DNA of 64,000 bases, taken from an uncultured Flavobacterium sp. Lineage in GTDB: Bacteria; Bacteroidota; Bacteroidia; Flavobacteriales; Flavobacteriaceae. Of the stretch, positions 1 to 64,000 are shown in pieces (positions within the stretch are counted from its first letter, which is position 1; each line of letters opens with the position of its first letter). The position numbers and the translations under genes were made by a program. The stretch covers positions 40,892 to 104,891 of the forward strand of contig CAYQSQ010000007.1 of assembly GCA_964420215.1 (NCBI GenBank). The letters run 5' to 3'. The notes under the pieces were generated by a model. It saw only the letters and a list, made by a program, of their open reading frames with translations. It was not told the origin of the DNA and did not search any database.

Positions 1-1
1 C

Positions 2-232
2 GATTCTGAAAATAGCTATGTAGCGTCGTTGTTTAAATTAGGAATCAATAAAATTGCTCAAAAAGTAGGGGAGGAAGCGGTAGAAGTTGTTATTGAAGCC
101 AAAGACAATAATGATCAATTATTTTTAGATGAATCTGCAGATTTATTATTTCATTATATGATGTTGCTGCAAGCCAAAGGTTTTAGATTGAAAGATATCG
201 AAGCTGTTTTGGAAAAGAGAAGTAAGAAATAG
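2..232 (+). CDS. hisIE: Bifunctional phosphoribosyl-AMP cyclohydrolase/phosphoribosyl-ATP pyrophosphatase, C-terminal part (5' truncated by window edge)
   Basis: Frame is open from position 2 (DSENSYVASLFKLG...); HisE motifs KIAQKVGEEAVE and ESADLLFH. Confidence 0.92.
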   Translation, partial: DSENSYVASLFKLGINKIAQKVGEEAVEVVIEAKDNNDQLFLDESADLLFHYMMLLQAKGFRLKDIEAVLEKRSKK

Positions 233-256
233 AGTTAAGATTTAATATAAATTATG

Positions 257-290
257 AAGGGTAGTGATTTATTGATTGCTACCCTTTTTT
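257..290 (+). terminator. Rho-independent terminator after hisIE
   Basis: Stem aagggtag(tgat) / (attg)ctaccctt followed by a T-run. Confidence 0.75.
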
Positions 291-325
291 GAGTTTATTT
301 TAGATGGTAATTATTAATAAGTAAA

Positions 326-677
326 ACCCTTAGTGCATTATAAAAAAAAGTTGTTCGCTTCAGTAAAAAAGGTAATAAACTGATTACTAATCTTGTATAA
401 CCATGAACAACTTCGAAGCAAAATACGAATTAATTTTAAAGGAATTAAAAAGATTAGATTTTTCTGATAATTTCTATTTTAAGCCTATAAAACCAAAACT
501 ATCTGATTTATAATTAATTAAGAATTTTATCGAAGCAAGAAAATTAGTTGCTTTTGGAGAATATGACGGTAAATTACCTTGCTTCGTTAATATTATTTTG
601 CAAAAATTAATGGCTTTTTATATGGATGTTTCAAAATTCCCAATAGAATAATCGGACTAAAACAACATTAGAAGGGT
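326..677 (+). mobile_element. Degenerate, internally deleted IS982-family remnant (right end uncertain)
   Basis: Left end ACCCTTAGTGCATTA starts with the ACCC typical of IS982 ends. An ORF at 403 resembles the IS982 transposase N-terminus. A partial inverted match (aagggt) ends at 677. Confidence 0.65.
403..513 (+). pseudogene. IS982-family transposase N-terminal fragment, premature stop
   Basis: MNNFEAKYELILKELKRLDFSDNFYFKPIKPKLSDL*LI resembles the recalled Bacteroidota IS982 start MNN...Y..IL.....PK(L/M)SDLE(L/V)I, with TAA in place of the Glu codon. Not in the ORF track (36 aa). Confidence 0.7.
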
Positions 678-755
678 TGTTTCGGGTTGTTTGTTAAGAA
701 TAACGAAATATTTGCCAAGGAGTTTAATTTTGTAAATCACACCTAATCAATGGTT

Positions 756-2321
756 CTATACGAATACGGGAAGGTAATTTTTCACAAGTTCTTTAAATTC
801 ATTAACATGTTTATCAATCCAGTCTTCATTTTTCTTCAATTCTTCCGCCATTAGTTGAGCAACTCTTGTAGCGATTTTTAGGGCTGCTTTTGCATCTAAA
901 AATAACAAACGAGTTCTTCGGGCTAAAAAATCTTCGATAGTGCGTGCCATTTCGTATCGGATAGCCCAGATTACTTCGCCTTCGAGGTAATGATAATCAG
1001 GATGTAATGGATTGCGATAAAATGTTTCTTCATTCAAAAATTCATTCAAATTATCGATATCCGAACCATAATGTTCAAAATTAATATTCTTAACGGGAAG
1101 TGAATGAAATCCGTGAATTGGCAAGGTTTCGGTGATTGATTTTTTGGCGGATAAATTACCGATGGCAATTGCTTTGTCTACCACATCTTCCGCCATTTTA
1201 CGATACGTTGTCCATTTACCACCAGCGATGGTCACCAAACCACTTCGGGAAATGGTAATGGTATGCTCTCTTGAAATTGCAGCGGTTGAACTTGCTTCAA
1301 CCTCTTTAACTAATGGACGTAATCCTACAAAAATACTTTTGATATCATCGTGTGTTGGGTCTTCGGTTAAATAACGGGCGATGTGAGTGATTAAAAAATC
1401 AATCTCTTTTTGTAATGGTATTGGTTCTAACAAATATTCTGTTACGGGTGTATCGGTTGTACCTACAATAATTTTGTCGTGCCAAGGTGTTGCAAATAAA
1501 ATCCTTCCGTCATCGGTATGCGGTACCATAATAGCATTTTTACCTGGTAAGAATTTTTTATCCAAAACAATATGCACGCCCTGGCTGCTGGTCATAATGG
1601 GTTGTATGTTTTGATCGTCCATTTTACGAATCGTATCCGTAAACACACCTGTTGCGTTAATGATTACTTTAGCCTTTACGGTATATTCTTGCTGTGTTTC
1701 TTGATCTTGGAGTTGTACACGATGTAAGAGTTCGTCTTTTTTATGTAACGAAACGACTTTCATATAATTGATTATGGTTGCGCCGTATTCCTGTGCGGTT
1801 TGGGCTAAATTGATAAGCAATCGGGCATCATCAAATTGTCCGTCGTGGTATTTGATACCGCCTCTTAAATCTTTGGTTTCAACGGTTGGGATATGTGCGA
1901 TAGTTTCTTCTTTAGAAAGAAATTCAGAAGCGCCCAATCCTTCTTTACCAGCCAATAAATCGTATAATTTTAAGCCAATCCCATAAAATGGACCTTCCCA
2001 CCAATCATACGTAGGTACAATAAAACATAAATCTTTAACCAAATGAGGCGCGTTTTGTTTCATGATCCCCCGTTCTTTTAGAGCTTCTAAGACTAACGAA
2101 ATATTGCCTTGTTGTAAATAACGTACGCCACCATGCACTAATTTTGTACTGCGACTGGATGTTCCTTTTCCAAAATCAGCTTGCTCAACCAACAATACCT
2201 TATATCCGCGTGACGCAGCATCTACTGCGGTTCCCATGCCTGTTGCTCCGCCTCCAATAATTACAATATCCCAAAGAATAGATGTGTCTGTAATTGGTTG
2301 GATTATTTTTTGACGGCTCAT
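756..2321 (-). CDS. glpD: FAD-dependent glycerol-3-phosphate dehydrogenase/oxidase
   Basis: IIGGGATG, GTSSRSTKLVHGGVRYL, GGKWTTYRKMAED. ATG at 2321 (GTG at 2324 is an alternative start). Confidence 0.92.
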   Translation of the reverse strand: MSRQKIIQPITDTSILWDIVIIGGGATGMGTAVDAASRGYKVLLVEQADFGKGTSSRSTKLVHGGVRYLQQGNISLVLEALKERGIMKQNAPHLVKDLCFIVPTYDWWEGPFYGIGLKLYDLLAGKEGLGASEFLSKEETIAHIPTVETKDLRGGIKYHDGQFDDARLLINLAQTAQEYGATIINYMKVVSLHKKDELLHRVQLQDQETQQEYTVKAKVIINATGVFTDTIRKMDDQNIQPIMTSSQGVHIVLDKKFLPGKNAIMVPHTDDGRILFATPWHDKIIVGTTDTPVTEYLLEPIPLQKEIDFLITHIARYLTEDPTHDDIKSIFVGLRPLVKEVEASSTAAISREHTITISRSGLVTIAGGKWTTYRKMAEDVVDKAIAIGNLSAKKSITETLPIHGFHSLPVKNINFEHYGSDIDNLNEFLNEETFYRNPLHPDYHYLEGEVIWAIRYEMARTIEDFLARRTRLLFLDAKAALKIATRVAQLMAEELKKNEDWIDKHVNEFKELVKNYLPVFV

Positions 2322-2333
2322 CACACAAATAGA

Positions 2334-4163
2334 TTATGCTAAAGATTGTAACGTTACCAAATTATTATAAACCCCATTGGCTTGTATCAGTTGTTCATGA
2401 GTGCCTTGTTCAACAATTTTTCCTTTTTGCATGACTATAATTTTATCGGCTTTTTGTATGGTTGAAAGACGGTGTGCAATAACGATTGAGGTTCGGTTTT
2501 TCATCATATTTTCGAGCGCGACTTGTACTAATTTTTCGCTTTCGGTATCTAAGGCCGAAGTCGCTTCGTCCAAAATCATAATCGGGGGGTTTTTTAAAAC
2601 CGCTCGTGCAATGGATAAACGTTGTTTTTGACCACCTGATAATTTATTACCACTATCTCCAATATTGGTTTCGATACCTAAAGGTAAATCTTTAACAAAT
2701 TCGTAGGCGTTGGCAATTTTTAGGGCTTCAATAATTTCGTGGTCTGTAGCGTCTTTTTTACCAATCAAAATATTGTTTTTGATGGTATCGTTAAATAAAA
2801 TAGAATCCTGTGTTACCAAGCCCATTAAACCCCGTAAAGCGTGTAATTCCATATCTTTAATGGCAATGCCATCAATTTTAATAACGCCTTGTTGAACGTC
2901 ATAAAAACGGGTTAATAGATTGGCAATGGTACTTTTTCCGCTACCTGATTGCCCCACCAAAGCAACGGTTTCGCCTTTGTTTACGGTTATGGAAAAGTCT
3001 TTTAAAACATTTTCTTCCTCATAAGCAAAATTGATATTTTCGATTTCAATTTTAGAATCAAATGTGGCTTTTTTAATCGCATTTGCATTGTTTTCAATAG
3101 TATTTTCTTGATCTAAAACACTAAAAACCCGATCCGCAGCGGCCAAACCACTTTTAACACTATAAGATGCTTTTGAAATATTTTTGGCAGGGGTTAAAAT
3201 GTTATATGCCAAAGCCATATAAGCGATAAACTGAGCGCCTTCGAGGGTTTTTTCTATTAAAACCATATGTCCGCCGTACCATAATAAAATCGCAATGGTT
3301 AAAATTCCTAAAAATTCACTAACAGGCGAGGCAAGATTATTTTTATTACCAATAGAGTTGGATAATTTTAATAAACGGGTTACTGAATTTTCAAAATTCT
3401 GTTTGAATTGATTTTCGGCATTATAACTTTTAACTACTTTAAGTCCGCCTAATGTTTCTTCTACAATCGAGATAAAATATCCAGCTTCTTGTTGTGCTTT
3501 TTCGGATTGTGCTTTTAGTGATTTTCCGATTAACGAAATGATAAAACCCGATATCGGAATAAATATAAACACAAACAAAGTCAAATTAACACTGATGTAA
3601 AACATCGTCAAAATGGTAAATAAAATGGTCAAAGGTTCTCGTACAACCAATTCAAAAATAGCGAAAAAGGAGTATTGTATCTCTCCCACATCACCTAACA
3701 TACGCGCCATAACGTCTCCTTTTCTTTTTTCAGAATAGAATGAGATAGGGAGGTCTATAATCTTGTGATACAATACGTTACGTAAATCTTTTAATACGCC
3801 ATTTCGCAATTTGGTAATGTTGTACATCGCCAAATAATTGAAAATATTTTTTAGTAGAAAAAGACTGATTACCAATCCAATTACAAAAACCAAGGCTAAC
3901 GTTTCATCGTTATGTGTGACTTTGGTTACGTAATAGGAGAGTAAGTCTTTTAAATAACTACCCAAATCTGAGATAGAACCCAATATGGGTTTAACCTGTA
4001 TGACTTCTTGTTTTTTTCCGAATAAAACATTGAGCATTGGCATCAACGATACCATAGATAATGAGCTAAATAAAGCGTATAAAATGTTAAAAAAGATGTT
4101 AAATACAGCGTTCTTTTTATACGGTTTTATGTAAGGTATTATTCGTTTGAAATTGTTATCCAT
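2334..4163 (-). CDS. ABC exporter, fused TMD-NBD (MsbA-like)
   Basis: N-terminal TM helices; GQSGSGKST, LSGGQKQR, ILDEATSALD. Confidence 0.92.
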   Translation of the reverse strand: MDNNFKRIIPYIKPYKKNAVFNIFFNILYALFSSLSMVSLMPMLNVLFGKKQEVIQVKPILGSISDLGSYLKDLLSYYVTKVTHNDETLALVFVIGLVISLFLLKNIFNYLAMYNITKLRNGVLKDLRNVLYHKIIDLPISFYSEKRKGDVMARMLGDVGEIQYSFFAIFELVVREPLTILFTILTMFYISVNLTLFVFIFIPISGFIISLIGKSLKAQSEKAQQEAGYFISIVEETLGGLKVVKSYNAENQFKQNFENSVTRLLKLSNSIGNKNNLASPVSEFLGILTIAILLWYGGHMVLIEKTLEGAQFIAYMALAYNILTPAKNISKASYSVKSGLAAADRVFSVLDQENTIENNANAIKKATFDSKIEIENINFAYEEENVLKDFSITVNKGETVALVGQSGSGKSTIANLLTRFYDVQQGVIKIDGIAIKDMELHALRGLMGLVTQDSILFNDTIKNNILIGKKDATDHEIIEALKIANAYEFVKDLPLGIETNIGDSGNKLSGGQKQRLSIARAVLKNPPIMILDEATSALDTESEKLVQVALENMMKNRTSIVIAHRLSTIQKADKIIVMQKGKIVEQGTHEQLIQANGVYNNLVTLQSLA

Positions 4164-5890
4164 TAAACTAATTTAAGTTCTGATAAAATGGTGTTGATTT
4201 TACTATCAAGTTGATTTTCTACTAATTGCGTATTTTCAACAGTATCTAAAGCTTCGTTTACACTGATGTAAAATTTGATTTTAGGTTCTGTACCGCTTGG
4301 CCTTGCGGCGATTTGTGTTCCTTTTTCGGTATAATAAATTAACACATCGGATTTAGGCATATCAATAGCGGTACTTTCTTTTGTAATCGGATTAATCGCC
4401 TGAGAACTTAGATAATCTTCAACTTTAATGACTTTTTCGTTTGCAATTGTTAAGAGTGGATTTTTTCGCCAATCTTGCATCATTTGTTGGATTTCTTCAG
4501 CGCCAGAGATTCCTTTTTTGGTTAAAGAAATTAATTTTTCTTTATAAAAACCATATTTTACGTATAGTTTTAACAACTCTTGGTACATACTGCTGTTGTT
4601 TGCTTTAGCGTAAGCAGCAATCTCACAAGCCAAAAGGGTAGAGGCAACCGCATCTTTATCCCGAACGGCATCGCCAACCATAAAACCAAAACTTTCTTCG
4701 CCACCTGCAATAAATTGGAGCTCCGGAAAATCCTCAATCATTTTGGCAATCCATTTAAAACCGGTCAAACCTAATTTACATTCTAAATCAAAAGCTTGTG
4801 CTACTTTTTCAACCATTGGTGTGGAAACGACTGTGGAACCTATAAATTGTTTTCCGTTCAGTTTTCCTTCTTTTTGCCATTGGTTTAGCAAAAAATCACA
4901 CATCAATACCATCACTTGATTTCCGTTCAAAAGAGTCAATTGCCCTTCGTTATTGCGGACAGCAACACCCAAACGATCGCAATCGGGGTCGGTACCAACA
5001 ACCATATCTGCACCTGTTTTTTCGGCTAAATCCAATGCTAAAGCTAAAGCTTCGGGTTCTTCTGGATTAGGCGAAACTACAGTAGGGAAATTTCCATCAG
5101 GTTGTTCTTGTTCGGCAACAATGTTTACATTTTTATATCCTGCTTGTTGTAATGTTTGCGGGATAACTGTAATTGATGTGCCATGTAAGGGTGTAAAAAC
5201 AATATTAAAATTATCACGTGCTTCAGCGGTGGTTTTGCCTCCAGCAACGGCAATGGTTGAATTAATAAAAGCATCGTCAACCTCTTTATCAATGTATTCA
5301 ATTAAACTTGGATTTGCTTCAAATTTTATTTGATTGTAATTGAGTTGTTCAATGGTATGTACAATTTTTTTATCATGAGGAGGCACCAATTGTCCGCCGT
5401 CTTGCCAATATACTTTATATCCGTTGTATTCGGGTGGGTTGTGTGATGCGGTTAACACAATACCACATTGGCATTGCAAATAACGAACCGCAAAAGATAA
5501 CTCTGGAGTAGGGCGCAAAGCCGAAAATAAATATACTTTAATGCCATTGGCCGAAAATACATCGGCAACTACTTTAGCTAGGGTATCGCTATTGGTACGA
5601 CAGTCGTACGCAATTACAACTTTTAGGGATTGATCAGGGAAGACCTGATGCATATAATCGGATAAACCTTGCGTGTTTTTACCTAACGTATATTTGTTGA
5701 TTCGATTGGTACCAACTCCCATAATGCCGCGCATACCGCCTGTACCAAAATCTAAATTTTTGTAAAAACTTTCAACCAATTCTTCACGTGATGTTGTCAT
5801 CAAGTAATCGATAGCTGCATGAGTTTCTTTGTCAAAAGTAGGTGTTAACCATTCGTTAACTTTGTCTAAGATTTTTTTGTCTATTTTCAT
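4163..5890 (-). CDS. Phosphoglucomutase/phosphomannomutase (phospho-sugar mutase)
   Basis: FGTGGMRG, TASHNP, DPDCDR, GGEESFG, RPSGTEPKIK. Confidence 0.95.
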   Translation of the reverse strand: MKIDKKILDKVNEWLTPTFDKETHAAIDYLMTTSREELVESFYKNLDFGTGGMRGIMGVGTNRINKYTLGKNTQGLSDYMHQVFPDQSLKVVIAYDCRTNSDTLAKVVADVFSANGIKVYLFSALRPTPELSFAVRYLQCQCGIVLTASHNPPEYNGYKVYWQDGGQLVPPHDKKIVHTIEQLNYNQIKFEANPSLIEYIDKEVDDAFINSTIAVAGGKTTAEARDNFNIVFTPLHGTSITVIPQTLQQAGYKNVNIVAEQEQPDGNFPTVVSPNPEEPEALALALDLAEKTGADMVVGTDPDCDRLGVAVRNNEGQLTLLNGNQVMVLMCDFLLNQWQKEGKLNGKQFIGSTVVSTPMVEKVAQAFDLECKLGLTGFKWIAKMIEDFPELQFIAGGEESFGFMVGDAVRDKDAVASTLLACEIAAYAKANNSSMYQELLKLYVKYGFYKEKLISLTKKGISGAEEIQQMMQDWRKNPLLTIANEKVIKVEDYLSSQAINPITKESTAIDMPKSDVLIYYTEKGTQIAARPSGTEPKIKFYISVNEALDTVENTQLVENQLDSKINTILSELKLV

Positions 5891-5905
5891 AAACGATTGA
5901 TTTGA

Positions 5906-6865
5906 TTACTCAATATTAAGTTGAGAAATGATTTTATAATTATCAGATGTCTTTTTTGTTCTTAAAATAATTTCGCCCAAAAATCCTGCTAAAAATAATT
6001 GCGAACCAATAATCATTGTCGTTAAAGAAATATAAAACCACGGATTTTCAGTAACTAACGAATAGGGTAAGTGATTAAATAAGCGGTATAATTTGATATA
6101 ACCAATGTAACCTGCCGACATAAAACCAACAGCAAACATGATTACACCCAAAGCGCCAAATAAGTGCATGGGTCTTTTACCGAATTTGGATAAAAACCAA
6201 ATGGTAATTAAGTCTAAAAAACCATTGATGAAACGGCTTGCACCAAATTTAGTTTCGCCATATTTACGCGCTTGGTGTTGAACTACTTTTTCACCGATGG
6301 CTCTAAAACCTACGTTTTTAGCTAATAAAGGAATGTATCTGTGCATTTCGCCTGATAATTCAATGGATTTAACAACTTCTTTACGATAAGCTTTTAAACC
6401 GCAATTAAAATCATTTAAGGATAAACCAGATGTTTTTCGGGCTGCCCAATTGAATAATTTTGAAGGTAAATTTTTAAACAATACCGAATCGTAGCGTTTC
6501 TTTTTCCATCCGGAGACCAAATCGTATCGTTGTGCTATAATCATTTGGTATAATTCGGGAATTTCATCAGGACTATCTTGCAAATCAGCATCCATCGTAA
6601 TTACAACGTTGCCTTGCGCCACTTTAAAACCCGCGTGTAAAGCTTGTGATTTACCAAAGTTGGATAAAAAACGAATGCCTTTTACATTGGGGTTTTGCAG
6701 GCTTAGGGTTTCGATTATTTTCCAAGAATCATCCGTACTACCGTCATCTACAAATAAGATTTCGTAAGTTCGGTTGTCGGCATTAAGCACCTTTATCAAC
6801 CAATCGTGTAATTCTGTGATAGATTCACGCTCGTTGAGTAAGGGTATAACGACGGATATATCCAT
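5906..6865 (-). CDS. GT2 polyprenol-phosphate glycosyltransferase (ArnC/DPM-like)
   Basis: VIPLLNE, VDDGSTD, MDADLQD, two C-terminal TM helices. Confidence 0.88.
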   Translation of the reverse strand: MDISVVIPLLNERESITELHDWLIKVLNADNRTYEILFVDDGSTDDSWKIIETLSLQNPNVKGIRFLSNFGKSQALHAGFKVAQGNVVITMDADLQDSPDEIPELYQMIIAQRYDLVSGWKKKRYDSVLFKNLPSKLFNWAARKTSGLSLNDFNCGLKAYRKEVVKSIELSGEMHRYIPLLAKNVGFRAIGEKVVQHQARKYGETKFGASRFINGFLDLITIWFLSKFGKRPMHLFGALGVIMFAVGFMSAGYIGYIKLYRLFNHLPYSLVTENPWFYISLTTMIIGSQLFLAGFLGEIILRTKKTSDNYKIISQLNIE

Positions 6866-7368
6866 TATTGCTCTGATTTAAATAGATTACCTGTGACTAA
6901 GGAAATCACAAATCCTACAATAATAAACCAAATCGTAGTAGTTAATATACCGATAGCATTAGGATTTTTTTTACTGTATTCGACTTGAGCTAAGGTTTGC
7001 TCTAATTGTGCGGGATTGTATTTTTTTACCATTGCCAACATGGTGTTGATTTGAAAATCAGGATCTATATAAGTATCGTAACAAAATGATACAATAGAGT
7101 AGATAATCCCGATGATTAACATAGTAATCAAACCAATCTTTAAACCCTCTTGTACACTTAACAAATTATTGTTTATTGATTTAAATTTTTTAGTCAAATA
7201 AACAATTGTAATTACCTCTAATACAAAACATAATAAAAAAGAAAGATAGTATAACAATGGGTTATCTAAAACGATTTTAGATATTAAATCGATACCAACT
7301 CTAATGATTGCCGCACCAAAAGCGTAGGGTAATACAAAGTTTTGTAAAGTTTTTGAAGATATTGTCAT
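6865..7368 (-). CDS. DUF4199-like membrane protein
   Basis: Four hydrophobic segments; position upstream of GT2-mutase-ABC as recalled for flavobacteria. Confidence 0.7.
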   Translation of the reverse strand: MTISSKTLQNFVLPYAFGAAIIRVGIDLISKIVLDNPLLYYLSFLLCFVLEVITIVYLTKKFKSINNNLLSVQEGLKIGLITMLIIGIIYSIVSFCYDTYIDPDFQINTMLAMVKKYNPAQLEQTLAQVEYSKKNPNAIGILTTTIWFIIVGFVISLVTGNLFKSEQ

Positions 7369-7396
7369 TATTGTTTTTCAACTTTTAAATAAGTTG

Positions 7397-7404
7397 CAAA
7401 TATA
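7397..7404 (-). promoter_or_regulatory. Bacteroidota sigma-A -7 element for the DUF4199-GT2-mutase-ABC-glpD operon
   Basis: TATATTTG on the minus strand, 29 bp upstream of the start codon. Confidence 0.55.
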
Positions 7405-7438
7405 CTAATCACTATCGAGGTGTTGGTAATTATTTTAG

Positions 7439-7888
7439 TTATAAAATTTGATTCGAGTGATCTTTAGTTTTTACTTTATCAATAATATTTTCGATATAGC
7501 CTTTTTCGTCAATAATAAATGTGATTCGATGTATGCCATCAAACTCGCGTCCCATAAATTTTTTACGACCCCAAGCCCCAAAGGCATTGATAAAGGTTTT
7601 GTCCTCATCAGCAATTAAGGAATACGGGAAATTAAATTTTTCCTGAAATTTTTTCTGAGCTTTTTGGCTATCAGCACTAACCCCAATAATAGCGTAGTTT
7701 TGTGCTAAAAAACGTTCATAATTATCGCTTAAATCACAGGCCTCAGCCGTACAACCAGGTGTATTTGCCTTTGGATAAAAAAACACGACTAATTTTTTTC
7801 CTAAAAAATCTGTAATAGCTACTGTTTTTCCGTCTTGATCAATCCCTGAAACTTTTGGTGCGGCATCACCGATATGTAATGAAGTCAT
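7439..7888 (-). CDS. bcp: Thioredoxin-dependent thiol peroxidase (BCP/PrxQ)
   Basis: FFYPKANTPGCTAEAC; ATG at 7888 preferred over the track start at 7903. Confidence 0.92.
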   Translation of the reverse strand: MTSLHIGDAAPKVSGIDQDGKTVAITDFLGKKLVVFFYPKANTPGCTAEACDLSDNYERFLAQNYAIIGVSADSQKAQKKFQEKFNFPYSLIADEDKTFINAFGAWGRKKFMGREFDGIHRITFIIDEKGYIENIIDKVKTKDHSNQIL

Positions 7889-7961
7889 ATTTTTTTTACT
7901 CAAAAATAAGGAAAATTATTTAAGTGTTAAGGTAGTGTTTTTGTTGGGGTTCTTTTTTAAT

Positions 7962-7975
7962 CAAATGTAAATTTG
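7962..7975. promoter_or_regulatory. Overlapping divergent -7 elements between bcp and nth
   Basis: TACATTTG on minus (7962-7969) overlaps TAAATTTG on plus (7968-7975). Confidence 0.4.
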
Positions 7976-8037
7976 AAAATCTACAGGAGACAACCCTACT
8001 CTTGCCTATAAAAAAAAGGAATACCCCTGATAATTTG

Positions 8038-8045
8038 TACCTTTG
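8038..8045 (+). promoter_or_regulatory. -7 promoter element of nth
   Basis: TACCTTTG 18 bp upstream of ATG 8064; it covers the TTG used as start in the ORF track. Confidence 0.55.
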
Positions 8046-8063
8046 ACTTTTAATTTTTTAAGA

Positions 8064-8708
8064 ATGAATAAAAAGGAAAAAGTTGCTTTTGTAATGGAAA
8101 CATTACAGGATTTGTATCCTGAAATCCCGATTCCGTTGGATCATAAGGATCCGTACACGTTGTTGATTGCGGTGTTGTTATCGGCACAATGCACAGATGT
8201 TCGGGTGAATCAGATCACACCTATTTTATTTGCAAAGGCAGATAATCCTTACGAAATGATTAAGATGTCGGTGGAAGAAATTAAAGAAATTATTAGACCT
8301 TGTGGGTTGTCGCCTATGAAATCAAAAGGTATTCATGGGTTATCTCATATTTTGATTGATAAACATAACGGACAAGTGCCTCAAAATTTTGAAGATTTAG
8401 AAAAATTGCCTGCTGTAGGGCATAAAACCGCAAGTGTAGTGATGTCTCAGGCATTTGGTGTGCCTGCTTTCCCAGTTGATACGCATATCCATCGGTTGAT
8501 GTATCGCTGGGGACTGACCAATGGTAAAAATGTACAACAAACGGAAAAAGATGCTAAGCGTCTATTTCCTGAAGAAGCTTGGAATGATTTACATTTACAA
8601 ATCATTTGGTATGGACGTGAATATTCTCCCGCAAGGGGTTGGAGTTTGGATAAGGATATCATTACCAAAACGATTGGCAGAAAGTCTTTACTTTTGCCAA
8701 AATTATAA
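8064..8708 (+). CDS. nth: Endonuclease III (HhH-GPD family; no C-terminal 4Fe-4S Cys cluster visible)
   Basis: LLIAVLLSAQCTD, LPAVGHKTA, PVDTHIHR; ATG at 8064. Confidence 0.93.
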   Translation: MNKKEKVAFVMETLQDLYPEIPIPLDHKDPYTLLIAVLLSAQCTDVRVNQITPILFAKADNPYEMIKMSVEEIKEIIRPCGLSPMKSKGIHGLSHILIDKHNGQVPQNFEDLEKLPAVGHKTASVVMSQAFGVPAFPVDTHIHRLMYRWGLTNGKNVQQTEKDAKRLFPEEAWNDLHLQIIWYGREYSPARGWSLDKDIITKTIGRKSLLLPKL

Positions 8709-8711
8709 ACA

Positions 8712-8746
8712 TAAAACCCGTTATAAAAAGATATAACGGGCTTTTA
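8712..8746. terminator. Bidirectional terminator between nth and the convergent gene
   Basis: Perfect 9-bp stem cccgttata/tataacggg flanked by A- and T-runs. Confidence 0.8.
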
Positions 8747-8767
8747 GTGGATTAATTAGCGGATGAT

Positions 8768-9016
8768 TTACTGATCGATTGATCCCAATACTTTTTTAGA
8801 AAAAGCATTAACGGCATCAATTTCATTCATTCCTTGGGCGACCATTTGGTGTACTTCAAGAGCGCCGCATAAATTAGTGATTAATTCACCAACAACATCT
8901 AACTCTTCATCTTTTATAGAACGATGTTCACTAAAAGATTCTAAAACGGTAATCGTATTTTCGATAGATTCAGTACTGTTGTTTTTGAATAAATGACGTA
9001 TTACAGGAATTTTCAT
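8768..9016 (-). CDS. Small conserved protein (DUF6952-like)
   Basis: MKIPVIR...GELITNLCGALEVH...FSKKVLGSID; last gene of the ahpC-trx operon. Confidence 0.7.
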   Translation of the reverse strand: MKIPVIRHLFKNNSTESIENTITVLESFSEHRSIKDEELDVVGELITNLCGALEVHQMVAQGMNEIDAVNAFSKKVLGSIDQ

Positions 9017-9034
9017 AACGCTATTGTTTTATAA

Positions 9035-9343
9035 TTATTGAATTTCTTGTACCAACTCTGTCAGGACTTCAACTTTATTGGTTTGTGTTTGATTGACTAA
9101 AACACCATTCACAAAAGTAGCGAAAGTTGGAAGGTTGTTAACGTTTGCTAATTGTCTGGATTCCGTAAATTTTTCGGCATCGACTAAAACAAAAGTTATG
9201 TTCTCGTTTTCTGAAGCTAATTTTTTGAATTTTGGTTTCATCAAACGACAATTTCCACACCAAGTAGCCATATATTGCACGACAACCTTAGGGTTGTCAG
9301 CAACGAGTTGCGTTAAGTTGTCTTGTTCTAATTCGTGTAACAT
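9035..9343 (-). CDS. Thioredoxin family protein (WCGNC)
   Basis: WCGNC active site, LPTFATF cis-Pro loop. Confidence 0.9.
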   Translation of the reverse strand: MLHELEQDNLTQLVADNPKVVVQYMATWCGNCRLMKPKFKKLASENENITFVLVDAEKFTESRQLANVNNLPTFATFVNGVLVNQTQTNKVEVLTELVQEIQ

Positions 9344-9344
9344 A

Positions 9345-9983
9345 TTAGTTTGCAGTTAAATATGCAGCAGTACTGTTACGGTCTGCATTCATAGCTTCTT
9401 TACCTTGTTCCCAGTTTGCAGGACAAACCTCTCCTTTAGTTTGTACGTGTGTGTAGGCGTCGATTAAACGGATGTATTCGTTTACGTTTCTTCCTAAAGG
9501 CATATCGTTTACACTTTCGTGGAAAATTTTACCGCTTTCATCTACTAAATAAGTAGCTCTGTAAGTAACGTTTGATCCTACAACTAATACGTCGTCTAAA
9601 TCTTCGTCATAATCTGCTGATTCAATATCTAAAATTCCTAATTTGTTAGATAGGTTACGTGCTGTATCGGCTAAAATAGGGTAGGTTACTCCTTCAATTC
9701 CTCCGTTATTTTTTGGTGTGTTTAACCAAGCAAAGTGTACTTCGTTGGTGTCGCATGATGCTCCGATAACGATTGTGTTTCTTTTTTCAAATTCAGGTAA
9801 TGCAGCTTGAAAAGCGTGTAATTCTGTAGGACACACAAAAGTGAAATCTTTTGGATACCAAAATAACAATACTTTTTTATTGTTTTTTGTAGCTTCTTCA
9901 AAGATATTGATACTTAAATTATCTCCCATTTCAGAGATCGCATCAACGGCAATATTTGGGAATTTTTTTCCGACTAAAGACAT
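9345..9983 (-). CDS. ahpC: 2-Cys peroxiredoxin (AhpC/TSA)
   Basis: FWYPKDFTFVCPTE and GEVCPANW. Confidence 0.93.
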   Translation of the reverse strand: MSLVGKKFPNIAVDAISEMGDNLSINIFEEATKNNKKVLLFWYPKDFTFVCPTELHAFQAALPEFEKRNTIVIGASCDTNEVHFAWLNTPKNNGGIEGVTYPILADTARNLSNKLGILDIESADYDEDLDDVLVVGSNVTYRATYLVDESGKIFHESVNDMPLGRNVNEYIRLIDAYTHVQTKGEVCPANWEQGKEAMNADRNSTAAYLTAN

Positions 9984-10027
9984 TTTATTTGGTTTTAAAA
10001 ATTAATTAATGATTTATATAACGATTA

Positions 10028-10035
10028 CAAAGCTA
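10028..10035 (-). promoter_or_regulatory. -7 promoter element of the ahpC operon
   Basis: TAGCTTTG on minus strand, 44 bp upstream of ahpC. Confidence 0.5.
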
Positions 10036-10115
10036 AAATTAACTTATTGCTTTTTCTATAAAGGTTTATTATATGTTTTTATTTTAAAATAAAGGAAATT
10101 TATTTAGTGTAGTTA

Positions 10116-10829
10116 TTAAAAGCGATGTATAATAAAAATCGCGGGTCTTTTATGTAAATCAGGTACGAAATTTCGCCATTGAGCAGTACTTTTAGTAACG
10201 ATAAACTCAGTATCTAAACTGATGTCTGATGCGATACATAATAAGGTGTCTTTATGAAGTATGGTGATTAAATCTTCGATAAGTTTATTGTTTCGGTAGG
10301 GGGTTTCGATAAAAATTTGCGATTGATTGCGATCTAATGAAATTTTTTCGAAATGTTGGATTGTTTTTTTCTTCTCGGCTTTATCAATGGGCAAGTAGCC
10401 GTTAAATGCAAAGCTTTGACCGTTCATTCCTGACGCCATCATTGCCATTAAAATAGAGGAGGGACCCACTAACGGGATTACGCGGATGTTTTTTTTATGC
10501 GCAAGTGCAACAACGTCTGCTCCTGGATCAGCTATACCAGGGCATCCAGCTTCAGATAAAATACCTACTGAAATTCCATTTAAACAAGGTTCGAGAAATG
10601 TTTCGTATTCAGAGTTTTCGGTTCGTTTATTTAATATCGAAAGGTGGAGTTTGGGTTGACTTTTATCAGGGGAAATTTTTTTAATAAAATGACGGGCTGT
10701 TTTTTCATTTTCGACAATAAAATAATCCAATTGGTCGATTGTGTTTTTAACAGTTTGGGGTAAAACATCAAAAGGGTTAGACTCTCCTAAAGTGGTAGGT
10801 ATGAGGTATACATTTCCTTTTATAGTCAT
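10116..10829 (-). CDS. Tetrapyrrole-methylase-family SAM-dependent methyltransferase (RsmI-like)
   Basis: YLIPTTLG, SEAGCPGIADPG, PLVGPSS, FIETPYRN. Confidence 0.85.
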   Translation of the reverse strand: MTIKGNVYLIPTTLGESNPFDVLPQTVKNTIDQLDYFIVENEKTARHFIKKISPDKSQPKLHLSILNKRTENSEYETFLEPCLNGISVGILSEAGCPGIADPGADVVALAHKKNIRVIPLVGPSSILMAMMASGMNGQSFAFNGYLPIDKAEKKKTIQHFEKISLDRNQSQIFIETPYRNNKLIEDLITILHKDTLLCIASDISLDTEFIVTKSTAQWRNFVPDLHKRPAIFIIHRF

Positions 10830-10832
10830 ACT

Positions 10833-11306
10833 TTATTTTAAATCGGTGGCTTTGATTAATTTATGGGCAATAGTATCACAAACTTGGTCTAACATATTAT
10901 AAAGCGACGTAAAACCGTCAGGACTCCCGTAATAGGGGTCTGGCACATCGATGTTTTCGTTAGGAAATAATTCATTAAGAATTAAAATTACTTTTTGTTT
11001 GGATTGATTGTTGGGAGCTAATTTTAAAACATCTTTATGTACACTCATGTCCATAGTGTAAATAATATCATAAGATTCAAAATCAGCTACAGAAATTTGA
11101 CGTCCTTTTTGGGTGGAAATATCAATATTATTATCTAAGGCAACTGCGATTGAACGAACATCAGGTTTTTTACCCACATGCCAATGTCCTGTACCTGCAG
11201 AATCAACAATAAAATCCGATGGAGGTAATTTGCTAGCAAGAATTCCTTGTGCTAAAGGAGAACGACAAATATTCCCCAGACATACCATTAAGATTCTTGT
11301 TCTCAT
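10833..11306 (-). CDS. Low-molecular-weight protein-tyrosine phosphatase
   Basis: VCLGNICRSP P-loop and DPYY; ATG at 11306 avoids overlap with dnaA. Confidence 0.93.
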   Translation of the reverse strand: MRTRILMVCLGNICRSPLAQGILASKLPPSDFIVDSAGTGHWHVGKKPDVRSIAVALDNNIDISTQKGRQISVADFESYDIIYTMDMSVHKDVLKLAPNNQSKQKVILILNELFPNENIDVPDPYYGSPDGFTSLYNMLDQVCDTIAHKLIKATDLK

Positions 11307-11310
11307 TATT

Positions 11311-12738
11311 TTAATTCGATAATTTGGCATTTAAATCATTTACAAACTTTTTAAATTGTTTATCTGTAGATATTAAATTATCAACCGTTTTACAAGCATG
11401 TAATACCGTTGCATGGTCTCGTTTACCGATTTGAGAACCAATATTGGCTAAAGAAGATTTGGTTAGTTTTTTAGAAAAATACATTGCCAATTGTCTTGCT
11501 TGTACAATATGTCGTTTACGAGTAGGTGAGCGTAATGTTTCGACATCCATTTGGAAATAATTTGAAACCACTTTTTGGATGTAATCTATTGAAATCTCTT
11601 TTTTAACGTTTTTAACAAATTTATCGACAACTTGTTTTGCTAATTCAAGAGTTACTTCTTTTTTATTGAATGACGATTGTGCAATCAAAGAAATAATTGA
11701 ACCTTCTAATTCTCTAATATTTGTTTTGATGTGTTTGGCTACAAACTCAACGGCATCTTCAGGTAATGAAACCCCATCACGATACAATATATTTTTAAGT
11801 ATGGCTACACGAGTTTCATAATCAGGTTGTGTTAACTCAGCAGACAATCCCCACTTAAATCGAGATAATAAACGTTGCTCGATATCTTGCATATCTACAG
11901 GTGCTTTATCAGAAGTAAGAATTACCTGTTTGCCATTTTGATGTAAATAATTAAATATATGGAAAAACACATCTTGTGTACCTGCTTTACCAGATAAAAA
12001 CTGGATATCGTCTACAATTAAAACATCTACTAATTGATAGAAATGAATAAAATCATTTCGGGTGTTTTTTCGAACCGAGTCGATAAATTGTTGTGTAAAT
12101 ATTTCGGCAGAAATATATAAAACAATTTTATCAGGATGTTTAGATTTTATTTCTAAACCAATAGCATGAGCCAAATGGGTTTTTCCTAAACCAACACCAC
12201 CATAAACCATCAAAGGATTAAAAGATGTGCCACCAGGTTTATTAGCAACTGCCATACCTGCAGATCGTGCCAATCGGTTTGAATCACCTTCTAAAAAAGA
12301 ATCAAAATTATAGTTAGAATTCAGTTGCGAATCAATGTTAATATTTCGAATACCAGGTATAATAAAAGGGTTTCTTATTTCTGTATTTTTATTTACAGGA
12401 ACATCAACTTTTTGACTGGTATTGGTGTTGTAATTAGAACTTGGAAGTTGTTCGGTAAAAGGTTGTTTATTGTCATCAATGGCGTTTGCCATTTTGATGC
12501 GGTAAATCAAACGGGCATCTGCACCTAACTCTTTACTAAGAGCTACTTTGAGTAATTTAACATAATGCTCTTCTAGAAATTCATAAAAGAATTTACTGGG
12601 AACCATAATATGTAAAGCATTATCTTTTAGTTCTAAAGGTTTAATGGGTTCAAACCACGTTTTGTACGCTTGTAGCTGAACATTATCCTTTATAAATAAC
12701 AGGCAGTTTTCCCATGCTGATTGAGCTGTATTCTTCAT
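11311..12738 (-). CDS. dnaA: Chromosomal replication initiator
   Basis: YGGVGLGKTHL, LIVDDIQF, NIRELEG, RDHATVLHA. Confidence 0.98.
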   Translation of the reverse strand: MKNTAQSAWENCLLFIKDNVQLQAYKTWFEPIKPLELKDNALHIMVPSKFFYEFLEEHYVKLLKVALSKELGADARLIYRIKMANAIDDNKQPFTEQLPSSNYNTNTSQKVDVPVNKNTEIRNPFIIPGIRNINIDSQLNSNYNFDSFLEGDSNRLARSAGMAVANKPGGTSFNPLMVYGGVGLGKTHLAHAIGLEIKSKHPDKIVLYISAEIFTQQFIDSVRKNTRNDFIHFYQLVDVLIVDDIQFLSGKAGTQDVFFHIFNYLHQNGKQVILTSDKAPVDMQDIEQRLLSRFKWGLSAELTQPDYETRVAILKNILYRDGVSLPEDAVEFVAKHIKTNIRELEGSIISLIAQSSFNKKEVTLELAKQVVDKFVKNVKKEISIDYIQKVVSNYFQMDVETLRSPTRKRHIVQARQLAMYFSKKLTKSSLANIGSQIGKRDHATVLHACKTVDNLISTDKQFKKFVNDLNAKLSN

Positions 12739-12825
12739 GAAAAAAGTAATTTTTTAAATATAATTAGTTCGATTAATTGTTAAAAATAGTCAAGTTTTAC
12801 ACCTCTAAATCTACAGATACAAAAG

Positions 12826-12834
12826 TGTGGATAA
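12826..12834 (-). promoter_or_regulatory. Consensus DnaA box upstream of dnaA
   Basis: TTATCCACA on minus strand (tgtggataa on plus), 88 bp upstream of the dnaA start. Confidence 0.7.
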
Positions 12835-12910
12835 TTTTAGTTATAAAAAAATTATATACGGTTGTATTTTTAAAAATAATAGCGTAAGGTTGTCTAAAAT
12901 TAGAAAATCA

Positions 12911-13306
12911 ATGGATACTTATCAGGTTAGAGTGCGTTATGCAGAAACCGACAAAATGGGAGTAGTTTATCACGCCAATTACGCTGTTTATTTCGAAATG
13001 GGACGCGTCGAATGGCTCAGAAATAAAGGCATTTCATATAAAAAAATGGAAGATAATGGTGTGATGTTGCCTGTTGTTTCATTATCAATTCAATACAAAA
13101 AACCAGCCTATTATGATGATTTATTAACGGTTAAAACTTTTCTAAAAGAATTATCTTCAGTAAAAATTATCTTTGGTTATGAGATTCACAATGAAAAGGG
13201 AGACTTATTAACAACTGGCGATTCAACATTGGTTTTTGTGGATATGAGAACCAACAAACCAACACAAGCTCCCGAATATGTAAAGGAATTAATATTTGAG
13301 GTCTAA
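12911..13306 (+). CDS. Acyl-CoA thioesterase (YbgC/FadM hotdog family)
   Basis: RVRYAETDKMGVVYHANY; ATG at 12911 (the track's GTG start lies inside the DnaA box). Confidence 0.9.
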   Translation: MDTYQVRVRYAETDKMGVVYHANYAVYFEMGRVEWLRNKGISYKKMEDNGVMLPVVSLSIQYKKPAYYDDLLTVKTFLKELSSVKIIFGYEIHNEKGDLLTTGDSTLVFVDMRTNKPTQAPEYVKELIFEV

Positions 13307-13348
13307 AATTAAGTTGTTTGAATTTGCTGATTTTTTTGGTAAATAAAA

Positions 13349-13379
13349 TTTGGAAGATTAATTTTTAAGATTATATTTG
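13349..13379 (+). promoter_or_regulatory. Sigma-A promoter of tRNA-Val
   Basis: TTTG (13349-13352) ... TATATTTG (13372-13379). Confidence 0.65.
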
Positions 13380-13392
13380 CACCATAATAATC

Positions 13393-13467
13393 GGGCGATT
13401 AGCTCAGTTGGTTCAGAGCATCTGGTTTACACCCAGAGGGTCGGGGGTTCGAATCCCTCATCGCCCA
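13393..13467 (+). tRNA. trnV: tRNA-Val (TAC)
   Basis: GGGCGAT/ATCGCCC acceptor stem, D-arm, TCTGG-TTTACAC-CCAGA anticodon arm, GGTTCGAATCC T-arm; CCA not encoded. Confidence 0.97.
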
Positions 13468-13468
13468 C

Positions 13469-13500
13469 AAAACTCCTCATAAAATGAGGAGTTTTTTTTT
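13469..13500 (+). terminator. Rho-independent terminator after tRNA-Val
   Basis: aaaactcctcat/atgaggagtttt stem plus T-run. Confidence 0.85.
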
Positions 13501-13523
13501 GCCTATGTGTTTTAAAAATCCCT

Positions 13524-13531
13524 TACTTTTG
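13524..13531 (+). promoter_or_regulatory. -7 element of aroB
   Basis: TACTTTTG 31 bp upstream of ATG. Confidence 0.55.
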
Positions 13532-13562
13532 CAACACCAAATAACGACGACACATTATCTTT

Positions 13563-14645
13563 ATGAACACTATCACAGCTAGTAATTACCGTATTCATTT
13601 TAATGAAAAAGCATATCCATTTTTAAACAAAAAAATTGCAGAAAAAAAATATTCTAAAATTTTTATCATTTGTGATACAAATACGCACGAGTATTGTTTA
13701 CCCTACTTTTTACCTTTGCTAGAAACAGATATCGCTTTTGAAATTATTGAATTTGAAGCTGGAGAGATTAATAAAAACATTGAAACATGTGTGCAAATAT
13801 GGCACGCCTTAACCGAGTTAGGTGGTGATCGAAAAAGCTTGGTAATTAATGTTGGTGGTGGTGTAGTTACTGATTTAGGAGGATTTGTAGCTTCTACCTT
13901 TAAGAGAGGGGTTGATTTTATCCACATACCTACGACTCTTTTGTCGATGGTAGATGCGTCTGTTGGGGGAAAAAACGGTGTTGATTTAGGAAATTTAAAA
14001 AATCAAGTAGGGGTAATTAACAATCCGATGATGGTTGTAGTGGACTCAGCATTTTTAAATACTTTACCAGCAGCTGAAATTCGTTCAGGGATGGCCGAAA
14101 TGCTAAAACACGGTTTGATTTATGATAAAGAATATTGGAATGCTTTTTCGGGATTGACGAATGAAAATTTTACTTCACTAAATAATATTGACCAATTAAT
14201 TTACCGATCAGTTGAAATAAAAAATGACGTTGTTACGCAAGACCCTCGTGAAAATGGATTACGAAAAGCGTTAAATTTTGGACATACATTAGGTCATGCA
14301 ATCGAGTCTTATTTTTTAGAAAGCACCGAAAAAAAGACCCTTCTACACGGAGAGGCTATAGCTGTTGGGATGATTTTAGAATCTTATATTGGGATGAAAA
14401 AAGATTTACTCACAGGGGAGGAATTTCTTGAAATTAAAAACCTAATCAACCGTATTTATGATAAGATTTCATTCGAAAACAATGATATCGAACAAATTTT
14501 GGAATTATTGATACATGATAAAAAGAACGAATACGGAACCATTCAATTCGCTTTATTAGACGGAATCGGAAAAATAGCCATAAACCAAACCGTCACCAAC
14601 GATCTGATTTATAGTGCTTTTGATGAATACCAAAATAAAATTTAG
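13563..14645 (+). CDS. aroB: 3-dehydroquinate synthase
   Basis: VGGGVVTDLGGF, PTTLLSMVDASVGGKNG, LNFGHTLGHAIE, LHGEAIA. Confidence 0.96.
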   Translation: MNTITASNYRIHFNEKAYPFLNKKIAEKKYSKIFIICDTNTHEYCLPYFLPLLETDIAFEIIEFEAGEINKNIETCVQIWHALTELGGDRKSLVINVGGGVVTDLGGFVASTFKRGVDFIHIPTTLLSMVDASVGGKNGVDLGNLKNQVGVINNPMMVVVDSAFLNTLPAAEIRSGMAEMLKHGLIYDKEYWNAFSGLTNENFTSLNNIDQLIYRSVEIKNDVVTQDPRENGLRKALNFGHTLGHAIESYFLESTEKKTLLHGEAIAVGMILESYIGMKKDLLTGEEFLEIKNLINRIYDKISFENNDIEQILELLIHDKKNEYGTIQFALLDGIGKIAINQTVTNDLIYSAFDEYQNKI

Positions 14646-14662
14646 GCAAGATAATTCGTAAT

Positions 14663-15898
14663 TTACTTTTGGTTATTAAGCATATACGCCATATTTCTAA
14701 TGACGTTATCGTGTTTTTTAACAAAAGAGTTTTCTAAATCCCATACATATCCAGATAGTACAGCACATATTTTACGCTTAACTTCTGGATCCTCGGGTTG
14801 ATGAAAAAATAAGGTTTGTAAATTACCCGTATACCATTCTTTAACGTAGGTTTTGAAAACTTCGACACCTCGTTTGATGTAATCTGAATATTCCGTTTCC
14901 CAATCAACGGTTTCGCCATTCAATTGTCGAGTAATTAATTTTGCTGACAACATACCTGACTCTGTTGCAAAAGCAACACCTGATGAAAAAACAGGGTCTA
15001 AAAATTCCGAACTGTTGCCTGTCAATGCAAAACCATCACCATACATTTTTTTTACCGCTCTTGAATAATTTTGAAGAAGTACAGGTTCAAACACAAAATC
15101 AAGTCCTCCAAATCGTTGTACATAATAGTCGGACAAACTGATGGCTTTTTTTAGGGCTTCGGTTGTATTACCGTTTTTAGAAAGTGATTGTATGTAATCT
15201 GTGGGACCTACTACACCAATGCTTGTATTTCCGTTTGAAAAAGGGATTACCCATAGCCAAACTTCGGTTTCTAATATATCAAAAGATATTAAAGTTCCTT
15301 CCTCTCCAGCGGGTCTGCGAACATCTTTTATGTGTGTAAATATAGACGAGTGTGGGTCTAATCCAGAGGGCGAATCTAAATCTAATAAACGGGGTAAAAC
15401 CCGTCCATAACCACTAGAATCTATAATAAATTTGGCGTGAATTTCTCTTTCGATGCCATTTTTGTCTTTTACAACAGTGATAGAGTTGGCTCCGTTAAAC
15501 GTAACAGAAATTACTTCGGTTTCATATTCTAAATCAACCCCTTTGTTAATCACTTCATCAGCTAATGTTTTGTCAAAGTCTGCCCGAGGCACTTGCCACG
15601 TCCAGTCCCAGCCAGAACCAAATTTTTTGCTAAAATCAAAAGTGCAAATTTCTTTTCCTCGTATAAAACGAGCTCCTAATTTTTTTTCAAAATTCATTTT
15701 GTTTAAAGCAGGTAACAAACCGGCTTCGTCAAAATGATCCATAACTCTAGGGATTAGACTTTCTCCAACTACTAAACGAGGAAATTTAGTTTTTTCTACA
15801 ACTTTAACTTTGATGTTTTTTTGGTGTAAATAAGACGAGGAAACACACCCTGAAGGACCAGCTCCTATCACCAAAACGTCTACAAACTCTGTGGACAT
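14663..15898 (-). CDS. Flavin-dependent halogenase-like oxidoreductase
   Basis: VIGAGPSG, GESLIP, FEKKLGARF, WLWVIP (WxWxIP), FLDPVFSSG. Confidence 0.85.
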   Translation of the reverse strand: MSTEFVDVLVIGAGPSGCVSSSYLHQKNIKVKVVEKTKFPRLVVGESLIPRVMDHFDEAGLLPALNKMNFEKKLGARFIRGKEICTFDFSKKFGSGWDWTWQVPRADFDKTLADEVINKGVDLEYETEVISVTFNGANSITVVKDKNGIEREIHAKFIIDSSGYGRVLPRLLDLDSPSGLDPHSSIFTHIKDVRRPAGEEGTLISFDILETEVWLWVIPFSNGNTSIGVVGPTDYIQSLSKNGNTTEALKKAISLSDYYVQRFGGLDFVFEPVLLQNYSRAVKKMYGDGFALTGNSSEFLDPVFSSGVAFATESGMLSAKLITRQLNGETVDWETEYSDYIKRGVEVFKTYVKEWYTGNLQTLFFHQPEDPEVKRKICAVLSGYVWDLENSFVKKHDNVIRNMAYMLNNQK

Positions 15899-15927
15899 AA
15901 AATCTTATATTTTGTTAATAAAAATAT

Positions 15928-15935
15928 TACATTTG
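15928..15935 (+). promoter_or_regulatory. -7 element at the head of the flexirubin operon
   Basis: TACATTTG in the 121-bp divergent intergenic region. Confidence 0.5.
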
Positions 15936-16019
15936 CCAGTTCAAAGTAACTATTATTATTTCATATATAAAATAGTTCCATAATTATTTTGCAGAAACCA
16001 CAACTAGTATACATAAATT

Positions 16020-17540
16020 ATGAGTACCATAAATGAATTTTTAAATTTAAAGGATTTTGAATCAATAGTTTTTAAAGGTCAAAAAGTATCGTTGAGTCAA
16101 GACGTTATAAACAGAGTTGATAAAAGTTTTAACTTTTTAAAATCTTTTTCTCAAAATAAAATCATTTATGGCGTTAATACTGGTTTTGGACCTATGGCAC
16201 AGTACCGTATTAAAGATGAAGATCGCTTGCAATTACAATATAACTTGATAAGAAGTCACGCTTCGGGTATTGGTAACCCCTTAAATCCAACATGTGTAAA
16301 ATCTGCAATTTTAGCGCGACTAAATACATTATCATTAGGTAATTCGGGGGTTCATCCATCGGCCATTCATTTAATGACGGAGTTAATAAATCGAGACATC
16401 ACTCCTTTAATTTTTGAACATGGCGGTGTCGGAGCGAGTGGTGATTTGGTTCAATTAGCCCATTTAGCATTGGTGTTAATTGGTGAGGGTGAGGTCTTTT
16501 ATAAAGGAGAAAGAAAGTCAACTGAAGAGGTTTTTAAATTAGAAGGATTATCTCCTATGAAAGTGGAAGTACGAGAAGGTTTAGCCTTAATGAATGGTAC
16601 TTCAGTCATGACAGGAATCGGTATTGTAAATACGTATAACGCGGAAAAATTAATAGATTGGTCAATTAAGATGTCTTGTGCAATCAACGAAATTGTTCAA
16701 GCGTACGATGATCATTATTCTATTGAATTAAACCGAACCAAACTACATCACGGGCAACAAGAGATCGCAAAAAGAATGCGTGCTAATTTGTTAGACAGTA
16801 AATTAGTCCGAAAAAGAGAAGATCATTTATATTCGGGCGATAATAACGAAGAAGTATTTAAAGATAAAGTACAAGAATATTATTCCTTACGATGTGTTCC
16901 CCAAATATTAGGTCCTGTATTAGACACTATAGATAATGTAAATAAAGTATTGGAAAATGAAATTAATTCTGCCAATGACAATCCAATAGTTGATGTCGAA
17001 AATGAACACGTTTATCACGGAGGAAATTTTCATGGAGATTATATTTCATTAGAAATGGATAAATTAAAAATTGTAATAACAAAACTAACGATGTTGGCAG
17101 AGCGGCAATTAAATTACTTATTAAATTCTAAATTAAACGAAATACTACCTCCTTTTGTTAATATGGGCGTTTTAGGATTTAATTTTGGGATGCAAGGCGT
17201 TCAGTTTACAGCAACATCTACTACTGCCGAAAACCAGATGTTATCCAATCCAATGTATGTTCATAGTATTCCTAATAATAATGACAATCAAGACATTGTG
17301 AGTATGGGTACGAACTCGGCGGTAATTACTCAAAAAGTGATTGAAAATGCTTTTCAAGTATTAAGTATTGAAATCATAACCATCGTGCAAGCAATAGATT
17401 TATTAGATCAAAAAGACAAAGTATCCGCAGTAACCCGTAAAATGTATGACGAAGTTAGAGCGATCATACCTACATTTAAAGACGATCAGATAATGTATCC
17501 TTTTGTACAAAAAGTAAAAGAGTATTTACAACAAGAATAA
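16020..17540 (+). CDS. MIO-dependent aromatic amino-acid ammonia-lyase, likely tyrosine ammonia-lyase (FjTAL-like)
   Basis: IYGVNTGFG, GASGDL (MIO-forming ASG), YSLRCVPQ, NDNP; 506 aa, closely resembles the recalled F. johnsoniae TAL sequence. Confidence 0.9.
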   Translation: MSTINEFLNLKDFESIVFKGQKVSLSQDVINRVDKSFNFLKSFSQNKIIYGVNTGFGPMAQYRIKDEDRLQLQYNLIRSHASGIGNPLNPTCVKSAILARLNTLSLGNSGVHPSAIHLMTELINRDITPLIFEHGGVGASGDLVQLAHLALVLIGEGEVFYKGERKSTEEVFKLEGLSPMKVEVREGLALMNGTSVMTGIGIVNTYNAEKLIDWSIKMSCAINEIVQAYDDHYSIELNRTKLHHGQQEIAKRMRANLLDSKLVRKREDHLYSGDNNEEVFKDKVQEYYSLRCVPQILGPVLDTIDNVNKVLENEINSANDNPIVDVENEHVYHGGNFHGDYISLEMDKLKIVITKLTMLAERQLNYLLNSKLNEILPPFVNMGVLGFNFGMQGVQFTATSTTAENQMLSNPMYVHSIPNNNDNQDIVSMGTNSAVITQKVIENAFQVLSIEIITIVQAIDLLDQKDKVSAVTRKMYDEVRAIIPTFKDDQIMYPFVQKVKEYLQQE

Positions 17541-17573
17541 TATAATCTAAAAATACAGCAAAAAAATAGATTT

Positions 17574-18305
17574 ATGAAGTGTGTATTAGTAACAGGAGGT
17601 TCAAGAGGTATCGGACGCGCAATATGTCAAAAATTAGCTGTTGATAGCGATTATCACATTTTAATTAATTACCAATCAAATCAAGCTGCCGCAGAAGAAA
17701 CATTGGCGTCAATAATTGCTTTAGGAGCAACAGGAGAATTGTTGCAATTTAATGTTGCTGATTCAGAAGAGGTAAATCAAGTACTTACCCAATGGCAAGA
17801 GCAAAACCCAAAAGCTTTGGTTGAAGCGATTGTAAATAACGCAGGAATTACACGAGATGGACTGTTTATGTGGATGACACACAAAGATTGGCAAGATGTT
17901 ATCAACACAAGTTTAAATGGATTTTTTAACGTAACTAATTTTTTTATGCAAAAAATGTTACGTAATAAATATGGTAGAATTGTAAATATAGTTTCTGTAT
18001 CAGGGGTTAAAGGAACACCCGGACAAACCAATTATTCTGCTGCAAAAGGAGCAATAGTAGCAGCAACAAAAGCTTTGGCACAAGAAGTAGCAAAACGAAA
18101 AATAACGGTTAACGCAGTAGCCCCAGGTTTTATAAAAACAGACATGACCAGTGGTTTGGATGAAAGTGAATTGATTAAAATGGTGCCTGCAAATCGATTT
18201 GGAGAAGCAGAAGAAGTAGCGGATTTGGTTAGTTTTTTAATATCAAAAAAATCAAGTTATATCACTGGTGAAATAATCAATATTAATGGTGGTATATATT
18301 CATAA
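17574..18305 (+). CDS. fabG: 3-oxoacyl-ACP reductase (SDR)
   Basis: TGGSRGIG, NNAG, YSAAK. Confidence 0.93.
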   Translation: MKCVLVTGGSRGIGRAICQKLAVDSDYHILINYQSNQAAAEETLASIIALGATGELLQFNVADSEEVNQVLTQWQEQNPKALVEAIVNNAGITRDGLFMWMTHKDWQDVINTSLNGFFNVTNFFMQKMLRNKYGRIVNIVSVSGVKGTPGQTNYSAAKGAIVAATKALAQEVAKRKITVNAVAPGFIKTDMTSGLDESELIKMVPANRFGEAEEVADLVSFLISKKSSYITGEIININGGIYS

Positions 18306-18319
18306 AAAACCAATAAGTT

Positions 18320-19543
18320 ATGAATAGAAGAGTAGTAATTACAGGTATGGGAATTTATTCTTGTTTGGGATTATCCCTTGAGGAAGTTACAGAATCGTTA
18401 TATCAAGGAAAGTCGGGTATTGTAAAAGACGAAAACAGAAAAGAGTTCGGTTTTCAATCTACCTTAACAGGTATGGTACCTCGCCCTGATTTAAAAAAAG
18501 AGTTAACCCGAAGACAACGAATTAGCATTGGAGAAGAAACAGAATACGCTTATGTAGCCACTGTTGAAGCGTTAAAAAATGCAAAAATAGATCAAGATTT
18601 TTTAGACACTAACGAGGTTGGTATTTTGTATGGTAACGACAGTGTTTCGGGATCTATTATTGAAGCGGTAGATATTATTAGAGATAAAAAAGATACCTCT
18701 TTAATTGGTTCGGGAGCAATTTTTAAGTCGATGAACTCGACAATAAATATGAATTTATCTACTATTTTTAAATTAAGAGGAATAAATCTAACCATCAGCG
18801 CTGCTTGTGCAAGTGGTTCACACTCGATAGGATTAGGTTATTTTTTAATTAAAAATGGGTTGCAAGATATCGTTATTTGTGGCGGAGCGCAAGAAATTAA
18901 CAAATACGCCATGAGTACCTTTGATGGTTTGGGAGTATTTGCTTCAGATGATGTTGATCCAGCAACCGCCTCAAAGCCCTTTGATGCGTCACGCAACGGA
19001 TTAGTACCTAGTGGTGGAGGAGCAACGTTAATTTTAGAAAGTTATGAATCAGCTATAAAACGTGGAGCTCCAATCATAGCAGAAGTAGTAGGGTATGGTT
19101 TTTCATCAAACGGAGGACATATCTCAACCCCTAATGTCGACGGACCATCTATAGCTATGAAACGAGCCTTGTCAGATTCAGGTTTAGAACCGAGTCAAAT
19201 AGATTACATTAACGCGCACGCAACTTCAACACCAGTAGGAGATGCAAATGAGGCAAAAGCCATTTATGAAATATTTGGAGACCATATGCCACTGGTAAGT
19301 TCAACCAAGTCAATGACAGGTCACGAGTGTTGGATGGCAGGTGCAAGTGAGGTTATTTATTCGATATTGATGATGCAAAATTCTTTTGTAGCCCCAAACA
19401 TAAATTTTGAAAAACCAGATGAAGATTCTGCAAAATTAAATTTAGCGACAACTACTGTAAATAAAAAAATTGATATATTTTTGTCAAACTCATTTGGGTT
19501 TGGTGGTACCAACTCAGCCCTAGTAATAAAAAAAATAAACTAA
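18320..19543 (+). CDS. Beta-ketoacyl-ACP synthase (FabF-like KS)
   Basis: ISAACASG (Cys), YINAHATST, TGHECW, SNSFGFGG. Confidence 0.93.
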   Translation: MNRRVVITGMGIYSCLGLSLEEVTESLYQGKSGIVKDENRKEFGFQSTLTGMVPRPDLKKELTRRQRISIGEETEYAYVATVEALKNAKIDQDFLDTNEVGILYGNDSVSGSIIEAVDIIRDKKDTSLIGSGAIFKSMNSTINMNLSTIFKLRGINLTISAACASGSHSIGLGYFLIKNGLQDIVICGGAQEINKYAMSTFDGLGVFASDDVDPATASKPFDASRNGLVPSGGGATLILESYESAIKRGAPIIAEVVGYGFSSNGGHISTPNVDGPSIAMKRALSDSGLEPSQIDYINAHATSTPVGDANEAKAIYEIFGDHMPLVSSTKSMTGHECWMAGASEVIYSILMMQNSFVAPNINFEKPDEDSAKLNLATTTVNKKIDIFLSNSFGFGGTNSALVIKKIN

Positions 19544-19548
19544 TAAAG

Positions 19549-19803
19549 ATGGAAAAAGCTAAAATAATAGAAATAGTTAACGGTTTTTTAGTAGATGAAT
19601 TTGAAGTTGATGGAGATTTAATCTCCCCAGAAGCAAATTTAAAAGATACTTTGGGATTGGATAGCTTGGACTATGTAGATTTAGTGGTAACTATCGAGTC
19701 TAATTTAGGGGTTAAATTAGGAGAAGCTGATTTTACAGGGATAGTTACGTTTCAAAATTTTTATGATTTGTTAGAAAATAAAATCAAACAACTCAAGGGA
19801 TAA
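19549..19803 (+). CDS. Acyl carrier protein 1
   Basis: LGLDSLD phosphopantetheine site; acidic 84 aa. Confidence 0.93.
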   Translation: MEKAKIIEIVNGFLVDEFEVDGDLISPEANLKDTLGLDSLDYVDLVVTIESNLGVKLGEADFTGIVTFQNFYDLLENKIKQLKG

Positions 19804-19806
19804 ACC

Positions 19807-20685
19807 ATGAGTAAGTGGGATGGAAAATCTAAGGGTACCTTACTAGGGTATAAAATTTTCGTTTTCTGTATCAAAAAATTAGGACTTCGCATTTCATATG
19901 GAGTTCTTTTTTTTGTGGCGTTATATTATTTCATTTTTTTAAAAGAGAGTAACCGTGCCATATTTTATTATTTCAGAAAAAGATTAGGTTATTCCTATTG
20001 GAAATCCAAGCGATTTGTATTTCAGAGTTATTTTATTTTTGGGCAAACCATTATAGATAAAACAGCCATATCATCGGGTTTAAGAAATCGATTTACATAC
20101 GAGTTTGAGGGGGTTGAAATTTTACATCGTTTATTAGCCGATAAAAAAGGAGGTGTTTTAATAAGTGCACACATAGGTAATTTTGAAATTGCCGAATATT
20201 TTTTTAGTGAAATTGACTTGGATTGCCAAATAAATTTAGTCACAACCGATAGAGAGCGTTCCGTTATCAAAGAATATTTAGAAAGCATTTCAAAAAAATC
20301 AACTATTAAATTTATTATAGTTAAAGAAGATGTATCACACATATATGACATCAATAGGGCATTACAACAAAATGAATTGATTTGTTTTACAGGAGATCGT
20401 TATTTTGAGGGTGTAAAATGTTTAGAAGCGTCCCTTTTAGGTAAAAAAGCGCAATTTCCCGCAGGACCATTTCTAATAGGTTCACGATTACAAGTTCCTG
20501 TCGTTTTTGTATATGTGATGAAAGAAAATAATATGCACTATCATTTATATACTCAAGAATCAAACACAAAACATCGTGATGCGACAGCATTGTTAGAAGC
20601 CTATGTAACCAGTGTAGAAGGAATGATACACAAATACCCACTTCAGTGGTTTAATTATTTTGATTTTTGGAATGATTTAAAATAA
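19807..20685 (+). CDS. LpxL/LpxP-family acyltransferase
   Basis: LISAHIGNFE, GDRYF, PLQWFNYFDFW. Confidence 0.85.
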   Translation: MSKWDGKSKGTLLGYKIFVFCIKKLGLRISYGVLFFVALYYFIFLKESNRAIFYYFRKRLGYSYWKSKRFVFQSYFIFGQTIIDKTAISSGLRNRFTYEFEGVEILHRLLADKKGGVLISAHIGNFEIAEYFFSEIDLDCQINLVTTDRERSVIKEYLESISKKSTIKFIIVKEDVSHIYDINRALQQNELICFTGDRYFEGVKCLEASLLGKKAQFPAGPFLIGSRLQVPVVFVYVMKENNMHYHLYTQESNTKHRDATALLEAYVTSVEGMIHKYPLQWFNYFDFWNDLK

Positions 20686-20695
20686 AGCTAATTAA

Positions 20696-21598
20696 ATGAA
20701 AAAAGTTCTAGTAGTATATTATTCCCAATCAGGTCAATTAAAAGATATTCTTACCAACATCACGCAACCGTTAGAGCAAGATGCCGGGATATCTGTTACG
20801 TACTATAATATACAAATGAAAAAATCATTTCCATTTCCTTGGGATGAAACGTCATTTTTTGATGCTTTTCCCGAATCACGGTTGCAAATTCCTTCTGAAA
20901 TAATAGCACCACCCGAAGCTGTTTTATCTCAAAAATACGATTTGGTAATTTTAGGATATCAAGTTTGGTATTTATCACCTTCGATACCATTTAATTCATT
21001 TTTAAAAAGTGAGTATGCTAAACAATTACTAAATAATACACCAGTTATAACCGTTATTGGGTGCCGTAATATGTGGGCAATGGCTCAAGAAAAAGTAAAA
21101 GCCTTATTAAATGATTTAGATTGTAAATTAGTAGGCAATATTGTGTTGGTAGATAAAAACCCCAATCATATTAGCGTCATTACAATTGTAGAGTGGATGT
21201 TTTCTGGAGAAAAGAAAAAATATTTGGGGATTTTCCCTAAGCCGGGTGTTTCAGATGAAGATATAGTAGATTCTGTAAAATTTGGAAAAGTAATACTACA
21301 ACATCTTCATCAATCTAGTTTTTCGGAATTACAATCACAATTGGTAACAATAGGAGCGGTAGTTATCCATTGGTTTCATATAAAAATGGAACAAACAGGA
21401 AATAAAACATTTGTAATATGGGCAAATGTTATACAAAAGAAAACAAAATCAAGAAAAATTTGGCTCAAAGCTTTTAAGAAATATTTATTGTTTGCTATTT
21501 GGGTAGTTTCCCCAATTGTATATATCTTGCAACTTTTGTTGTATCCCATAAATTATAATAAAATCAAGAAAGAAGCGCAGTATTTTAAAGGAGTGTAA
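20696..21598 (+). CDS. darA: Dialkylresorcinol condensing enzyme
   Basis: YYSQSGQL, YQVWYLSPSIP, GCRNMW; directly upstream of a FabH-like gene. Confidence 0.9.
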   Translation: MKKVLVVYYSQSGQLKDILTNITQPLEQDAGISVTYYNIQMKKSFPFPWDETSFFDAFPESRLQIPSEIIAPPEAVLSQKYDLVILGYQVWYLSPSIPFNSFLKSEYAKQLLNNTPVITVIGCRNMWAMAQEKVKALLNDLDCKLVGNIVLVDKNPNHISVITIVEWMFSGEKKKYLGIFPKPGVSDEDIVDSVKFGKVILQHLHQSSFSELQSQLVTIGAVVIHWFHIKMEQTGNKTFVIWANVIQKKTKSRKIWLKAFKKYLLFAIWVVSPIVYILQLLLYPINYNKIKKEAQYFKGV

Positions 21599-21615
21599 CT
21601 GTTTTTAGGAGAAAT

Positions 21616-22749
21616 ATGTTTGAAGTTTACATTACAAAAACGTCTAAGTATCTTCCGAATGAAGCTATTTCAAATGACGAAATGGAATCGTATTTGGGAA
21701 TGATAAATAATACGGCATCAAAAGCACGAAGAATTATTTTACGAAATAACGGTATTATTTCACGGTACTATGCCTTGGATAAAAACGGAAATCCAACCCA
21801 TAATAATGCGGAGTTAACGGTTAAAGCAATTCAAGGTTTATACGATGGAAATTTTTCATCTCAAGATGTTGAATTGCTTTCTTGCGGCACATCAACACCT
21901 GATAATATATTACCATCTCATGCCGCAATGGTACATGGATTAATGAAAAACCATGCTTTTGAGATAAACTCCTCATCTGGAGTATGCTGTTCAGGGATGA
22001 GTGCGCTTAAATACGGCTATATGTCTGTGAAAACAGGTAATACCCAAAACGCAATATGTACGGGGTCAGAACGTGTATCGTCATTGTTGGTGGCTGAAAA
22101 ATATGAAAATGAGATTATAAATCTTAAAGAATTAAAAGAACAACCAATATTAGCCTTTAAAAAAGATTTTTTACGTTGGATGTTATCCGATGGAGCTGGA
22201 GCATTTTTATTACAAAATAAACCGATTGGTAAAAAATCTTTGCGTATTGAATGGATTAAAGGTTTCTCTTACGCACACGAAATTGAAGCTTGTATGTATT
22301 CGGGAGGTGATAAATTAGATGACGGTTCGATAAAACCGTGGTCTAACTATGCCTCTAACGAATGGTTAGAAAAATCTATATTTTCAATCAAACAAGATGT
22401 AAAAATTTTAGACGAATATATCCTTGAAAAAGGAGCTGACAGTATGAAATCCGTTATGGACACACATAAAATTAAAGCAGATGATATAACCTATTTTTTA
22501 CCCCATGTTTCATCGCATTATTTTGTAAAAGGATTATCTGATGCACTAAATAAAAGAGGTATTAATTTACCATCCGACAAATGGTTTATGAATTTAAAAA
22601 ATGTAGGAAATGTAGGTTCAGCTTCGATATATTTGATGTTAGAAGAGCTAATGAATTCAGAAAAATTACAAAAAGGAGACACCATATTGTTATCAGTACC
22701 CGAAAGTGGTCGATTCTCTTATGCGTACGCCTATTTAACCGTTTGTTAG
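21616..22749 (+). CDS. darB: Beta-ketoacyl-ACP synthase III-like (DarB)
   Basis: SGVCCSG (Cys), FLPHVSS (His), VGNVGSAS (Asn), SDGAGA. Confidence 0.9.
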   Translation: MFEVYITKTSKYLPNEAISNDEMESYLGMINNTASKARRIILRNNGIISRYYALDKNGNPTHNNAELTVKAIQGLYDGNFSSQDVELLSCGTSTPDNILPSHAAMVHGLMKNHAFEINSSSGVCCSGMSALKYGYMSVKTGNTQNAICTGSERVSSLLVAEKYENEIINLKELKEQPILAFKKDFLRWMLSDGAGAFLLQNKPIGKKSLRIEWIKGFSYAHEIEACMYSGGDKLDDGSIKPWSNYASNEWLEKSIFSIKQDVKILDEYILEKGADSMKSVMDTHKIKADDITYFLPHVSSHYFVKGLSDALNKRGINLPSDKWFMNLKNVGNVGSASIYLMLEELMNSEKLQKGDTILLSVPESGRFSYAYAYLTVC

Positions 22750-22752
22750 CGT

Positions 22753-23190
22753 ATGAAAATTACATTACCCCTGTATGATAAAGAGCTTGTAACAGGCTTA
22801 ATTCCTCAAAGAAAACCTTTTGTAATGGTTGATGCTTTGATTGCTTTTACCGACACATATTTAAAATCAGGAATTAAAGTAAACGAGGGTAATATTTTTA
22901 CAAAAAACACTATTTTTCAGGAAGCAGGCTTGATTGAACACATGGCACAATCCGTAGCTTTACATACAGGATACCAATATTACCTAAAGCAGCAACCAGC
23001 ACCAGTAGGATATATAGGATCAATAAAAAAAATAGAAATATTCGAATTACCTCAATTAGGAGATACAATAGAAACAGAAGTTTCCGTTTTACAAGAGTTT
23101 ATGGGAGTAACTTTAGTTCGGATACAATCCAAAATCAATACAAAAGTAATAGCCACAGGCGAAATGAAAACCGTAATAGCCAATTTATAG
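22753..23190 (+). CDS. Hotdog-fold dehydratase-like protein
   Basis: LIPQRKPFVMVD, GLIEHMAQS. Confidence 0.8.
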   Translation: MKITLPLYDKELVTGLIPQRKPFVMVDALIAFTDTYLKSGIKVNEGNIFTKNTIFQEAGLIEHMAQSVALHTGYQYYLKQQPAPVGYIGSIKKIEIFELPQLGDTIETEVSVLQEFMGVTLVRIQSKINTKVIATGEMKTVIANL

Positions 23191-23193
23191 CCC

Positions 23194-23655
23194 ATGTATC
23201 CTAAAAATCAACTGATAGACATACATCGATTTTTGCCTCATCGTGCACCCATGTTAATGGTTGATTATATTTCAGAAGAAAATGATGAAGATGTAAAAAC
23301 AGTTTTTACCATCAAGGAAGATAATATTTTCATACAAGAAAACCTTTTAATTGAGTCAGGATTGGTTGAAAATGCAGCACAGTCCTGCTCGGCAATTGTT
23401 GCTAAATCATATTTTTTAGACGAAAATAATGAGGAAATAAAGGGGGTTAAAATTATAGGTTTTATAAGTGGTATCAAAAAATTAAAAATAAATAAGCTAC
23501 CTAAAGTAGGTGATACGATAGAAATGAATGGCATATTAGGTTCCCGATACGATGCTGAAGGATATAGCTTGTGTACGATCTCTTGTAAAACGTATTTAAA
23601 ACAAGAATTACTATTAGAAGCCGAAATAAATATGTTTATCCGACAAGAAAATTAA
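23194..23655 (+). CDS. Hotdog-fold dehydratase-like protein
   Basis: FLPHRAPMLMVD, GLVENAAQS. Confidence 0.8.
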   Translation: MYPKNQLIDIHRFLPHRAPMLMVDYISEENDEDVKTVFTIKEDNIFIQENLLIESGLVENAAQSCSAIVAKSYFLDENNEEIKGVKIIGFISGIKKLKINKLPKVGDTIEMNGILGSRYDAEGYSLCTISCKTYLKQELLLEAEINMFIRQEN

Positions 23656-23656
23656 A

Positions 23657-24061
23657 ATGAAAAAAACGGAAGTCCCACAGGATGCAAGTAATCTTTCAAA
23701 AACCAACATGAAAGAATTATGTTACGCAACCGACGAAAACGGAAATTACACAACAGCCTTAAGTTCTGGTTGGGAGCCCAAGACCATAGCCTTAACCAAT
23801 TCTATTAAAGATATTGAAGAACGCGTAGCACAAGCCAAACAAGATGTTTTATCAGGCACTGTTAGTCCGATTGTTTATTATATGGAATTACATAAAATGG
23901 ACTGGACAACATTAGCAGATTACGTAGGTATGTGGCAGTGGCGTGTTAAAAGACATACAAAACCCAACGTGTTTAAAAAACTAAGCGATGCCACATTGAC
24001 CAAATACGCGGAAGCTTTTGAAGTATCAATAGACGCGTTAAAAAATTTTAAAACCCAATAA
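23657..24061 (+). CDS. Conserved hypothetical protein with possible C-terminal HTH
   Basis: Translationally coupled ORF; C-terminus (LADYVGMWQWRVKRH...YAEAFEVS) resembles an XRE-like helical bundle. Confidence 0.65.
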   Translation: MKKTEVPQDASNLSKTNMKELCYATDENGNYTTALSSGWEPKTIALTNSIKDIEERVAQAKQDVLSGTVSPIVYYMELHKMDWTTLADYVGMWQWRVKRHTKPNVFKKLSDATLTKYAEAFEVSIDALKNFKTQ

Positions 24062-25056
24062 TGAAAACAGATTTTACCCACCATCAATCCGCACATTGTG
24101 AAAACGGAGTAGCCTCCAATTTACTTAAAAATAAAGGTATAGAAATTAGCGAACCTATGGTTTTTGGTATTGGGTCTGGTTTGTTTTTTGTATATATCCC
24201 ATTTTTACAAGTTAATCACGCACCAGCGATCAGTTATCGCCCAATGCCGGGTGTTATTTTTAATCGAGCAGCGAAACGATTAGGAATAACCGTAAAAAGA
24301 ACCAAATTTTCGAGTACCAACTCGGCGCAAAAAGCGTTAGAAGAAAATTTAAAAAATAATATCCCAACAGGATTACAGGTAGGGGTATATAATCTTACAT
24401 ATTTCCCGGATGAATACCGTTTCCATTTTAATGCACACAATTTAGTGGTGTATGGCAAACAGGACGATACGTTTTTGATTAGCGATCCCGTAATGGAAAA
24501 TGTTACCACTTTAACTGAAAAAGAATTAGAAAAAGTGCGATTTGCCAAAGGCGCTTTTGCTCCTAAAGGACAAATGTATTACCCAACATATATACCCGAA
24601 AATTTAAATTGGGAATACGCCATCAAAAAAGGTATTAAAAACACTTGTCGCGATATGTTGGCACCCATGCCTGTTATTGGAGTTAGAGGCATACGTATGG
24701 TCGCTAAAATGATTCGGAAATGGCCGCAGAAAAAAGGTGTTAAGGTTGCTAATCATTATTTGGCTCAAATTGTTCGTATGCAAGAAGAAATCGGAACAGG
24801 CGGTGGCGGATTTCGTTTTATATACGCCGCATTTTTGCAAGAAGCAGCGGGTGTTTTAAAAAACGAAAAACTACGTGAATTATCTACCGAATTGACTTCG
24901 ATAGGTGATCAATGGCGTGATTTTGCAATTAACGCTTCACGCGTGTACAAAAACAGAAGTAATCAAACAGATGTTTACAACGCTTTGGCTGACCAGATGA
25001 CTCATTTAGCCGATTTAGAAGAGGTATTTTTTAAAAAATTACAAAAAGCAATTTAA
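24061..25056 (+). CDS. BtrH-like/peptidase C39-like protein
   Basis: HQSAHCENG (Cys), FNAHNLVVYG (His), ISDP (Asp); GTGGGGFRFIYAAFL. Confidence 0.82.
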   Translation: MKTDFTHHQSAHCENGVASNLLKNKGIEISEPMVFGIGSGLFFVYIPFLQVNHAPAISYRPMPGVIFNRAAKRLGITVKRTKFSSTNSAQKALEENLKNNIPTGLQVGVYNLTYFPDEYRFHFNAHNLVVYGKQDDTFLISDPVMENVTTLTEKELEKVRFAKGAFAPKGQMYYPTYIPENLNWEYAIKKGIKNTCRDMLAPMPVIGVRGIRMVAKMIRKWPQKKGVKVANHYLAQIVRMQEEIGTGGGGFRFIYAAFLQEAAGVLKNEKLRELSTELTSIGDQWRDFAINASRVYKNRSNQTDVYNALADQMTHLADLEEVFFKKLQKAI

Positions 25057-25061
25057 TTTCT

Positions 25062-25817
25062 TTGAAAAATCCCATTATACATATCAATAAATTAAGTAAA
25101 AAATACAAAGACTCGGATTTTTATTCTGTCGATGATTTGAGTTTAATTATTGAAAAAAATGAGATTTATGGGTTATTAGGACCAAATGGAGCGGGTAAAA
25201 CAACCTTGATTTCACTCTTGTGTGGCTTAGTTAAGCCAACTAACGGCAGTTTTACAATAAATAATTTTACGTACAGCACTAACAGTACTTACATCAAAGA
25301 AATTATAGGTGTTGTACCACAAGAATACGCGTTGTATCCTTCACTCACCGCCAAGGAAAATCTGATGTATTTTGGTAGTATGTACGGGATATCACAAAAA
25401 GAGTTAGTTGCAAAAATAGACGATGCATTAGATCGTTTGGGATTGTTAAAATTTGCAAACAAAAAAATAGAGACCTTTTCAGGAGGAATGAAAAGGCGTA
25501 TTAATCTGATTGCAGGTATATTACACGATCCGTTAGTTTTGTTTTTGGATGAACCTACAGTAGGGGTAGATGTACAATCTAAAAATGTGATTATTGATTT
25601 TTTAAAAGAATTAAACGCAAAAGGCACAACCATCATTTATACTTCCCATCATTTAACCGAAGCACAAGATTTTTGTACCAAAATAGCGATTATAGATAAA
25701 GGTAAAATATATGCTGAAGGAACCGCACAGGGACTAATTGACCAAACAGCCAATGCCCACAATTTAGAAGACGTTTTTATAGCATTAACCGGTAAAGATT
25801 TGCGAGATGTTATATAA
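25062..25817 (+). CDS. ABC transporter ATP-binding protein
   Basis: GPNGAGKTT, FSGGMKRR, LDEPT; TTG start. Confidence 0.92.
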   Translation: MKNPIIHINKLSKKYKDSDFYSVDDLSLIIEKNEIYGLLGPNGAGKTTLISLLCGLVKPTNGSFTINNFTYSTNSTYIKEIIGVVPQEYALYPSLTAKENLMYFGSMYGISQKELVAKIDDALDRLGLLKFANKKIETFSGGMKRRINLIAGILHDPLVLFLDEPTVGVDVQSKNVIIDFLKELNAKGTTIIYTSHHLTEAQDFCTKIAIIDKGKIYAEGTAQGLIDQTANAHNLEDVFIALTGKDLRDVI

Positions 25818-27102
25818 ATTATGGATGTCGATCATCAAAGAAACACTCTTGTTAAAGCGAGATTTTGGAGGTTTAGTCATTTTGTTTGTGATGCCTTTGG
25901 TTTTAATAATTACCATAACTTTAATTCAAGACAGCGCTTTTAAATCGGTTAATTCAAATAAAATTCCCATTTTATTAATTGATAATGACAAAGCAGATAT
26001 TTCAAAAACAGTTATTTCAAATTTAAATTCTAATGAAGCTTTTGAGATCGTTACTACTTTAAACGGAAAAAACATTACCGAAAAGGAAGCGCAAGATTTA
26101 GTTTTTTCAGGAACGTATCAATTGGCAATTGTTATTCCGGCACATTTAAGTCGGGATTTAGAAGCCAAAGTATCTCAGAATGTAAGTAAGATCATGCAAA
26201 ATTTTGGGGTAGGAGAAACGGAAGTAATTTCCGAAAACACACCAAAATCTACGCTGTCCGAAACCAAAGAAATCAAGTTGTTTTTTGATCCAGCAACACA
26301 AATCACATTTAAAAATGCGGTTAAAAATGCTGTGGATCAAATGATCTCTAAAATAGAAAACGAATCTATTTACTCTAGCTTTCAAAAAGAGTTAGGCGAG
26401 TCGGATGAACCTATTTTTGAGCAAAAAAGTTTTATTGTTTTTAAAGAAATAGTACCTAAAGTAAATAATGAAGATGTAAAGCCTAACTCGGTGCAACACA
26501 ACGTTCCAGCTTGGGCGTTGTTTGCAATATTCTTCATTATTGTACCACTTTCTATAAACATAGTTAAGGAAAAAAATCAAGGTACAATGACCCGATTAAT
26601 TATTAATCCAACGCCTTATTTATTGCTTTTAATAGGTAAAACAGCAACGTATTTAATCATTTGTATTGTACAGTTTTTATTAATGGTTGCCGTTGGTGTA
26701 TTCTTGTTTCCGTATTTGGGTTTGCCCGAATTAAATATGGAAGGAAAATTTACGTTAATGCTACTCGTAGCTACTTTTTCAGGATTAGCAGCCATCGGAT
26801 TAGGAATCATGTTGGGGACCATCGCCAAAACTCAAGAACAATCAGCACCATTTGGTGCAACATTAGTCGTAATTTTAGCCGCAGTTGGTGGCGTTTGGGT
26901 ACCCGTATTTGCAATGCCTAAAGTGATGCAATACGTGTCTAATATTTCCCCAATGAATTGGGGTTTAAATGCTTTTTATGATGTATTGTTGCGAAATAGC
27001 GGGCTATCAGAAATCCTATTGGAATTGAATTTTTTATTTTTGTTTTTTGTTGCAACAGTAACTATTGCGGTATTTTATGATAAGAAAAAAAGAGCAGTAT
27101 AA
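25807..27102 (+). CDS. ABC-2 type transporter permease
   Basis: One N-terminal TM, a large soluble loop, five to six C-terminal TM; ISPMNWGL. Confidence 0.88.
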   Translation: MLYKLWMSIIKETLLLKRDFGGLVILFVMPLVLIITITLIQDSAFKSVNSNKIPILLIDNDKADISKTVISNLNSNEAFEIVTTLNGKNITEKEAQDLVFSGTYQLAIVIPAHLSRDLEAKVSQNVSKIMQNFGVGETEVISENTPKSTLSETKEIKLFFDPATQITFKNAVKNAVDQMISKIENESIYSSFQKELGESDEPIFEQKSFIVFKEIVPKVNNEDVKPNSVQHNVPAWALFAIFFIIVPLSINIVKEKNQGTMTRLIINPTPYLLLLIGKTATYLIICIVQFLLMVAVGVFLFPYLGLPELNMEGKFTLMLLVATFSGLAAIGLGIMLGTIAKTQEQSAPFGATLVVILAAVGGVWVPVFAMPKVMQYVSNISPMNWGLNAFYDVLLRNSGLSEILLELNFLFLFFVATVTIAVFYDKKKRAV

Positions 27103-27526
27103 AGTCGCCGATCATTTAACGGTATCTAAAGAATTTAGAGTTCGATTTAGCGAAACCGATCCTTTAGGAATAGTATGGCACGGCAATTATATTATCTATT
27201 TTGAAGATGGGAGAGAGGCATTTGGGCGCAAACACGGTATATCGTATTTAGATGTTCACGCTCAAGGTTACACCACTCCGATAGTAAAGTCGCAATGCGA
27301 ACACAAATTATCGTTGCGATATGGTGATGTAGCTCGGATCGAAGCTACTATTGTAGACACACCTGCCGCAAAAATAATTTTTAGATTTAAAATATTTGAT
27401 GCCAACGGAGAGGTAGCTTGTACAGGAGAAACCACACAAGTTTTTGTAGATAAAAATGGAGATTTGTCACTGAATTGTCCTCCGTTTTATGAAGAATGGA
27501 AAAGAAAAGTAGGATTAATAAAATAA
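27077..27526 (+). CDS. Acyl-CoA/ACP thioesterase
   Basis: RVRFSETDPLGIVWHGNY; ATG at 27077. Confidence 0.88.
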   Translation: MIRKKEQYKVADHLTVSKEFRVRFSETDPLGIVWHGNYIIYFEDGREAFGRKHGISYLDVHAQGYTTPIVKSQCEHKLSLRYGDVARIEATIVDTPAAKIIFRFKIFDANGEVACTGETTQVFVDKNGDLSLNCPPFYEEWKRKVGLIK

Positions 27527-28671
27527 TGGAAAATAAAAAAGTCTTTGTTGCAGATTACAATTGTGTCACGCCTTTAGGGTTTGATATAACAACAACGATG
27601 GAAGCTTTAGAAATAAACAAATCCGGTATTCAATGTTATAAAAACGAAGCCACTCAATCTGATTTTTATCTCGCTAAAATAGACGATACAACGATTGATC
27701 TCGAATTTGATAAAATAACCACACGAACTGATTTTTCTAAATTAGAAAAATTGTTCATTTTGGCATTAAAACCGTTGGTTGATAACCATAAAGTAACACC
27801 TAAAACAGGTTTGCTGTTATCTACAACCAAAGGAAATATTGAGCAGTTAGCAATACCCAAAAATCCAATATCAAGGGCATTATTATCTAATTTATCCCGT
27901 AAAATAGCCGATTATTTCGGTTTTTTGACCGAACCAATCGTTGTTTCAAACGCTTGTGTATCAGGATTATTAGCGATTTCTGTCGCAAAAAGAATGTTAC
28001 AAACAGAAATGTACGATGATTTTTATATCGTTGCAGGAGATATCGTTTCGGATTTTGTGTTATCAGGTTTCAATTCTTTTCAGGCGTTAAGTGATGAGCC
28101 TTGCCGCCCTTATGACGAAGCCCGAAAAGGTGTAACCTTAGGTGAGTCTGCCGCTGCTGCCTATATTTCTACACAAATTAATTCGAATGCTAAAAGTAAC
28201 ATTGCCGTAATCGGTGATGGTGCCATAAACGATGCCAATCACATTTCGGGACCTTCTCGAACAGGTGAAGGGTTATATCAAAGTATCGAAAGTGCTTTTA
28301 AAGAAGCAGGGATTTCTAAACAAAAACTAAATTATATTTCTGCTCACGGTACTGCGACAGCTTACAACGACGAGATGGAGTCTATCGCATTTAGTCGATC
28401 AGCGATTAACAAGGTACCGTTAAACAGTTTAAAAGGGTATTTTGGGCATACGCTGGGCGCTTCGGGTTTGTTAGAAGCTATTATAGCTATCGAATGCGCT
28501 AAAAGAAATATCTTATTGGCTTCAAAAGGATATAAAAATAAAGGCGTTTCAAAAGATATTCAAGTAATTACTAAAAATAAAAACCAACCCATTCACTATT
28601 TTTTAAAAACAGCATCAGGTTTTGGCGGCTGTAATACCGCTGTGTTGTTTGAAAAAATAACCACCAACTAA
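27526..28671 (+). CDS. Beta-ketoacyl synthase
   Basis: SNACVSG, YISAHGTAT, FGHTLGA, SGFGG; ATG overlaps the upstream TAA. Confidence 0.9.
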   Translation: MENKKVFVADYNCVTPLGFDITTTMEALEINKSGIQCYKNEATQSDFYLAKIDDTTIDLEFDKITTRTDFSKLEKLFILALKPLVDNHKVTPKTGLLLSTTKGNIEQLAIPKNPISRALLSNLSRKIADYFGFLTEPIVVSNACVSGLLAISVAKRMLQTEMYDDFYIVAGDIVSDFVLSGFNSFQALSDEPCRPYDEARKGVTLGESAAAAYISTQINSNAKSNIAVIGDGAINDANHISGPSRTGEGLYQSIESAFKEAGISKQKLNYISAHGTATAYNDEMESIAFSRSAINKVPLNSLKGYFGHTLGASGLLEAIIAIECAKRNILLASKGYKNKGVSKDIQVITKNKNQPIHYFLKTASGFGGCNTAVLFEKITTN

Positions 28672-28682
28672 CCTAAAAACCA

Positions 28683-29744
28683 ATGAACGATTCATCCCAA
28701 AAAGCAATCAACGCAATCCAAGAAGCACAAAAAATAGCCATGGCGCCGTTTTTATTTCAAGCGGTAGTTTCACTACGTAAACTCGGGATTTTTGATTTAA
28801 TTTTTTCAAGACGAAAAAAAGGAGGTATCAATACAAAAGACATCGCCAAAGAGTTAAACTTATCAGAATATGGCGTGGGTGTTTTGTTGGAAATCGCCAA
28901 AACATCCGCAATCGTTGCTCAAGACGAAAACGAAAATTACGAATTAACAACCACAGGTTATTTTTTAACGTATAACGAAACTGTTAATGTCAATCTTAAC
29001 TTTACAAACGATGTTTGTTATAAAGGATTATTTCATTTAAACGATGCTATTTTAACAGGAAAACCCGAAGGGTTAAAAGAATTAGGAAATTGGAGTACGA
29101 TATATGAAGGACTGTCACAATTGACTCCAGAAGTACAAAAAGCTTGGTTTGAATTTGATCACCATTATTCGGACGGCAGTTTTCAAGAAGCATTAAAAAC
29201 AGTTTTAAGAAACAACCCTAAAAATATATTTGATATCGGTGCAAATACAGGGAAATTTGCCGTTAATGCATGTGCTACAAATAGTACGGTAAGCGTTAAA
29301 ATAATCGATTTACCAGGGCAATTAAAAAAAGCGTTGGCAAATGTTGAACAAGCAGGATTTAAAGAACGTGTAACATCGCATCAAATAGATTGGTTATCGG
29401 ATAATCCCACAATTCCGCAAGGGGCAGATGTCATCTGGTTAAGTCAATTTTTAGATTGTTTTTCTAAAGAAGAAATCATAAAAATATTGTCAGCTTGTGT
29501 GTCTTCTATGTCGGATGATACCGAACTTTTTATAATGGAAACGTATACCGATAGGCAAAAATTTGATAATGCTCGTTATATTTTAGAGGCAACATCGTTA
29601 TATTTTACCGTAATGGCTAATGGCAATAGTAAAATGTATGAATCGCAAGTGATGAAAGAATTGGTTGATCAATCAGGATTGGTTCTTAAAGAAGATATTA
29701 ATGTAGGAGAATACCACACTATTTTCGTTTGTAAAAAGAAATAA
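28683..29744 (+). CDS. Class I SAM-dependent methyltransferase with N-terminal dimerisation domain
   Basis: FDIGANTG, IDLPG, SQFLDCF. Confidence 0.88.
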   Translation: MNDSSQKAINAIQEAQKIAMAPFLFQAVVSLRKLGIFDLIFSRRKKGGINTKDIAKELNLSEYGVGVLLEIAKTSAIVAQDENENYELTTTGYFLTYNETVNVNLNFTNDVCYKGLFHLNDAILTGKPEGLKELGNWSTIYEGLSQLTPEVQKAWFEFDHHYSDGSFQEALKTVLRNNPKNIFDIGANTGKFAVNACATNSTVSVKIIDLPGQLKKALANVEQAGFKERVTSHQIDWLSDNPTIPQGADVIWLSQFLDCFSKEEIIKILSACVSSMSDDTELFIMETYTDRQKFDNARYILEATSLYFTVMANGNSKMYESQVMKELVDQSGLVLKEDINVGEYHTIFVCKKK

Positions 29745-29747
29745 TAA

Positions 29748-30359
29748 ATGAACGCATCACCTTTATATATTAAATCTTTTTGTACAATAAACCAGCAAAA
29801 GGTTTCTTTAAATGGAAAAATAATATCCACAAGTGAAGCGTTAGATTTTAAATCTTTCACAAAAAAAGTGTACCAAGATTTAGGCATACAGTATCCTAAA
29901 TTTTTTAAAATGGATAATCTAAGTAAACTCGCTTTTTTGGGTGCAGAAGCTGTTTTACAAGATGTTTCAGATTCCGAAAAAGAGCATATTGCTTTGGTTT
30001 TTGCCAATCAATCGTCCAGTTTAGATACTGATTTGGCATATCAAGAATCGATTTCAGACTCCGAAAACTATTACCCAAGTCCGGCAGTATTTGTTTATAC
30101 ACTCCCTAATATTTGTTTGGGAGAAATAAGTATCAAACATCAGTTAAAATCTGAGCATGCTTTTTTTATTTTTGATACCTTTAACGCCGAATTTATAATT
30201 CAGTACGCAAGAGTATTAATACAAACTAAAAAAGCCGATAAAGTGTTGTGCGGCTGGGTAGAGTATTTACAAGAAGATTATAAGGCCTTTTTGTTTTTAG
30301 TAGATCAAACATCAGGTATCGAAATCACTAAAAATAACGTAGAAAAATTATTTAAATAA
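29748..30359 (+). CDS. Short non-catalytic KS/chain-length-factor-like protein
   Basis: KFFKMDNLSK, SPAVFVYTLPNI; no catalytic Cys motif. Confidence 0.78.
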   Translation: MNASPLYIKSFCTINQQKVSLNGKIISTSEALDFKSFTKKVYQDLGIQYPKFFKMDNLSKLAFLGAEAVLQDVSDSEKEHIALVFANQSSSLDTDLAYQESISDSENYYPSPAVFVYTLPNICLGEISIKHQLKSEHAFFIFDTFNAEFIIQYARVLIQTKKADKVLCGWVEYLQEDYKAFLFLVDQTSGIEITKNNVEKLFK

Positions 30360-30364
30360 CATTT

Positions 30365-30622
30365 ATGGAAGCATTAAAACAAGAGTTAAAAGTAAAAATC
30401 ATTGAAGCTTTAAATTTAGAAGAAATCACAGTAGCAGATATTAATGATACCGATGTATTGTTTGGAGATGGATTGGGGTTGGATTCTATTGATGCTTTAG
30501 AATTGATCGTACTTTTAGATAAAGATTACGGAATTAAATTAACCGATCCAAAAGAAGGGAAATCCATTTTTCAATCTGTTGAAACAATGGCTGCTTATAT
30601 CGAAAAAAATCGCACCAAATAA
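30365..30622 (+). CDS. Acyl carrier protein 2
   Basis: LGLDSIDALE. Confidence 0.93.
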   Translation: MEALKQELKVKIIEALNLEEITVADINDTDVLFGDGLGLDSIDALELIVLLDKDYGIKLTDPKEGKSIFQSVETMAAYIEKNRTK

Positions 30623-30625
30623 ATT

Positions 30626-31825
30626 ATGAGTACCCGAGTTGCTATAACAGGAATGGGAATAATCTCATCAATAGGAACTACTGTTGAAGAAAATTATACC
30701 GCCCTAATTAACGGAAAAACAGCTATTTCTACCATTCAAAATTTAGATACATCACACCGTGATGTTATTAAAGTTGGCGAGATAAAAAAAACTAATTCTG
30801 AGTTAGAGCAACAATTGCAATTATCTGAGGATAATAACTTTTCAAGAACCGCTTTATTAGGTGCAATCGCAGCGCAACAAGCTTTGAAAAATGCAGGTAT
30901 ACGTGATATCAATGCCTATAAAACAGGGTTGATTTCTTCTACAAGCGTAGGAGGGATGGATAAAACAGAAAAATATTTTTACGAGTATTTTGAAAATGAA
31001 TCCGTTCAAAAATATATTTTATCGCATGGAGCAGGAGATTCCTCCCATAAAATTGCCGATATAATTGGGTTAAAAGGATTTGTAACTACAATTAGTACGG
31101 CTTGTTCTTCGGCGGCCAATGCTATTATGTTAGGTGCTCGGATGATCCAGTCGGGTAAGTTAGATCGCGTGATAGTAGGCGGGGCTGATGCCTTATCTAA
31201 ATTTACAATTAACGGTTTTAAATCGTTAATGATTTTAACAGACGAATTAAACACTCCGTTTGATGATCATCGCAAAGGACTTAATTTGGGCGAAGCCGCA
31301 GCTTATTTGGTGTTAGAATCGGATGCGATTGTCCAAAAAGAAAACAAAAAAGTATTGGCGTATGTTGCCGGATACGGAAATGCCAATGATGCGTTTCATC
31401 AAACCGCTTCGTCAGAAAATGGAGAAGGAGCCTACCTTGCGATGCAAAAAGCATTTAAAGTTTCAGGATTACAACCCCACGATATTGATTATATCAATGC
31501 GCACGGTACAGCAACACCTAATAATGATTTATCAGAAGGTAGAGCGATTGAACGTGTTTTTGGAAATACAGTCCCAGAGTTCAGTTCTACAAAACCCTAC
31601 ACAGGGCACACATTGGCTGCCGCTGCAGCAATCGAGGCGGTGTATAGTATCTTGGCAATGCAACACAATGTGGTATTTCCTAATTTAAATTTTAAAACTC
31701 CGATGAAAGAGTTTGATTTACAACCACAAACTACCTTAAAAAATAAAGAAATTAATCACGTATTATCCAATTCGTTTGGTTTTGGAGGAAATTGTTCGAC
31801 TTTAATTTTTTCAAAAAAAGCATGA
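30626..31825 (+). CDS. Beta-ketoacyl-ACP synthase (polyene-elongating KS)
   Basis: STACSSAA, YINAHGTAT, TGHTLAA, SNSFGFGG. Confidence 0.92.
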   Translation: MSTRVAITGMGIISSIGTTVEENYTALINGKTAISTIQNLDTSHRDVIKVGEIKKTNSELEQQLQLSEDNNFSRTALLGAIAAQQALKNAGIRDINAYKTGLISSTSVGGMDKTEKYFYEYFENESVQKYILSHGAGDSSHKIADIIGLKGFVTTISTACSSAANAIMLGARMIQSGKLDRVIVGGADALSKFTINGFKSLMILTDELNTPFDDHRKGLNLGEAAAYLVLESDAIVQKENKKVLAYVAGYGNANDAFHQTASSENGEGAYLAMQKAFKVSGLQPHDIDYINAHGTATPNNDLSEGRAIERVFGNTVPEFSSTKPYTGHTLAAAAAIEAVYSILAMQHNVVFPNLNFKTPMKEFDLQPQTTLKNKEINHVLSNSFGFGGNCSTLIFSKKA

Positions 31826-32883
31826 AAAACTGTTATATAAATGGCGTAAGTTGTATTTCAGCACAAAAAGTTTCTGAAAATGGATTTTTTGAAGACATTC
31901 AAATCAACAATTCAAATATTATATTACCAGCTCAAGAACCTTCTTATAAGGACTCGATTCCTGCTGCTGCCGCTCGACGAATGGCAAAAGGTGTAAAAAT
32001 GGGAATTTATGCATCTACTCAAGCTTTAAAAGAAGCTGGTGTTACAGTTCCTGATGCAATTATTACAGGTACAGGAATGGGATGTTTAAAAGATTCAGAA
32101 AAGTTTTTGAAAGCACTAATAGATAACGACGAACAGTTTTTAACCCCCACTTCATTTATTCAATCCACACACAATACAGTTGGCGGTCAAATCGCCTTGG
32201 GTTTGCAATGTAACGGGTATAATTTTACGTATGTAAACGGAGCGATATCTTTTGAATCCGCTTTGGTTGATGCCAAATTATTACTCGAAAACGAAGAAGA
32301 AAACAGTATTTTGATTGGTGGTGTTGATGAAATGGCGGATCACACGATTAATCAATACAAATTGGTTCATTTGGTCAAAAAAGAAGAAGATCTGCCTTTT
32401 GATGTGCTTCATCCCAATTCTAAAGGGATAGTTCACGGCGAAGGAGCTGGTTTTTTTGTGGTTGAAAATCAAAAAAAAGATTCGACTTATGCACAAGTAA
32501 TTGATGTAGCGTTAATCAATTCTATTGAATTATCAGAGACTTCTAGTTTTGTGACTTCTTTTTTGGAAAAAAATAAAATAGCGTTTTCGGAAATAGATGT
32601 TGTTGTTTTAGGAAACAATGGAGATATTGAATATGATAATTATTACGAAGCTGTTTCAGATTTATTTAAGCAAACGCCACAAGCGTATTACAAACATTTG
32701 ACAGGCGAGTTTAATACGGTATCAAGTATTGCGTTTTGGTTGGGAGCAAAGATTTTAAAAAATCAAGTTCTAATTTCTGAAATTCAAAAAAATAAATTAA
32801 CTAAAGAAGTATACAAAACCGTTTTGATATACAATCAATATCAAGGTAAAGACCATAGTTTAACGTTACTCAAAAGATGTTAA
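31822..32883 (+). CDS. KS chain length factor
   Basis: ARRMAKG, SPT-like TPTSFIQSTHN, no catalytic Cys; ATG at 31822. Confidence 0.85.
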   Translation: MKNCYINGVSCISAQKVSENGFFEDIQINNSNIILPAQEPSYKDSIPAAAARRMAKGVKMGIYASTQALKEAGVTVPDAIITGTGMGCLKDSEKFLKALIDNDEQFLTPTSFIQSTHNTVGGQIALGLQCNGYNFTYVNGAISFESALVDAKLLLENEEENSILIGGVDEMADHTINQYKLVHLVKKEEDLPFDVLHPNSKGIVHGEGAGFFVVENQKKDSTYAQVIDVALINSIELSETSSFVTSFLEKNKIAFSEIDVVVLGNNGDIEYDNYYEAVSDLFKQTPQAYYKHLTGEFNTVSSIAFWLGAKILKNQVLISEIQKNKLTKEVYKTVLIYNQYQGKDHSLTLLKRC

Positions 32884-33650
32884 CGCATAAAAAAATATCG
32901 TTTTTTTTTAGCGGATTGGTACTTGTTTGGTTCGGATTGTGTTTTATAGCACCACTTTCTTTAGGGTATTTATTTCTGGTTTTGATACTTTGGTTTTTAT
33001 TTACGGCGTGGGGATCGTTTGATATTCGGTTAAATTATTTTACAAAAGCACATAGCCAACATTTTACATCGGATAAAATAATGGCACTCACTTTTGATGA
33101 CGGACCTACTTTGTATACCCCTGGTATTTTAGATCTGTTAAAAAAACACGGTATAAAAGCTACTTTTTTTTGTGTTGGGCATCATGTAAAAACCTATCCT
33201 GAAATCACACAACGTATTTATAATGAAGGACATACAATAGGTAATCATACTTATTCACACCAAAATACATTTGGTGTTATGACGGTAAAAGAAGTTATAG
33301 AAGAAATTGAATCTACAAACCAGATAATTTATTCGGTTGTTGGGGTTCGTCCAAAATTATTCAGACCGCCATTTGGGGTTACAAACCCCCGAATAGCTCA
33401 AGCAATCCAAACGACAAAACACACGGTAATAGGTTGGAATATTCGATCGTTGGATACGGTTTTTAAAGAGTCGGAAACCATTTTTAAACGCGTACAAAAA
33501 AAGTTACAACCGGGCGGAATTATTCTTTTTCACGATACTTCCCAAAAAACAATTACCGTTTTGGAACAATTGTTGCCTTATGTGAAAACTCAAAATTATT
33601 CATTTACAACCGTTGATCGGTTATTACAAATTTCGGCATATGAAGATTAA
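32877..33650 (+). CDS. Membrane-anchored polysaccharide deacetylase (NodB/CE4)
   Basis: LTFDDGP, GNHTYSH, LFRPPFG, ILFHD; N-terminal TM hairpin. Confidence 0.9.
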   Translation: MLTHKKISFFFSGLVLVWFGLCFIAPLSLGYLFLVLILWFLFTAWGSFDIRLNYFTKAHSQHFTSDKIMALTFDDGPTLYTPGILDLLKKHGIKATFFCVGHHVKTYPEITQRIYNEGHTIGNHTYSHQNTFGVMTVKEVIEEIESTNQIIYSVVGVRPKLFRPPFGVTNPRIAQAIQTTKHTVIGWNIRSLDTVFKESETIFKRVQKKLQPGGIILFHDTSQKTITVLEQLLPYVKTQNYSFTTVDRLLQISAYED

Positions 33651-34233
33651 ATTAATATTCGCACTATTCTTAATTACAGGTTTTTTAGTCGCACAAGAAA
33701 CGCCTCTTTCAGCGTCAGAAATCAAAGCTTTTAAAGAATTAACCAAAAAACAAACGGCTCAAATCAAAAGCATCAAAACAAATTTTATACAATTAAAACA
33801 TTTGGATTTTTTAACGGATGATATCAAATCATCGGGATCGATGGTTTTTAAAGCACCTCAATATTTAGAGTGGAAATACACGCAACCCTTTATGTATAGC
33901 ATTATTTTTAAAGACAATAAGGTATTGATTGACGATCAGGGTAATAAAAGTTCGGTTGCTATTGGTGATAGTAAAATGTTTGCTAAAATTAATAAAATGA
34001 TTGTGGGTAGTGTGAGCGGTGATATGTTTGACGAAAAAGAATTTGACATCACTTATTTCAAAACTAAAAAAAACTATCTCGTTAAATTAGTTACCAAAAC
34101 AACAATGAAAAAATACATCAAAGAAGTTAATCTGTTTTTTCCCTTTGATGACGCCACTGTTTCCAAGGTTCGCTTAATTGAATCTTCTAATGATTATACC
34201 GAAATTCAATTTGTAAACAAGCAAATTAATTAA
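33640..34233 (+). CDS. LolA-like periplasmic carrier protein
   Basis: Signal peptide; FIQLKHL...SSGSMVFKAPQYLEWKYTQP pattern; ATG at 33640. Confidence 0.82.
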   Translation: MKIKLIFALFLITGFLVAQETPLSASEIKAFKELTKKQTAQIKSIKTNFIQLKHLDFLTDDIKSSGSMVFKAPQYLEWKYTQPFMYSIIFKDNKVLIDDQGNKSSVAIGDSKMFAKINKMIVGSVSGDMFDEKEFDITYFKTKKNYLVKLVTKTTMKKYIKEVNLFFPFDDATVSKVRLIESSNDYTEIQFVNKQIN

Positions 34234-34856
34234 TGTTACGACAAATAGTTTTTGTTTTTTGTATGCTGCTAACGTTTGTTTCGTGCCAAACATACATGGT
34301 GAAAGATGCTGTAAAAAGTGATAATACGAGCAATTTTGTTGAAAACAACTACTTTTTAGATACAGAAAAAGACTACGTATATAAAGCATCAATCCAAGTT
34401 TATGGCAATCAATTAGGAGGTGTATTTATCATCAAAAAAATCAGCGAATACGAACATCGTGTTGTTTTTACTACGGAGTTTGGTAATCGACTGTTTGACT
34501 TTCAAGTTTCGCCAACAACCAATAAGGTTAATTATGTGATAGAAGATTTGGATAAAAAAATCATCAAAAATACACTCATATCAGATTTTAGAATTTTATT
34601 AGAGCAAAAATACCTTGTTGACCAAACGTATGAAACAGCGGATTCTTTTATTTATAAAAATAAAGACGGAAAAAGAAATCATTTTCTATTTGTAAACCAA
34701 TCCGATTTACTTCTTACAAAAATTAGTACAACTTCTAAAACAAAAGAAAAAGTAAACTTTACATTCGATGCAAAAAACAGTACTTTTGCACAATCAATTC
34801 AGATCAAACACAACAATATAAAATTGACAATATCAATGAATTATATTGGTAACTAA
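34233..34856 (+). CDS. Lipoprotein, possible LolB-like partner
   Basis: Lipobox FVSC at residue 18; beta-rich; coupled to the LolA-like gene. Confidence 0.65.
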   Translation: MLRQIVFVFCMLLTFVSCQTYMVKDAVKSDNTSNFVENNYFLDTEKDYVYKASIQVYGNQLGGVFIIKKISEYEHRVVFTTEFGNRLFDFQVSPTTNKVNYVIEDLDKKIIKNTLISDFRILLEQKYLVDQTYETADSFIYKNKDGKRNHFLFVNQSDLLLTKISTTSKTKEKVNFTFDAKNSTFAQSIQIKHNNIKLTISMNYIGN

Positions 34857-34861
34857 AAAAT

Positions 34862-35503
34862 ATGAAAAAAATAATTTTAGCACTACTTTTTATAGTGAGC
34901 TCAATCCAAATAACCCGTGCACAAGTAACATTTGATCCTTTAGTACGTGGAGGTGCAAATACATCAACAATTACAAATGCAGATGCAGATATTAGAATAG
35001 AATCCTATTTGGGAGCTGGATGTGCGATAAACCTAAGTGAAATTTACGCCTTACAACCTGAGTTTACTGTTAGTCGGCAAGGTGTTAAAAACTTAAAATA
35101 CAGCACAATAAATTACAAATACGCCTATGATTATTATGTAGAAACTTATTTTAATGAATCTTTTGTAGGTACATACGTAAGTTTGGCTTTAATCAATAAA
35201 TTAAAATTGTTTAAAGGAGCAGTAAATTTACAATTTGGACCGTCTATTGATTTTTTAACCACACCTATTGCTAATAGTAACGGTGATTTTGATTTAGCAA
35301 TTGTTTTAGGTGCAAGCGCAAGAGTGTACAAAAATTTGTTTGTTGAAACCCGAATAAAAAAGGGTGCGATTTATCCGTATGATTATCCGTCGTATTCGGG
35401 AAATTTAGATGTTTTAGTTCCTTTTATGGGGCCAAGAACTTATTTTGTAACTCAATTAGGTTTGGTGTATGAATTTACTTTTGATAAAAAAAACAAAGAA
35501 TAA
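34862..35503 (+). CDS. Small outer-membrane beta-barrel protein
   Basis: Signal peptide, alternating beta strands, C-terminal GLVYEF strand. Confidence 0.72.
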   Translation: MKKIILALLFIVSSIQITRAQVTFDPLVRGGANTSTITNADADIRIESYLGAGCAINLSEIYALQPEFTVSRQGVKNLKYSTINYKYAYDYYVETYFNESFVGTYVSLALINKLKLFKGAVNLQFGPSIDFLTTPIANSNGDFDLAIVLGASARVYKNLFVETRIKKGAIYPYDYPSYSGNLDVLVPFMGPRTYFVTQLGLVYEFTFDKKNKE

Positions 35504-35874
35504 TGTTATTAAACGATTTTTATAAAGTTCAAACTTTAGAAACCCTTTCAGAAAATAATTATAAAGCTGTGGTGGTGTTAAACAAAGATCACAATATTTT
35601 TAAAGGGCATTTTCCGGATAATCCCGTTACTCCAGGTGTTTGTATGATGCAGATTGTTAAAGAATTGTCCGAAAGTATAACCAAAAAAACATTGTTTATG
35701 CGTGCATCGTCTAACGTTAAATTTATGGCGATTATCAATCCTGAAAAACACAATACACTTACTTTAGATTTAGAGTTTGTAGGGGATTTAGATTCGGAAT
35801 TTAAAGTAAAAAACACGAGTAGTTTTGGAGATACTGTAGCTTTAAAAATGACAAACACTTACAACGTCGTATAA
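35503..35874 (+). CDS. 3-hydroxyacyl-ACP dehydratase (FabZ/ApeI-like)
   Basis: IFKGHFPDNPVTPGVC. Confidence 0.9.
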   Translation: MLLNDFYKVQTLETLSENNYKAVVVLNKDHNIFKGHFPDNPVTPGVCMMQIVKELSESITKKTLFMRASSNVKFMAIINPEKHNTLTLDLEFVGDLDSEFKVKNTSSFGDTVALKMTNTYNVV

Positions 35875-35875
35875 T

Positions 35876-36361
35876 TTGAACGCATTACTTTACATCAGCG
35901 TTTTTTTCTTATCTTTTATCTGTACCGATATAAAAGAGGTGCGTTCGCATTATTTAAAAGCAGCACAATCTAACGAAAATGCGATTGCGTTTGCCGCTTG
36001 TGTAGATCAGGTAAAAAGTAACAACGCTGTTATTCAAACTTACAAGGGAGCTTCTAAAGCCATTCAATCTAAATTTGCGAAAACAATAAAAGAGAAAAAA
36101 AGTTTATTTACAGAAGGTGCTCAACAGATTGAATCTTCTATTAAATCACATCCAGAAAATGCGGAGATGCGCGTTATTCGTTTGAGTATACAAGAAAATG
36201 TACCTAAGTTTTTAAAGTATAGTTCCAACATTCAGGAAGACAAAAAAATAATACTTCAATTTTTTGGAAAACAAACTCCCGAACTTAAAAGTTATATCAA
36301 AGGTTATTTAGTGACATCAAAAAGTTTTTCTGAAAAGGAAATTCAATCACTACAAAATTAA
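35876..36361 (+). CDS. Hypothetical helical exported protein
   Basis: TTG start, N-terminal hydrophobic segment, TPR-like helices (PENAEMRVIRLSIQEN). Confidence 0.65.
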   Translation: MNALLYISVFFLSFICTDIKEVRSHYLKAAQSNENAIAFAACVDQVKSNNAVIQTYKGASKAIQSKFAKTIKEKKSLFTEGAQQIESSIKSHPENAEMRVIRLSIQENVPKFLKYSSNIQEDKKIILQFFGKQTPELKSYIKGYLVTSKSFSEKEIQSLQN

Positions 36362-36363
36362 GT

Positions 36364-37536
36364 ATGCGTATCGAAGTCGAAGAAAAATGTATAGACATTT
36401 GCATTATTATTCCGACCTATAATAATGAAAAAACACTTGCACGTATAATTGAGCAAGTATGTCGTTACGCTACCACGATAATTGTGGTAAACGACGGATC
36501 TACTGACACAACCCAAACGATTTTAAACACATTCGAGAATATTGTCCCTATTCATTTTAAAACCAATCAAGGCAAAGGAAAAGCGCTACAAGCAGGATTT
36601 AAAAAAGCAATTGAGCTAGGTTTTTCGTATGCGATTACGATCGATTCTGATGGGCAACATTTCCCAGAAGACATTCCGATTTTTGTACAAGAAATCAAAC
36701 AATCAACTACGCCTATTTTGTTAATTGGCAGCCGAAATATGGAACAAGAAGGGATTCCTAAAAAAAGTAGTTTTGGCAACAAATTTTCTAATTTTTGGTT
36801 TTGGTTCGAAACAGGAATTAAACTCGAGGATACCCAATCGGGATACCGCGCGTATCCATTAAAAAGTTTATCTAAAAATTATTTCACCAAAAAATTTGAG
36901 TTTGAAATAGAATCAATTGTTCGTTTGGCTTGGAAAGGGGTGAGCGTTAAAAACATTCCTATAAATATATCGTACAATCCCGCAGAACGCGTAACACATT
37001 TTAGACCTTTTAAAGATTTTACACGGATTAGTATTTTAAATATAGTACTGGTAATCATTACCTTATTGTATATTAAACCGAGAGATTTTCTTCGAAGTTT
37101 TAAAAAAAAAAGTTTTCGTTCTTTTATTAAAGAAGACCTTTTAGCGCAAGATGATTCTAACAGTAAATTGGCAATTTCTTTGGCATTGGGCGTTTTTGTG
37201 GGGATTGCGCCTTTGTGGGGATTTCAAACCTTAATTGTGATGACCTTGGCCGTGTTTTTAAATCAAAATAAAGCCTTGGCTTTTGTTGGATCAAACATAA
37301 GCATACCGCCAATGATTCCTTTGATTATATACGGGTCGCTTCAAGTAGGAGGGGTGTTTATTCCATCAAAAACAACTCTTTTATCCAATAATACCTTTAC
37401 TTTTGAAACGATTTCAAATCATTTAACACAATACATTGTTGGAAGTTTACTTTTGGCAAGTCTTGTTTCGTTATGTGTTGGAGGAATAACTTACGTTGCC
37501 TTATTATTTTTAAGAAATCGAACAGAAACAAAATAA
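36364..37536 (+). CDS. GT2 glycosyltransferase fused to DUF2062
   Basis: IIPTYNN, VNDGSTD, TIDSDGQH, DTQSGYR; C-terminal membrane domain (GVFVGIAPLWG). Confidence 0.88.
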   Translation: MRIEVEEKCIDICIIIPTYNNEKTLARIIEQVCRYATTIIVVNDGSTDTTQTILNTFENIVPIHFKTNQGKGKALQAGFKKAIELGFSYAITIDSDGQHFPEDIPIFVQEIKQSTTPILLIGSRNMEQEGIPKKSSFGNKFSNFWFWFETGIKLEDTQSGYRAYPLKSLSKNYFTKKFEFEIESIVRLAWKGVSVKNIPINISYNPAERVTHFRPFKDFTRISILNIVLVIITLLYIKPRDFLRSFKKKSFRSFIKEDLLAQDDSNSKLAISLALGVFVGIAPLWGFQTLIVMTLAVFLNQNKALAFVGSNISIPPMIPLIIYGSLQVGGVFIPSKTTLLSNNTFTFETISNHLTQYIVGSLLLASLVSLCVGGITYVALLFLRNRTETK

Positions 37537-40500
37537 ATGCATCAGTTTTTTATACAATCGCATCAGTTTATCCGTAAAAACCGTTTTATAGCTATCGGTA
37601 TAGCGGTCTTGTTTCTGGTTTTTACAGGATTTTTTGCCTCAAAAATTACTTTTGAAGAGGATATTACTCAGATTATCCCGAAATCTGAAAATTCAGATGT
37701 TACAGCTAAAGCACTCAAACAGCTTAATTTTTCGGACAAAATAACAGTAATTATTGAACGTAAAAAGGGAACTACTGACGAGCAATTTTCAGAAGTTGCA
37801 CAACAATTTTTGGATAGCGTACAACAATGTAATACCTATATAAAAGAGATACAAGGAGTTATTAATCAAGAAAATATACAAGAAACCTTTGATTTTGTAT
37901 ATCAAAACCTACACCTTTTTTTAGAAGATGCCGATTATCAAATTCTTGAAAACAAACTATCTAAAGATTCGATAGAGCAACAAATTCAAAAAAATTACCG
38001 ATCTTTAATATCACCCGCAGGTATTGTATCTCGGGATTTTATCATCAAAGATCCGTTAGGAGTATCGTTTATAGCACTCAAAAAATTACAACAACTTAAT
38101 ATTGGTGATGATTTTCAGCTCAAAAATGGATTTATAACCACCAAAGACGGCAACACTATTTTATTGTTTATCACGCCAACTTTATCGGGTACTGAAACTC
38201 AAAAAAGTACTTTGTTTGTTACCCAACTAAACAACATTAAGGATAATCTTAACAAAATCAATCAAAACAAAGCTACTGTTGATTATTTTGGATCGTCGTT
38301 TATAGCCGTTGCCAACGCAAAACAAATTAAAAGCGACATCCATTCGACCACTTTTATTTCGTTAAGTGTTTTGATGCTGTTGTTGATTTTGTTTTACAGA
38401 AAAATAACCATCCCAATTTTAATCTTTATACCACCACTTTTTGGGGCATTGTCGGGATTAATGGTGCTTTATTTTGTAAAAGATTCTATTTCGGCCATAT
38501 CGTTGAGTATAGGTGCTGTTTTGTTGGGAGTGACTATAGATTACTCTTTGCACATTTTAACGCATTTTAAGGCCAATTCTGATGTAAATAACCTGTATAA
38601 AGATATTACCAAGCCACTGATTATAAGTAGTGCGACAACGGCGATTGCATTTTTATGTTTGTTATTTGTCAATTCGGAGGCTTTAAAAGATTTAGGAATT
38701 TTTGCTGCCGTAAGTGTGATGGTTTCTGCGGTTATGGCGTTACTTTTTGTACCTCATTTATATCGACCACAAGCCATAAATCACAGGTCAACATTATTGG
38801 ATAAAGTAGCAGCTTTTTCGTATGATAAAAACAAGTTTGTCGTCGGGTTTGTTGTTGCATTAGTAGCGGTTAGTTTTGTGTATTATTCGTCTGTTTCGTA
38901 CAATAATAATTTATCCGATTTAAATTACATCCCCACCGAAATTAAACAAGCTGAAGCCAAATTAGAAGCCACCACCAACCTTACTTCAAAATCCATATAC
39001 ACGGTGGTTTATGGCGATAATTTAAATGAAGTAATGAGTCGTAATAATAATACATTCAGATATTTAACTTCAAAAAAAGAAAACAAAGAAATTTTAGGTT
39101 TTAGTTCAACAGGAGGATTGATTTTATCCGAAGCTACACAAACGCAACGTATTCAAAAATGGAACTCTTTTTGGGAAAACAAAAAAGAAAATGTACAAAA
39201 ATGGATTTCTGAAAGCAGCGCATCTATAGGTTTTAAACCCGATACACATCAAGCTTTTTACAACTTGGTTTCTGGCGATTTTAAAACTTTAGATTTAGCA
39301 GCTTATTCTCAAATAAAAGCCTTATCAATAAATGAATTTATTTCTCAAAAAGCTGGTTTTTACACCATCGTATCGGTTGTAAAAGTAGCACCCGAACAAC
39401 GCGAAAGTTTTATAAATGATTTCAAAAAACGAGAAAAAACGATTGTAATTGATCGCCAACAATTAAACGAAACCTTTCTTGGAAAACTAAAAGATGATTT
39501 TGCATTGCTGATTAACTATTCGTTGATAGCCATTTTTATGGTTTTATTTTTCTTTTTCAGAAGGTTAGAATTGGTTATCATTGGCGCTATTCCGATTGTA
39601 TTAACAGGTGTAGTGATTGCTGGTATAATGGGATTAACAGGTATTCAACTGAATGTATTTAGTACAATTGTTTGTACACTTATTTTTGGTCATGGTGTTG
39701 ATTTTACCATATTCATTACCAGTGCCTTACAAAAAGAACACACTTATGGTCACAACGAAATTAAAACGTATCGAGCATCTATATTTTTAGCGGTTTTAAC
39801 GACGGCTTTAGCAGTTGGGGTATTGATTTTTGCTAAACATCCCGCGTTACATTCGGTGTCATTGGTTTCTTTAATTGGGATTTTTACTGCAGTTTTAATT
39901 ACAATAGTATTGTTTCCTATTTTGTATCGAATAGGTATTACAAACCGACCCAAAAAAGGAAAATTTCCAATAACATTAAGGTTGCTAATTCATTCTACGC
40001 TATCGTTTCTTTATTACGGCTTGGGTGGGATATTTTTATCGGTTTTTGGACAATTACTTTTAAAACTAGCTCCCGTTAAAAAAGAAACCAAAATGAAATG
40101 GTTCAGACAAACGATGTCTTTATTTATGAAATCGGTATTGTACACCAATCCATTTGTTTGTAAAAGGGTTCTTAACGAAAACAAGGAAAACTTTGACAAA
40201 CCAGCCGTAATCATTTCTAACCACACCTCATTTTTAGACACATTAGCAGTTGGGATGCTCAGTCCTAAAATTATTTTTTTAGTAAATGATTGGGTGTATA
40301 ACTCACCTGTTTTTGGAGGAGCCGTTCGATTGGCAGGATTTTATCCTGTTTCTCAAGGGTTAGAAGGCGGCGTGGAGCATCTTCGAAAAAAAGTAGAAGA
40401 AGGTTACTCTTTAATGGTTTTTCCTGAAGGGCAACGCTCTTGGGATAATGATATAAAACGTTTCCATAAAGGTGCCTTTTATTTGGCGGAACAATTAAAT

Positions 40501-41199
40501 TTAGATGTTTTACCCGTTTATATCCACGGTAATTCGGAAACTTTACCCAAAGGCGATCACATCATTTACGACGAACAAATCACCGTAAAAATAGGACAAC
40601 GCATCGCGATTAATGATACTTCCTTCGGAAATCAATATGCAGAAAGAACCAAAAAGATTAGCCGTTATTTTAAACAAGAATTTGCACAATTACGACTGTT
40701 GGTTGAAGATGAAAATTATTTTAAAAGAAAATTAATAGATTCTTTTTTATATAAAGACCACGATATTTATCAGTACATCGTTACGGATTTTAAAAACCAT
40801 AAATCAGTGTATCATGCGATAAACAAATGGATACCGAAAGAAGCAAAAATTACTTGTTTAACCAACGATTACGGTCAATTATCGGTTTTATTAGCGTTGC
40901 AAGAATCCCGAAGAAAAATAAAGTCTTATATTTCAAATCCCGAAAACAGAGCCGTGGCAGCCCACGGATATTGGGTGCAAAAAAGGCATTTAACATATAC
41001 CGATACATTATCGGAATCCTTTGATTTAAGTAGCATTTTGGTAATTAATCAGGAGGATTTAACAACAATAGAGGCTTTACCATTAGAAAACATCACAACC
41101 ATAATATTGATGTATCGTTTTGAATTACAGCAACAATTGGTTGAATTAGGGTATCAAATTATAGGAGAAGAAAACAGTCTTTTGATTTTAAAAAAATAG
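37537..41199 (+). CDS. MMPL/RND exporter fused to a PlsC-type acyltransferase and a degenerate methyltransferase-like domain
   Basis: Two MMPL halves (GVTIDYSLH, GHGVDFTIF), NHTSFLD, FPEGQRS. Confidence 0.88.
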   Translation: MHQFFIQSHQFIRKNRFIAIGIAVLFLVFTGFFASKITFEEDITQIIPKSENSDVTAKALKQLNFSDKITVIIERKKGTTDEQFSEVAQQFLDSVQQCNTYIKEIQGVINQENIQETFDFVYQNLHLFLEDADYQILENKLSKDSIEQQIQKNYRSLISPAGIVSRDFIIKDPLGVSFIALKKLQQLNIGDDFQLKNGFITTKDGNTILLFITPTLSGTETQKSTLFVTQLNNIKDNLNKINQNKATVDYFGSSFIAVANAKQIKSDIHSTTFISLSVLMLLLILFYRKITIPILIFIPPLFGALSGLMVLYFVKDSISAISLSIGAVLLGVTIDYSLHILTHFKANSDVNNLYKDITKPLIISSATTAIAFLCLLFVNSEALKDLGIFAAVSVMVSAVMALLFVPHLYRPQAINHRSTLLDKVAAFSYDKNKFVVGFVVALVAVSFVYYSSVSYNNNLSDLNYIPTEIKQAEAKLEATTNLTSKSIYTVVYGDNLNEVMSRNNNTFRYLTSKKENKEILGFSSTGGLILSEATQTQRIQKWNSFWENKKENVQKWISESSASIGFKPDTHQAFYNLVSGDFKTLDLAAYSQIKALSINEFISQKAGFYTIVSVVKVAPEQRESFINDFKKREKTIVIDRQQLNETFLGKLKDDFALLINYSLIAIFMVLFFFFRRLELVIIGAIPIVLTGVVIAGIMGLTGIQLNVFSTIVCTLIFGHGVDFTIFITSALQKEHTYGHNEIKTYRASIFLAVLTTALAVGVLIFAKHPALHSVSLVSLIGIFTAVLITIVLFPILYRIGITNRPKKGKFPITLRLLIHSTLSFLYYGLGGIFLSVFGQLLLKLAPVKKETKMKWFRQTMSLFMKSVLYTNPFVCKRVLNENKENFDKPAVIISNHTSFLDTLAVGMLSPKIIFLVNDWVYNSPVFGGAVRLAGFYPVSQGLEGGVEHLRKKVEEGYSLMVFPEGQRSWDNDIKRFHKGAFYLAEQLNLDVLPVYIHGNSETLPKGDHIIYDEQITVKIGQRIAINDTSFGNQYAERTKKISRYFKQEFAQLRLLVEDENYFKRKLIDSFLYKDHDIYQYIVTDFKNHKSVYHAINKWIPKEAKITCLTNDYGQLSVLLALQESRRKIKSYISNPENRAVAAHGYWVQKRHLTYTDTLSESFDLSSILVINQEDLTTIEALPLENITTIILMYRFELQQQLVELGYQIIGEENSLLILKK

Positions 41200-41204
41200 G
41201 AGAG

Positions 41205-42719
41205 ATGCAAAATAAATATGATGTAGTAATAGTCGGTAGCGGTATGGGAGGTTTAGTCTCTGCTGTAATTTTGGCTAAAGAAGGAAAAAAAGTTTGTGTT
41301 TTAGAGAAAAACAACCAATACGGCGGTAATTTACAAACCTTCGTACGTGAAAAACACATTTTTGACACAGGAGTACATTACATAGGCGCTTTAGCCGAAG
41401 GGCAAAATCTAAATCGGTATTTTAAATACTTAGGTATAATGGATGATTTGCGTTTGCAAAAATTAGATACCGATGCCTTTGATTTGATTTCATTTGAAGG
41501 AGATCCTAATAATTATCCACACGCACAAGGTTATGCTAATTTTGTAAAACAATTGGCGGTTTATTTTCCTGAAGAAGAAGAAGTATTAAAAGCCTATTGC
41601 GAAAAAATAAAATTTACCTGTGATTCCTTTCCGTTGTATAATTTAAGAGAAGGCGAAGGGTACCAAAATGAAATTTTATCCATTAACGCCAAAAAATATT
41701 TAGACGAATTAACCAATAACGAAAAGTTAAAAGGCGTTTTGGTCGGAACCAATTTTTTGTATGCAGGAGAAGAAAAAACACCTTTATACGTACACGCTTT
41801 ATCCATTAATTCGTACATCGAAAGCGCTTGGCGATGCATTAACGGCGGAAGTCAAATCACGAAACAATTAATCAAACAGTTTCGGAAATACGGCGGTGAA
41901 ATATACAAACATAGTGAGGTTGTTGGTTTTGAGTGTCAGGATAACAAAATAACATCCGCACAAGTCAAAAATGGATCGGTATATTATGCAGATACATTTA
42001 TCTCTAATATGGAACCCAAAATCACGTTGCGATTGGTGGGGCAAGAGCATTTCCGAAAATCGTTTTATAAACGCGTTCAAGCTTTAGAGGTAATGCCTTC
42101 TTCGTTTAGCTTGTATATTATTTTTAAACCCGAAACATTCAAATATTGTAATCATAATTTTTATCATTTTAGTGATCATAACAGAGTTTGGGAAGCCAGT
42201 AAATACACCCCCGAATCTTGGCCAGAAGCCTTTATGGCATCCATGAATGTTTCAGACGAACAACAAGTTTGGGCAGAAAGCATGACCGCAATCACCTATA
42301 TGAATTATGACGAAGTACAACAGTGGGAAAACACCCATAACACAGTAGCCGAAAAAGAAGATAGGGGAGTTGATTACGAAGCTTTTAAAGACGCCAAAAC
42401 AGAAATTTTCTTACAAAAATTAGAACAAAAATTCCCAAATATACGAGCGTCTATCCAATCAATATATACCGCAACACCGTTATCATATCGCGATTATATT
42501 GGTGTGCACCGCGGTAATTTATACGGATATATCAAAGATTCAGATAGTCCAATGAAAACATTTATCCCCACAAAAACCAAACTAGATAACCTTTACCTTA
42601 CAGGACAAAGTGTTAATATGCACGGTATATTGGGCGTGACCATCGGAGCAGTTGTAACCTGTGCTGAGATTGTAGGTAAAGATTATTTAATTGATAAAAT
42701 AATTAAGAGTTGTGAGTGA
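41205..42719 (+). CDS. Phytoene desaturase/retinol saturase-family FAD oxidoreductase
   Basis: VGSGMGG, GGNLQTF, FDTGVHYIG, TPLSYRDY, LTGQ...HG. Confidence 0.88.
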   Translation: MQNKYDVVIVGSGMGGLVSAVILAKEGKKVCVLEKNNQYGGNLQTFVREKHIFDTGVHYIGALAEGQNLNRYFKYLGIMDDLRLQKLDTDAFDLISFEGDPNNYPHAQGYANFVKQLAVYFPEEEEVLKAYCEKIKFTCDSFPLYNLREGEGYQNEILSINAKKYLDELTNNEKLKGVLVGTNFLYAGEEKTPLYVHALSINSYIESAWRCINGGSQITKQLIKQFRKYGGEIYKHSEVVGFECQDNKITSAQVKNGSVYYADTFISNMEPKITLRLVGQEHFRKSFYKRVQALEVMPSSFSLYIIFKPETFKYCNHNFYHFSDHNRVWEASKYTPESWPEAFMASMNVSDEQQVWAESMTAITYMNYDEVQQWENTHNTVAEKEDRGVDYEAFKDAKTEIFLQKLEQKFPNIRASIQSIYTATPLSYRDYIGVHRGNLYGYIKDSDSPMKTFIPTKTKLDNLYLTGQSVNMHGILGVTIGAVVTCAEIVGKDYLIDKIIKSCE

Positions 42720-42843
42720 TGCTAAAAACAGTGAAAAAAACATCAATAATTTGATCTAAAAAAGCTGTTTTTTGCCAAAGATCGGGTGATATTGAGAAGA
42801 AAAAAAATAAATTTAAAAACTGACATAGAGAATCTTTTTTTAT

Positions 42844-45800
42844 ATGGAATTAAAAATCTTGAAACCACGAAAGGCAATAAACAAAGCCTTTTTAAAAATA
42901 AAACCGAACAGAACGGAAATTGAAAATTTCAAGACAAATTTGATTCAACTTCTCGACCGAACAAATGATACTGAATCCGAGGAGTTTCATAAAAACTTAG
43001 TAATTGACTTTCTAAAAAAAACATATTACGAGCCAAATCATTTCGTAAATACAAAAGGAAGAAATGACCTTGTAATACACAATGGAAATAAAGCTAAAAG
43101 TACAGTTGGGGTAATCATAGAGGCAAAAAAAACAACCAACAAGGCGGAAATGCTGTCTGAAAGCAAAATCAATGTTAAAGCATTTCATGAATTGGTTCTC
43201 TACTATTTAAGAGAACGAATCACACATAAAAATCTCGAAATAAGACATTTAGTTGCCACCAACATAAACGAATGGTTTATTTTTGACGCGACCCTATTTG
43301 ACAGGCTTTTTGCCCAAAACAAAAATATCGTAAAACAATTCATCGACTTTGAAGGCGGACGATTGGCAGACACCAAAACCGAATTTTTCTACAAACAAAT
43401 TGCAGAGCCTTACATTGCCGACATCAAAACAGAAATTGAATTTACCTACTTCGATTTACAGGAATATCAAAAACCACTTCGTAAAGGCAATCCAAAAGAC
43501 GACAGAAAACTTATTTCGCTTTTTAAGTTACTCTCACCAGAACATTTATTAAAACTACCCTTTGCAAATGACAGCAACAGCCTTGACAAAAGGTTTTACA
43601 GCGAATTATTACACATCATTGGTTTAACAGAAACCAAGGAAGGAAATAAAAAATTAATTGAACGACACAAAGAAGGCAAAAGAAATTCAGGAAGTATTCT
43701 TGAAGATGCAATCATTCAGCTCGATAGCTTAGACAAAATAAACCGATTAGACCAACCAAGCCAATTTGGAAACAATACACAAGAGCGCTTATTTAATGTA
43801 GGACTTGAATTGAGTATAACTTGGATAAACCGAATTTTGTTTCTCAAATTGTTGGAAGCCCAACTTATCACGTATCACAAGGGTGACAAATCATATTCGT
43901 TTTTAAATTCAGCCAAAATCAAAAACTACGACGACCTAAACAGTTTGTTTTTTCAGGTGTTAGCTCGTAAGTATGACAACAGAAACCAAGATGTAAAAAA
44001 AGCATTTGAAAAAGTACCTTATTTAAATAGTTCACTATTTGAACCGAGTGAAATCGAGCAAGTAACATTATTCATCAGTAATTTAAAAGATGATAAAACA
44101 ATCCCCGTTTTATCATCAACCATTCTCAAAAACGACCAAGGCAAAAAACGGACAGGAAATATAACAACCTTAGCCTATTTATTTGATTTTCTAAATGCTT
44201 ACGACTTTAGTAGTGAGGGTAAAGAAGAAATTCAAGAAGATAATAAATCACTCATAAACGCATCTGTTCTGGGTTTAATTTTCGAGAAAATAAACGGCTA
44301 CAAAGACGGTTCATTTTTTACACCAGGTTTCATCACCATGTATATGTGTCGTGAAACCATTCGTAAATCGGTAGTTCTAAAATTCAATGAAACAAAAAAG
44401 TGGAATTGTACAACCATTGATGAACTTTACGATAAAATTGAAGACCGACAAGAGGCAAACAACATAATTAATAGTTTAAAAATTTGTGATCCAGCAGTGG
44501 GTTCAGGTCATTTTTTAGTTTCAGCACTCAATGAAATGATTGCAGTAAAAAATGATTTGAAAATATTACAAGACCGCACAGGAAAGCGACTTAAAGAATA
44601 TGATTTTGAAGTTGTTAATGACGAACTGATTGTAACAGATGAAGATGGAGAACTGTTTGAATACAATCCAACAAACAAAGAAAGTCAACGCATACAAGAA
44701 ACCCTTTTTCACGAAAAGCAAACCATAATTGAAAATTGCCTTTTCGGTGTTGACATCAATACCAACTCGGTAAAAATTTGCCGTTTGCGTTTGTGGATTG
44801 AGCTACTTAAAAATGCCTATTACAAAAACGCCACAGAATTAGAAACACTCCCAAATATTGACATCAATATAAAATGCGGCAACTCATTAGTGAGCCGTTT
44901 TGCCATTGATGCCGATTTGAAACAAGCTTTAAAGAACTCAAAAATAACCATTGCCGATTACAAAAATGCAGTAAAAACTTACCAAAACGCTACCTCAAAA
45001 GAGCAGAAACGGGATATGGAAGATTTAATCTTGAAAATAAAACAAGGTTTTACCTCTGAAATAAGATTAAACGACCCATTACGTACAAAACTTCAAAAAT
45101 TATCCCATGAACTATACCATAGATTTACAGGCACTTTTTTATTTGAATCCGAAACTCCATACGGCAAATCAGAAAAAGAATTAGAAAAAAAACGACAAGT
45201 CGAAAAAGAAAAACTAGAAAAAGAAATTGACAAAATCGAAAAGCATTTTGAAGAAATAAAAAATAACCAAATATTTCAAAATGCTTTTGAATGGCGTTTC
45301 GAGTTTCCTGAAGTACTTAATGATGATGGTGATTTTGTGGGCTTTGATGTTGTTATTGGAAATCCGCCGTATATTCTTGTTCAAACTTTAGGTGACCAAA
45401 ATATATTCAATTATTATAGTCAAACTTTTAAAACAGCAACCTATAAAATTGACACTTACGCACTGTTTTATGAATTAGGAACAAGTCTTTTATCAACTAA
45501 TTCTTTACTCTGCTTTATAACTCCGAACACTTTTTTGAAGAACAAACATTCAAAAGAATTACGTCAATTAATACTTTCTAATTCCTTAGTTGAAATCATC
45601 AATTTTTACACTCAGGTATTTGAAGATGCTTCAGTTGATACTTTAATTCTTATGTTGTCGAAAAACAATCAACCAAATTCAAATAATAGTTTTGTTTTTT
45701 CCGCTTATCGAAAAAATGTCTTTGACTTATTTGAAACAGAAAAGGTTTACCATTTGCAAGGCGACTTCATAAAAGGTAATTATGAACTAGAACTTGATAT

Positions 45801-46479
45801 TGATGCAAGCTCAAGAAAATTGCTCACAAAGATTGAATTTAACACGAAGCCTTTGAGCTTTTATGGAAGGTCTTATTTTGGAATTCAAACGTTTGACAGA
45901 AATGAATTTGTAAGTAAAACTAAAATTGATGAGAACTATTATCCTGTAATTGATGGTGGTAATGTTAAACGATACAGATATGAACCAAATACGGAATTTG
46001 TTTCTTTCAAAAAGGAATCAATAAAAAGTGGAGGCGACCCATCAGTGTATAAAAAACATAGGATTGTAGTCAGACAAATTGGTGTTTTCCCAGAAGGGAC
46101 AATAGTTGAACCTAATATTATGACTTTAAATACCATTTACAATATCTATTTGCATAATGAAGATATTCATAGACTTTGCTTTTTACTTTCATTAATAAAC
46201 TCCAAGTTATTTCAATTCTATTGGCTAAAAAAACATTATGATAATAAAGCCACATTTCCAAAGATTAAGAAAGAGCCAATTGAGAGTTTTCCAATAAGGG
46301 ATGCAGACACTGAAACCATAAAGAAACACTCAGAATTAGTTTTAGAGATTTTAGCTAAAAAATCGCAGGACAATTCAGCAGAAACAAAAGATTCAGAAAA
46401 CGAAATTGACCAATTGGTTTACCAGCTCTACGAATTGACCGCAGAAGAAATTAAAATAATAGAAGAGGCTACAGCATAA
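42844..46479 (+). CDS. Type IIG single-chain restriction-modification enzyme (Eco57I/TaqI-C-like)
   Basis: N-terminal PD-(D/E)xK-like NDL...EAK, motif I DPAVGSGHF (44488-44514), motif IV GNPPY (45358-45372), C-terminal TRD and LYELTAEEIKII tail. Confidence 0.92.
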   Translation: MELKILKPRKAINKAFLKIKPNRTEIENFKTNLIQLLDRTNDTESEEFHKNLVIDFLKKTYYEPNHFVNTKGRNDLVIHNGNKAKSTVGVIIEAKKTTNKAEMLSESKINVKAFHELVLYYLRERITHKNLEIRHLVATNINEWFIFDATLFDRLFAQNKNIVKQFIDFEGGRLADTKTEFFYKQIAEPYIADIKTEIEFTYFDLQEYQKPLRKGNPKDDRKLISLFKLLSPEHLLKLPFANDSNSLDKRFYSELLHIIGLTETKEGNKKLIERHKEGKRNSGSILEDAIIQLDSLDKINRLDQPSQFGNNTQERLFNVGLELSITWINRILFLKLLEAQLITYHKGDKSYSFLNSAKIKNYDDLNSLFFQVLARKYDNRNQDVKKAFEKVPYLNSSLFEPSEIEQVTLFISNLKDDKTIPVLSSTILKNDQGKKRTGNITTLAYLFDFLNAYDFSSEGKEEIQEDNKSLINASVLGLIFEKINGYKDGSFFTPGFITMYMCRETIRKSVVLKFNETKKWNCTTIDELYDKIEDRQEANNIINSLKICDPAVGSGHFLVSALNEMIAVKNDLKILQDRTGKRLKEYDFEVVNDELIVTDEDGELFEYNPTNKESQRIQETLFHEKQTIIENCLFGVDINTNSVKICRLRLWIELLKNAYYKNATELETLPNIDINIKCGNSLVSRFAIDADLKQALKNSKITIADYKNAVKTYQNATSKEQKRDMEDLILKIKQGFTSEIRLNDPLRTKLQKLSHELYHRFTGTFLFESETPYGKSEKELEKKRQVEKEKLEKEIDKIEKHFEEIKNNQIFQNAFEWRFEFPEVLNDDGDFVGFDVVIGNPPYILVQTLGDQNIFNYYSQTFKTATYKIDTYALFYELGTSLLSTNSLLCFITPNTFLKNKHSKELRQLILSNSLVEIINFYTQVFEDASVDTLILMLSKNNQPNSNNSFVFSAYRKNVFDLFETEKVYHLQGDFIKGNYELELDIDASSRKLLTKIEFNTKPLSFYGRSYFGIQTFDRNEFVSKTKIDENYYPVIDGGNVKRYRYEPNTEFVSFKKESIKSGGDPSVYKKHRIVVRQIGVFPEGTIVEPNIMTLNTIYNIYLHNEDIHRLCFLLSLINSKLFQFYWLKKHYDNKATFPKIKKEPIESFPIRDADTETIKKHSELVLEILAKKSQDNSAETKDSENEIDQLVYQLYELTAEEIKIIEEATA

Positions 46480-46489
46480 ACCCAATACT

Positions 46490-48151
46490 TTGAATCAAAC
46501 TTTTAAAATACTGATCTGTTTATTCGTACTTCTGAGTATATCATGTGCTTCAACCAAACAAGCGAGTAGGCCACCTGATTTAACGCAAGTTGAAACGGTG
46601 GTGCCAAAAGTGATTAAACATTCAGATACATTACGTACCGCAGGATCTAATTTTTTGGTAAAAAACCAACAAGGTTTGTGGGAATTATATGTAGAAGGAA
46701 ATGCCTATCAAAGAGGTTTATTAATCGGAGGTTTAACCCAGGATTTGTATCAAAAACAAGAACGTGTCTTTTTTTATAAAATAGAAGAAATCGTTCCTTC
46801 TAAATTTAAACAAAAACTATTACGTGGTTTTTTAAAATTGTATAACCGAAACCTGCATCAACACATTACCGACGAATACCGAACTGAAATTTACGGATTG
46901 TCACAATATGCCTCAACCGAACACGATTTTATAGCGCCTACTTATTTAAGAAGTTTATACTTACACGGCGCGCACGACATTGGGCACGCTTTACAGGATT
47001 TGGCTTTGGTGGGTTGCTCATCCGTGGCTGTTTGGGGAGATAAAACCAAAGATGGCAAATTGTTGATCGGGCGTAATTTTGATTTTTATGCCGGAGACGC
47101 GTTCGCCAAAGACAAAATCATCGCTTTTATCCGACCGGATCAAGGTCATCCTTTTATGATGGTAACTTGGGGCGGCATGATTGGCGCCGTATCAGGTATG
47201 AATTTAGAAGGGTTAACGGTAACTATTAATGCGGGTAAATCCAAAATACCTTTGCAAGCGAAAACCCCAATATCAATCCTCGCTCGTGAGATTTTACAAT
47301 ATGCAAGTACCATTGATGAAGCTATTGCGATTGCTAAAAAAAGAGACGTATTTGTTTCGGAATCTATTATGGTCGGGAGTGCCAAAGACAAAAAAGCGAT
47401 TTTGATTGAGGTTTCGCCTAAAAACTTTGGGGTATATGATGTACCAAATTCCGAAGCATTGATTTGCACTAATCATTTTCAGAGTCAAGCCTATCAAAAT
47501 GACAAAAAAAACACCCAACACAAAAACGAAAGTCATTCGTTATACCGCCATTTGCGATTGCAGGAATTACTTTCTGAAAATCAAAAAATGACACCAACCC
47601 AAATGGTTGCTGTTTTACGAGAAAAAGAAGGTATTGATGATCGAAAAATTGGTTATGGAAACGAAAAAGCGTTAAATCAATTATTGGCACATCACGGGAT
47701 TGTTTTTAGTCCTGAAAATAAAAAAGTATGGATATCAACCCATCCGTACCAATTAGGCGCGTTTGTGGCATATGATTTAGATATGGTTTTTAATATAAAA
47801 AGAAGCGCTCCTGAATTGTTAAACGATACCGAATTAATAATCGCAGAGGATTCATTTGTTCATTCAAAAACGTATCAAGATTACGAACGCTACCGTATAT
47901 TAGACCGCGAAATAGATTCTAAATTAAATGAAAAAGCATTAATTTCAGAAGAATTAATAACAAGATATCAAGCATTAAATCCCGAGTTGTGGATCGTGTA
48001 TTATAAAATAGGTCAGTATTATTATGACCATAAAAATTACGATGCTGCTCGAGTGCAATTTGAAATAGCCCAAAGTAAAGAAGTAACGACAGTGCTCGAT
48101 CAACAAGCGATTACTCGTTATTTATCAAAAATCAAAAAAAAGAGGAACTAA
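46490..48151 (+). CDS. C45-family Ntn-hydrolase/acyltransferase lipoprotein
   Basis: Lipobox ISC, LVGCSS autoproteolytic Cys, GRNFDF, TNHF; TTG start. Confidence 0.87.
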   Translation: MNQTFKILICLFVLLSISCASTKQASRPPDLTQVETVVPKVIKHSDTLRTAGSNFLVKNQQGLWELYVEGNAYQRGLLIGGLTQDLYQKQERVFFYKIEEIVPSKFKQKLLRGFLKLYNRNLHQHITDEYRTEIYGLSQYASTEHDFIAPTYLRSLYLHGAHDIGHALQDLALVGCSSVAVWGDKTKDGKLLIGRNFDFYAGDAFAKDKIIAFIRPDQGHPFMMVTWGGMIGAVSGMNLEGLTVTINAGKSKIPLQAKTPISILAREILQYASTIDEAIAIAKKRDVFVSESIMVGSAKDKKAILIEVSPKNFGVYDVPNSEALICTNHFQSQAYQNDKKNTQHKNESHSLYRHLRLQELLSENQKMTPTQMVAVLREKEGIDDRKIGYGNEKALNQLLAHHGIVFSPENKKVWISTHPYQLGAFVAYDLDMVFNIKRSAPELLNDTELIIAEDSFVHSKTYQDYERYRILDREIDSKLNEKALISEELITRYQALNPELWIVYYKIGQYYYDHKNYDAARVQFEIAQSKEVTTVLDQQAITRYLSKIKKKRN

Positions 48152-48152
48152 T

Positions 48153-49439
48153 ATGATACCCGCAATAGAAACTTCATCGCTACAAGAAATCCAACAACTG
48201 CAAGAACAAAAATTAAGAGAACAGTTGTTGTATTTAAATGCGCATTCGCCGTATTATCAAAGGCTTTTTGCAAAAGAAAATATTGATATTTCTCGAATTA
48301 CAACAATCGCAGATTTACAGCAAATCCCCGTAACCGAAAAAAATGATTTGCAACAGTTTAACGATGATTTTTATAGCGTACCCATGCATCAAATCATTGA
48401 TTATGCCACCACATCAGGCACTATGGGTAGCCCTGTTACGTTTGGTTTAACAGATAAAGATTTGGATCGTTTGGCGTATAACGAAGCCATATCGTTTGCT
48501 TGTGCAGGGATTAAAAAAGGAGATGTTGTGCAACTGATGACAACCATGGACCGTCGTTTTATGGCGGGTATGGCATATTTTTTAGGTTTACGAAAATTAG
48601 GTGCAGGGATAATACGCGTAGGAGCGGGGATACCTGAATTACAATGGGATTCAATACTAAAATACAAACCAAAATATCTGATTGCAGTTCCATCATTTTT
48701 ATTAAAATTGATTGAATATGCCGAAAAGAACGGAATTGATTACAAAGCATCAAGTGTAAAAGGAGTCGTTTGTATTGGCGAAGCTTTAAGGACACAAGAT
48801 TTTAACCCCAGTTTATTAGCGGATAAAATCACACAACAATGGCCGTTACAACTGTATTCGACTTATGCGTCAACCGAAATGAGTACTGCATTTACTGAAT
48901 GCGATCAGTTAAGCGGTGGTCACGAGCATCCTGAGTTAATTATTACAGAGGTTTTGGATGACAACAACCAACCTGTTGTTGATGGCGAATCTGGTGAATT
49001 AACCATCACAACTTTAGGAGTTGAAGGTTTACCGTTATTACGATTTAAAACCGGAGATATTGTTCGATTACATAAAGAACCTTGCGCTTGCGGACGAAAT
49101 ACTTTACGTGTTGGTCCTGTTATTGGTCGAAAACAACACATGATTAAATACAAGGGAACAACTTTGTATCCGCCTGTAATGCACGATTTGTTAACGTATT
49201 TTGAAGAAATTCAAAACCATGTTATCGAAATATCAACGAATGAATTAGGCACCGACGAGATTTTGATTAAAATCGCTTCAAATAATCCAACACAAGATTT
49301 ATTGGTTCGCATCAAAGATCATTTTAGAGCCAAACTACGTGTTACACCTAATGTAACAATAGTACCAACCGACGAACTCAAAAAAATCATCTTTCCACCA
49401 ATGAGCCGTAAACCTATTACGTTTATTGATAAGCGGTGA
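48153..49439 (+). CDS. Phenylacetate-CoA ligase-family adenylating enzyme (4-coumarate activation)
   Basis: TTSGTMG, STYASTE, RFKTGD, GRKQHMIKYKG. Confidence 0.9.
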   Translation: MIPAIETSSLQEIQQLQEQKLREQLLYLNAHSPYYQRLFAKENIDISRITTIADLQQIPVTEKNDLQQFNDDFYSVPMHQIIDYATTSGTMGSPVTFGLTDKDLDRLAYNEAISFACAGIKKGDVVQLMTTMDRRFMAGMAYFLGLRKLGAGIIRVGAGIPELQWDSILKYKPKYLIAVPSFLLKLIEYAEKNGIDYKASSVKGVVCIGEALRTQDFNPSLLADKITQQWPLQLYSTYASTEMSTAFTECDQLSGGHEHPELIITEVLDDNNQPVVDGESGELTITTLGVEGLPLLRFKTGDIVRLHKEPCACGRNTLRVGPVIGRKQHMIKYKGTTLYPPVMHDLLTYFEEIQNHVIEISTNELGTDEILIKIASNNPTQDLLVRIKDHFRAKLRVTPNVTIVPTDELKKIIFPPMSRKPITFIDKR

Positions 49440-49457
49440 TAGTTTTTTTAAAACAAA

Positions 49458-49492
49458 GAGTCCGTCTGATAACATAAAACACAGACAGGCTT
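49458..49492. terminator. Possible bidirectional hairpin between convergent genes
   Basis: gagtccgtctg / cagacaggctt imperfect 11-bp stem, 13-nt loop. Confidence 0.35.
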
Positions 49493-49506
49493 ACTTCTGA
49501 ATGTGC

Positions 49507-50724
49507 CTAATTAGATATAATTAGTTTGTGATTTGTAACGGTATTATTTTCTAATTCTATTTTTAGAAAATAAACGCCTGTATCTTCAATTGAAAATTGA
49601 TTATTGGATAAAACGGATATTATTATTTCTTTTCCTAAAACATCAAAACCAGTTACTTTTTTAATTTTTACTTTAGTATTTATAGTAAAGACTCCATTTG
49701 ATGGATTTGGAAACAATTGTAAGTCTACATTATTAGTATTAAAATCTAATGTATTTAGTAGTTCGTTACCTCCAGCGCTTATTCCGATGTCAAAAATTTC
49801 AAGAAACGGAGATGAATCATTAGTTAACATAAAATTATTTAATCCATTACTATTCATTATTTTAATTTGATGCGTAGTATTGCCAACATAACCAGACACA
49901 ATTCTTCCATCAGGTAAGGTTACAGGTGAATTGTCATTAGTAAAACTATTATTTATTATGTGTGGATTTCCACCAGCAACATTTAATTTCCAAATTCTTT
50001 CGGCAGAAGTTTCTGCTTCAAAATAAATATTTCCATCAACATCATAACAGGGTGATTTCATTTGTGAACAACCTACAATTTCTGTTATTGAAGTTTTTTG
50101 AATTTGACCCGTACCATCGGACAAAACTTCTACTATTGCTGAGGATGAACTTACATTATTGGAACATTCGTAAATAATTTTTGTTTCATCATATGATAAA
50201 TAAGGTGAAATATTATAATCATAACCTGATAATGAACTTAATGGAATAGGATCAGACCAGAATAAACCCGTTTTTGTGATTTTAAAAATATCTCGAGTGT
50301 GTGTAGTTCCATTTTGTACAAAGTAGATGTTTCTTCCATCATTTGAAATTTGCATAATTCCTTCAGCATGAAATACATTTCCTTTCTCGTCTTTAGGAAC
50401 TTCGAAATAACTAAAGTTTGATTTACAAATAGTTATTGCAGCATATCCATCTATATTGTTACTACTATCAAAACGTTCACTCTGAAAAATATAATAATCT
50501 CCATTATGAGAAGTACAGATTGGTCCTTTATTTACACCACTATATGCAGCGCGTGTATTTATTGATGTAGATAAATTATAATATATAAAAGGGGTATTCA
50601 CATTTACTTTCCAAAAAATATCTTCTCCGCTAATTTTGTCTTGTGTTGTAAATACAACTTGTTGAGCAACAATCTTAAGAGAAATTGTTATAAATGCTGC
50701 TATAACTAAATTTTTTTTTTTCAT
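49507..50724 (-). CDS. Secreted TolB/PD40-like beta-propeller with T9SS type-A C-terminal sorting domain
   Basis: Signal peptide; repeats such as SPYLSYDETKIIY and SPCYDVDGNIYF; CTD LFPNPSNG...GVYFLKI...HKLII. ATG 50724 (50736 is an alternative). Confidence 0.78.
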   Translation of the reverse strand: MKKKNLVIAAFITISLKIVAQQVVFTTQDKISGEDIFWKVNVNTPFIYYNLSTSINTRAAYSGVNKGPICTSHNGDYYIFQSERFDSSNNIDGYAAITICKSNFSYFEVPKDEKGNVFHAEGIMQISNDGRNIYFVQNGTTHTRDIFKITKTGLFWSDPIPLSSLSGYDYNISPYLSYDETKIIYECSNNVSSSSAIVEVLSDGTGQIQKTSITEIVGCSQMKSPCYDVDGNIYFEAETSAERIWKLNVAGGNPHIINNSFTNDNSPVTLPDGRIVSGYVGNTTHQIKIMNSNGLNNFMLTNDSSPFLEIFDIGISAGGNELLNTLDFNTNNVDLQLFPNPSNGVFTINTKVKIKKVTGFDVLGKEIIISVLSNNQFSIEDTGVYFLKIELENNTVTNHKLIISN

Positions 50725-50779
50725 GATGAGTTTCATTTTTCAGTATTAATTCTAAATAATTTTTATATTTTTTTTGCTT

Positions 50780-50787
50780 CAAAGCTA
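50780..50787 (-). promoter_or_regulatory. -7 element of the propeller gene
   Basis: TAGCTTTG on minus strand in the short gap after the GT2 synthase. Confidence 0.45.
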
Positions 50788-50808
50788 ATCTACAAATAAA
50801 ATTTATTA

Positions 50809-52230
50809 TTAATCTTTTGTCTGAAACCCTTTACGCTTCATCTCACCCCAACTGGTTTTACCATCTATATAATGAGCGTTACCGATCATTGCAGCTCTGA
50901 TTATTAAAGGATGAAATATAAAAGGCTCAACTAATGCAGCTCCCATTAATTTGAAAATATCTGAGAATTTTTTGTATTGAGCATAGGTTTTTTCTTCTGC
51001 TAAAAGCGATAAAAAGCTAAACATGACTGAAAACGAATAAATCATACCAAACAAAAACAAGAAATACATCCAGTTTACACTCCCGAAGATTGCTAAAAAC
51101 AAAAGAATACATAATCCTATTATTTCTATAATTGGAGCTAAAAACTCAAATACCAACCAATAAGGATAACTTAATAATCCTAAAATTTTGTATTTGGGAT
51201 TAAAACACATTTTTTTGTGCGTCAAAAGAGTTTCGATTGTACCACGTGTCCAACGGTTACGTTGTCGAGTAAGAGTTTTGATATCTTCAGGTACTTCTGT
51301 CCAACATAGAGGGTCGGGGATAAATTTTACGGTATATTCGTGCTTATTATCAATCATATAACGTCGCATTCGTACTAACAATTCCATATCTTCACCAACG
51401 GTTTTTGTGCTGTATCCGCCACTTTTAATGACTATTTCTTTGTCAAACATTCCAAACGCACCTGAGATTAGTAGCAAGCCATCCATACGACTCCATGCCA
51501 TACGTCCTAACAAAAAAGCCCTCAAGTACTCGATGGTTTGTACTCGTGCTAAAAAGGAATTAGGGGCCTTTACTTTTTTGATTTTTCCATCAACTACTTT
51601 ACAAGAATTAGCGATTCGGATAACACCTCCCGTGGCGATAACACGTGTTTTTTCTTGTAAAAAAGGTTTAATCATTTTAACTAAAGAGTCTTTTTCTAAA
51701 ATACAATCGACGTCAATGGATGTGATATAACGATTTACGGATACATTAACTCCTGCGTTTAAAGCATCGGCTTTTCCTCCGTTTTCTTTGTCTATAACAA
51801 TTAAATTATGATACTCTTTTAACTTGGATTTATAAATTTGTTTGACCAACTGAGTAGGTATGGCACTATGAAACGAAAATTTAACAGGTTCAAGCTGAAA
51901 CTCGTCTATTGCATTTTGTAACGTTTCGTCTTTGCTTCCGTCGTTAATAATTACTACTTCAAAGTTTTTATATTCAATACTTAATAAAGATTTAATATTA
52001 TCGTTGATAGTTGGCGCTTCATTATAGGCAGGTGCTAAAATGGAAATAGATGGTGATATGTTAGAGGTTAACAATTTAGAATAATCTACACGCTGGTTGT
52101 TTTTGATATATTTTTTTGAAGTGCGGATAGATATATACGCTAAAATGATATATGATATCATAATAAACAAAGCATATATCAAGATGGCTCTTGAAAAAAA
52201 TAGGCTTAAATAATTAACAAAAGTATCCAT
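50809..52230 (-). CDS. Processive membrane GT2 synthase (PgaC/IcaA-like)
   Basis: PAYNE, NDGSKD, GGKADALN, IDVD, GED, QRNRW; one N-terminal and about three C-terminal TM helices. Confidence 0.9.
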   Translation of the reverse strand: MDTFVNYLSLFFSRAILIYALFIMISYIILAYISIRTSKKYIKNNQRVDYSKLLTSNISPSISILAPAYNEAPTINDNIKSLLSIEYKNFEVVIINDGSKDETLQNAIDEFQLEPVKFSFHSAIPTQLVKQIYKSKLKEYHNLIVIDKENGGKADALNAGVNVSVNRYITSIDVDCILEKDSLVKMIKPFLQEKTRVIATGGVIRIANSCKVVDGKIKKVKAPNSFLARVQTIEYLRAFLLGRMAWSRMDGLLLISGAFGMFDKEIVIKSGGYSTKTVGEDMELLVRMRRYMIDNKHEYTVKFIPDPLCWTEVPEDIKTLTRQRNRWTRGTIETLLTHKKMCFNPKYKILGLLSYPYWLVFEFLAPIIEIIGLCILLFLAIFGSVNWMYFLFLFGMIYSFSVMFSFLSLLAEEKTYAQYKKFSDIFKLMGAALVEPFIFHPLIIRAAMIGNAHYIDGKTSWGEMKRKGFQTKD

Positions 52231-52231
52231 T

Positions 52232-54508
52232 TTATTGTGCGGTATTAGTAGGTATGGAGCTGATAATATTATTTAATTCAATAATATTATAAACTAATAA
52301 TTTATTTAATTCGATATGCTCTGGATCCATTTTATGTATGGCAATTACGGCGACTTGTCGGAGCTCAAAATCTTCGGTTAAGGCACATTTTTTTAAAAAT
52401 TCAATCGAATTGGGTGGCGTGTTTTTACGAAACGATCGTAAGATTTGTTTACGTACAATAAAAGGTTCTGTATCATAAATTTCTATTAGTTTATCATACA
52501 TAGGAGCTTGTAATGCGGTTAGAGCTTTAATGATTTCAGCTTTTAAGCCTGCATTTTTTGAGTCTAAATAACTTAGTAAAAAATCAATTTCAGAAGTTTT
52601 GTTTTTTAAACGTACCAATCGAACTCCTAATATTTTATGAGATTGGTTGTTTTGAAACCATTTTTCTAAAGGAGGAATATCATAACTTTCTTGTAACTCT
52701 AATATGGACAAAATCTTTAATTGTTGCCAGTCACTAAGATAATTATTTGATCGTAAAACATATCCTAAACCTCTTATTGGACGTAATTGTAAAATTGCCG
52801 AAATTAGAGTTTCAATCGTATCTTCATCTGTTTCTTTTTCTAATATTTTATTAAACAAGATTACCGCCGATTTCACATTCATGGTTTGTATATCTTCTAC
52901 ACCGTCATAAAATGTTTTTTTAGTGAATGACTTAATTTTTTCTAATGAAATACGAACAAGCTTATTATCCATATAATACGATTTTAGCATTTCCTGTTCA
53001 GATAGAGCTAACTTTGGATATGTTTTAACAATACGCTCGATTAAAATATTTTTAAATTCATCTTTTGAAAACAATTGTTTTTCTATTCGAACCACATGGT
53101 TGTTAAAATCTTGTCGTTTGATAATGGCTTGTATTAATATGTCACTTTTACCTCTAATTACTCTTTTTCGGCGTGCAATAATTTTTTTGTATTGACGTGT
53201 ACCCAAGACATTAATCAAAAAAATAAGTGCTGTAAGTGTAAAAATTGTTGTTAACGTTAATATGATTAAACGTTTCTTTTTGCTTAACTGATAAGAGAAT
53301 GTTTCGGTTCGATTGGGTAAATATTTTAAACGTTCTTCTTGAGTTATTTTATTTGCTTGTACAGGAAATGAATTGTAATAATCCAATTGTATTTTAGAAA
53401 CCAATGGTTTATAAAAATTCCAGAAAAAATCGCGGCGGTCTTCAATTTCATTTTTATAAAAAAATGATTTAATTGCGCTGATACCTCCAAAATATGATGT
53501 GCCGTAACTAACTGGATTATCCGCAAAATCACCTGCAAAATAATAAAACGGACTAGGATGCTTTTGTTCGATAACCGCAGGAAATATTAAAGGGATATCG
53601 TGCTCACACATAATGGATTGCCCTCGTTTATTTGCTAAAACATTATAAGTTGCTTTGACTTCTTTAGAGTTATCATAGGAAACAACATCAAACCAAAAAG
53701 AGTATTCAATCATTTTAGGTAAATCGTAATATGCAGCCCATTCAGGATCGGTTTTTATAATAGGTGCTGAAAAATCCATATCGATACCATCTTCTAAAAC
53801 CACGATAGTTTCATCCATGTGGTTAAAAACCAATCCGCCATTTTTGAAAGGCCATTCGCCGTTGTGTTGTCTTTTGTAATTTTGAACCACCCACCTTGGT
53901 AGATCAAGGTTTTGTATCGTATCTAAACGATCAAAATATCTCCCAGTCCAACCCGTCCAGTGTACACCTGTTTCTTTTTCAAATTCACGTCGGATATTGG
54001 CAGGAGTAGGAGAGGCAAAAACATTATATTCGGTTATGACTAATTTTTTTTGTTCTTTAAATTTTTTAATCAATTTAAGCTCGTTCATTTTAAGACCACC
54101 GTAAAGTAATTTAGAGCGATCGGAGGGATTATTCTTTTTGTACCATTCGTTATAATACATCCCGTATGAGTCTGTATAATATAACAAATGATTGTTCGTA
54201 GCTATTTTGGTTAATGCGGAGTCACTATATTTTTTAAAATCTTTTGTATAAAATAGTTCATTTTCTTTTGGAAAAAAACCAAAATAATCTTTTGCGCGAT
54301 CATATGTGGTTGAGTCTGGTTTTACAAAACGTTCGTGGTTTAAAACCCAATAAAAGCTTTTGTGTTCCATACCGTCTTTTGTTAAAACTGTTTTGTCTAT
54401 AATAACAGCTTTTATTGGTTTTATTTCTTGAAAATACCAAAACAAAAAAGACACTCCAATTATCAACGAAAGGAGTAGAGCTACAATGATAAAAAATCGT
54501 TTTACCAT
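52232..54508 (-). CDS. Fusion protein: TM - about 350 aa extracytoplasmic domain - TM - HEAT-repeat domain
   Basis: TM at aa 5-24, aromatic-rich soluble domain (WTGWTGRYF, YYFAGDFAD, FFWNFYKP), second TM at about 53201-53270, helical HEAT-like C-terminus. Confidence 0.75.
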   Translation of the reverse strand: MVKRFFIIVALLLSLIIGVSFLFWYFQEIKPIKAVIIDKTVLTKDGMEHKSFYWVLNHERFVKPDSTTYDRAKDYFGFFPKENELFYTKDFKKYSDSALTKIATNNHLLYYTDSYGMYYNEWYKKNNPSDRSKLLYGGLKMNELKLIKKFKEQKKLVITEYNVFASPTPANIRREFEKETGVHWTGWTGRYFDRLDTIQNLDLPRWVVQNYKRQHNGEWPFKNGGLVFNHMDETIVVLEDGIDMDFSAPIIKTDPEWAAYYDLPKMIEYSFWFDVVSYDNSKEVKATYNVLANKRGQSIMCEHDIPLIFPAVIEQKHPSPFYYFAGDFADNPVSYGTSYFGGISAIKSFFYKNEIEDRRDFFWNFYKPLVSKIQLDYYNSFPVQANKITQEERLKYLPNRTETFSYQLSKKKRLIILTLTTIFTLTALIFLINVLGTRQYKKIIARRKRVIRGKSDILIQAIIKRQDFNNHVVRIEKQLFSKDEFKNILIERIVKTYPKLALSEQEMLKSYYMDNKLVRISLEKIKSFTKKTFYDGVEDIQTMNVKSAVILFNKILEKETDEDTIETLISAILQLRPIRGLGYVLRSNNYLSDWQQLKILSILELQESYDIPPLEKWFQNNQSHKILGVRLVRLKNKTSEIDFLLSYLDSKNAGLKAEIIKALTALQAPMYDKLIEIYDTEPFIVRKQILRSFRKNTPPNSIEFLKKCALTEDFELRQVAVIAIHKMDPEHIELNKLLVYNIIELNNIISSIPTNTAQ

Positions 54509-54511
54509 GGC

Positions 54512-56104
54512 TTAAAATCGTTTTATTATAGTTCCCATTATGCTAATTCGGTTTCTGAATCTCGCTGGAGCATATTCTTCATTTTCATACATTGCTGCTA
54601 CTTTAAACAAACGATACTCGTTAACTTTAATTTGTTGTTCTATTTTAAATCCTGCTGTTTTTACATTTAGGTTTTGATTACCTATAGCGTTAAATGGAAA
54701 TTTACCAGTATAAAAGCTAAAATCAGTGTAGTTATCTGTATTTTTATAATATCTTCTGACCTGAAATTGATGTGATAAGTAACCGGTGGTAGTGGCTGGT
54801 GGTGTAAAATAGTAACCACGATATAAAATCCAATATTTTTTATAGTATTTACCCAAATACACGGCGTAAATCATGTTATTTCCATTGGATAGTTTTAGAG
54901 TTCTGAATCCTAACGAAGCTTCAAAACCGTTGGGTAAAGTTCTATAAATATCTAATGTACTTCTCCAGTTAGGAAATAAAATACTGTTGTTTGAAAATCC
55001 TGCCCCAACGTGCATACTCATTTTATCATTAAGGCGTGGATAGGCTTCTGCTTCAAACTGTGTCGAAACTTCATCAAATCGCATCGCAGTACTCAATTGA
55101 AATCGCAACGGAAAAACTTTCGTTTTTCGTAAAAGTTCGACCCCACCAATATGCCATGGATCTAATTTTTCTTTAAAAAAACTGTTCATGTAAAAGATGC
55201 CAAAATGACTTTTAATATTTTTTTCCTTTAAGCGTCTTTGTATGGTTTGTGCTTCGGTATTATTGGGGTTTATTTTTAAAAGTTCATCCACAACCGCTAA
55301 GGCTTCATCGATTTGCTGATCGTTTTCTAAAGCTTTTGTTTTTTGAAGTAGTGTGTTTTCATCTTTGGGGTGATTTGCCAATTGTTTTTCGCAAAAAGTA
55401 ATACTCTTGGTATTATCTCCCGACCAGCGTAACACATCAATATAGGATGATAACACATCGTAATTTGTAGAATCTTTTGGAATCAAAATCTCAAACTTGG
55501 ATAACGAGGTAATGTATTCTTTATCAAATGCATTTAATTGCGCATCTAACAAGCCCATTTCAAGATTATCAGGGTGTTGTTGCACTAACTCATTCATTAT
55601 TGCTTTTGCTTCTGGTCTTTTTTGATTTTTTTCTAAAAGTTTGGCTTCTAAAAATCTAGAGGCAACAGCATTTACTTTTAAAGCCTCGTTAACTTCAATT
55701 GCTTTTTTCCTTTTTTGAAGAATTTCTTCTTTATTGGGGTAATACTTTAAAATTGTGTCGCAATAAGCGATACTTTTTTGAGTATCCTTGTTCCAACGCA
55801 ACACATCAACATAAATATTTAAGATATCATAATTATGTGGATTTTTGTTATTAAGCGCTTCTAATTCCGTTAATGATTGAGCGTATTCGCCATCAAAAGC
55901 AGTCAGTTGTGCCTTGTATAGTTTAAAGTCTAAATAGGAGGGGTGTTGCTGTGCTAAAACGGTTAATTTTTGTTTCGCTTCCGCTCGTTTACCACTCAAT
56001 TCCAGCTGTTTAGCTTGGTTTAAATACACCGCTAACGAATCCGATTGAGAAAATAAGGGGGCTATTCCTAATAGGAATAAAAGTACAATTAATTTAAATT
56101 TCAT
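54512..56104 (-). CDS. TPR-containing YaiO-family outer-membrane beta-barrel
   Basis: Signal peptide, duplicated TPR block, barrel motifs QFEAEAYP, FPNWR, FEASLGFR, GKYYKKYW, terminal Phe. Confidence 0.85.
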   Translation of the reverse strand: MKFKLIVLLFLLGIAPLFSQSDSLAVYLNQAKQLELSGKRAEAKQKLTVLAQQHPSYLDFKLYKAQLTAFDGEYAQSLTELEALNNKNPHNYDILNIYVDVLRWNKDTQKSIAYCDTILKYYPNKEEILQKRKKAIEVNEALKVNAVASRFLEAKLLEKNQKRPEAKAIMNELVQQHPDNLEMGLLDAQLNAFDKEYITSLSKFEILIPKDSTNYDVLSSYIDVLRWSGDNTKSITFCEKQLANHPKDENTLLQKTKALENDQQIDEALAVVDELLKINPNNTEAQTIQRRLKEKNIKSHFGIFYMNSFFKEKLDPWHIGGVELLRKTKVFPLRFQLSTAMRFDEVSTQFEAEAYPRLNDKMSMHVGAGFSNNSILFPNWRSTLDIYRTLPNGFEASLGFRTLKLSNGNNMIYAVYLGKYYKKYWILYRGYYFTPPATTTGYLSHQFQVRRYYKNTDNYTDFSFYTGKFPFNAIGNQNLNVKTAGFKIEQQIKVNEYRLFKVAAMYENEEYAPARFRNRISIMGTIIKRF

Positions 56105-56111
56105 TTAAATA

Positions 56112-58637
56112 TTATTGATTGATAATGATTTTTTTGGTTCGTTTTTCTTGACCTGATTCGACCACAAAAAAGTAGGTGCCTTTAGGTAATTCTGTTACTG
56201 AAATAACTGCTTTGTTACTATTAATTTCTATTTCTTTTACTTTAAGTCCAGCGGCAGTATAGACTTCTACACGATCCATAACACCTTTAGATTCTATCGT
56301 TACATCTGAGTTATCTATAACTGGATTAGGATAGGTTTTGATTAATCCTTCGCCTTTGGGTTTACCTGTTACTTTCAACTCAACTGTTACTGGTTTAGAC
56401 CAATATAAATCGGTATTGATACTATATTGAAAGGTGTCAACACCTATAAAACCGTCGGTTGGTGTGTAGTTAAAACTTCCGTCTGCATTTAAAACTAAAA
56501 TACCGTTTTTAGGTGTTGTTGCTAATACCGCCTCAAAATTAGCTCCACTTAATGATAAATCATTTACTAATAATCCTTTATCTTTTGTGATAGGTTGTAA
56601 ATTTTCTATATCAATAACGTATTTATCTACCATAGCAATAGGATCACATGGTATGTTAATCATTTGAGATTTAACAACTTCAAAAACTTCTTTTTTGTAC
56701 TCAATAGTTGCGGGTATTTCCCATTTATCCCAATTGAATCTATTTTTAGTTTCTACCTGAAAATCATTATATACAATACCCACGCTAATTCCGTCTGTTA
56801 ATACCGTTTCGGTTATGTCTTTGGTATCTCTATCATCATGCATTACGGTTCCTTTACTTGGGTCAATCACGTTGATTAATGTCCAAGGTAAACGAATCTC
56901 GATTGACGTATCTTTTAAAATTACTGCATCTGTTGTTTTTAAAGGTAAATTCAAACGGTTGATTCCCAAGGATCCAATGTATTGAATTTCTTTTTCAGGG
57001 TCATTGTTTTTCCAACGTACAATATTCCAAGGTGCTCCATCAGTGACCGTAGATCTAAATTTTTGAACCGCTGCTGCTGTATGATGCCAAATTCCGTACA
57101 AATCATATGCCTCCGTCACATATAATTCAGCTTTGTTATTGGTTATTTTAACTACAAATTCAGCTCGAGTGGTTACTTTTTTACCGTTCGGAAGTGTTGA
57201 TTCTCCTAAATCTTTATCATAGGTATCTAAACTTACCCAAAGTGTTTCACCGTCTTTTAAGTGTTTTTGCGTATTTAATTTTAATTTAAAATAAGCGAAA
57301 TCACCTAATGCTTCAATACTTTTTACAGGACAATCGGTACAAAATGTTTCGACATTTTCGAATTTGTTATTATCTTTTTTATATCCTATAATTCCAAAAT
57401 TTTGTTCAGGAGACGTTACGTTATGCCATAAGATACGACGATCTACATTAAAATCCATTGGATCGGTAATCCATGTTCTTTTAAACCACTCGTCTAACCA
57501 AGCGAACATCATACCGCCGCCACAACCCGTGGTGTGTATATTTTCTAACAATCGAATATTTAATTCACCCTGTTTGGTTTCGTCATAACCACCATGATAC
57601 ATTCCATTAGTGGTGTAATGCGCTACACCCCAACTGGAAGGAACTCCATATTCTGCAATGATTAAAGGGAAGTTTTTATAGTGTGATTTTAAATCGGTCA
57701 AATATCCTACATAACTGTTTTGACCTAAATAATCCGAAGCAGATTGATACTTAGATTCACTACCTATAAAATCCGGATAATACGGGTAGGCATGGTAACT
57801 TATAAAAAAACCAGCTTTAGCTTTTTCTTTATTTACTTCCGAAAAATCTAATACGGCTGAATCTTCAAAAGGATTTTTTTCTTCAGGGTGGGTTATTGGA
57901 TCTAAAGTTGGCCAGCTAGAAATACTAACTGGTCGTTGAGTTTTGTATTTTGTTTGTTCGAGTGTAACTAATTTATCTAAACGTTCTAATAACCAAGCCT
58001 CAGAAGCGTTTGTGTTGTTGATAGATAGATAATTACCGTTAAACGATTTTACATTTGGATGATCTTCATTTGTTTTTAAAACCTCAGGAGGATGAATTTC
58101 TCGACCTACTATATAACCAATAACCCACGGTGAAATATCCGAGGTGTAGGTTCCATAAGCCTTACCACGTCTTTCTTCAATTACAGCATTACCATGAACG
58201 GCATTTACATTATCTATAATTTCTTTATCCATTATAGATTGTATACTAAATAAATCTTCATGATAATCCGGGATTTCTTCTTCTAACCAAACTCCATGAA
58301 ATACATAAATAGGATGATTGGGATTAGCTTCATTATATGCTTTTAATTCGTCATAAAACTGAGGAAAATGCAATGTGTAAACACGTATCGTATTAAATCC
58401 AGCTTCTCGCATTAGCGGAAACCATCTTTTATAATCTTCGTGGCGTGCAGCTAATTCGCCAGGATAAGTACCTGGTTTAGAAACCCCTAAGTTTATACCT
58501 TTAATAAATAATGGCACATAAGCTTCACCATTCCAAACCGTTATGTTTTTATCGTCGGTAGAAAAGGGGAGAGGGGTAATTTCTTGACCAAAAATCAAGT
58601 TGGTAAATAGCAGGGCGTAGAGTATTTTTTTAGACAT
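56112..58637 (-). CDS. Clan GH-A-like TIM-barrel glycoside hydrolase + Ig-like (tandem-95/Big_9-like) domain + T9SS type-A CTD
   Basis: GFNTIRVYT, VGREIHP, SYHAYPYYPDF, IAEYG, FAWLDEWFKRTW; NADGSFNYTP Ig repeat; YPNP...PKGTYF...KKIII CTD. ATG at 58637. Confidence 0.82.
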   Translation of the reverse strand: MSKKILYALLFTNLIFGQEITPLPFSTDDKNITVWNGEAYVPLFIKGINLGVSKPGTYPGELAARHEDYKRWFPLMREAGFNTIRVYTLHFPQFYDELKAYNEANPNHPIYVFHGVWLEEEIPDYHEDLFSIQSIMDKEIIDNVNAVHGNAVIEERRGKAYGTYTSDISPWVIGYIVGREIHPPEVLKTNEDHPNVKSFNGNYLSINNTNASEAWLLERLDKLVTLEQTKYKTQRPVSISSWPTLDPITHPEEKNPFEDSAVLDFSEVNKEKAKAGFFISYHAYPYYPDFIGSESKYQSASDYLGQNSYVGYLTDLKSHYKNFPLIIAEYGVPSSWGVAHYTTNGMYHGGYDETKQGELNIRLLENIHTTGCGGGMMFAWLDEWFKRTWITDPMDFNVDRRILWHNVTSPEQNFGIIGYKKDNNKFENVETFCTDCPVKSIEALGDFAYFKLKLNTQKHLKDGETLWVSLDTYDKDLGESTLPNGKKVTTRAEFVVKITNNKAELYVTEAYDLYGIWHHTAAAVQKFRSTVTDGAPWNIVRWKNNDPEKEIQYIGSLGINRLNLPLKTTDAVILKDTSIEIRLPWTLINVIDPSKGTVMHDDRDTKDITETVLTDGISVGIVYNDFQVETKNRFNWDKWEIPATIEYKKEVFEVVKSQMINIPCDPIAMVDKYVIDIENLQPITKDKGLLVNDLSLSGANFEAVLATTPKNGILVLNADGSFNYTPTDGFIGVDTFQYSINTDLYWSKPVTVELKVTGKPKGEGLIKTYPNPVIDNSDVTIESKGVMDRVEVYTAAGLKVKEIEINSNKAVISVTELPKGTYFFVVESGQEKRTKKIIINQ

Positions 58638-58735
58638 ATTTTGATATTTCTGAGTAATTAACGACAATTTTGAATACAATTTAAATATAAAAATTAACAT
58701 TTTATTAACACGTAATTTTAATATTAAATTTTACA

Positions 58736-58743
58736 CAAAATTA
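58736..58743 (-). promoter_or_regulatory. Candidate -7 element for the GH-YaiO-HEAT-GT2 operon
   Basis: TAATTTTG on minus strand about 100 bp upstream of ATG 58637; region is very AT-rich. Confidence 0.35.
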
Positions 58744-58820
58744 TTTATTTTTTGATAGTAAGTTAAGCGAAATCAAACAATTATAATTTATTTAACAAAT
58801 GAAATCACAAGATTATATCA

Positions 58821-58828
58821 TACATTTG
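58821..58828 (+). promoter_or_regulatory. -7 element of the cvfB-menB unit
   Basis: TACATTTG 14 bp upstream of the start. Confidence 0.55.
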
Positions 58829-58842
58829 TAACTCAAATTTGA

Positions 58843-59676
58843 ATGATGATAGAAATAGGACAATACAATACCTTGCAAATACTACGTGATACGTCAGTAG
58901 GTTTGTATTTAGGTGATGACCAATATGATATTTTATTACCCAATAAATATGTACCCAAATATTTTGAAATTGGGAATTCTTTAACGGTTTTTGTTTATCT
59001 CGACCACGAAGAAAGACCTGTTGCTACCACTTTAAAGCCCTATGTAACCGTAAATGATTTTGCTTTTTTAGAAGTAAATTATATTAACGAGTTTGGCGCA
59101 TTTTTAAATTGGGGGTTAGAAAAAGATTTATTTGTACCCTTTAGAGAACAAGCCTTTAAAATGCAAGAAGGCAAACGCTATTTTGTATATGTTTATCTTG
59201 ACGAAACCACCAATCGACTAGTCGCATCCAGTAAAACCAATCAATTTTTGAGCAACGACGAGCTAACAGTCACCATCAATGAAGAGGTTCAAATAATTAT
59301 TGGTAACCGTAGTGATTTAGGCTATAATGTCGTTATTAATGGAATTCATCTGGGATTGATTTATTACAATACTTTAGCTTCAGATAATTTACGACCTGGA
59401 GATAAAATGACTGGTTATGTAAAAAATATCCGCCCCGATAACAAAATAGACATTGTTTTAGAAAAATTAGGCTATGAAAAAATCGAGCCAAATGCCCAAT
59501 TAATTATAAGTAAACTAAAAACAAGTGATGGATTTTTAGGCCTGCATGACAAAAGCGATTCGGAAGATATTCAGGCAATTTTAGGTATGAGTAAAAAAAC
59601 ATTCAAAAAAGCTATTGGACTCTTATATAAAGAAAAAATTATCACAATCGCGTCCGACGGAATTTCTTTAAACTAA
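58843..59676 (+). CDS. CvfB/YitL-family S1 RNA-binding protein
   Basis: [22 protein letters not shown], winged helix [15 protein letters not shown]. Confidence 0.9.
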
Positions 59677-59705
59677 ATTATAAAAAATATAAAATCGAAG
59701 TAATA

Positions 59706-60524
59706 ATGAGCAGAAATTGGGAAACAATCAAAGAATACTCGGATATCAAATTCGAGTTTTTTGAAGGAATTGCTAAAATAACTATCAATAGACCAGAGGT
59801 ATATAACGCCTTCAGACCTGAGACCAATTTTCAGATGTTAGAAGCTATGGACGTATGTCGCGAACGTGCGGATATTGACGTAGTTGTTTTTACAGGGGCT
59901 GGAGACAAAGCATTTTGTTCGGGCGGCGACCAAAACGTAAAAGCTATTGGCGGTTATATGGGTGAAGATGGTGTGCCACGACTAAATGTATTGGATTTAC
60001 ACAAAAAGATTCGTGAAATTCCTAAGCCTGTAATTGCCATGGTTAACGGTTACGCCATTGGTGGCGGGCATGTTTTACACGTAGTTTGTGATTTAACTAT
60101 TGCGAGTGATAACGCTAAATTTGGTCAAACAGGACCAAAGGTTGGTAGTTTTGACGGTGGATTTGGATCGTCTTATTTAGCCAGACACGTAGGTCAAAAA
60201 AGAGCTCGTGAAATTTGGTTTTTATGCGAACAATATACCGCACAAGAAGCCATGGATATGGGTATGGTAAACAAAGTAGTAACTTTAGAAGAATTAGAAA
60301 ACACAACTGTTCAATGGTGTAAAACCATGCAAAAACGTTCGCCATTGGCCTTACGTATGATAAAACGCAGTTTAAATGCAGAGTTGGATGGTCAACACGG
60401 ATTAATGCAATTAGCCGGCGATGCAACGTTAATGTATTATTTAATGGAAGAAGCACAAGAAGGTAAACATGCCTTTTTAGAAAAACGTGATCCAGACTTT
60501 AAAAAATACCCAAAGTTTCCATAG
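59706..60524 (+). CDS. menB: 1,4-dihydroxy-2-naphthoyl-CoA synthase
   Basis: [30 protein letters not shown]. Confidence 0.96.
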
Positions 60525-60577
60525 TAAATTTAATGTTTAAATAATATTAGCAAAACAGTATTGTTAACCAACGCATC

Positions 60578-60585
60578 TATATTTG
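60578..60585 (+). promoter_or_regulatory. -7 element of the GDPD gene
   Basis: TATATTTG 22 bp upstream of ATG. Confidence 0.55.
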
Positions 60586-60607
60586 TACTTTATAAAAGTC
60601 AAATAAG

Positions 60608-61363
60608 ATGCGTTATTTTGTTGTTTTACTTCTGTTTTTAATAAATTATTCTTGTCAGGAAAATAATAATAAAATGATAAACATAGGACATCGAGGGGCT
60701 ATGGGGCTCGAAACCGAAAATACAATTGCATCGATACAAAAAGCATTGGATTTAGGCGTTGATATGATTGAAATTGATGTTTTTTTACTAAAATCTGGTG
60801 AAGTAGTTGTTTTTCATGACGATACGTTAGACTCTTTAACCAATGCTACAGGTCGTATCGAAGATTATACCTTTGACCAACTCAAAAAAATTACAGTACA
60901 AGGACATCACATACCAACGTTACAACAAGTAATCGAAACTATTGATCAAAAAGTGCCTTTAAATATCGAATTAAAAGGAAAAAACACAGCCAAACCTACA
61001 CATCAAATTGTATCAGATTACATACATAAAAAATGGAAAAAAGACGATTTTATAATTTCTAGTTTTTTATGGAATGAGTTAATAGATTATCGAAATTTAG
61101 ATTCAAAAATAGCTATTGCAGTTTTAACCGAAGAGAATCCTTTGGATGCAATCTCAGCCGCACAAAGTTTAAATGCCAAAGCTATTAATCCATGGTTTAA
61201 AAATTTAACTCAAAATCAAGTCAATCAAATTCATGAGGCTGGTTTTAAAATTTTCACATATACAGTAAATACTCCAGAAGATTTAAAAAAAATGCAATCC
61301 TGGGGAGTTGATGGTGTATTTTGTAACTATCCAGATATTTTTGCTAAAGTGATACTGCAATAA
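60608..61363 (+). CDS. Glycerophosphodiester phosphodiesterase (lipoprotein)
   Basis: Lipobox YSC; IGHRG, ENTIAS, IEIDV, FHDDTL, NIELK. Confidence 0.92.
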   Translation: MRYFVVLLLFLINYSCQENNNKMINIGHRGAMGLETENTIASIQKALDLGVDMIEIDVFLLKSGEVVVFHDDTLDSLTNATGRIEDYTFDQLKKITVQGHHIPTLQQVIETIDQKVPLNIELKGKNTAKPTHQIVSDYIHKKWKKDDFIISSFLWNELIDYRNLDSKIAIAVLTEENPLDAISAAQSLNAKAINPWFKNLTQNQVNQIHEAGFKIFTYTVNTPEDLKKMQSWGVDGVFCNYPDIFAKVILQ

Positions 61364-61508
61364 AATCCTTCTGAATAAAGCTTTAGAATCTTTATATATT
61401 CTATTTAAGAAGAGGGAATTCAATAGAAGTCCTCTTTCATGTTTTTATAAATTCTATTTTACATAATATAAATTATAATACAATTTAAAGGATTATTAAA
61501 TATTAAAC

Positions 61509-62312
61509 TCATATTTGGTATTTAGGTGTTAAAACAACCCTTTTAATTACTTCCAACACGCCATCGTTGTTGTTATCGTAATTGGTGCTGTATTTAGCGA
61601 TAGCTGTAACATCGGGATGTGCATTTTTCATGGCGTAACTGTGAGTAGCTTGTTGGATCATTTCCAAATCATTTTGCATATCTCCAAACACCATTGTTTC
61701 TTGTGGGGAAATTTCTAATCGGTTTTGTATAAAAGTTAAAGCCACGCCTTTGTTTGCGTTGGTGTGGGTGATATCCAGCCACATATTGCTCGATATAGCA
61801 ATTTTGTACGCTGTGGTATATGTTTTAAAATGAGGATAACTATTAACTGTAACTCCTTTAAAATCACAAATGCTAACCTTTAGTAACACGTCTTCTACTT
61901 GTGTTAAATCGGATACGATTTCTATTTTTTCAAAAAAATGCTGAATTGTTTCTACAAAATGAGGTGTTGTATCTTCGATATAAGCAGCTTTTTCGCCACA
62001 TAATACCGTAAATGTATCTGAGATTGTTCGGTTGATTTGGATAAACAAATTAGCGGTTGCACTATCCAACGGATTTACAAATAATTTATTCCTGCCTTGT
62101 TTTACGATGGTTCCGTTATCCGCTAAAATCAATAAGCGTTCGCTTATAGGTTGTAAGGTTTTGTATAAATTATAATATTGTCTACCACTGGCAACCGCAA
62201 ACACGATTCCTCTGTTGAGGAGTTGTTGTTCAACTTCAAAAAAATCAGTCGGTAATTGGTGGTTATCATTAAGCAATGTACCGTCCATATCGGTAACGAT
62301 GAGTTTTATCAT
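61509..62312 (-). CDS. Cof-type HAD-IIB hydrolase
   Basis: TDMDGTLL, ASGR, NKG, FGDMQNDLEM. Confidence 0.92.
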   Translation of the reverse strand: MIKLIVTDMDGTLLNDNHQLPTDFFEVEQQLLNRGIVFAVASGRQYYNLYKTLQPISERLLILADNGTIVKQGRNKLFVNPLDSATANLFIQINRTISDTFTVLCGEKAAYIEDTTPHFVETIQHFFEKIEIVSDLTQVEDVLLKVSICDFKGVTVNSYPHFKTYTTAYKIAISSNMWLDITHTNANKGVALTFIQNRLEISPQETMVFGDMQNDLEMIQQATHSYAMKNAHPDVTAIAKYSTNYDNNNDGVLEVIKRVVLTPKYQI

Positions 62313-62845
62313 AAACGTCTTTTAATTTCGTGCAAAGATAAATTTGTTGTAATGAGCTGTTGTACAACAAAATCTTTTGCTGTTTCGATATTGTCGTAAT
62401 CTAAATATTTTGCCCAAAGATCTGAGTATAAAATTTCGTTGATTTGTTTGATTCGTTTGCCCGTTTCAGCACCTGTACGCACGATAAATGTGGGTTGATA
62501 ATCTTTGTGGTCTTTGTGTTGGTAATTAACTTCCAAACCGTCTTTAGTTTTAATAATTTGAATAAAATACAAGGCCTCCGTTTCGTTGTCTTTATAAAAA
62601 TCTTCCCAACGTGCATAGCCTATTTTAGATTGTGATATTTGATCTTGGGCTAAGGTAATCAAACGCCAACGACAATTGGCTACACGCCCCCAATGGTTGG
62701 ATTGCCGATAAACACCTTCATTTGTTATGTAATATACGCTGCCCGATTTACTGGTGTATGAAACAGCTAAATCGACAATCTCGGATTTAGCTACTTCGTG
62801 GTAAACGCAAAAAGTATATTTATGAAAATTATATCGGTTGTACAT
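62309..62845 (-). CDS. Conserved hypothetical protein
   Basis: NFHKYTFC...SKSGSVYY...SNHWGRVANCRW; coupled between prmC and the Cof gene. Confidence 0.75.
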   Translation of the reverse strand: MYNRYNFHKYTFCVYHEVAKSEIVDLAVSYTSKSGSVYYITNEGVYRQSNHWGRVANCRWRLITLAQDQISQSKIGYARWEDFYKDNETEALYFIQIIKTKDGLEVNYQHKDHKDYQPTFIVRTGAETGKRIKQINEILYSDLWAKYLDYDNIETAKDFVVQQLITTNLSLHEIKRRL

Positions 62846-62846
62846 C

Positions 62847-63692
62847 TTATTTTGTTCCTGAAATCATTCGGAATTCGCCAAATAAATCCTTTTTTAAAAC
62901 TACATTTTCAAAACCAATTTGCTCCAATAATGTAACCATTTCTTGAGATAAATATTGATTGATTTCAAAAAACAACTTCCCTCCTGTTTTTAAATTTTTA
63001 TGCGCTAAACGACTGATTTTATCATAAAAAAGTAACGGATCGGTATCTTTTACAAACAATGCCAAATGAGGTTCGTGTGCTAATACATTATCCCTCATTT
63101 CTTTTTTTTCTAATTCCCTCACATACGGTGGATTAGATACGATTACATCATAAGTTTCTGGCAAAAAATCAGTGGTTAAAATATCTTGATTATAAAACGT
63201 GATTTCAACTTGGTTTAGTTTAGCATTGGATTGAGCAATTTTTAACGCTTTTTCAGAAATATCTAACGCAGATACGGATGCCATTGTATTATTTTTAGCC
63301 AACGAAATCGCGATACAACCACTCCCCGTTCCGATGTCTATTATTTTGGGATGCGTTGTTGCGGTTGTTTCATTAATAATCCATTGCACTAAATCTTCTG
63401 TTTCGGGTCTGGGGATTAATACGTCTGCTGTTACATTAAAATCTAACCCGTAAAAGTGCGTCTTGCCTAAGAGGTATTGAACAGGTTCGTGTTGTAACAA
63501 CCGAACCAAATAATCGTCCATTTGTTTTTTTTCCGCTTTCGAAAAATTTAATTGTTGATCCAACGCCAAATCTACGCGTCTTTTATTTGCAACCGCATCA
63601 AGCAACATAAAAAATATCGTAGCCGATTCTTGCGAATTATAAATGCTTTGCAGTTGGTTCAAAAATTCGGTTTGATAGGTTTTGATGTTCAT
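62847..63692 (-). CDS. prmC: Release factor glutamine methyltransferase
   Basis: EPVQYLLG, LIPRPETE, DIGTGSG, SNPPY; ATG at 63692. Confidence 0.95.
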   Translation of the reverse strand: MNIKTYQTEFLNQLQSIYNSQESATIFFMLLDAVANKRRVDLALDQQLNFSKAEKKQMDDYLVRLLQHEPVQYLLGKTHFYGLDFNVTADVLIPRPETEDLVQWIINETTATTHPKIIDIGTGSGCIAISLAKNNTMASVSALDISEKALKIAQSNAKLNQVEITFYNQDILTTDFLPETYDVIVSNPPYVRELEKKEMRDNVLAHEPHLALFVKDTDPLLFYDKISRLAHKNLKTGGKLFFEINQYLSQEMVTLLEQIGFENVVLKKDLFGEFRMISGTK

Positions 63693-63726
63693 AAGTAATG
63701 ATTTCTTGTACTTTTGTTTATTCATA

Positions 63727-63734
63727 CAAAAGTA
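63727..63734 (-). promoter_or_regulatory. -7 element of prmC
   Basis: TACTTTTG on minus strand, 1 bp from the track's ATG at 63725, which supports the later start at 63692. Confidence 0.5.
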
Positions 63735-63819
63735 GAAGAAAAAATATTTTCCTTAGTTGTTTGATTTTTTTAAAAAAATAACTAATTTAACATTTATTTA
63801 ACATAATAAATTAGACGCT

Positions 63820-64000
63820 ATGAAATTAAATATTGTAACATTTCTATTTATGGTTATTTTTTCAGTGGCATCAGCGCAAAAATTTCACATAGAAAAAATA
63901 TCGGAAAAAAATCCAACTTTTGAACAAGATGTATATGTATTTCCCATTCTTAAAGGGTCAGACTCTAAAATAACTTCTAAAATAAATAATTTCTTGATTG
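63820..64000 (+). CDS. Exported protein, 5' part only (runs off the window)
   Basis: MKLNIVTFLFMVIFSVASAQKFHIEK...KINNFLI, SpI signal ending ASA; frame open to the window end. Confidence 0.7.
   Translation, partial: MKLNIVTFLFMVIFSVASAQKFHIEKISEKNPTFEQDVYVFPILKGSDSKITSKINNFLI

Follow-up and report, generated by a model that had tools for sequence, protein, structure and literature searches.

A rare gene fusion joins a predicted periplasmic domain to a HEAT-like solenoid beside a PgaC-like glycosyltransferase

The gene at 52232..54508 on the minus strand of the window (the whole 64-kb stretch of DNA that was analyzed; all features described here lie on that strand) encodes a 758-aa protein that is a genuine but rare fusion of two neighboring genes. 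It consists of a first transmembrane segment (TM1), a predicted periplasmic domain (N-dom), a linker, a second transmembrane segment (TM2), and a predicted cytoplasmic HEAT-like solenoid, and among 1.84 billion representatives this form was found in only two clusters, the window's own and that of P0001, an independent metagenomic orthologue. Most likely, the fusion arose in a single evolutionary event from two genes that lay side by side in the same orientation within a synthase-dependent polysaccharide operon, the first of which would have encoded a signal-anchored periplasmic N-dom and the second a membrane-anchored HEAT-like solenoid. Taken as a whole, the reading that we favor, and consider probable, is that the product of this single-event fusion serves the synthase as a bitopic accessory subunit, acting through the docking and exit mechanism proposed below.

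As the original prediction had it, the 758-aa frame runs without any stop from 52232 to 54508 (open reading frame reading), and hydropathy analysis placed TM segments at about aa 5-25 and aa 413-435 and nowhere else. TM1 (aa 5-25, 54434..54496; hydropathy peak, 2.97) is preceded by MVKR, falls within helix 2-25 of the AF2 model, and is retained in all stand-alone N-dom proteins of a 98-sequence alignment (A1), consistent with a signal-anchor of the N-dom whose N terminus lies in the cytoplasm. The N-dom itself (aa 27-385, 53354..54430) is an uncatalogued, extracytoplasmic domain of about 360 aa that is rich in aromatic residues (17.9% F/W/Y, versus 8.0% in the C half), and the segment with which the first reading ended it, FFWNFYKPLVSKIQLDYY, corresponds to aa 361-378, with its last codon ending at 53375. 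The linker that follows, initially put at 30 aa, measures 34 aa (aa 379-412). Within the junction (aa 386-412, 53273..53353), an alignment with stand-alone TM+HEAT proteins (A2) and comparison with the unfused genes of locus L031 identified about aa 386-396 as new linker, and about aa 397-412 match the short periplasmic N-terminal tail of the stand-alone TM+HEAT proteins. TM2 (aa 413-435, 53204..53272; hydropathy) is the segment that originally anchored the HEAT protein at its N terminus; it lines up with the TM of the stand-alone counterparts (A2), forms a long helix in the AF2 model, and is followed by a basic patch (aa 437-455, 53144..53200) with nine K/R in 19 residues, a cytoplasmic-side marker that includes the previously noticed KKIIARRKR (aa 441-449). 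The C half cannot be made separately with its TM, since aa 376 to 430 offer no in-frame ATG, GTG, or TTG.

The C-terminal HEAT/ARM-like alpha-solenoid (aa 456-755, 52244..53143) is a putative cytoplasmic partner domain of the adjacent family 2 glycosyltransferase (GT2). The HEAT-like helices noted at first sight reappear in the AF2 model of the C half, an all-helical solenoid of about 17 short helices (pLDDT, 89.4) with Foldseek matches to ARM, alphaRep, importin-alpha, CAND1, and PP2A-A (E values of 3e-4 to 1e-2). As modeled, the C half would be HEAT at the fold level; by sequence the assignment is borderline, with Pfam HEAT_2 (PF13646) scoring 24.5 bits over aa 641-724, slightly below the gathering cut-off of 27.7, and 32.7 to 54 bits in homologues. 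The C half is homologous end to end, TM included, to the stand-alone TM+HEAT proteins (A2 alignment), and phmmer matched it to those adjoining GT2 at E values of 1e-12 to 1e-24. A word-indexed search with the C half alone returned no match; a profile built from genome-derived C-half homologues did, with Christiangramia/Gramella proteins dominating.

A search with the N-dom yielded 934 matches among the 1.84 billion representatives, 286 of them below 1e-30, nearly all of which are stand-alone TM-anchored proteins of about 380 to 400 aa. The AF2 model (pLDDT, 94.8) combines an alpha/beta part resembling class I glutamine amidotransferases (GATase1) with a beta-rich part. No match was found for the N-dom in Pfam, NCBIfam, or PDB sequences, and no consistent match emerged from Pfam scans of all 98 members or from a profile run against PDB sequences. 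The best Foldseek matches (lin1909, 3fij; STM3548, 2gk3; and the middle domain of GH42, 5xb7) were weak, with an E value of 3e-4 and TM-scores of 0.33 and 0.54 against GATase1-like folds. This likeness is structural and concerns the alpha/beta part; the N-dom differs from these proteins in lacking a catalytic Cys and any sequence similarity and in having the extra beta-rich part. All 98 sequences of A1 share G77, E160, and G225, and K39, D113, D327, and many W/Y/F residues are conserved; a Cys-His-Glu triad is absent from that alignment, in which the single Cys is unconserved. Membership of the class I glutamine amidotransferases was therefore rejected, the fold match being weak and the triad missing.

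The fused gene sits in a tight operon that encodes, in order, a T9SS-exported TIM-barrel-like protein, a TPR-YaiO barrel, the fused protein, a PgaC-like GT2, and a T9SS-tailed protein. The first of these (862 aa, 56112..58700) carries Por_Secre_tail and Big_9 and shares homology, over its aa 49-677, with the last 670 aa of Bacillota N-dom fusions (33% identity to P0006, E value of 1e-98 by BLASTP). The TPR plus YaiO-type outer membrane beta-barrel protein (530 aa, 54512..56104; Pfam YaiO at 2.6e-40, TPR, and TIGR04390) ends 3 nt ahead of the fused gene, and the processive GT2 synthase (473 aa, 50809..52230), which has a QRNRW motif and matches to Pfam GT2 families, starts 1 nt past the fused gene's stop. 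Its best NCBIfam match is TIGR03937 PgaC_IcaA, at 150 bits and hence under the cut-off of 422. The T9SS-tailed protein (409 aa, 49507..50736; Por_Secre_tail), encoded 72 nt downstream of the GT2, is possibly the last operon member. Scans for sigma-70 promoters and terminators gave results at chance level, and such scans are not suited to Bacteroidota.

Unfused relatives of both halves occur in similar loci, as the original prediction had suggested. The N-dom stands alone in nearly all of its 934 matches, and a stand-alone TM+HEAT gene lies directly upstream of an orthologous GT2 in all 14 unfused Bacteroidota loci. The window's GT2 is 37 to 58% identical over its full length to those of the 14 loci and of 78 of 401 sampled genomes, and these orthologues either adjoin HEAT genes or are fused to HEAT; in the reading that we favor, the solenoid is the constant companion of this PgaC-like processive GT2 subfamily. 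The N-dom and HEAT genes are separate in L016 to L033 and adjoining in L026, L027, L031, L032, and L033. For example, L027 has an Hpt gene, a receiver gene, an N-dom gene with its own stop, and then the HEAT gene; L031 has a receiver gene, a gene for a 373-aa protein, and the N-dom gene, followed after a 5-nt gap by the HEAT and GT2 genes (50% and 58% identity to the window for the N-dom and GT2, respectively); and L032 runs from a receiver gene through N-dom, HEAT, GT2, and TPR to YaiO. Homologues are thus not always fused, the sister lineages L027 and L031 having the two genes adjacent and unfused, and the protein qualifies as a Rosetta-stone fusion in the sense of Marcotte, its parts being separate elsewhere and functionally linked there. 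The fusion would have needed no rearrangement: the C-terminal end of the N-dom is periplasmic, and so is the short tail with which the HEAT protein begins ahead of its TM.

A functional link between the N-dom and the GT2, part of what had been proposed, is strongly supported by other fusions, gene neighborhood, and co-occurrence and indicates that the N-dom belongs to this polysaccharide secretion machine. P0138 (Heliophilum) has the order HEAT-GT2-N-dom and P0099 the order GT2-N-dom, and in the Bacillota locus L004 a HEAT-GT2 gene adjoins a gene joining the N-dom to a hydrolase-like domain, the latter being 33% identical (E value of 1e-98) to the window's 862-aa T9SS protein. The 401-genome phylum sample contained a GT2 orthologue in 19 of 19 genomes with the N-dom versus 59 of 382 without it (Fisher's exact test, 2e-14, with the window's own genome excluded, uncorrected for phylogeny and with the N-dom in 11 genera), and the GT2 is at most 2.2 kb away from 13 of the 19 other N-dom genes. 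The co-polymerase role that had also been proposed is weakened, since of the 78 sampled genomes with a GT2 orthologue, 59 have no N-dom, same-genus genomes included, which makes it an optional accessory rather than an obligatory co-polymerase.

Hydropathy, charge, and fusion logic together predict a bitopic protein with its N terminus inside, followed by TM1, a periplasmic N-dom, TM2, and a cytoplasmic HEAT half. This placement of the halves on opposite sides of the membrane, in line with the earlier reading, is based on the positive-inside rule and on fusions that join the N-dom both to SPOR and to a domain exported by the T9SS here; in HEAT-GT2 fusions, the TM count locates HEAT on the same side as the GT-A domain. 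We hypothesize that the solenoid attaches to the GT2 from the cytoplasmic side and that in relatives it is the probable landing site of a phosphorylated CheY-like receiver. The N-dom, tethered at the periplasmic exit of the synthase, would bind, guide, or process the nascent chain en route to the TPR-YaiO pore and the T9SS-exported hydrolase-like protein. Physical contact between HEAT and GT2 is suggested by analogy with Bacillota fusions whose HEAT part is not demonstrably homologous to the window's: BLASTP, hmmsearch, and hhalign comparisons did not establish homology and gave generic repeat similarity (at most 6.4 bits in hmmsearch, for a short generic HEAT-repeat match only, and an hhalign probability of 28%). 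Likewise, we infer both the action on a glycan and the nature of the polymer.

Within the same context, it is possible, if less likely than the reading above, that the N-dom is an enzyme, namely, a periplasmic hydrolase, lyase, or modifier of the nascent polymer with its active site at the C-terminal edge of the parallel sheet (K39, D113, the invariant E160, and D327). Conserved polar residues do lie at the ends of strands 34-38, 108-112, and 156-160, the GATase1-like fold class is mostly enzymatic, the N-dom of Bacillota is fused to a hydrolase-like TIM-barrel domain, and the N-dom is optional in its module, as modifying enzymes are, for example, those of the sulfatase family in sister loci. 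However, neither the triad nor a conserved Cys is present, no enzyme family matches by sequence, the structural matches have the low TM-scores given above, and the many conserved aromatics would equally suit a binding surface. A more far-reaching proposal, which we regard as rather unlikely, is that the N-dom represents a new class of periplasmic co-subunit for processive GT2s, in which a GATase1-like scaffold supports a new site for glycan handling or catalysis round the invariant Glu, and that fusion to HEAT in this receiver-less lineage created a one-polypeptide transmembrane coupler, which would signal the state of the periplasmic polymer path directly to the synthase's cytoplasmic face in place of the His-Asp phosphorelay of relatives.

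Comparison with known systems places the operon among synthase-dependent ones. It shares with PgaABCD/IcaADBC (poly-beta-1,6-GlcNAc) the general layout of a QxxRW membrane GT2, for which PgaC_IcaA is the best NCBIfam match, an inner membrane synthase partner, and a TPR-plus-barrel outer membrane exporter. It differs in that its GT2 scores far under the PgaC_IcaA cut-off, its barrel is of the YaiO type and not PgaA, PgaB and PgaD homologues and any c-di-GMP element are lacking in the window, and the synthase partner combines a HEAT solenoid with a new domain in the periplasm. PgaD is small, has two TMs but no domain in the periplasm, and binds c-di-GMP jointly with PgaC; identity with it was rejected for a 758-aa protein with two large soluble domains and no NCBIfam PgaD match. 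BcsB consists of pairs of carbohydrate-binding and flavodoxin-like domains with a C-terminal TM anchor, and, as in BcsA-BcsB, the protein described here would be a membrane-anchored periplasmic partner at the exit of a processive GT2. However, the anchor of the N-dom is N-terminal, and the N-dom is optional in its module, whereas BcsB is required; identity with BcsB was rejected, as there was no Pfam or NCBIfam match and no BcsB chain among the 50 best Foldseek matches listed. The BcsB/PgaD analogy originally drawn thus found no counterpart in sequence or fold (Pfam, NCBIfam, Foldseek, and PDB profile searches). Fusion of a partner to the synthase itself, as in P0138 and P0099, recalls AcsAB of Komagataeibacter, a fused BcsA-BcsB-type cellulose synthase. 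Alg44 of the alginate system is likewise one bitopic chain beside a GT2 synthase, in which a TM links an N-terminal PilZ domain, used for regulation or docking in the cytoplasm, to a domain in the periplasm, but its domain order is the reverse, the families are unrelated (no PilZ or HlyD match), and c-di-GMP plays no part here. For the Bacillota relatives, B. subtilis YdaJKLMN and Listeria Pss were set aside on their descriptions: YdaL/PssB is deacetylase-like and YdaN/PssD is BcsB-like, both families have Pfam models, and the relatives did not match those models.

The closest counterparts are receiver-HEAT-GT2-YaiO operons, a system for which we found no description in the literature and whose HEAT protein, GT2, and TPR-YaiO barrel are orthologous to those of the window. 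The window has the same-group GT2, the upstream TM-HEAT protein, and the TPR and YaiO barrel, but it has no receiver, its HEAT subunit carries the N-dom at the periplasmic end, and its operon includes the T9SS-exported hydrolase-like protein. Each of the 14 unfused Bacteroidota loci has a stand-alone CheY-like receiver gene ahead of HEAT or N-dom; none was matched in the 64-kb window at an E value of 1e-5, and the source genome (2.38 Mb, with seven receiver-domain matches at E values of 1e-8 or less) contains no orthologue, the best matches being receiver domains of 217- to 519-aa frames at 28 to 36% identity. Judged from these searches, the window's lineage has lost the receiver. It is conceivable, although unlikely, that the fused protein became a transmembrane switch in its place, with the N-dom sensing a periplasmic or envelope cue or the polymer and gating the GT2 via TM2 and HEAT instead of the lost phosphorelay; elsewhere the N-dom does share operons with Hpt and the same receiver subfamily. 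Yet most loci have both a receiver and a separate N-dom with a cytoplasmic tail of just 4 to 5 residues, and such coexistence argues that sensing for HEAT was not the ancestral role of the N-dom. Further, a single TM with no known dimerization or HAMP-like element would make a poor transducer, and receiver loss may merely reflect the small genome.

N-dom-SPOR fusions are common, and some N-dom-SPOR genes lie directly against HEAT-GT2 genes. Three genomes of one genus have N-dom-SPOR and no GT2 orthologue. These SPOR fusions, together with stand-alone N-dom genes among housekeeping and cell wall genes (YkuD, LysM-M23, truB, and rplS), would also fit a general, peptidoglycan-related cell envelope protein whose fusion to HEAT was incidental, and the N-dom genes of L001, L015, and L028 are far from any GT2. 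We consider this explanation very improbable given the GT2 orthologue in every N-dom genome of the phylum sample, the proximity of most of the genes, and at least four independent types of fusion with the GT2, its HEAT partner, or the hydrolase-like protein of the operon.

Synthase-dependent exopolysaccharide systems (cellulose, PNAG, alginate, and Pel) are the model for how polymerization, gating, and export are coupled, and the fusion and its alternative combinations assign to such a system a large family of at least 934 clusters at 50% identity that are recorded as "hypothetical protein" at NCBI and have no Pfam or NCBIfam model or PDB relative. The same combinations define a four-part unit common to Bacteroidota and Bacillota, comprising the HEAT solenoid, the GT2, the N-dom, and the hydrolase-like domain. 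As a single chain across both membrane faces, the fusion offers a natural construct for structural work and would fix the topology of the HEAT partner, and the receiver-less variant allows one to ask how such synthases switch on in phyla that rely little on c-di-GMP.

Since the source genome is a 43-contig draft and L031 has its unfused neighbors merely 5 nt apart, an assembly or sequencing artifact joining two genes might be suspected; it is scarcely credible, given that P0001 (753 aa), from an independent sample, is 54% identical over 99% of its length, with the same architecture, the same operon, and a similar linker, and that the second half of the window's gene has no start codon of its own. 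Moreover, in a quick IQ-TREE search the two fused genes formed a supported clade (SH-aLRT, 99) that was sister to L027 with a support of 100.

The fused gene is a single open frame on the minus strand (52232 to 54508) encoding 758 aa. The original prediction had described an uninterrupted frame with an aromatic-rich first domain, a linker of about 30 aa, a second transmembrane segment (TM2) followed by a basic patch, and HEAT-like helices, and this description was confirmed in all details. Hydropathy placed the two transmembrane segments at aa 5 to 25 (TM1) and aa 413 to 435 (TM2), with an F/W/Y content of 17.9% between them versus 8.0% in the C-terminal half. The stretch FFWNFYKPLVSKIQLDYY covers aa 361 to 378 and ends at 53375, the approximate position predicted; 34 residues lie between its terminal LDYY and TM2, and 9 of the 19 residues past TM2 are K or R, including KKIIARRKR. 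The sole Pfam match is HEAT_2 at aa 641 to 724, below its cut-off (24.5 versus 27.7 bits), and an NCBIfam scan returned zero matches. The ORF scan found no in-frame ATG, GTG, or TTG between aa 376 and 430; therefore, a separately translated C half that keeps its membrane anchor is ruled out.

The fused gene is part of a closely packed operon on the minus strand (intergenic gaps of 7, 3, 1, and 72 nt). Its first gene encodes an 862-aa protein that carries Big_9/cadherin-like domains and a T9SS sorting tail (56112 to 58700), and after it come a gene for a TPR protein with a YaiO outer membrane barrel, the fused gene, and a GT2 synthase gene (473 aa, QRNRW motif; top NCBIfam match PgaC_IcaA, 150 bits versus a cut-off of 422). 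This layout is that of a synthase-dependent exopolysaccharide system. The last gene (49507 to 50736), starting 72 nt past the GT2 gene, encodes 409 aa with a T9SS tail and no further domain matches, and none of the related loci read has a counterpart (the contig of one, L003, ends about 100 nt past the GT2 gene).

In the best-supported reading, the fused protein acts as a bitopic subunit accessory to the synthase. Its HEAT solenoid would lie at the cytoplasmic face, probably serving in relatives as a dock for a phosphorylated receiver, and its N-terminal domain (N domain, aa 27 to 385), tethered at the periplasmic exit of the synthase, would bind, guide, or process the chain ahead of the TPR-YaiO pore. 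The predicted analogy to BcsB and PgaD holds insofar as the fused protein may work like these inner membrane synthase partners and like Alg44, but it belongs with none of them, as a shared domain, a fold match among the 50 best Foldseek neighbors listed, and a c-di-GMP element are all absent. BcsB is fused to its synthase in AcsAB, and Alg44 is also bitopic. It does belong with an unnamed HEAT-GT2-YaiO module, of which it shows three of the four defining features, the receiver being missing. A literature search found no published description of this module or of the N domain. The chief value of the set of fusions is that it connects a large, uncatalogued family of periplasmic domains with a polysaccharide synthase system that is itself unstudied.

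Gene loci, sequence searches, and structure models agree that the C half is the usual HEAT-type partner of GT2 synthases of this subfamily. Searches of relatives' genomes matched aa ~400 to 730 to separate open frames of 270 to 400 aa, and in 14 of 14 unfused loci read, a HEAT-like protein with one N-terminal TM is encoded immediately 5' of a GT2 with 40 to 58% identity to that in the window, in most cases with a TPR-YaiO barrel nearby. Against the stand-alone HEAT proteins, which NCBI names "hypothetical" or "HEAT repeat domain-containing," the C half gave phmmer E values of 1e-12 to 1e-24, with alignments spanning the short tail before the TM through the C terminus. Its AlphaFold2 model (23 sequences; pLDDT 89.4) starts with a long TM helix, after which come about 17 short ones, and Foldseek matched it to designed armadillo and alphaRep proteins, importin-alpha, beta-catenin, CAND1, and the PP2A A subunit. 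The HEAT partner ranges from 272 to 931 aa across loci (L024:5548-7629, L025:4560-7355, and L033:3395-4969), being extended in two genera by further HEAT repeats at the C terminus and in another genus by ~150 aa at the N terminus.

The two halves had been predicted to lie on opposite sides of the membrane, and three lines of sequence evidence agree in suggesting that the N domain is outside and the HEAT region inside. The N terminus ahead of TM1 is basic, and TM2 is flanked by nine K/R residues after it versus five before. Elsewhere, the N domain occurs fused to SPOR, which binds peptidoglycan in the periplasm, and to a domain found in a T9SS-secreted protein in the window. In the proteins P0009 and P0138, TM counts put the HEAT region and the cytoplasmic GT-A domain on one side of the membrane, and the N domain behind an extra TM that comes after the C terminus of the GT2, itself cytoplasmic.

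When all 1.84 billion cluster representatives were searched with phmmer, the N half had 934 matches (286 below 1e-30), nearly all of them proteins of 380 to 400 aa covering only aa ~5 to 380 (TM plus domain). Pfam was blank even with 98 members scanned one by one at E 1, and a family profile had zero matches among PDB sequences. The AlphaFold2 model is very confident (pLDDT 94.8). Its nearest Foldseek neighbors match it weakly (E 3e-4; TM-scores 0.33 and 0.54), and all have class-I-glutamine-amidotransferase-like alpha/beta folds (3fij, 2gk3, 3rht, and the GH42 middle domain); a beta-rich part, about half of the domain, has no structural match. G77, E160, and G225 are invariant, W/Y/F residues are conserved at many positions, and D38/K39, D113, and E160 are modeled at the C-terminal ends of three parallel strands. 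A catalytic Cys is absent. This pattern would fit an active site as well as a binding cleft, and we regard a catalytic N domain as a less likely alternative.

An accessory subunit is also consistent with co-occurrence. In 401 genomes spread evenly over the phylum, the N domain was present in 19 (11 genera) and a GT2 orthologue (E ≤ 1e-90) in 78, including 19 of 19 genomes with the N domain versus 59 of 382 without (Fisher's exact test, 2e-14, with the window's own genome excluded and phylogeny uncorrected). Excluding the window's gene, 13 of 19 N-domain genes lie within 2.2 kb of a GT2 gene. The order is N domain, HEAT, GT2 in L031, L032, and, by spacing, three genomes; receiver, HEAT, GT2, YaiO, N domain in L033; YaiO and N domain divergent from receiver, HEAT, GT2 in Gramella; and, in one family, an N domain-SPOR gene convergent on HEAT and GT2. 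Neither the N domain nor the GT2 always accompanies the other. The N domain is missing from most GT2-positive genomes and, in a first search, from 36 of 36 same-genus genomes, several of which had HEAT-half matches; 4 of 11 such genomes tested had a GT2 orthologue. Conversely, N domain-SPOR occurs without GT2 in three genomes of one genus, and some N-domain genes lie amid housekeeping genes. In L031, the closest complete unfused operon, a 373-aa gene (6122 to 7243) lies between the receiver and the N domain.

Sister loci carry a sulfatase/alkaline-phosphatase-family domain (L018:8752-12186, L024:1733-4114, and L026:4669-6696), in one case fused to GT2 (1144 aa) and in another to TPR repeats, which we take to resemble the kind in BcsG, LtaS, and OpgB. 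Its presence suggests that these lineages add a phospho-substituent to the polymer; no such gene occurs in the window's operon.

A stand-alone receiver (117 to 132 aa, one subfamily) adjoins the HEAT gene or the N domain-HEAT pair in 14 of 14 unfused Bacteroidota loci, often with a hybrid kinase or Hpt protein close by. No receiver of this type was found in the 64-kb window, nor an orthologue in its 2.38-Mb genome, where the only seven receiver-domain matches at E ≤ 1e-8 all lie in open frames of 217 to 519 aa, the best at 28 to 36% identity. Two further loci (L029:7001-8950 and the contig of P0020, JGI 3300075153) are N domain-Hpt-receiver operons whose receivers belong to the same subfamily, with no GT2 or HEAT gene within 7 kb. 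In this lineage, which lacks the receiver, the N domain might itself be a sensor switching the HEAT half across the membrane; as it is also encoded beside receivers, we consider this improbable.

Far from being always fused, the halves mostly occur apart, as predicted: the N domain is mainly stand-alone, TM-HEAT proteins are separate in the 14 loci, and the only other protein spanning both halves among the 1.84 billion representatives is P0001 (753 aa, 54% identity), from a separate sample and encoded in an operon of the same makeup. Because P0001 carries the same fusion, an assembly artefact is very unlikely. In a quick maximum-likelihood tree of N domains, the two form a clade (SH-aLRT 99) sister to L027 (100), with the Bacillota forms in a separate clade. 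L027 encodes Hpt, receiver, an N domain that ends at its own stop codon, an ORF of 63 aa, and a separate TM-HEAT gene (HMM E 1e-20); in L031, 5 nt separate the N-domain stop from the HEAT start, and the GT2 that follows is 58% identical to that in the window. The 34 residues at the junction match in length the tail of the N domain and the periplasmic tail of the HEAT protein taken together. Between adjacent genes such as these, losing a single stop codon would be enough to explain the fusion, which is topologically legal because the end of the N domain and the start of the HEAT protein both lie outside the membrane.

The same modules are joined elsewhere. N domain-SPOR proteins (549 to 798 aa) are common in Bacteroidota, and ~1070-aa Bacillota proteins (Brassicibacter, Halalkalibacter, Gorillibacterium, Andreesenia, and Brevibacillus) join the N domain to a 670-aa hydrolase-like region. 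The C-terminal 670 aa of these are homologous to aa 49 to 677 of the window's 862-aa protein (33% identity, E 1e-98), a region that was blank in Pfam, NCBIfam, and PDB sequence searches and represents another uncatalogued family linked to this system. In L004, a 1011-aa TM-HEAT-like-GT2 protein (GT2 part 37% identical to the window's) is encoded just 5' of the N domain-hydrolase-like gene; Heliophilum fasciatum WP_131919220 (P0138, 1377 aa) holds HEAT, GT2, and N domain in a single chain; and P0099 is a GT2-N domain fusion. HEAT, GT2, N domain, and hydrolase-like domain are thus found together repeatedly and in at least four types of fusion, the linkage that a Rosetta-stone argument calls for. 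The Bacillota HEAT part is equivalent to the Bacteroidota one by position and architecture rather than by proven homology, since their similarity is that of generic repeats (hmmsearch ≤ 6.4 bits; hhalign probability 28%). The metagenomic P0080 (840 aa) has tandem N domains (aa 101 to 439 and 486 to 832) and no detected hydrophobic segment. In L004, GGDEF and receiver-GGDEF genes lie 5' of the HEAT-GT2 and N domain-hydrolase-like pair, and a Tn7-like set (TnsA-like, Mu-transposase-like, TniB, and TniQ; 11736 to 17577) lies directly 3' of it.
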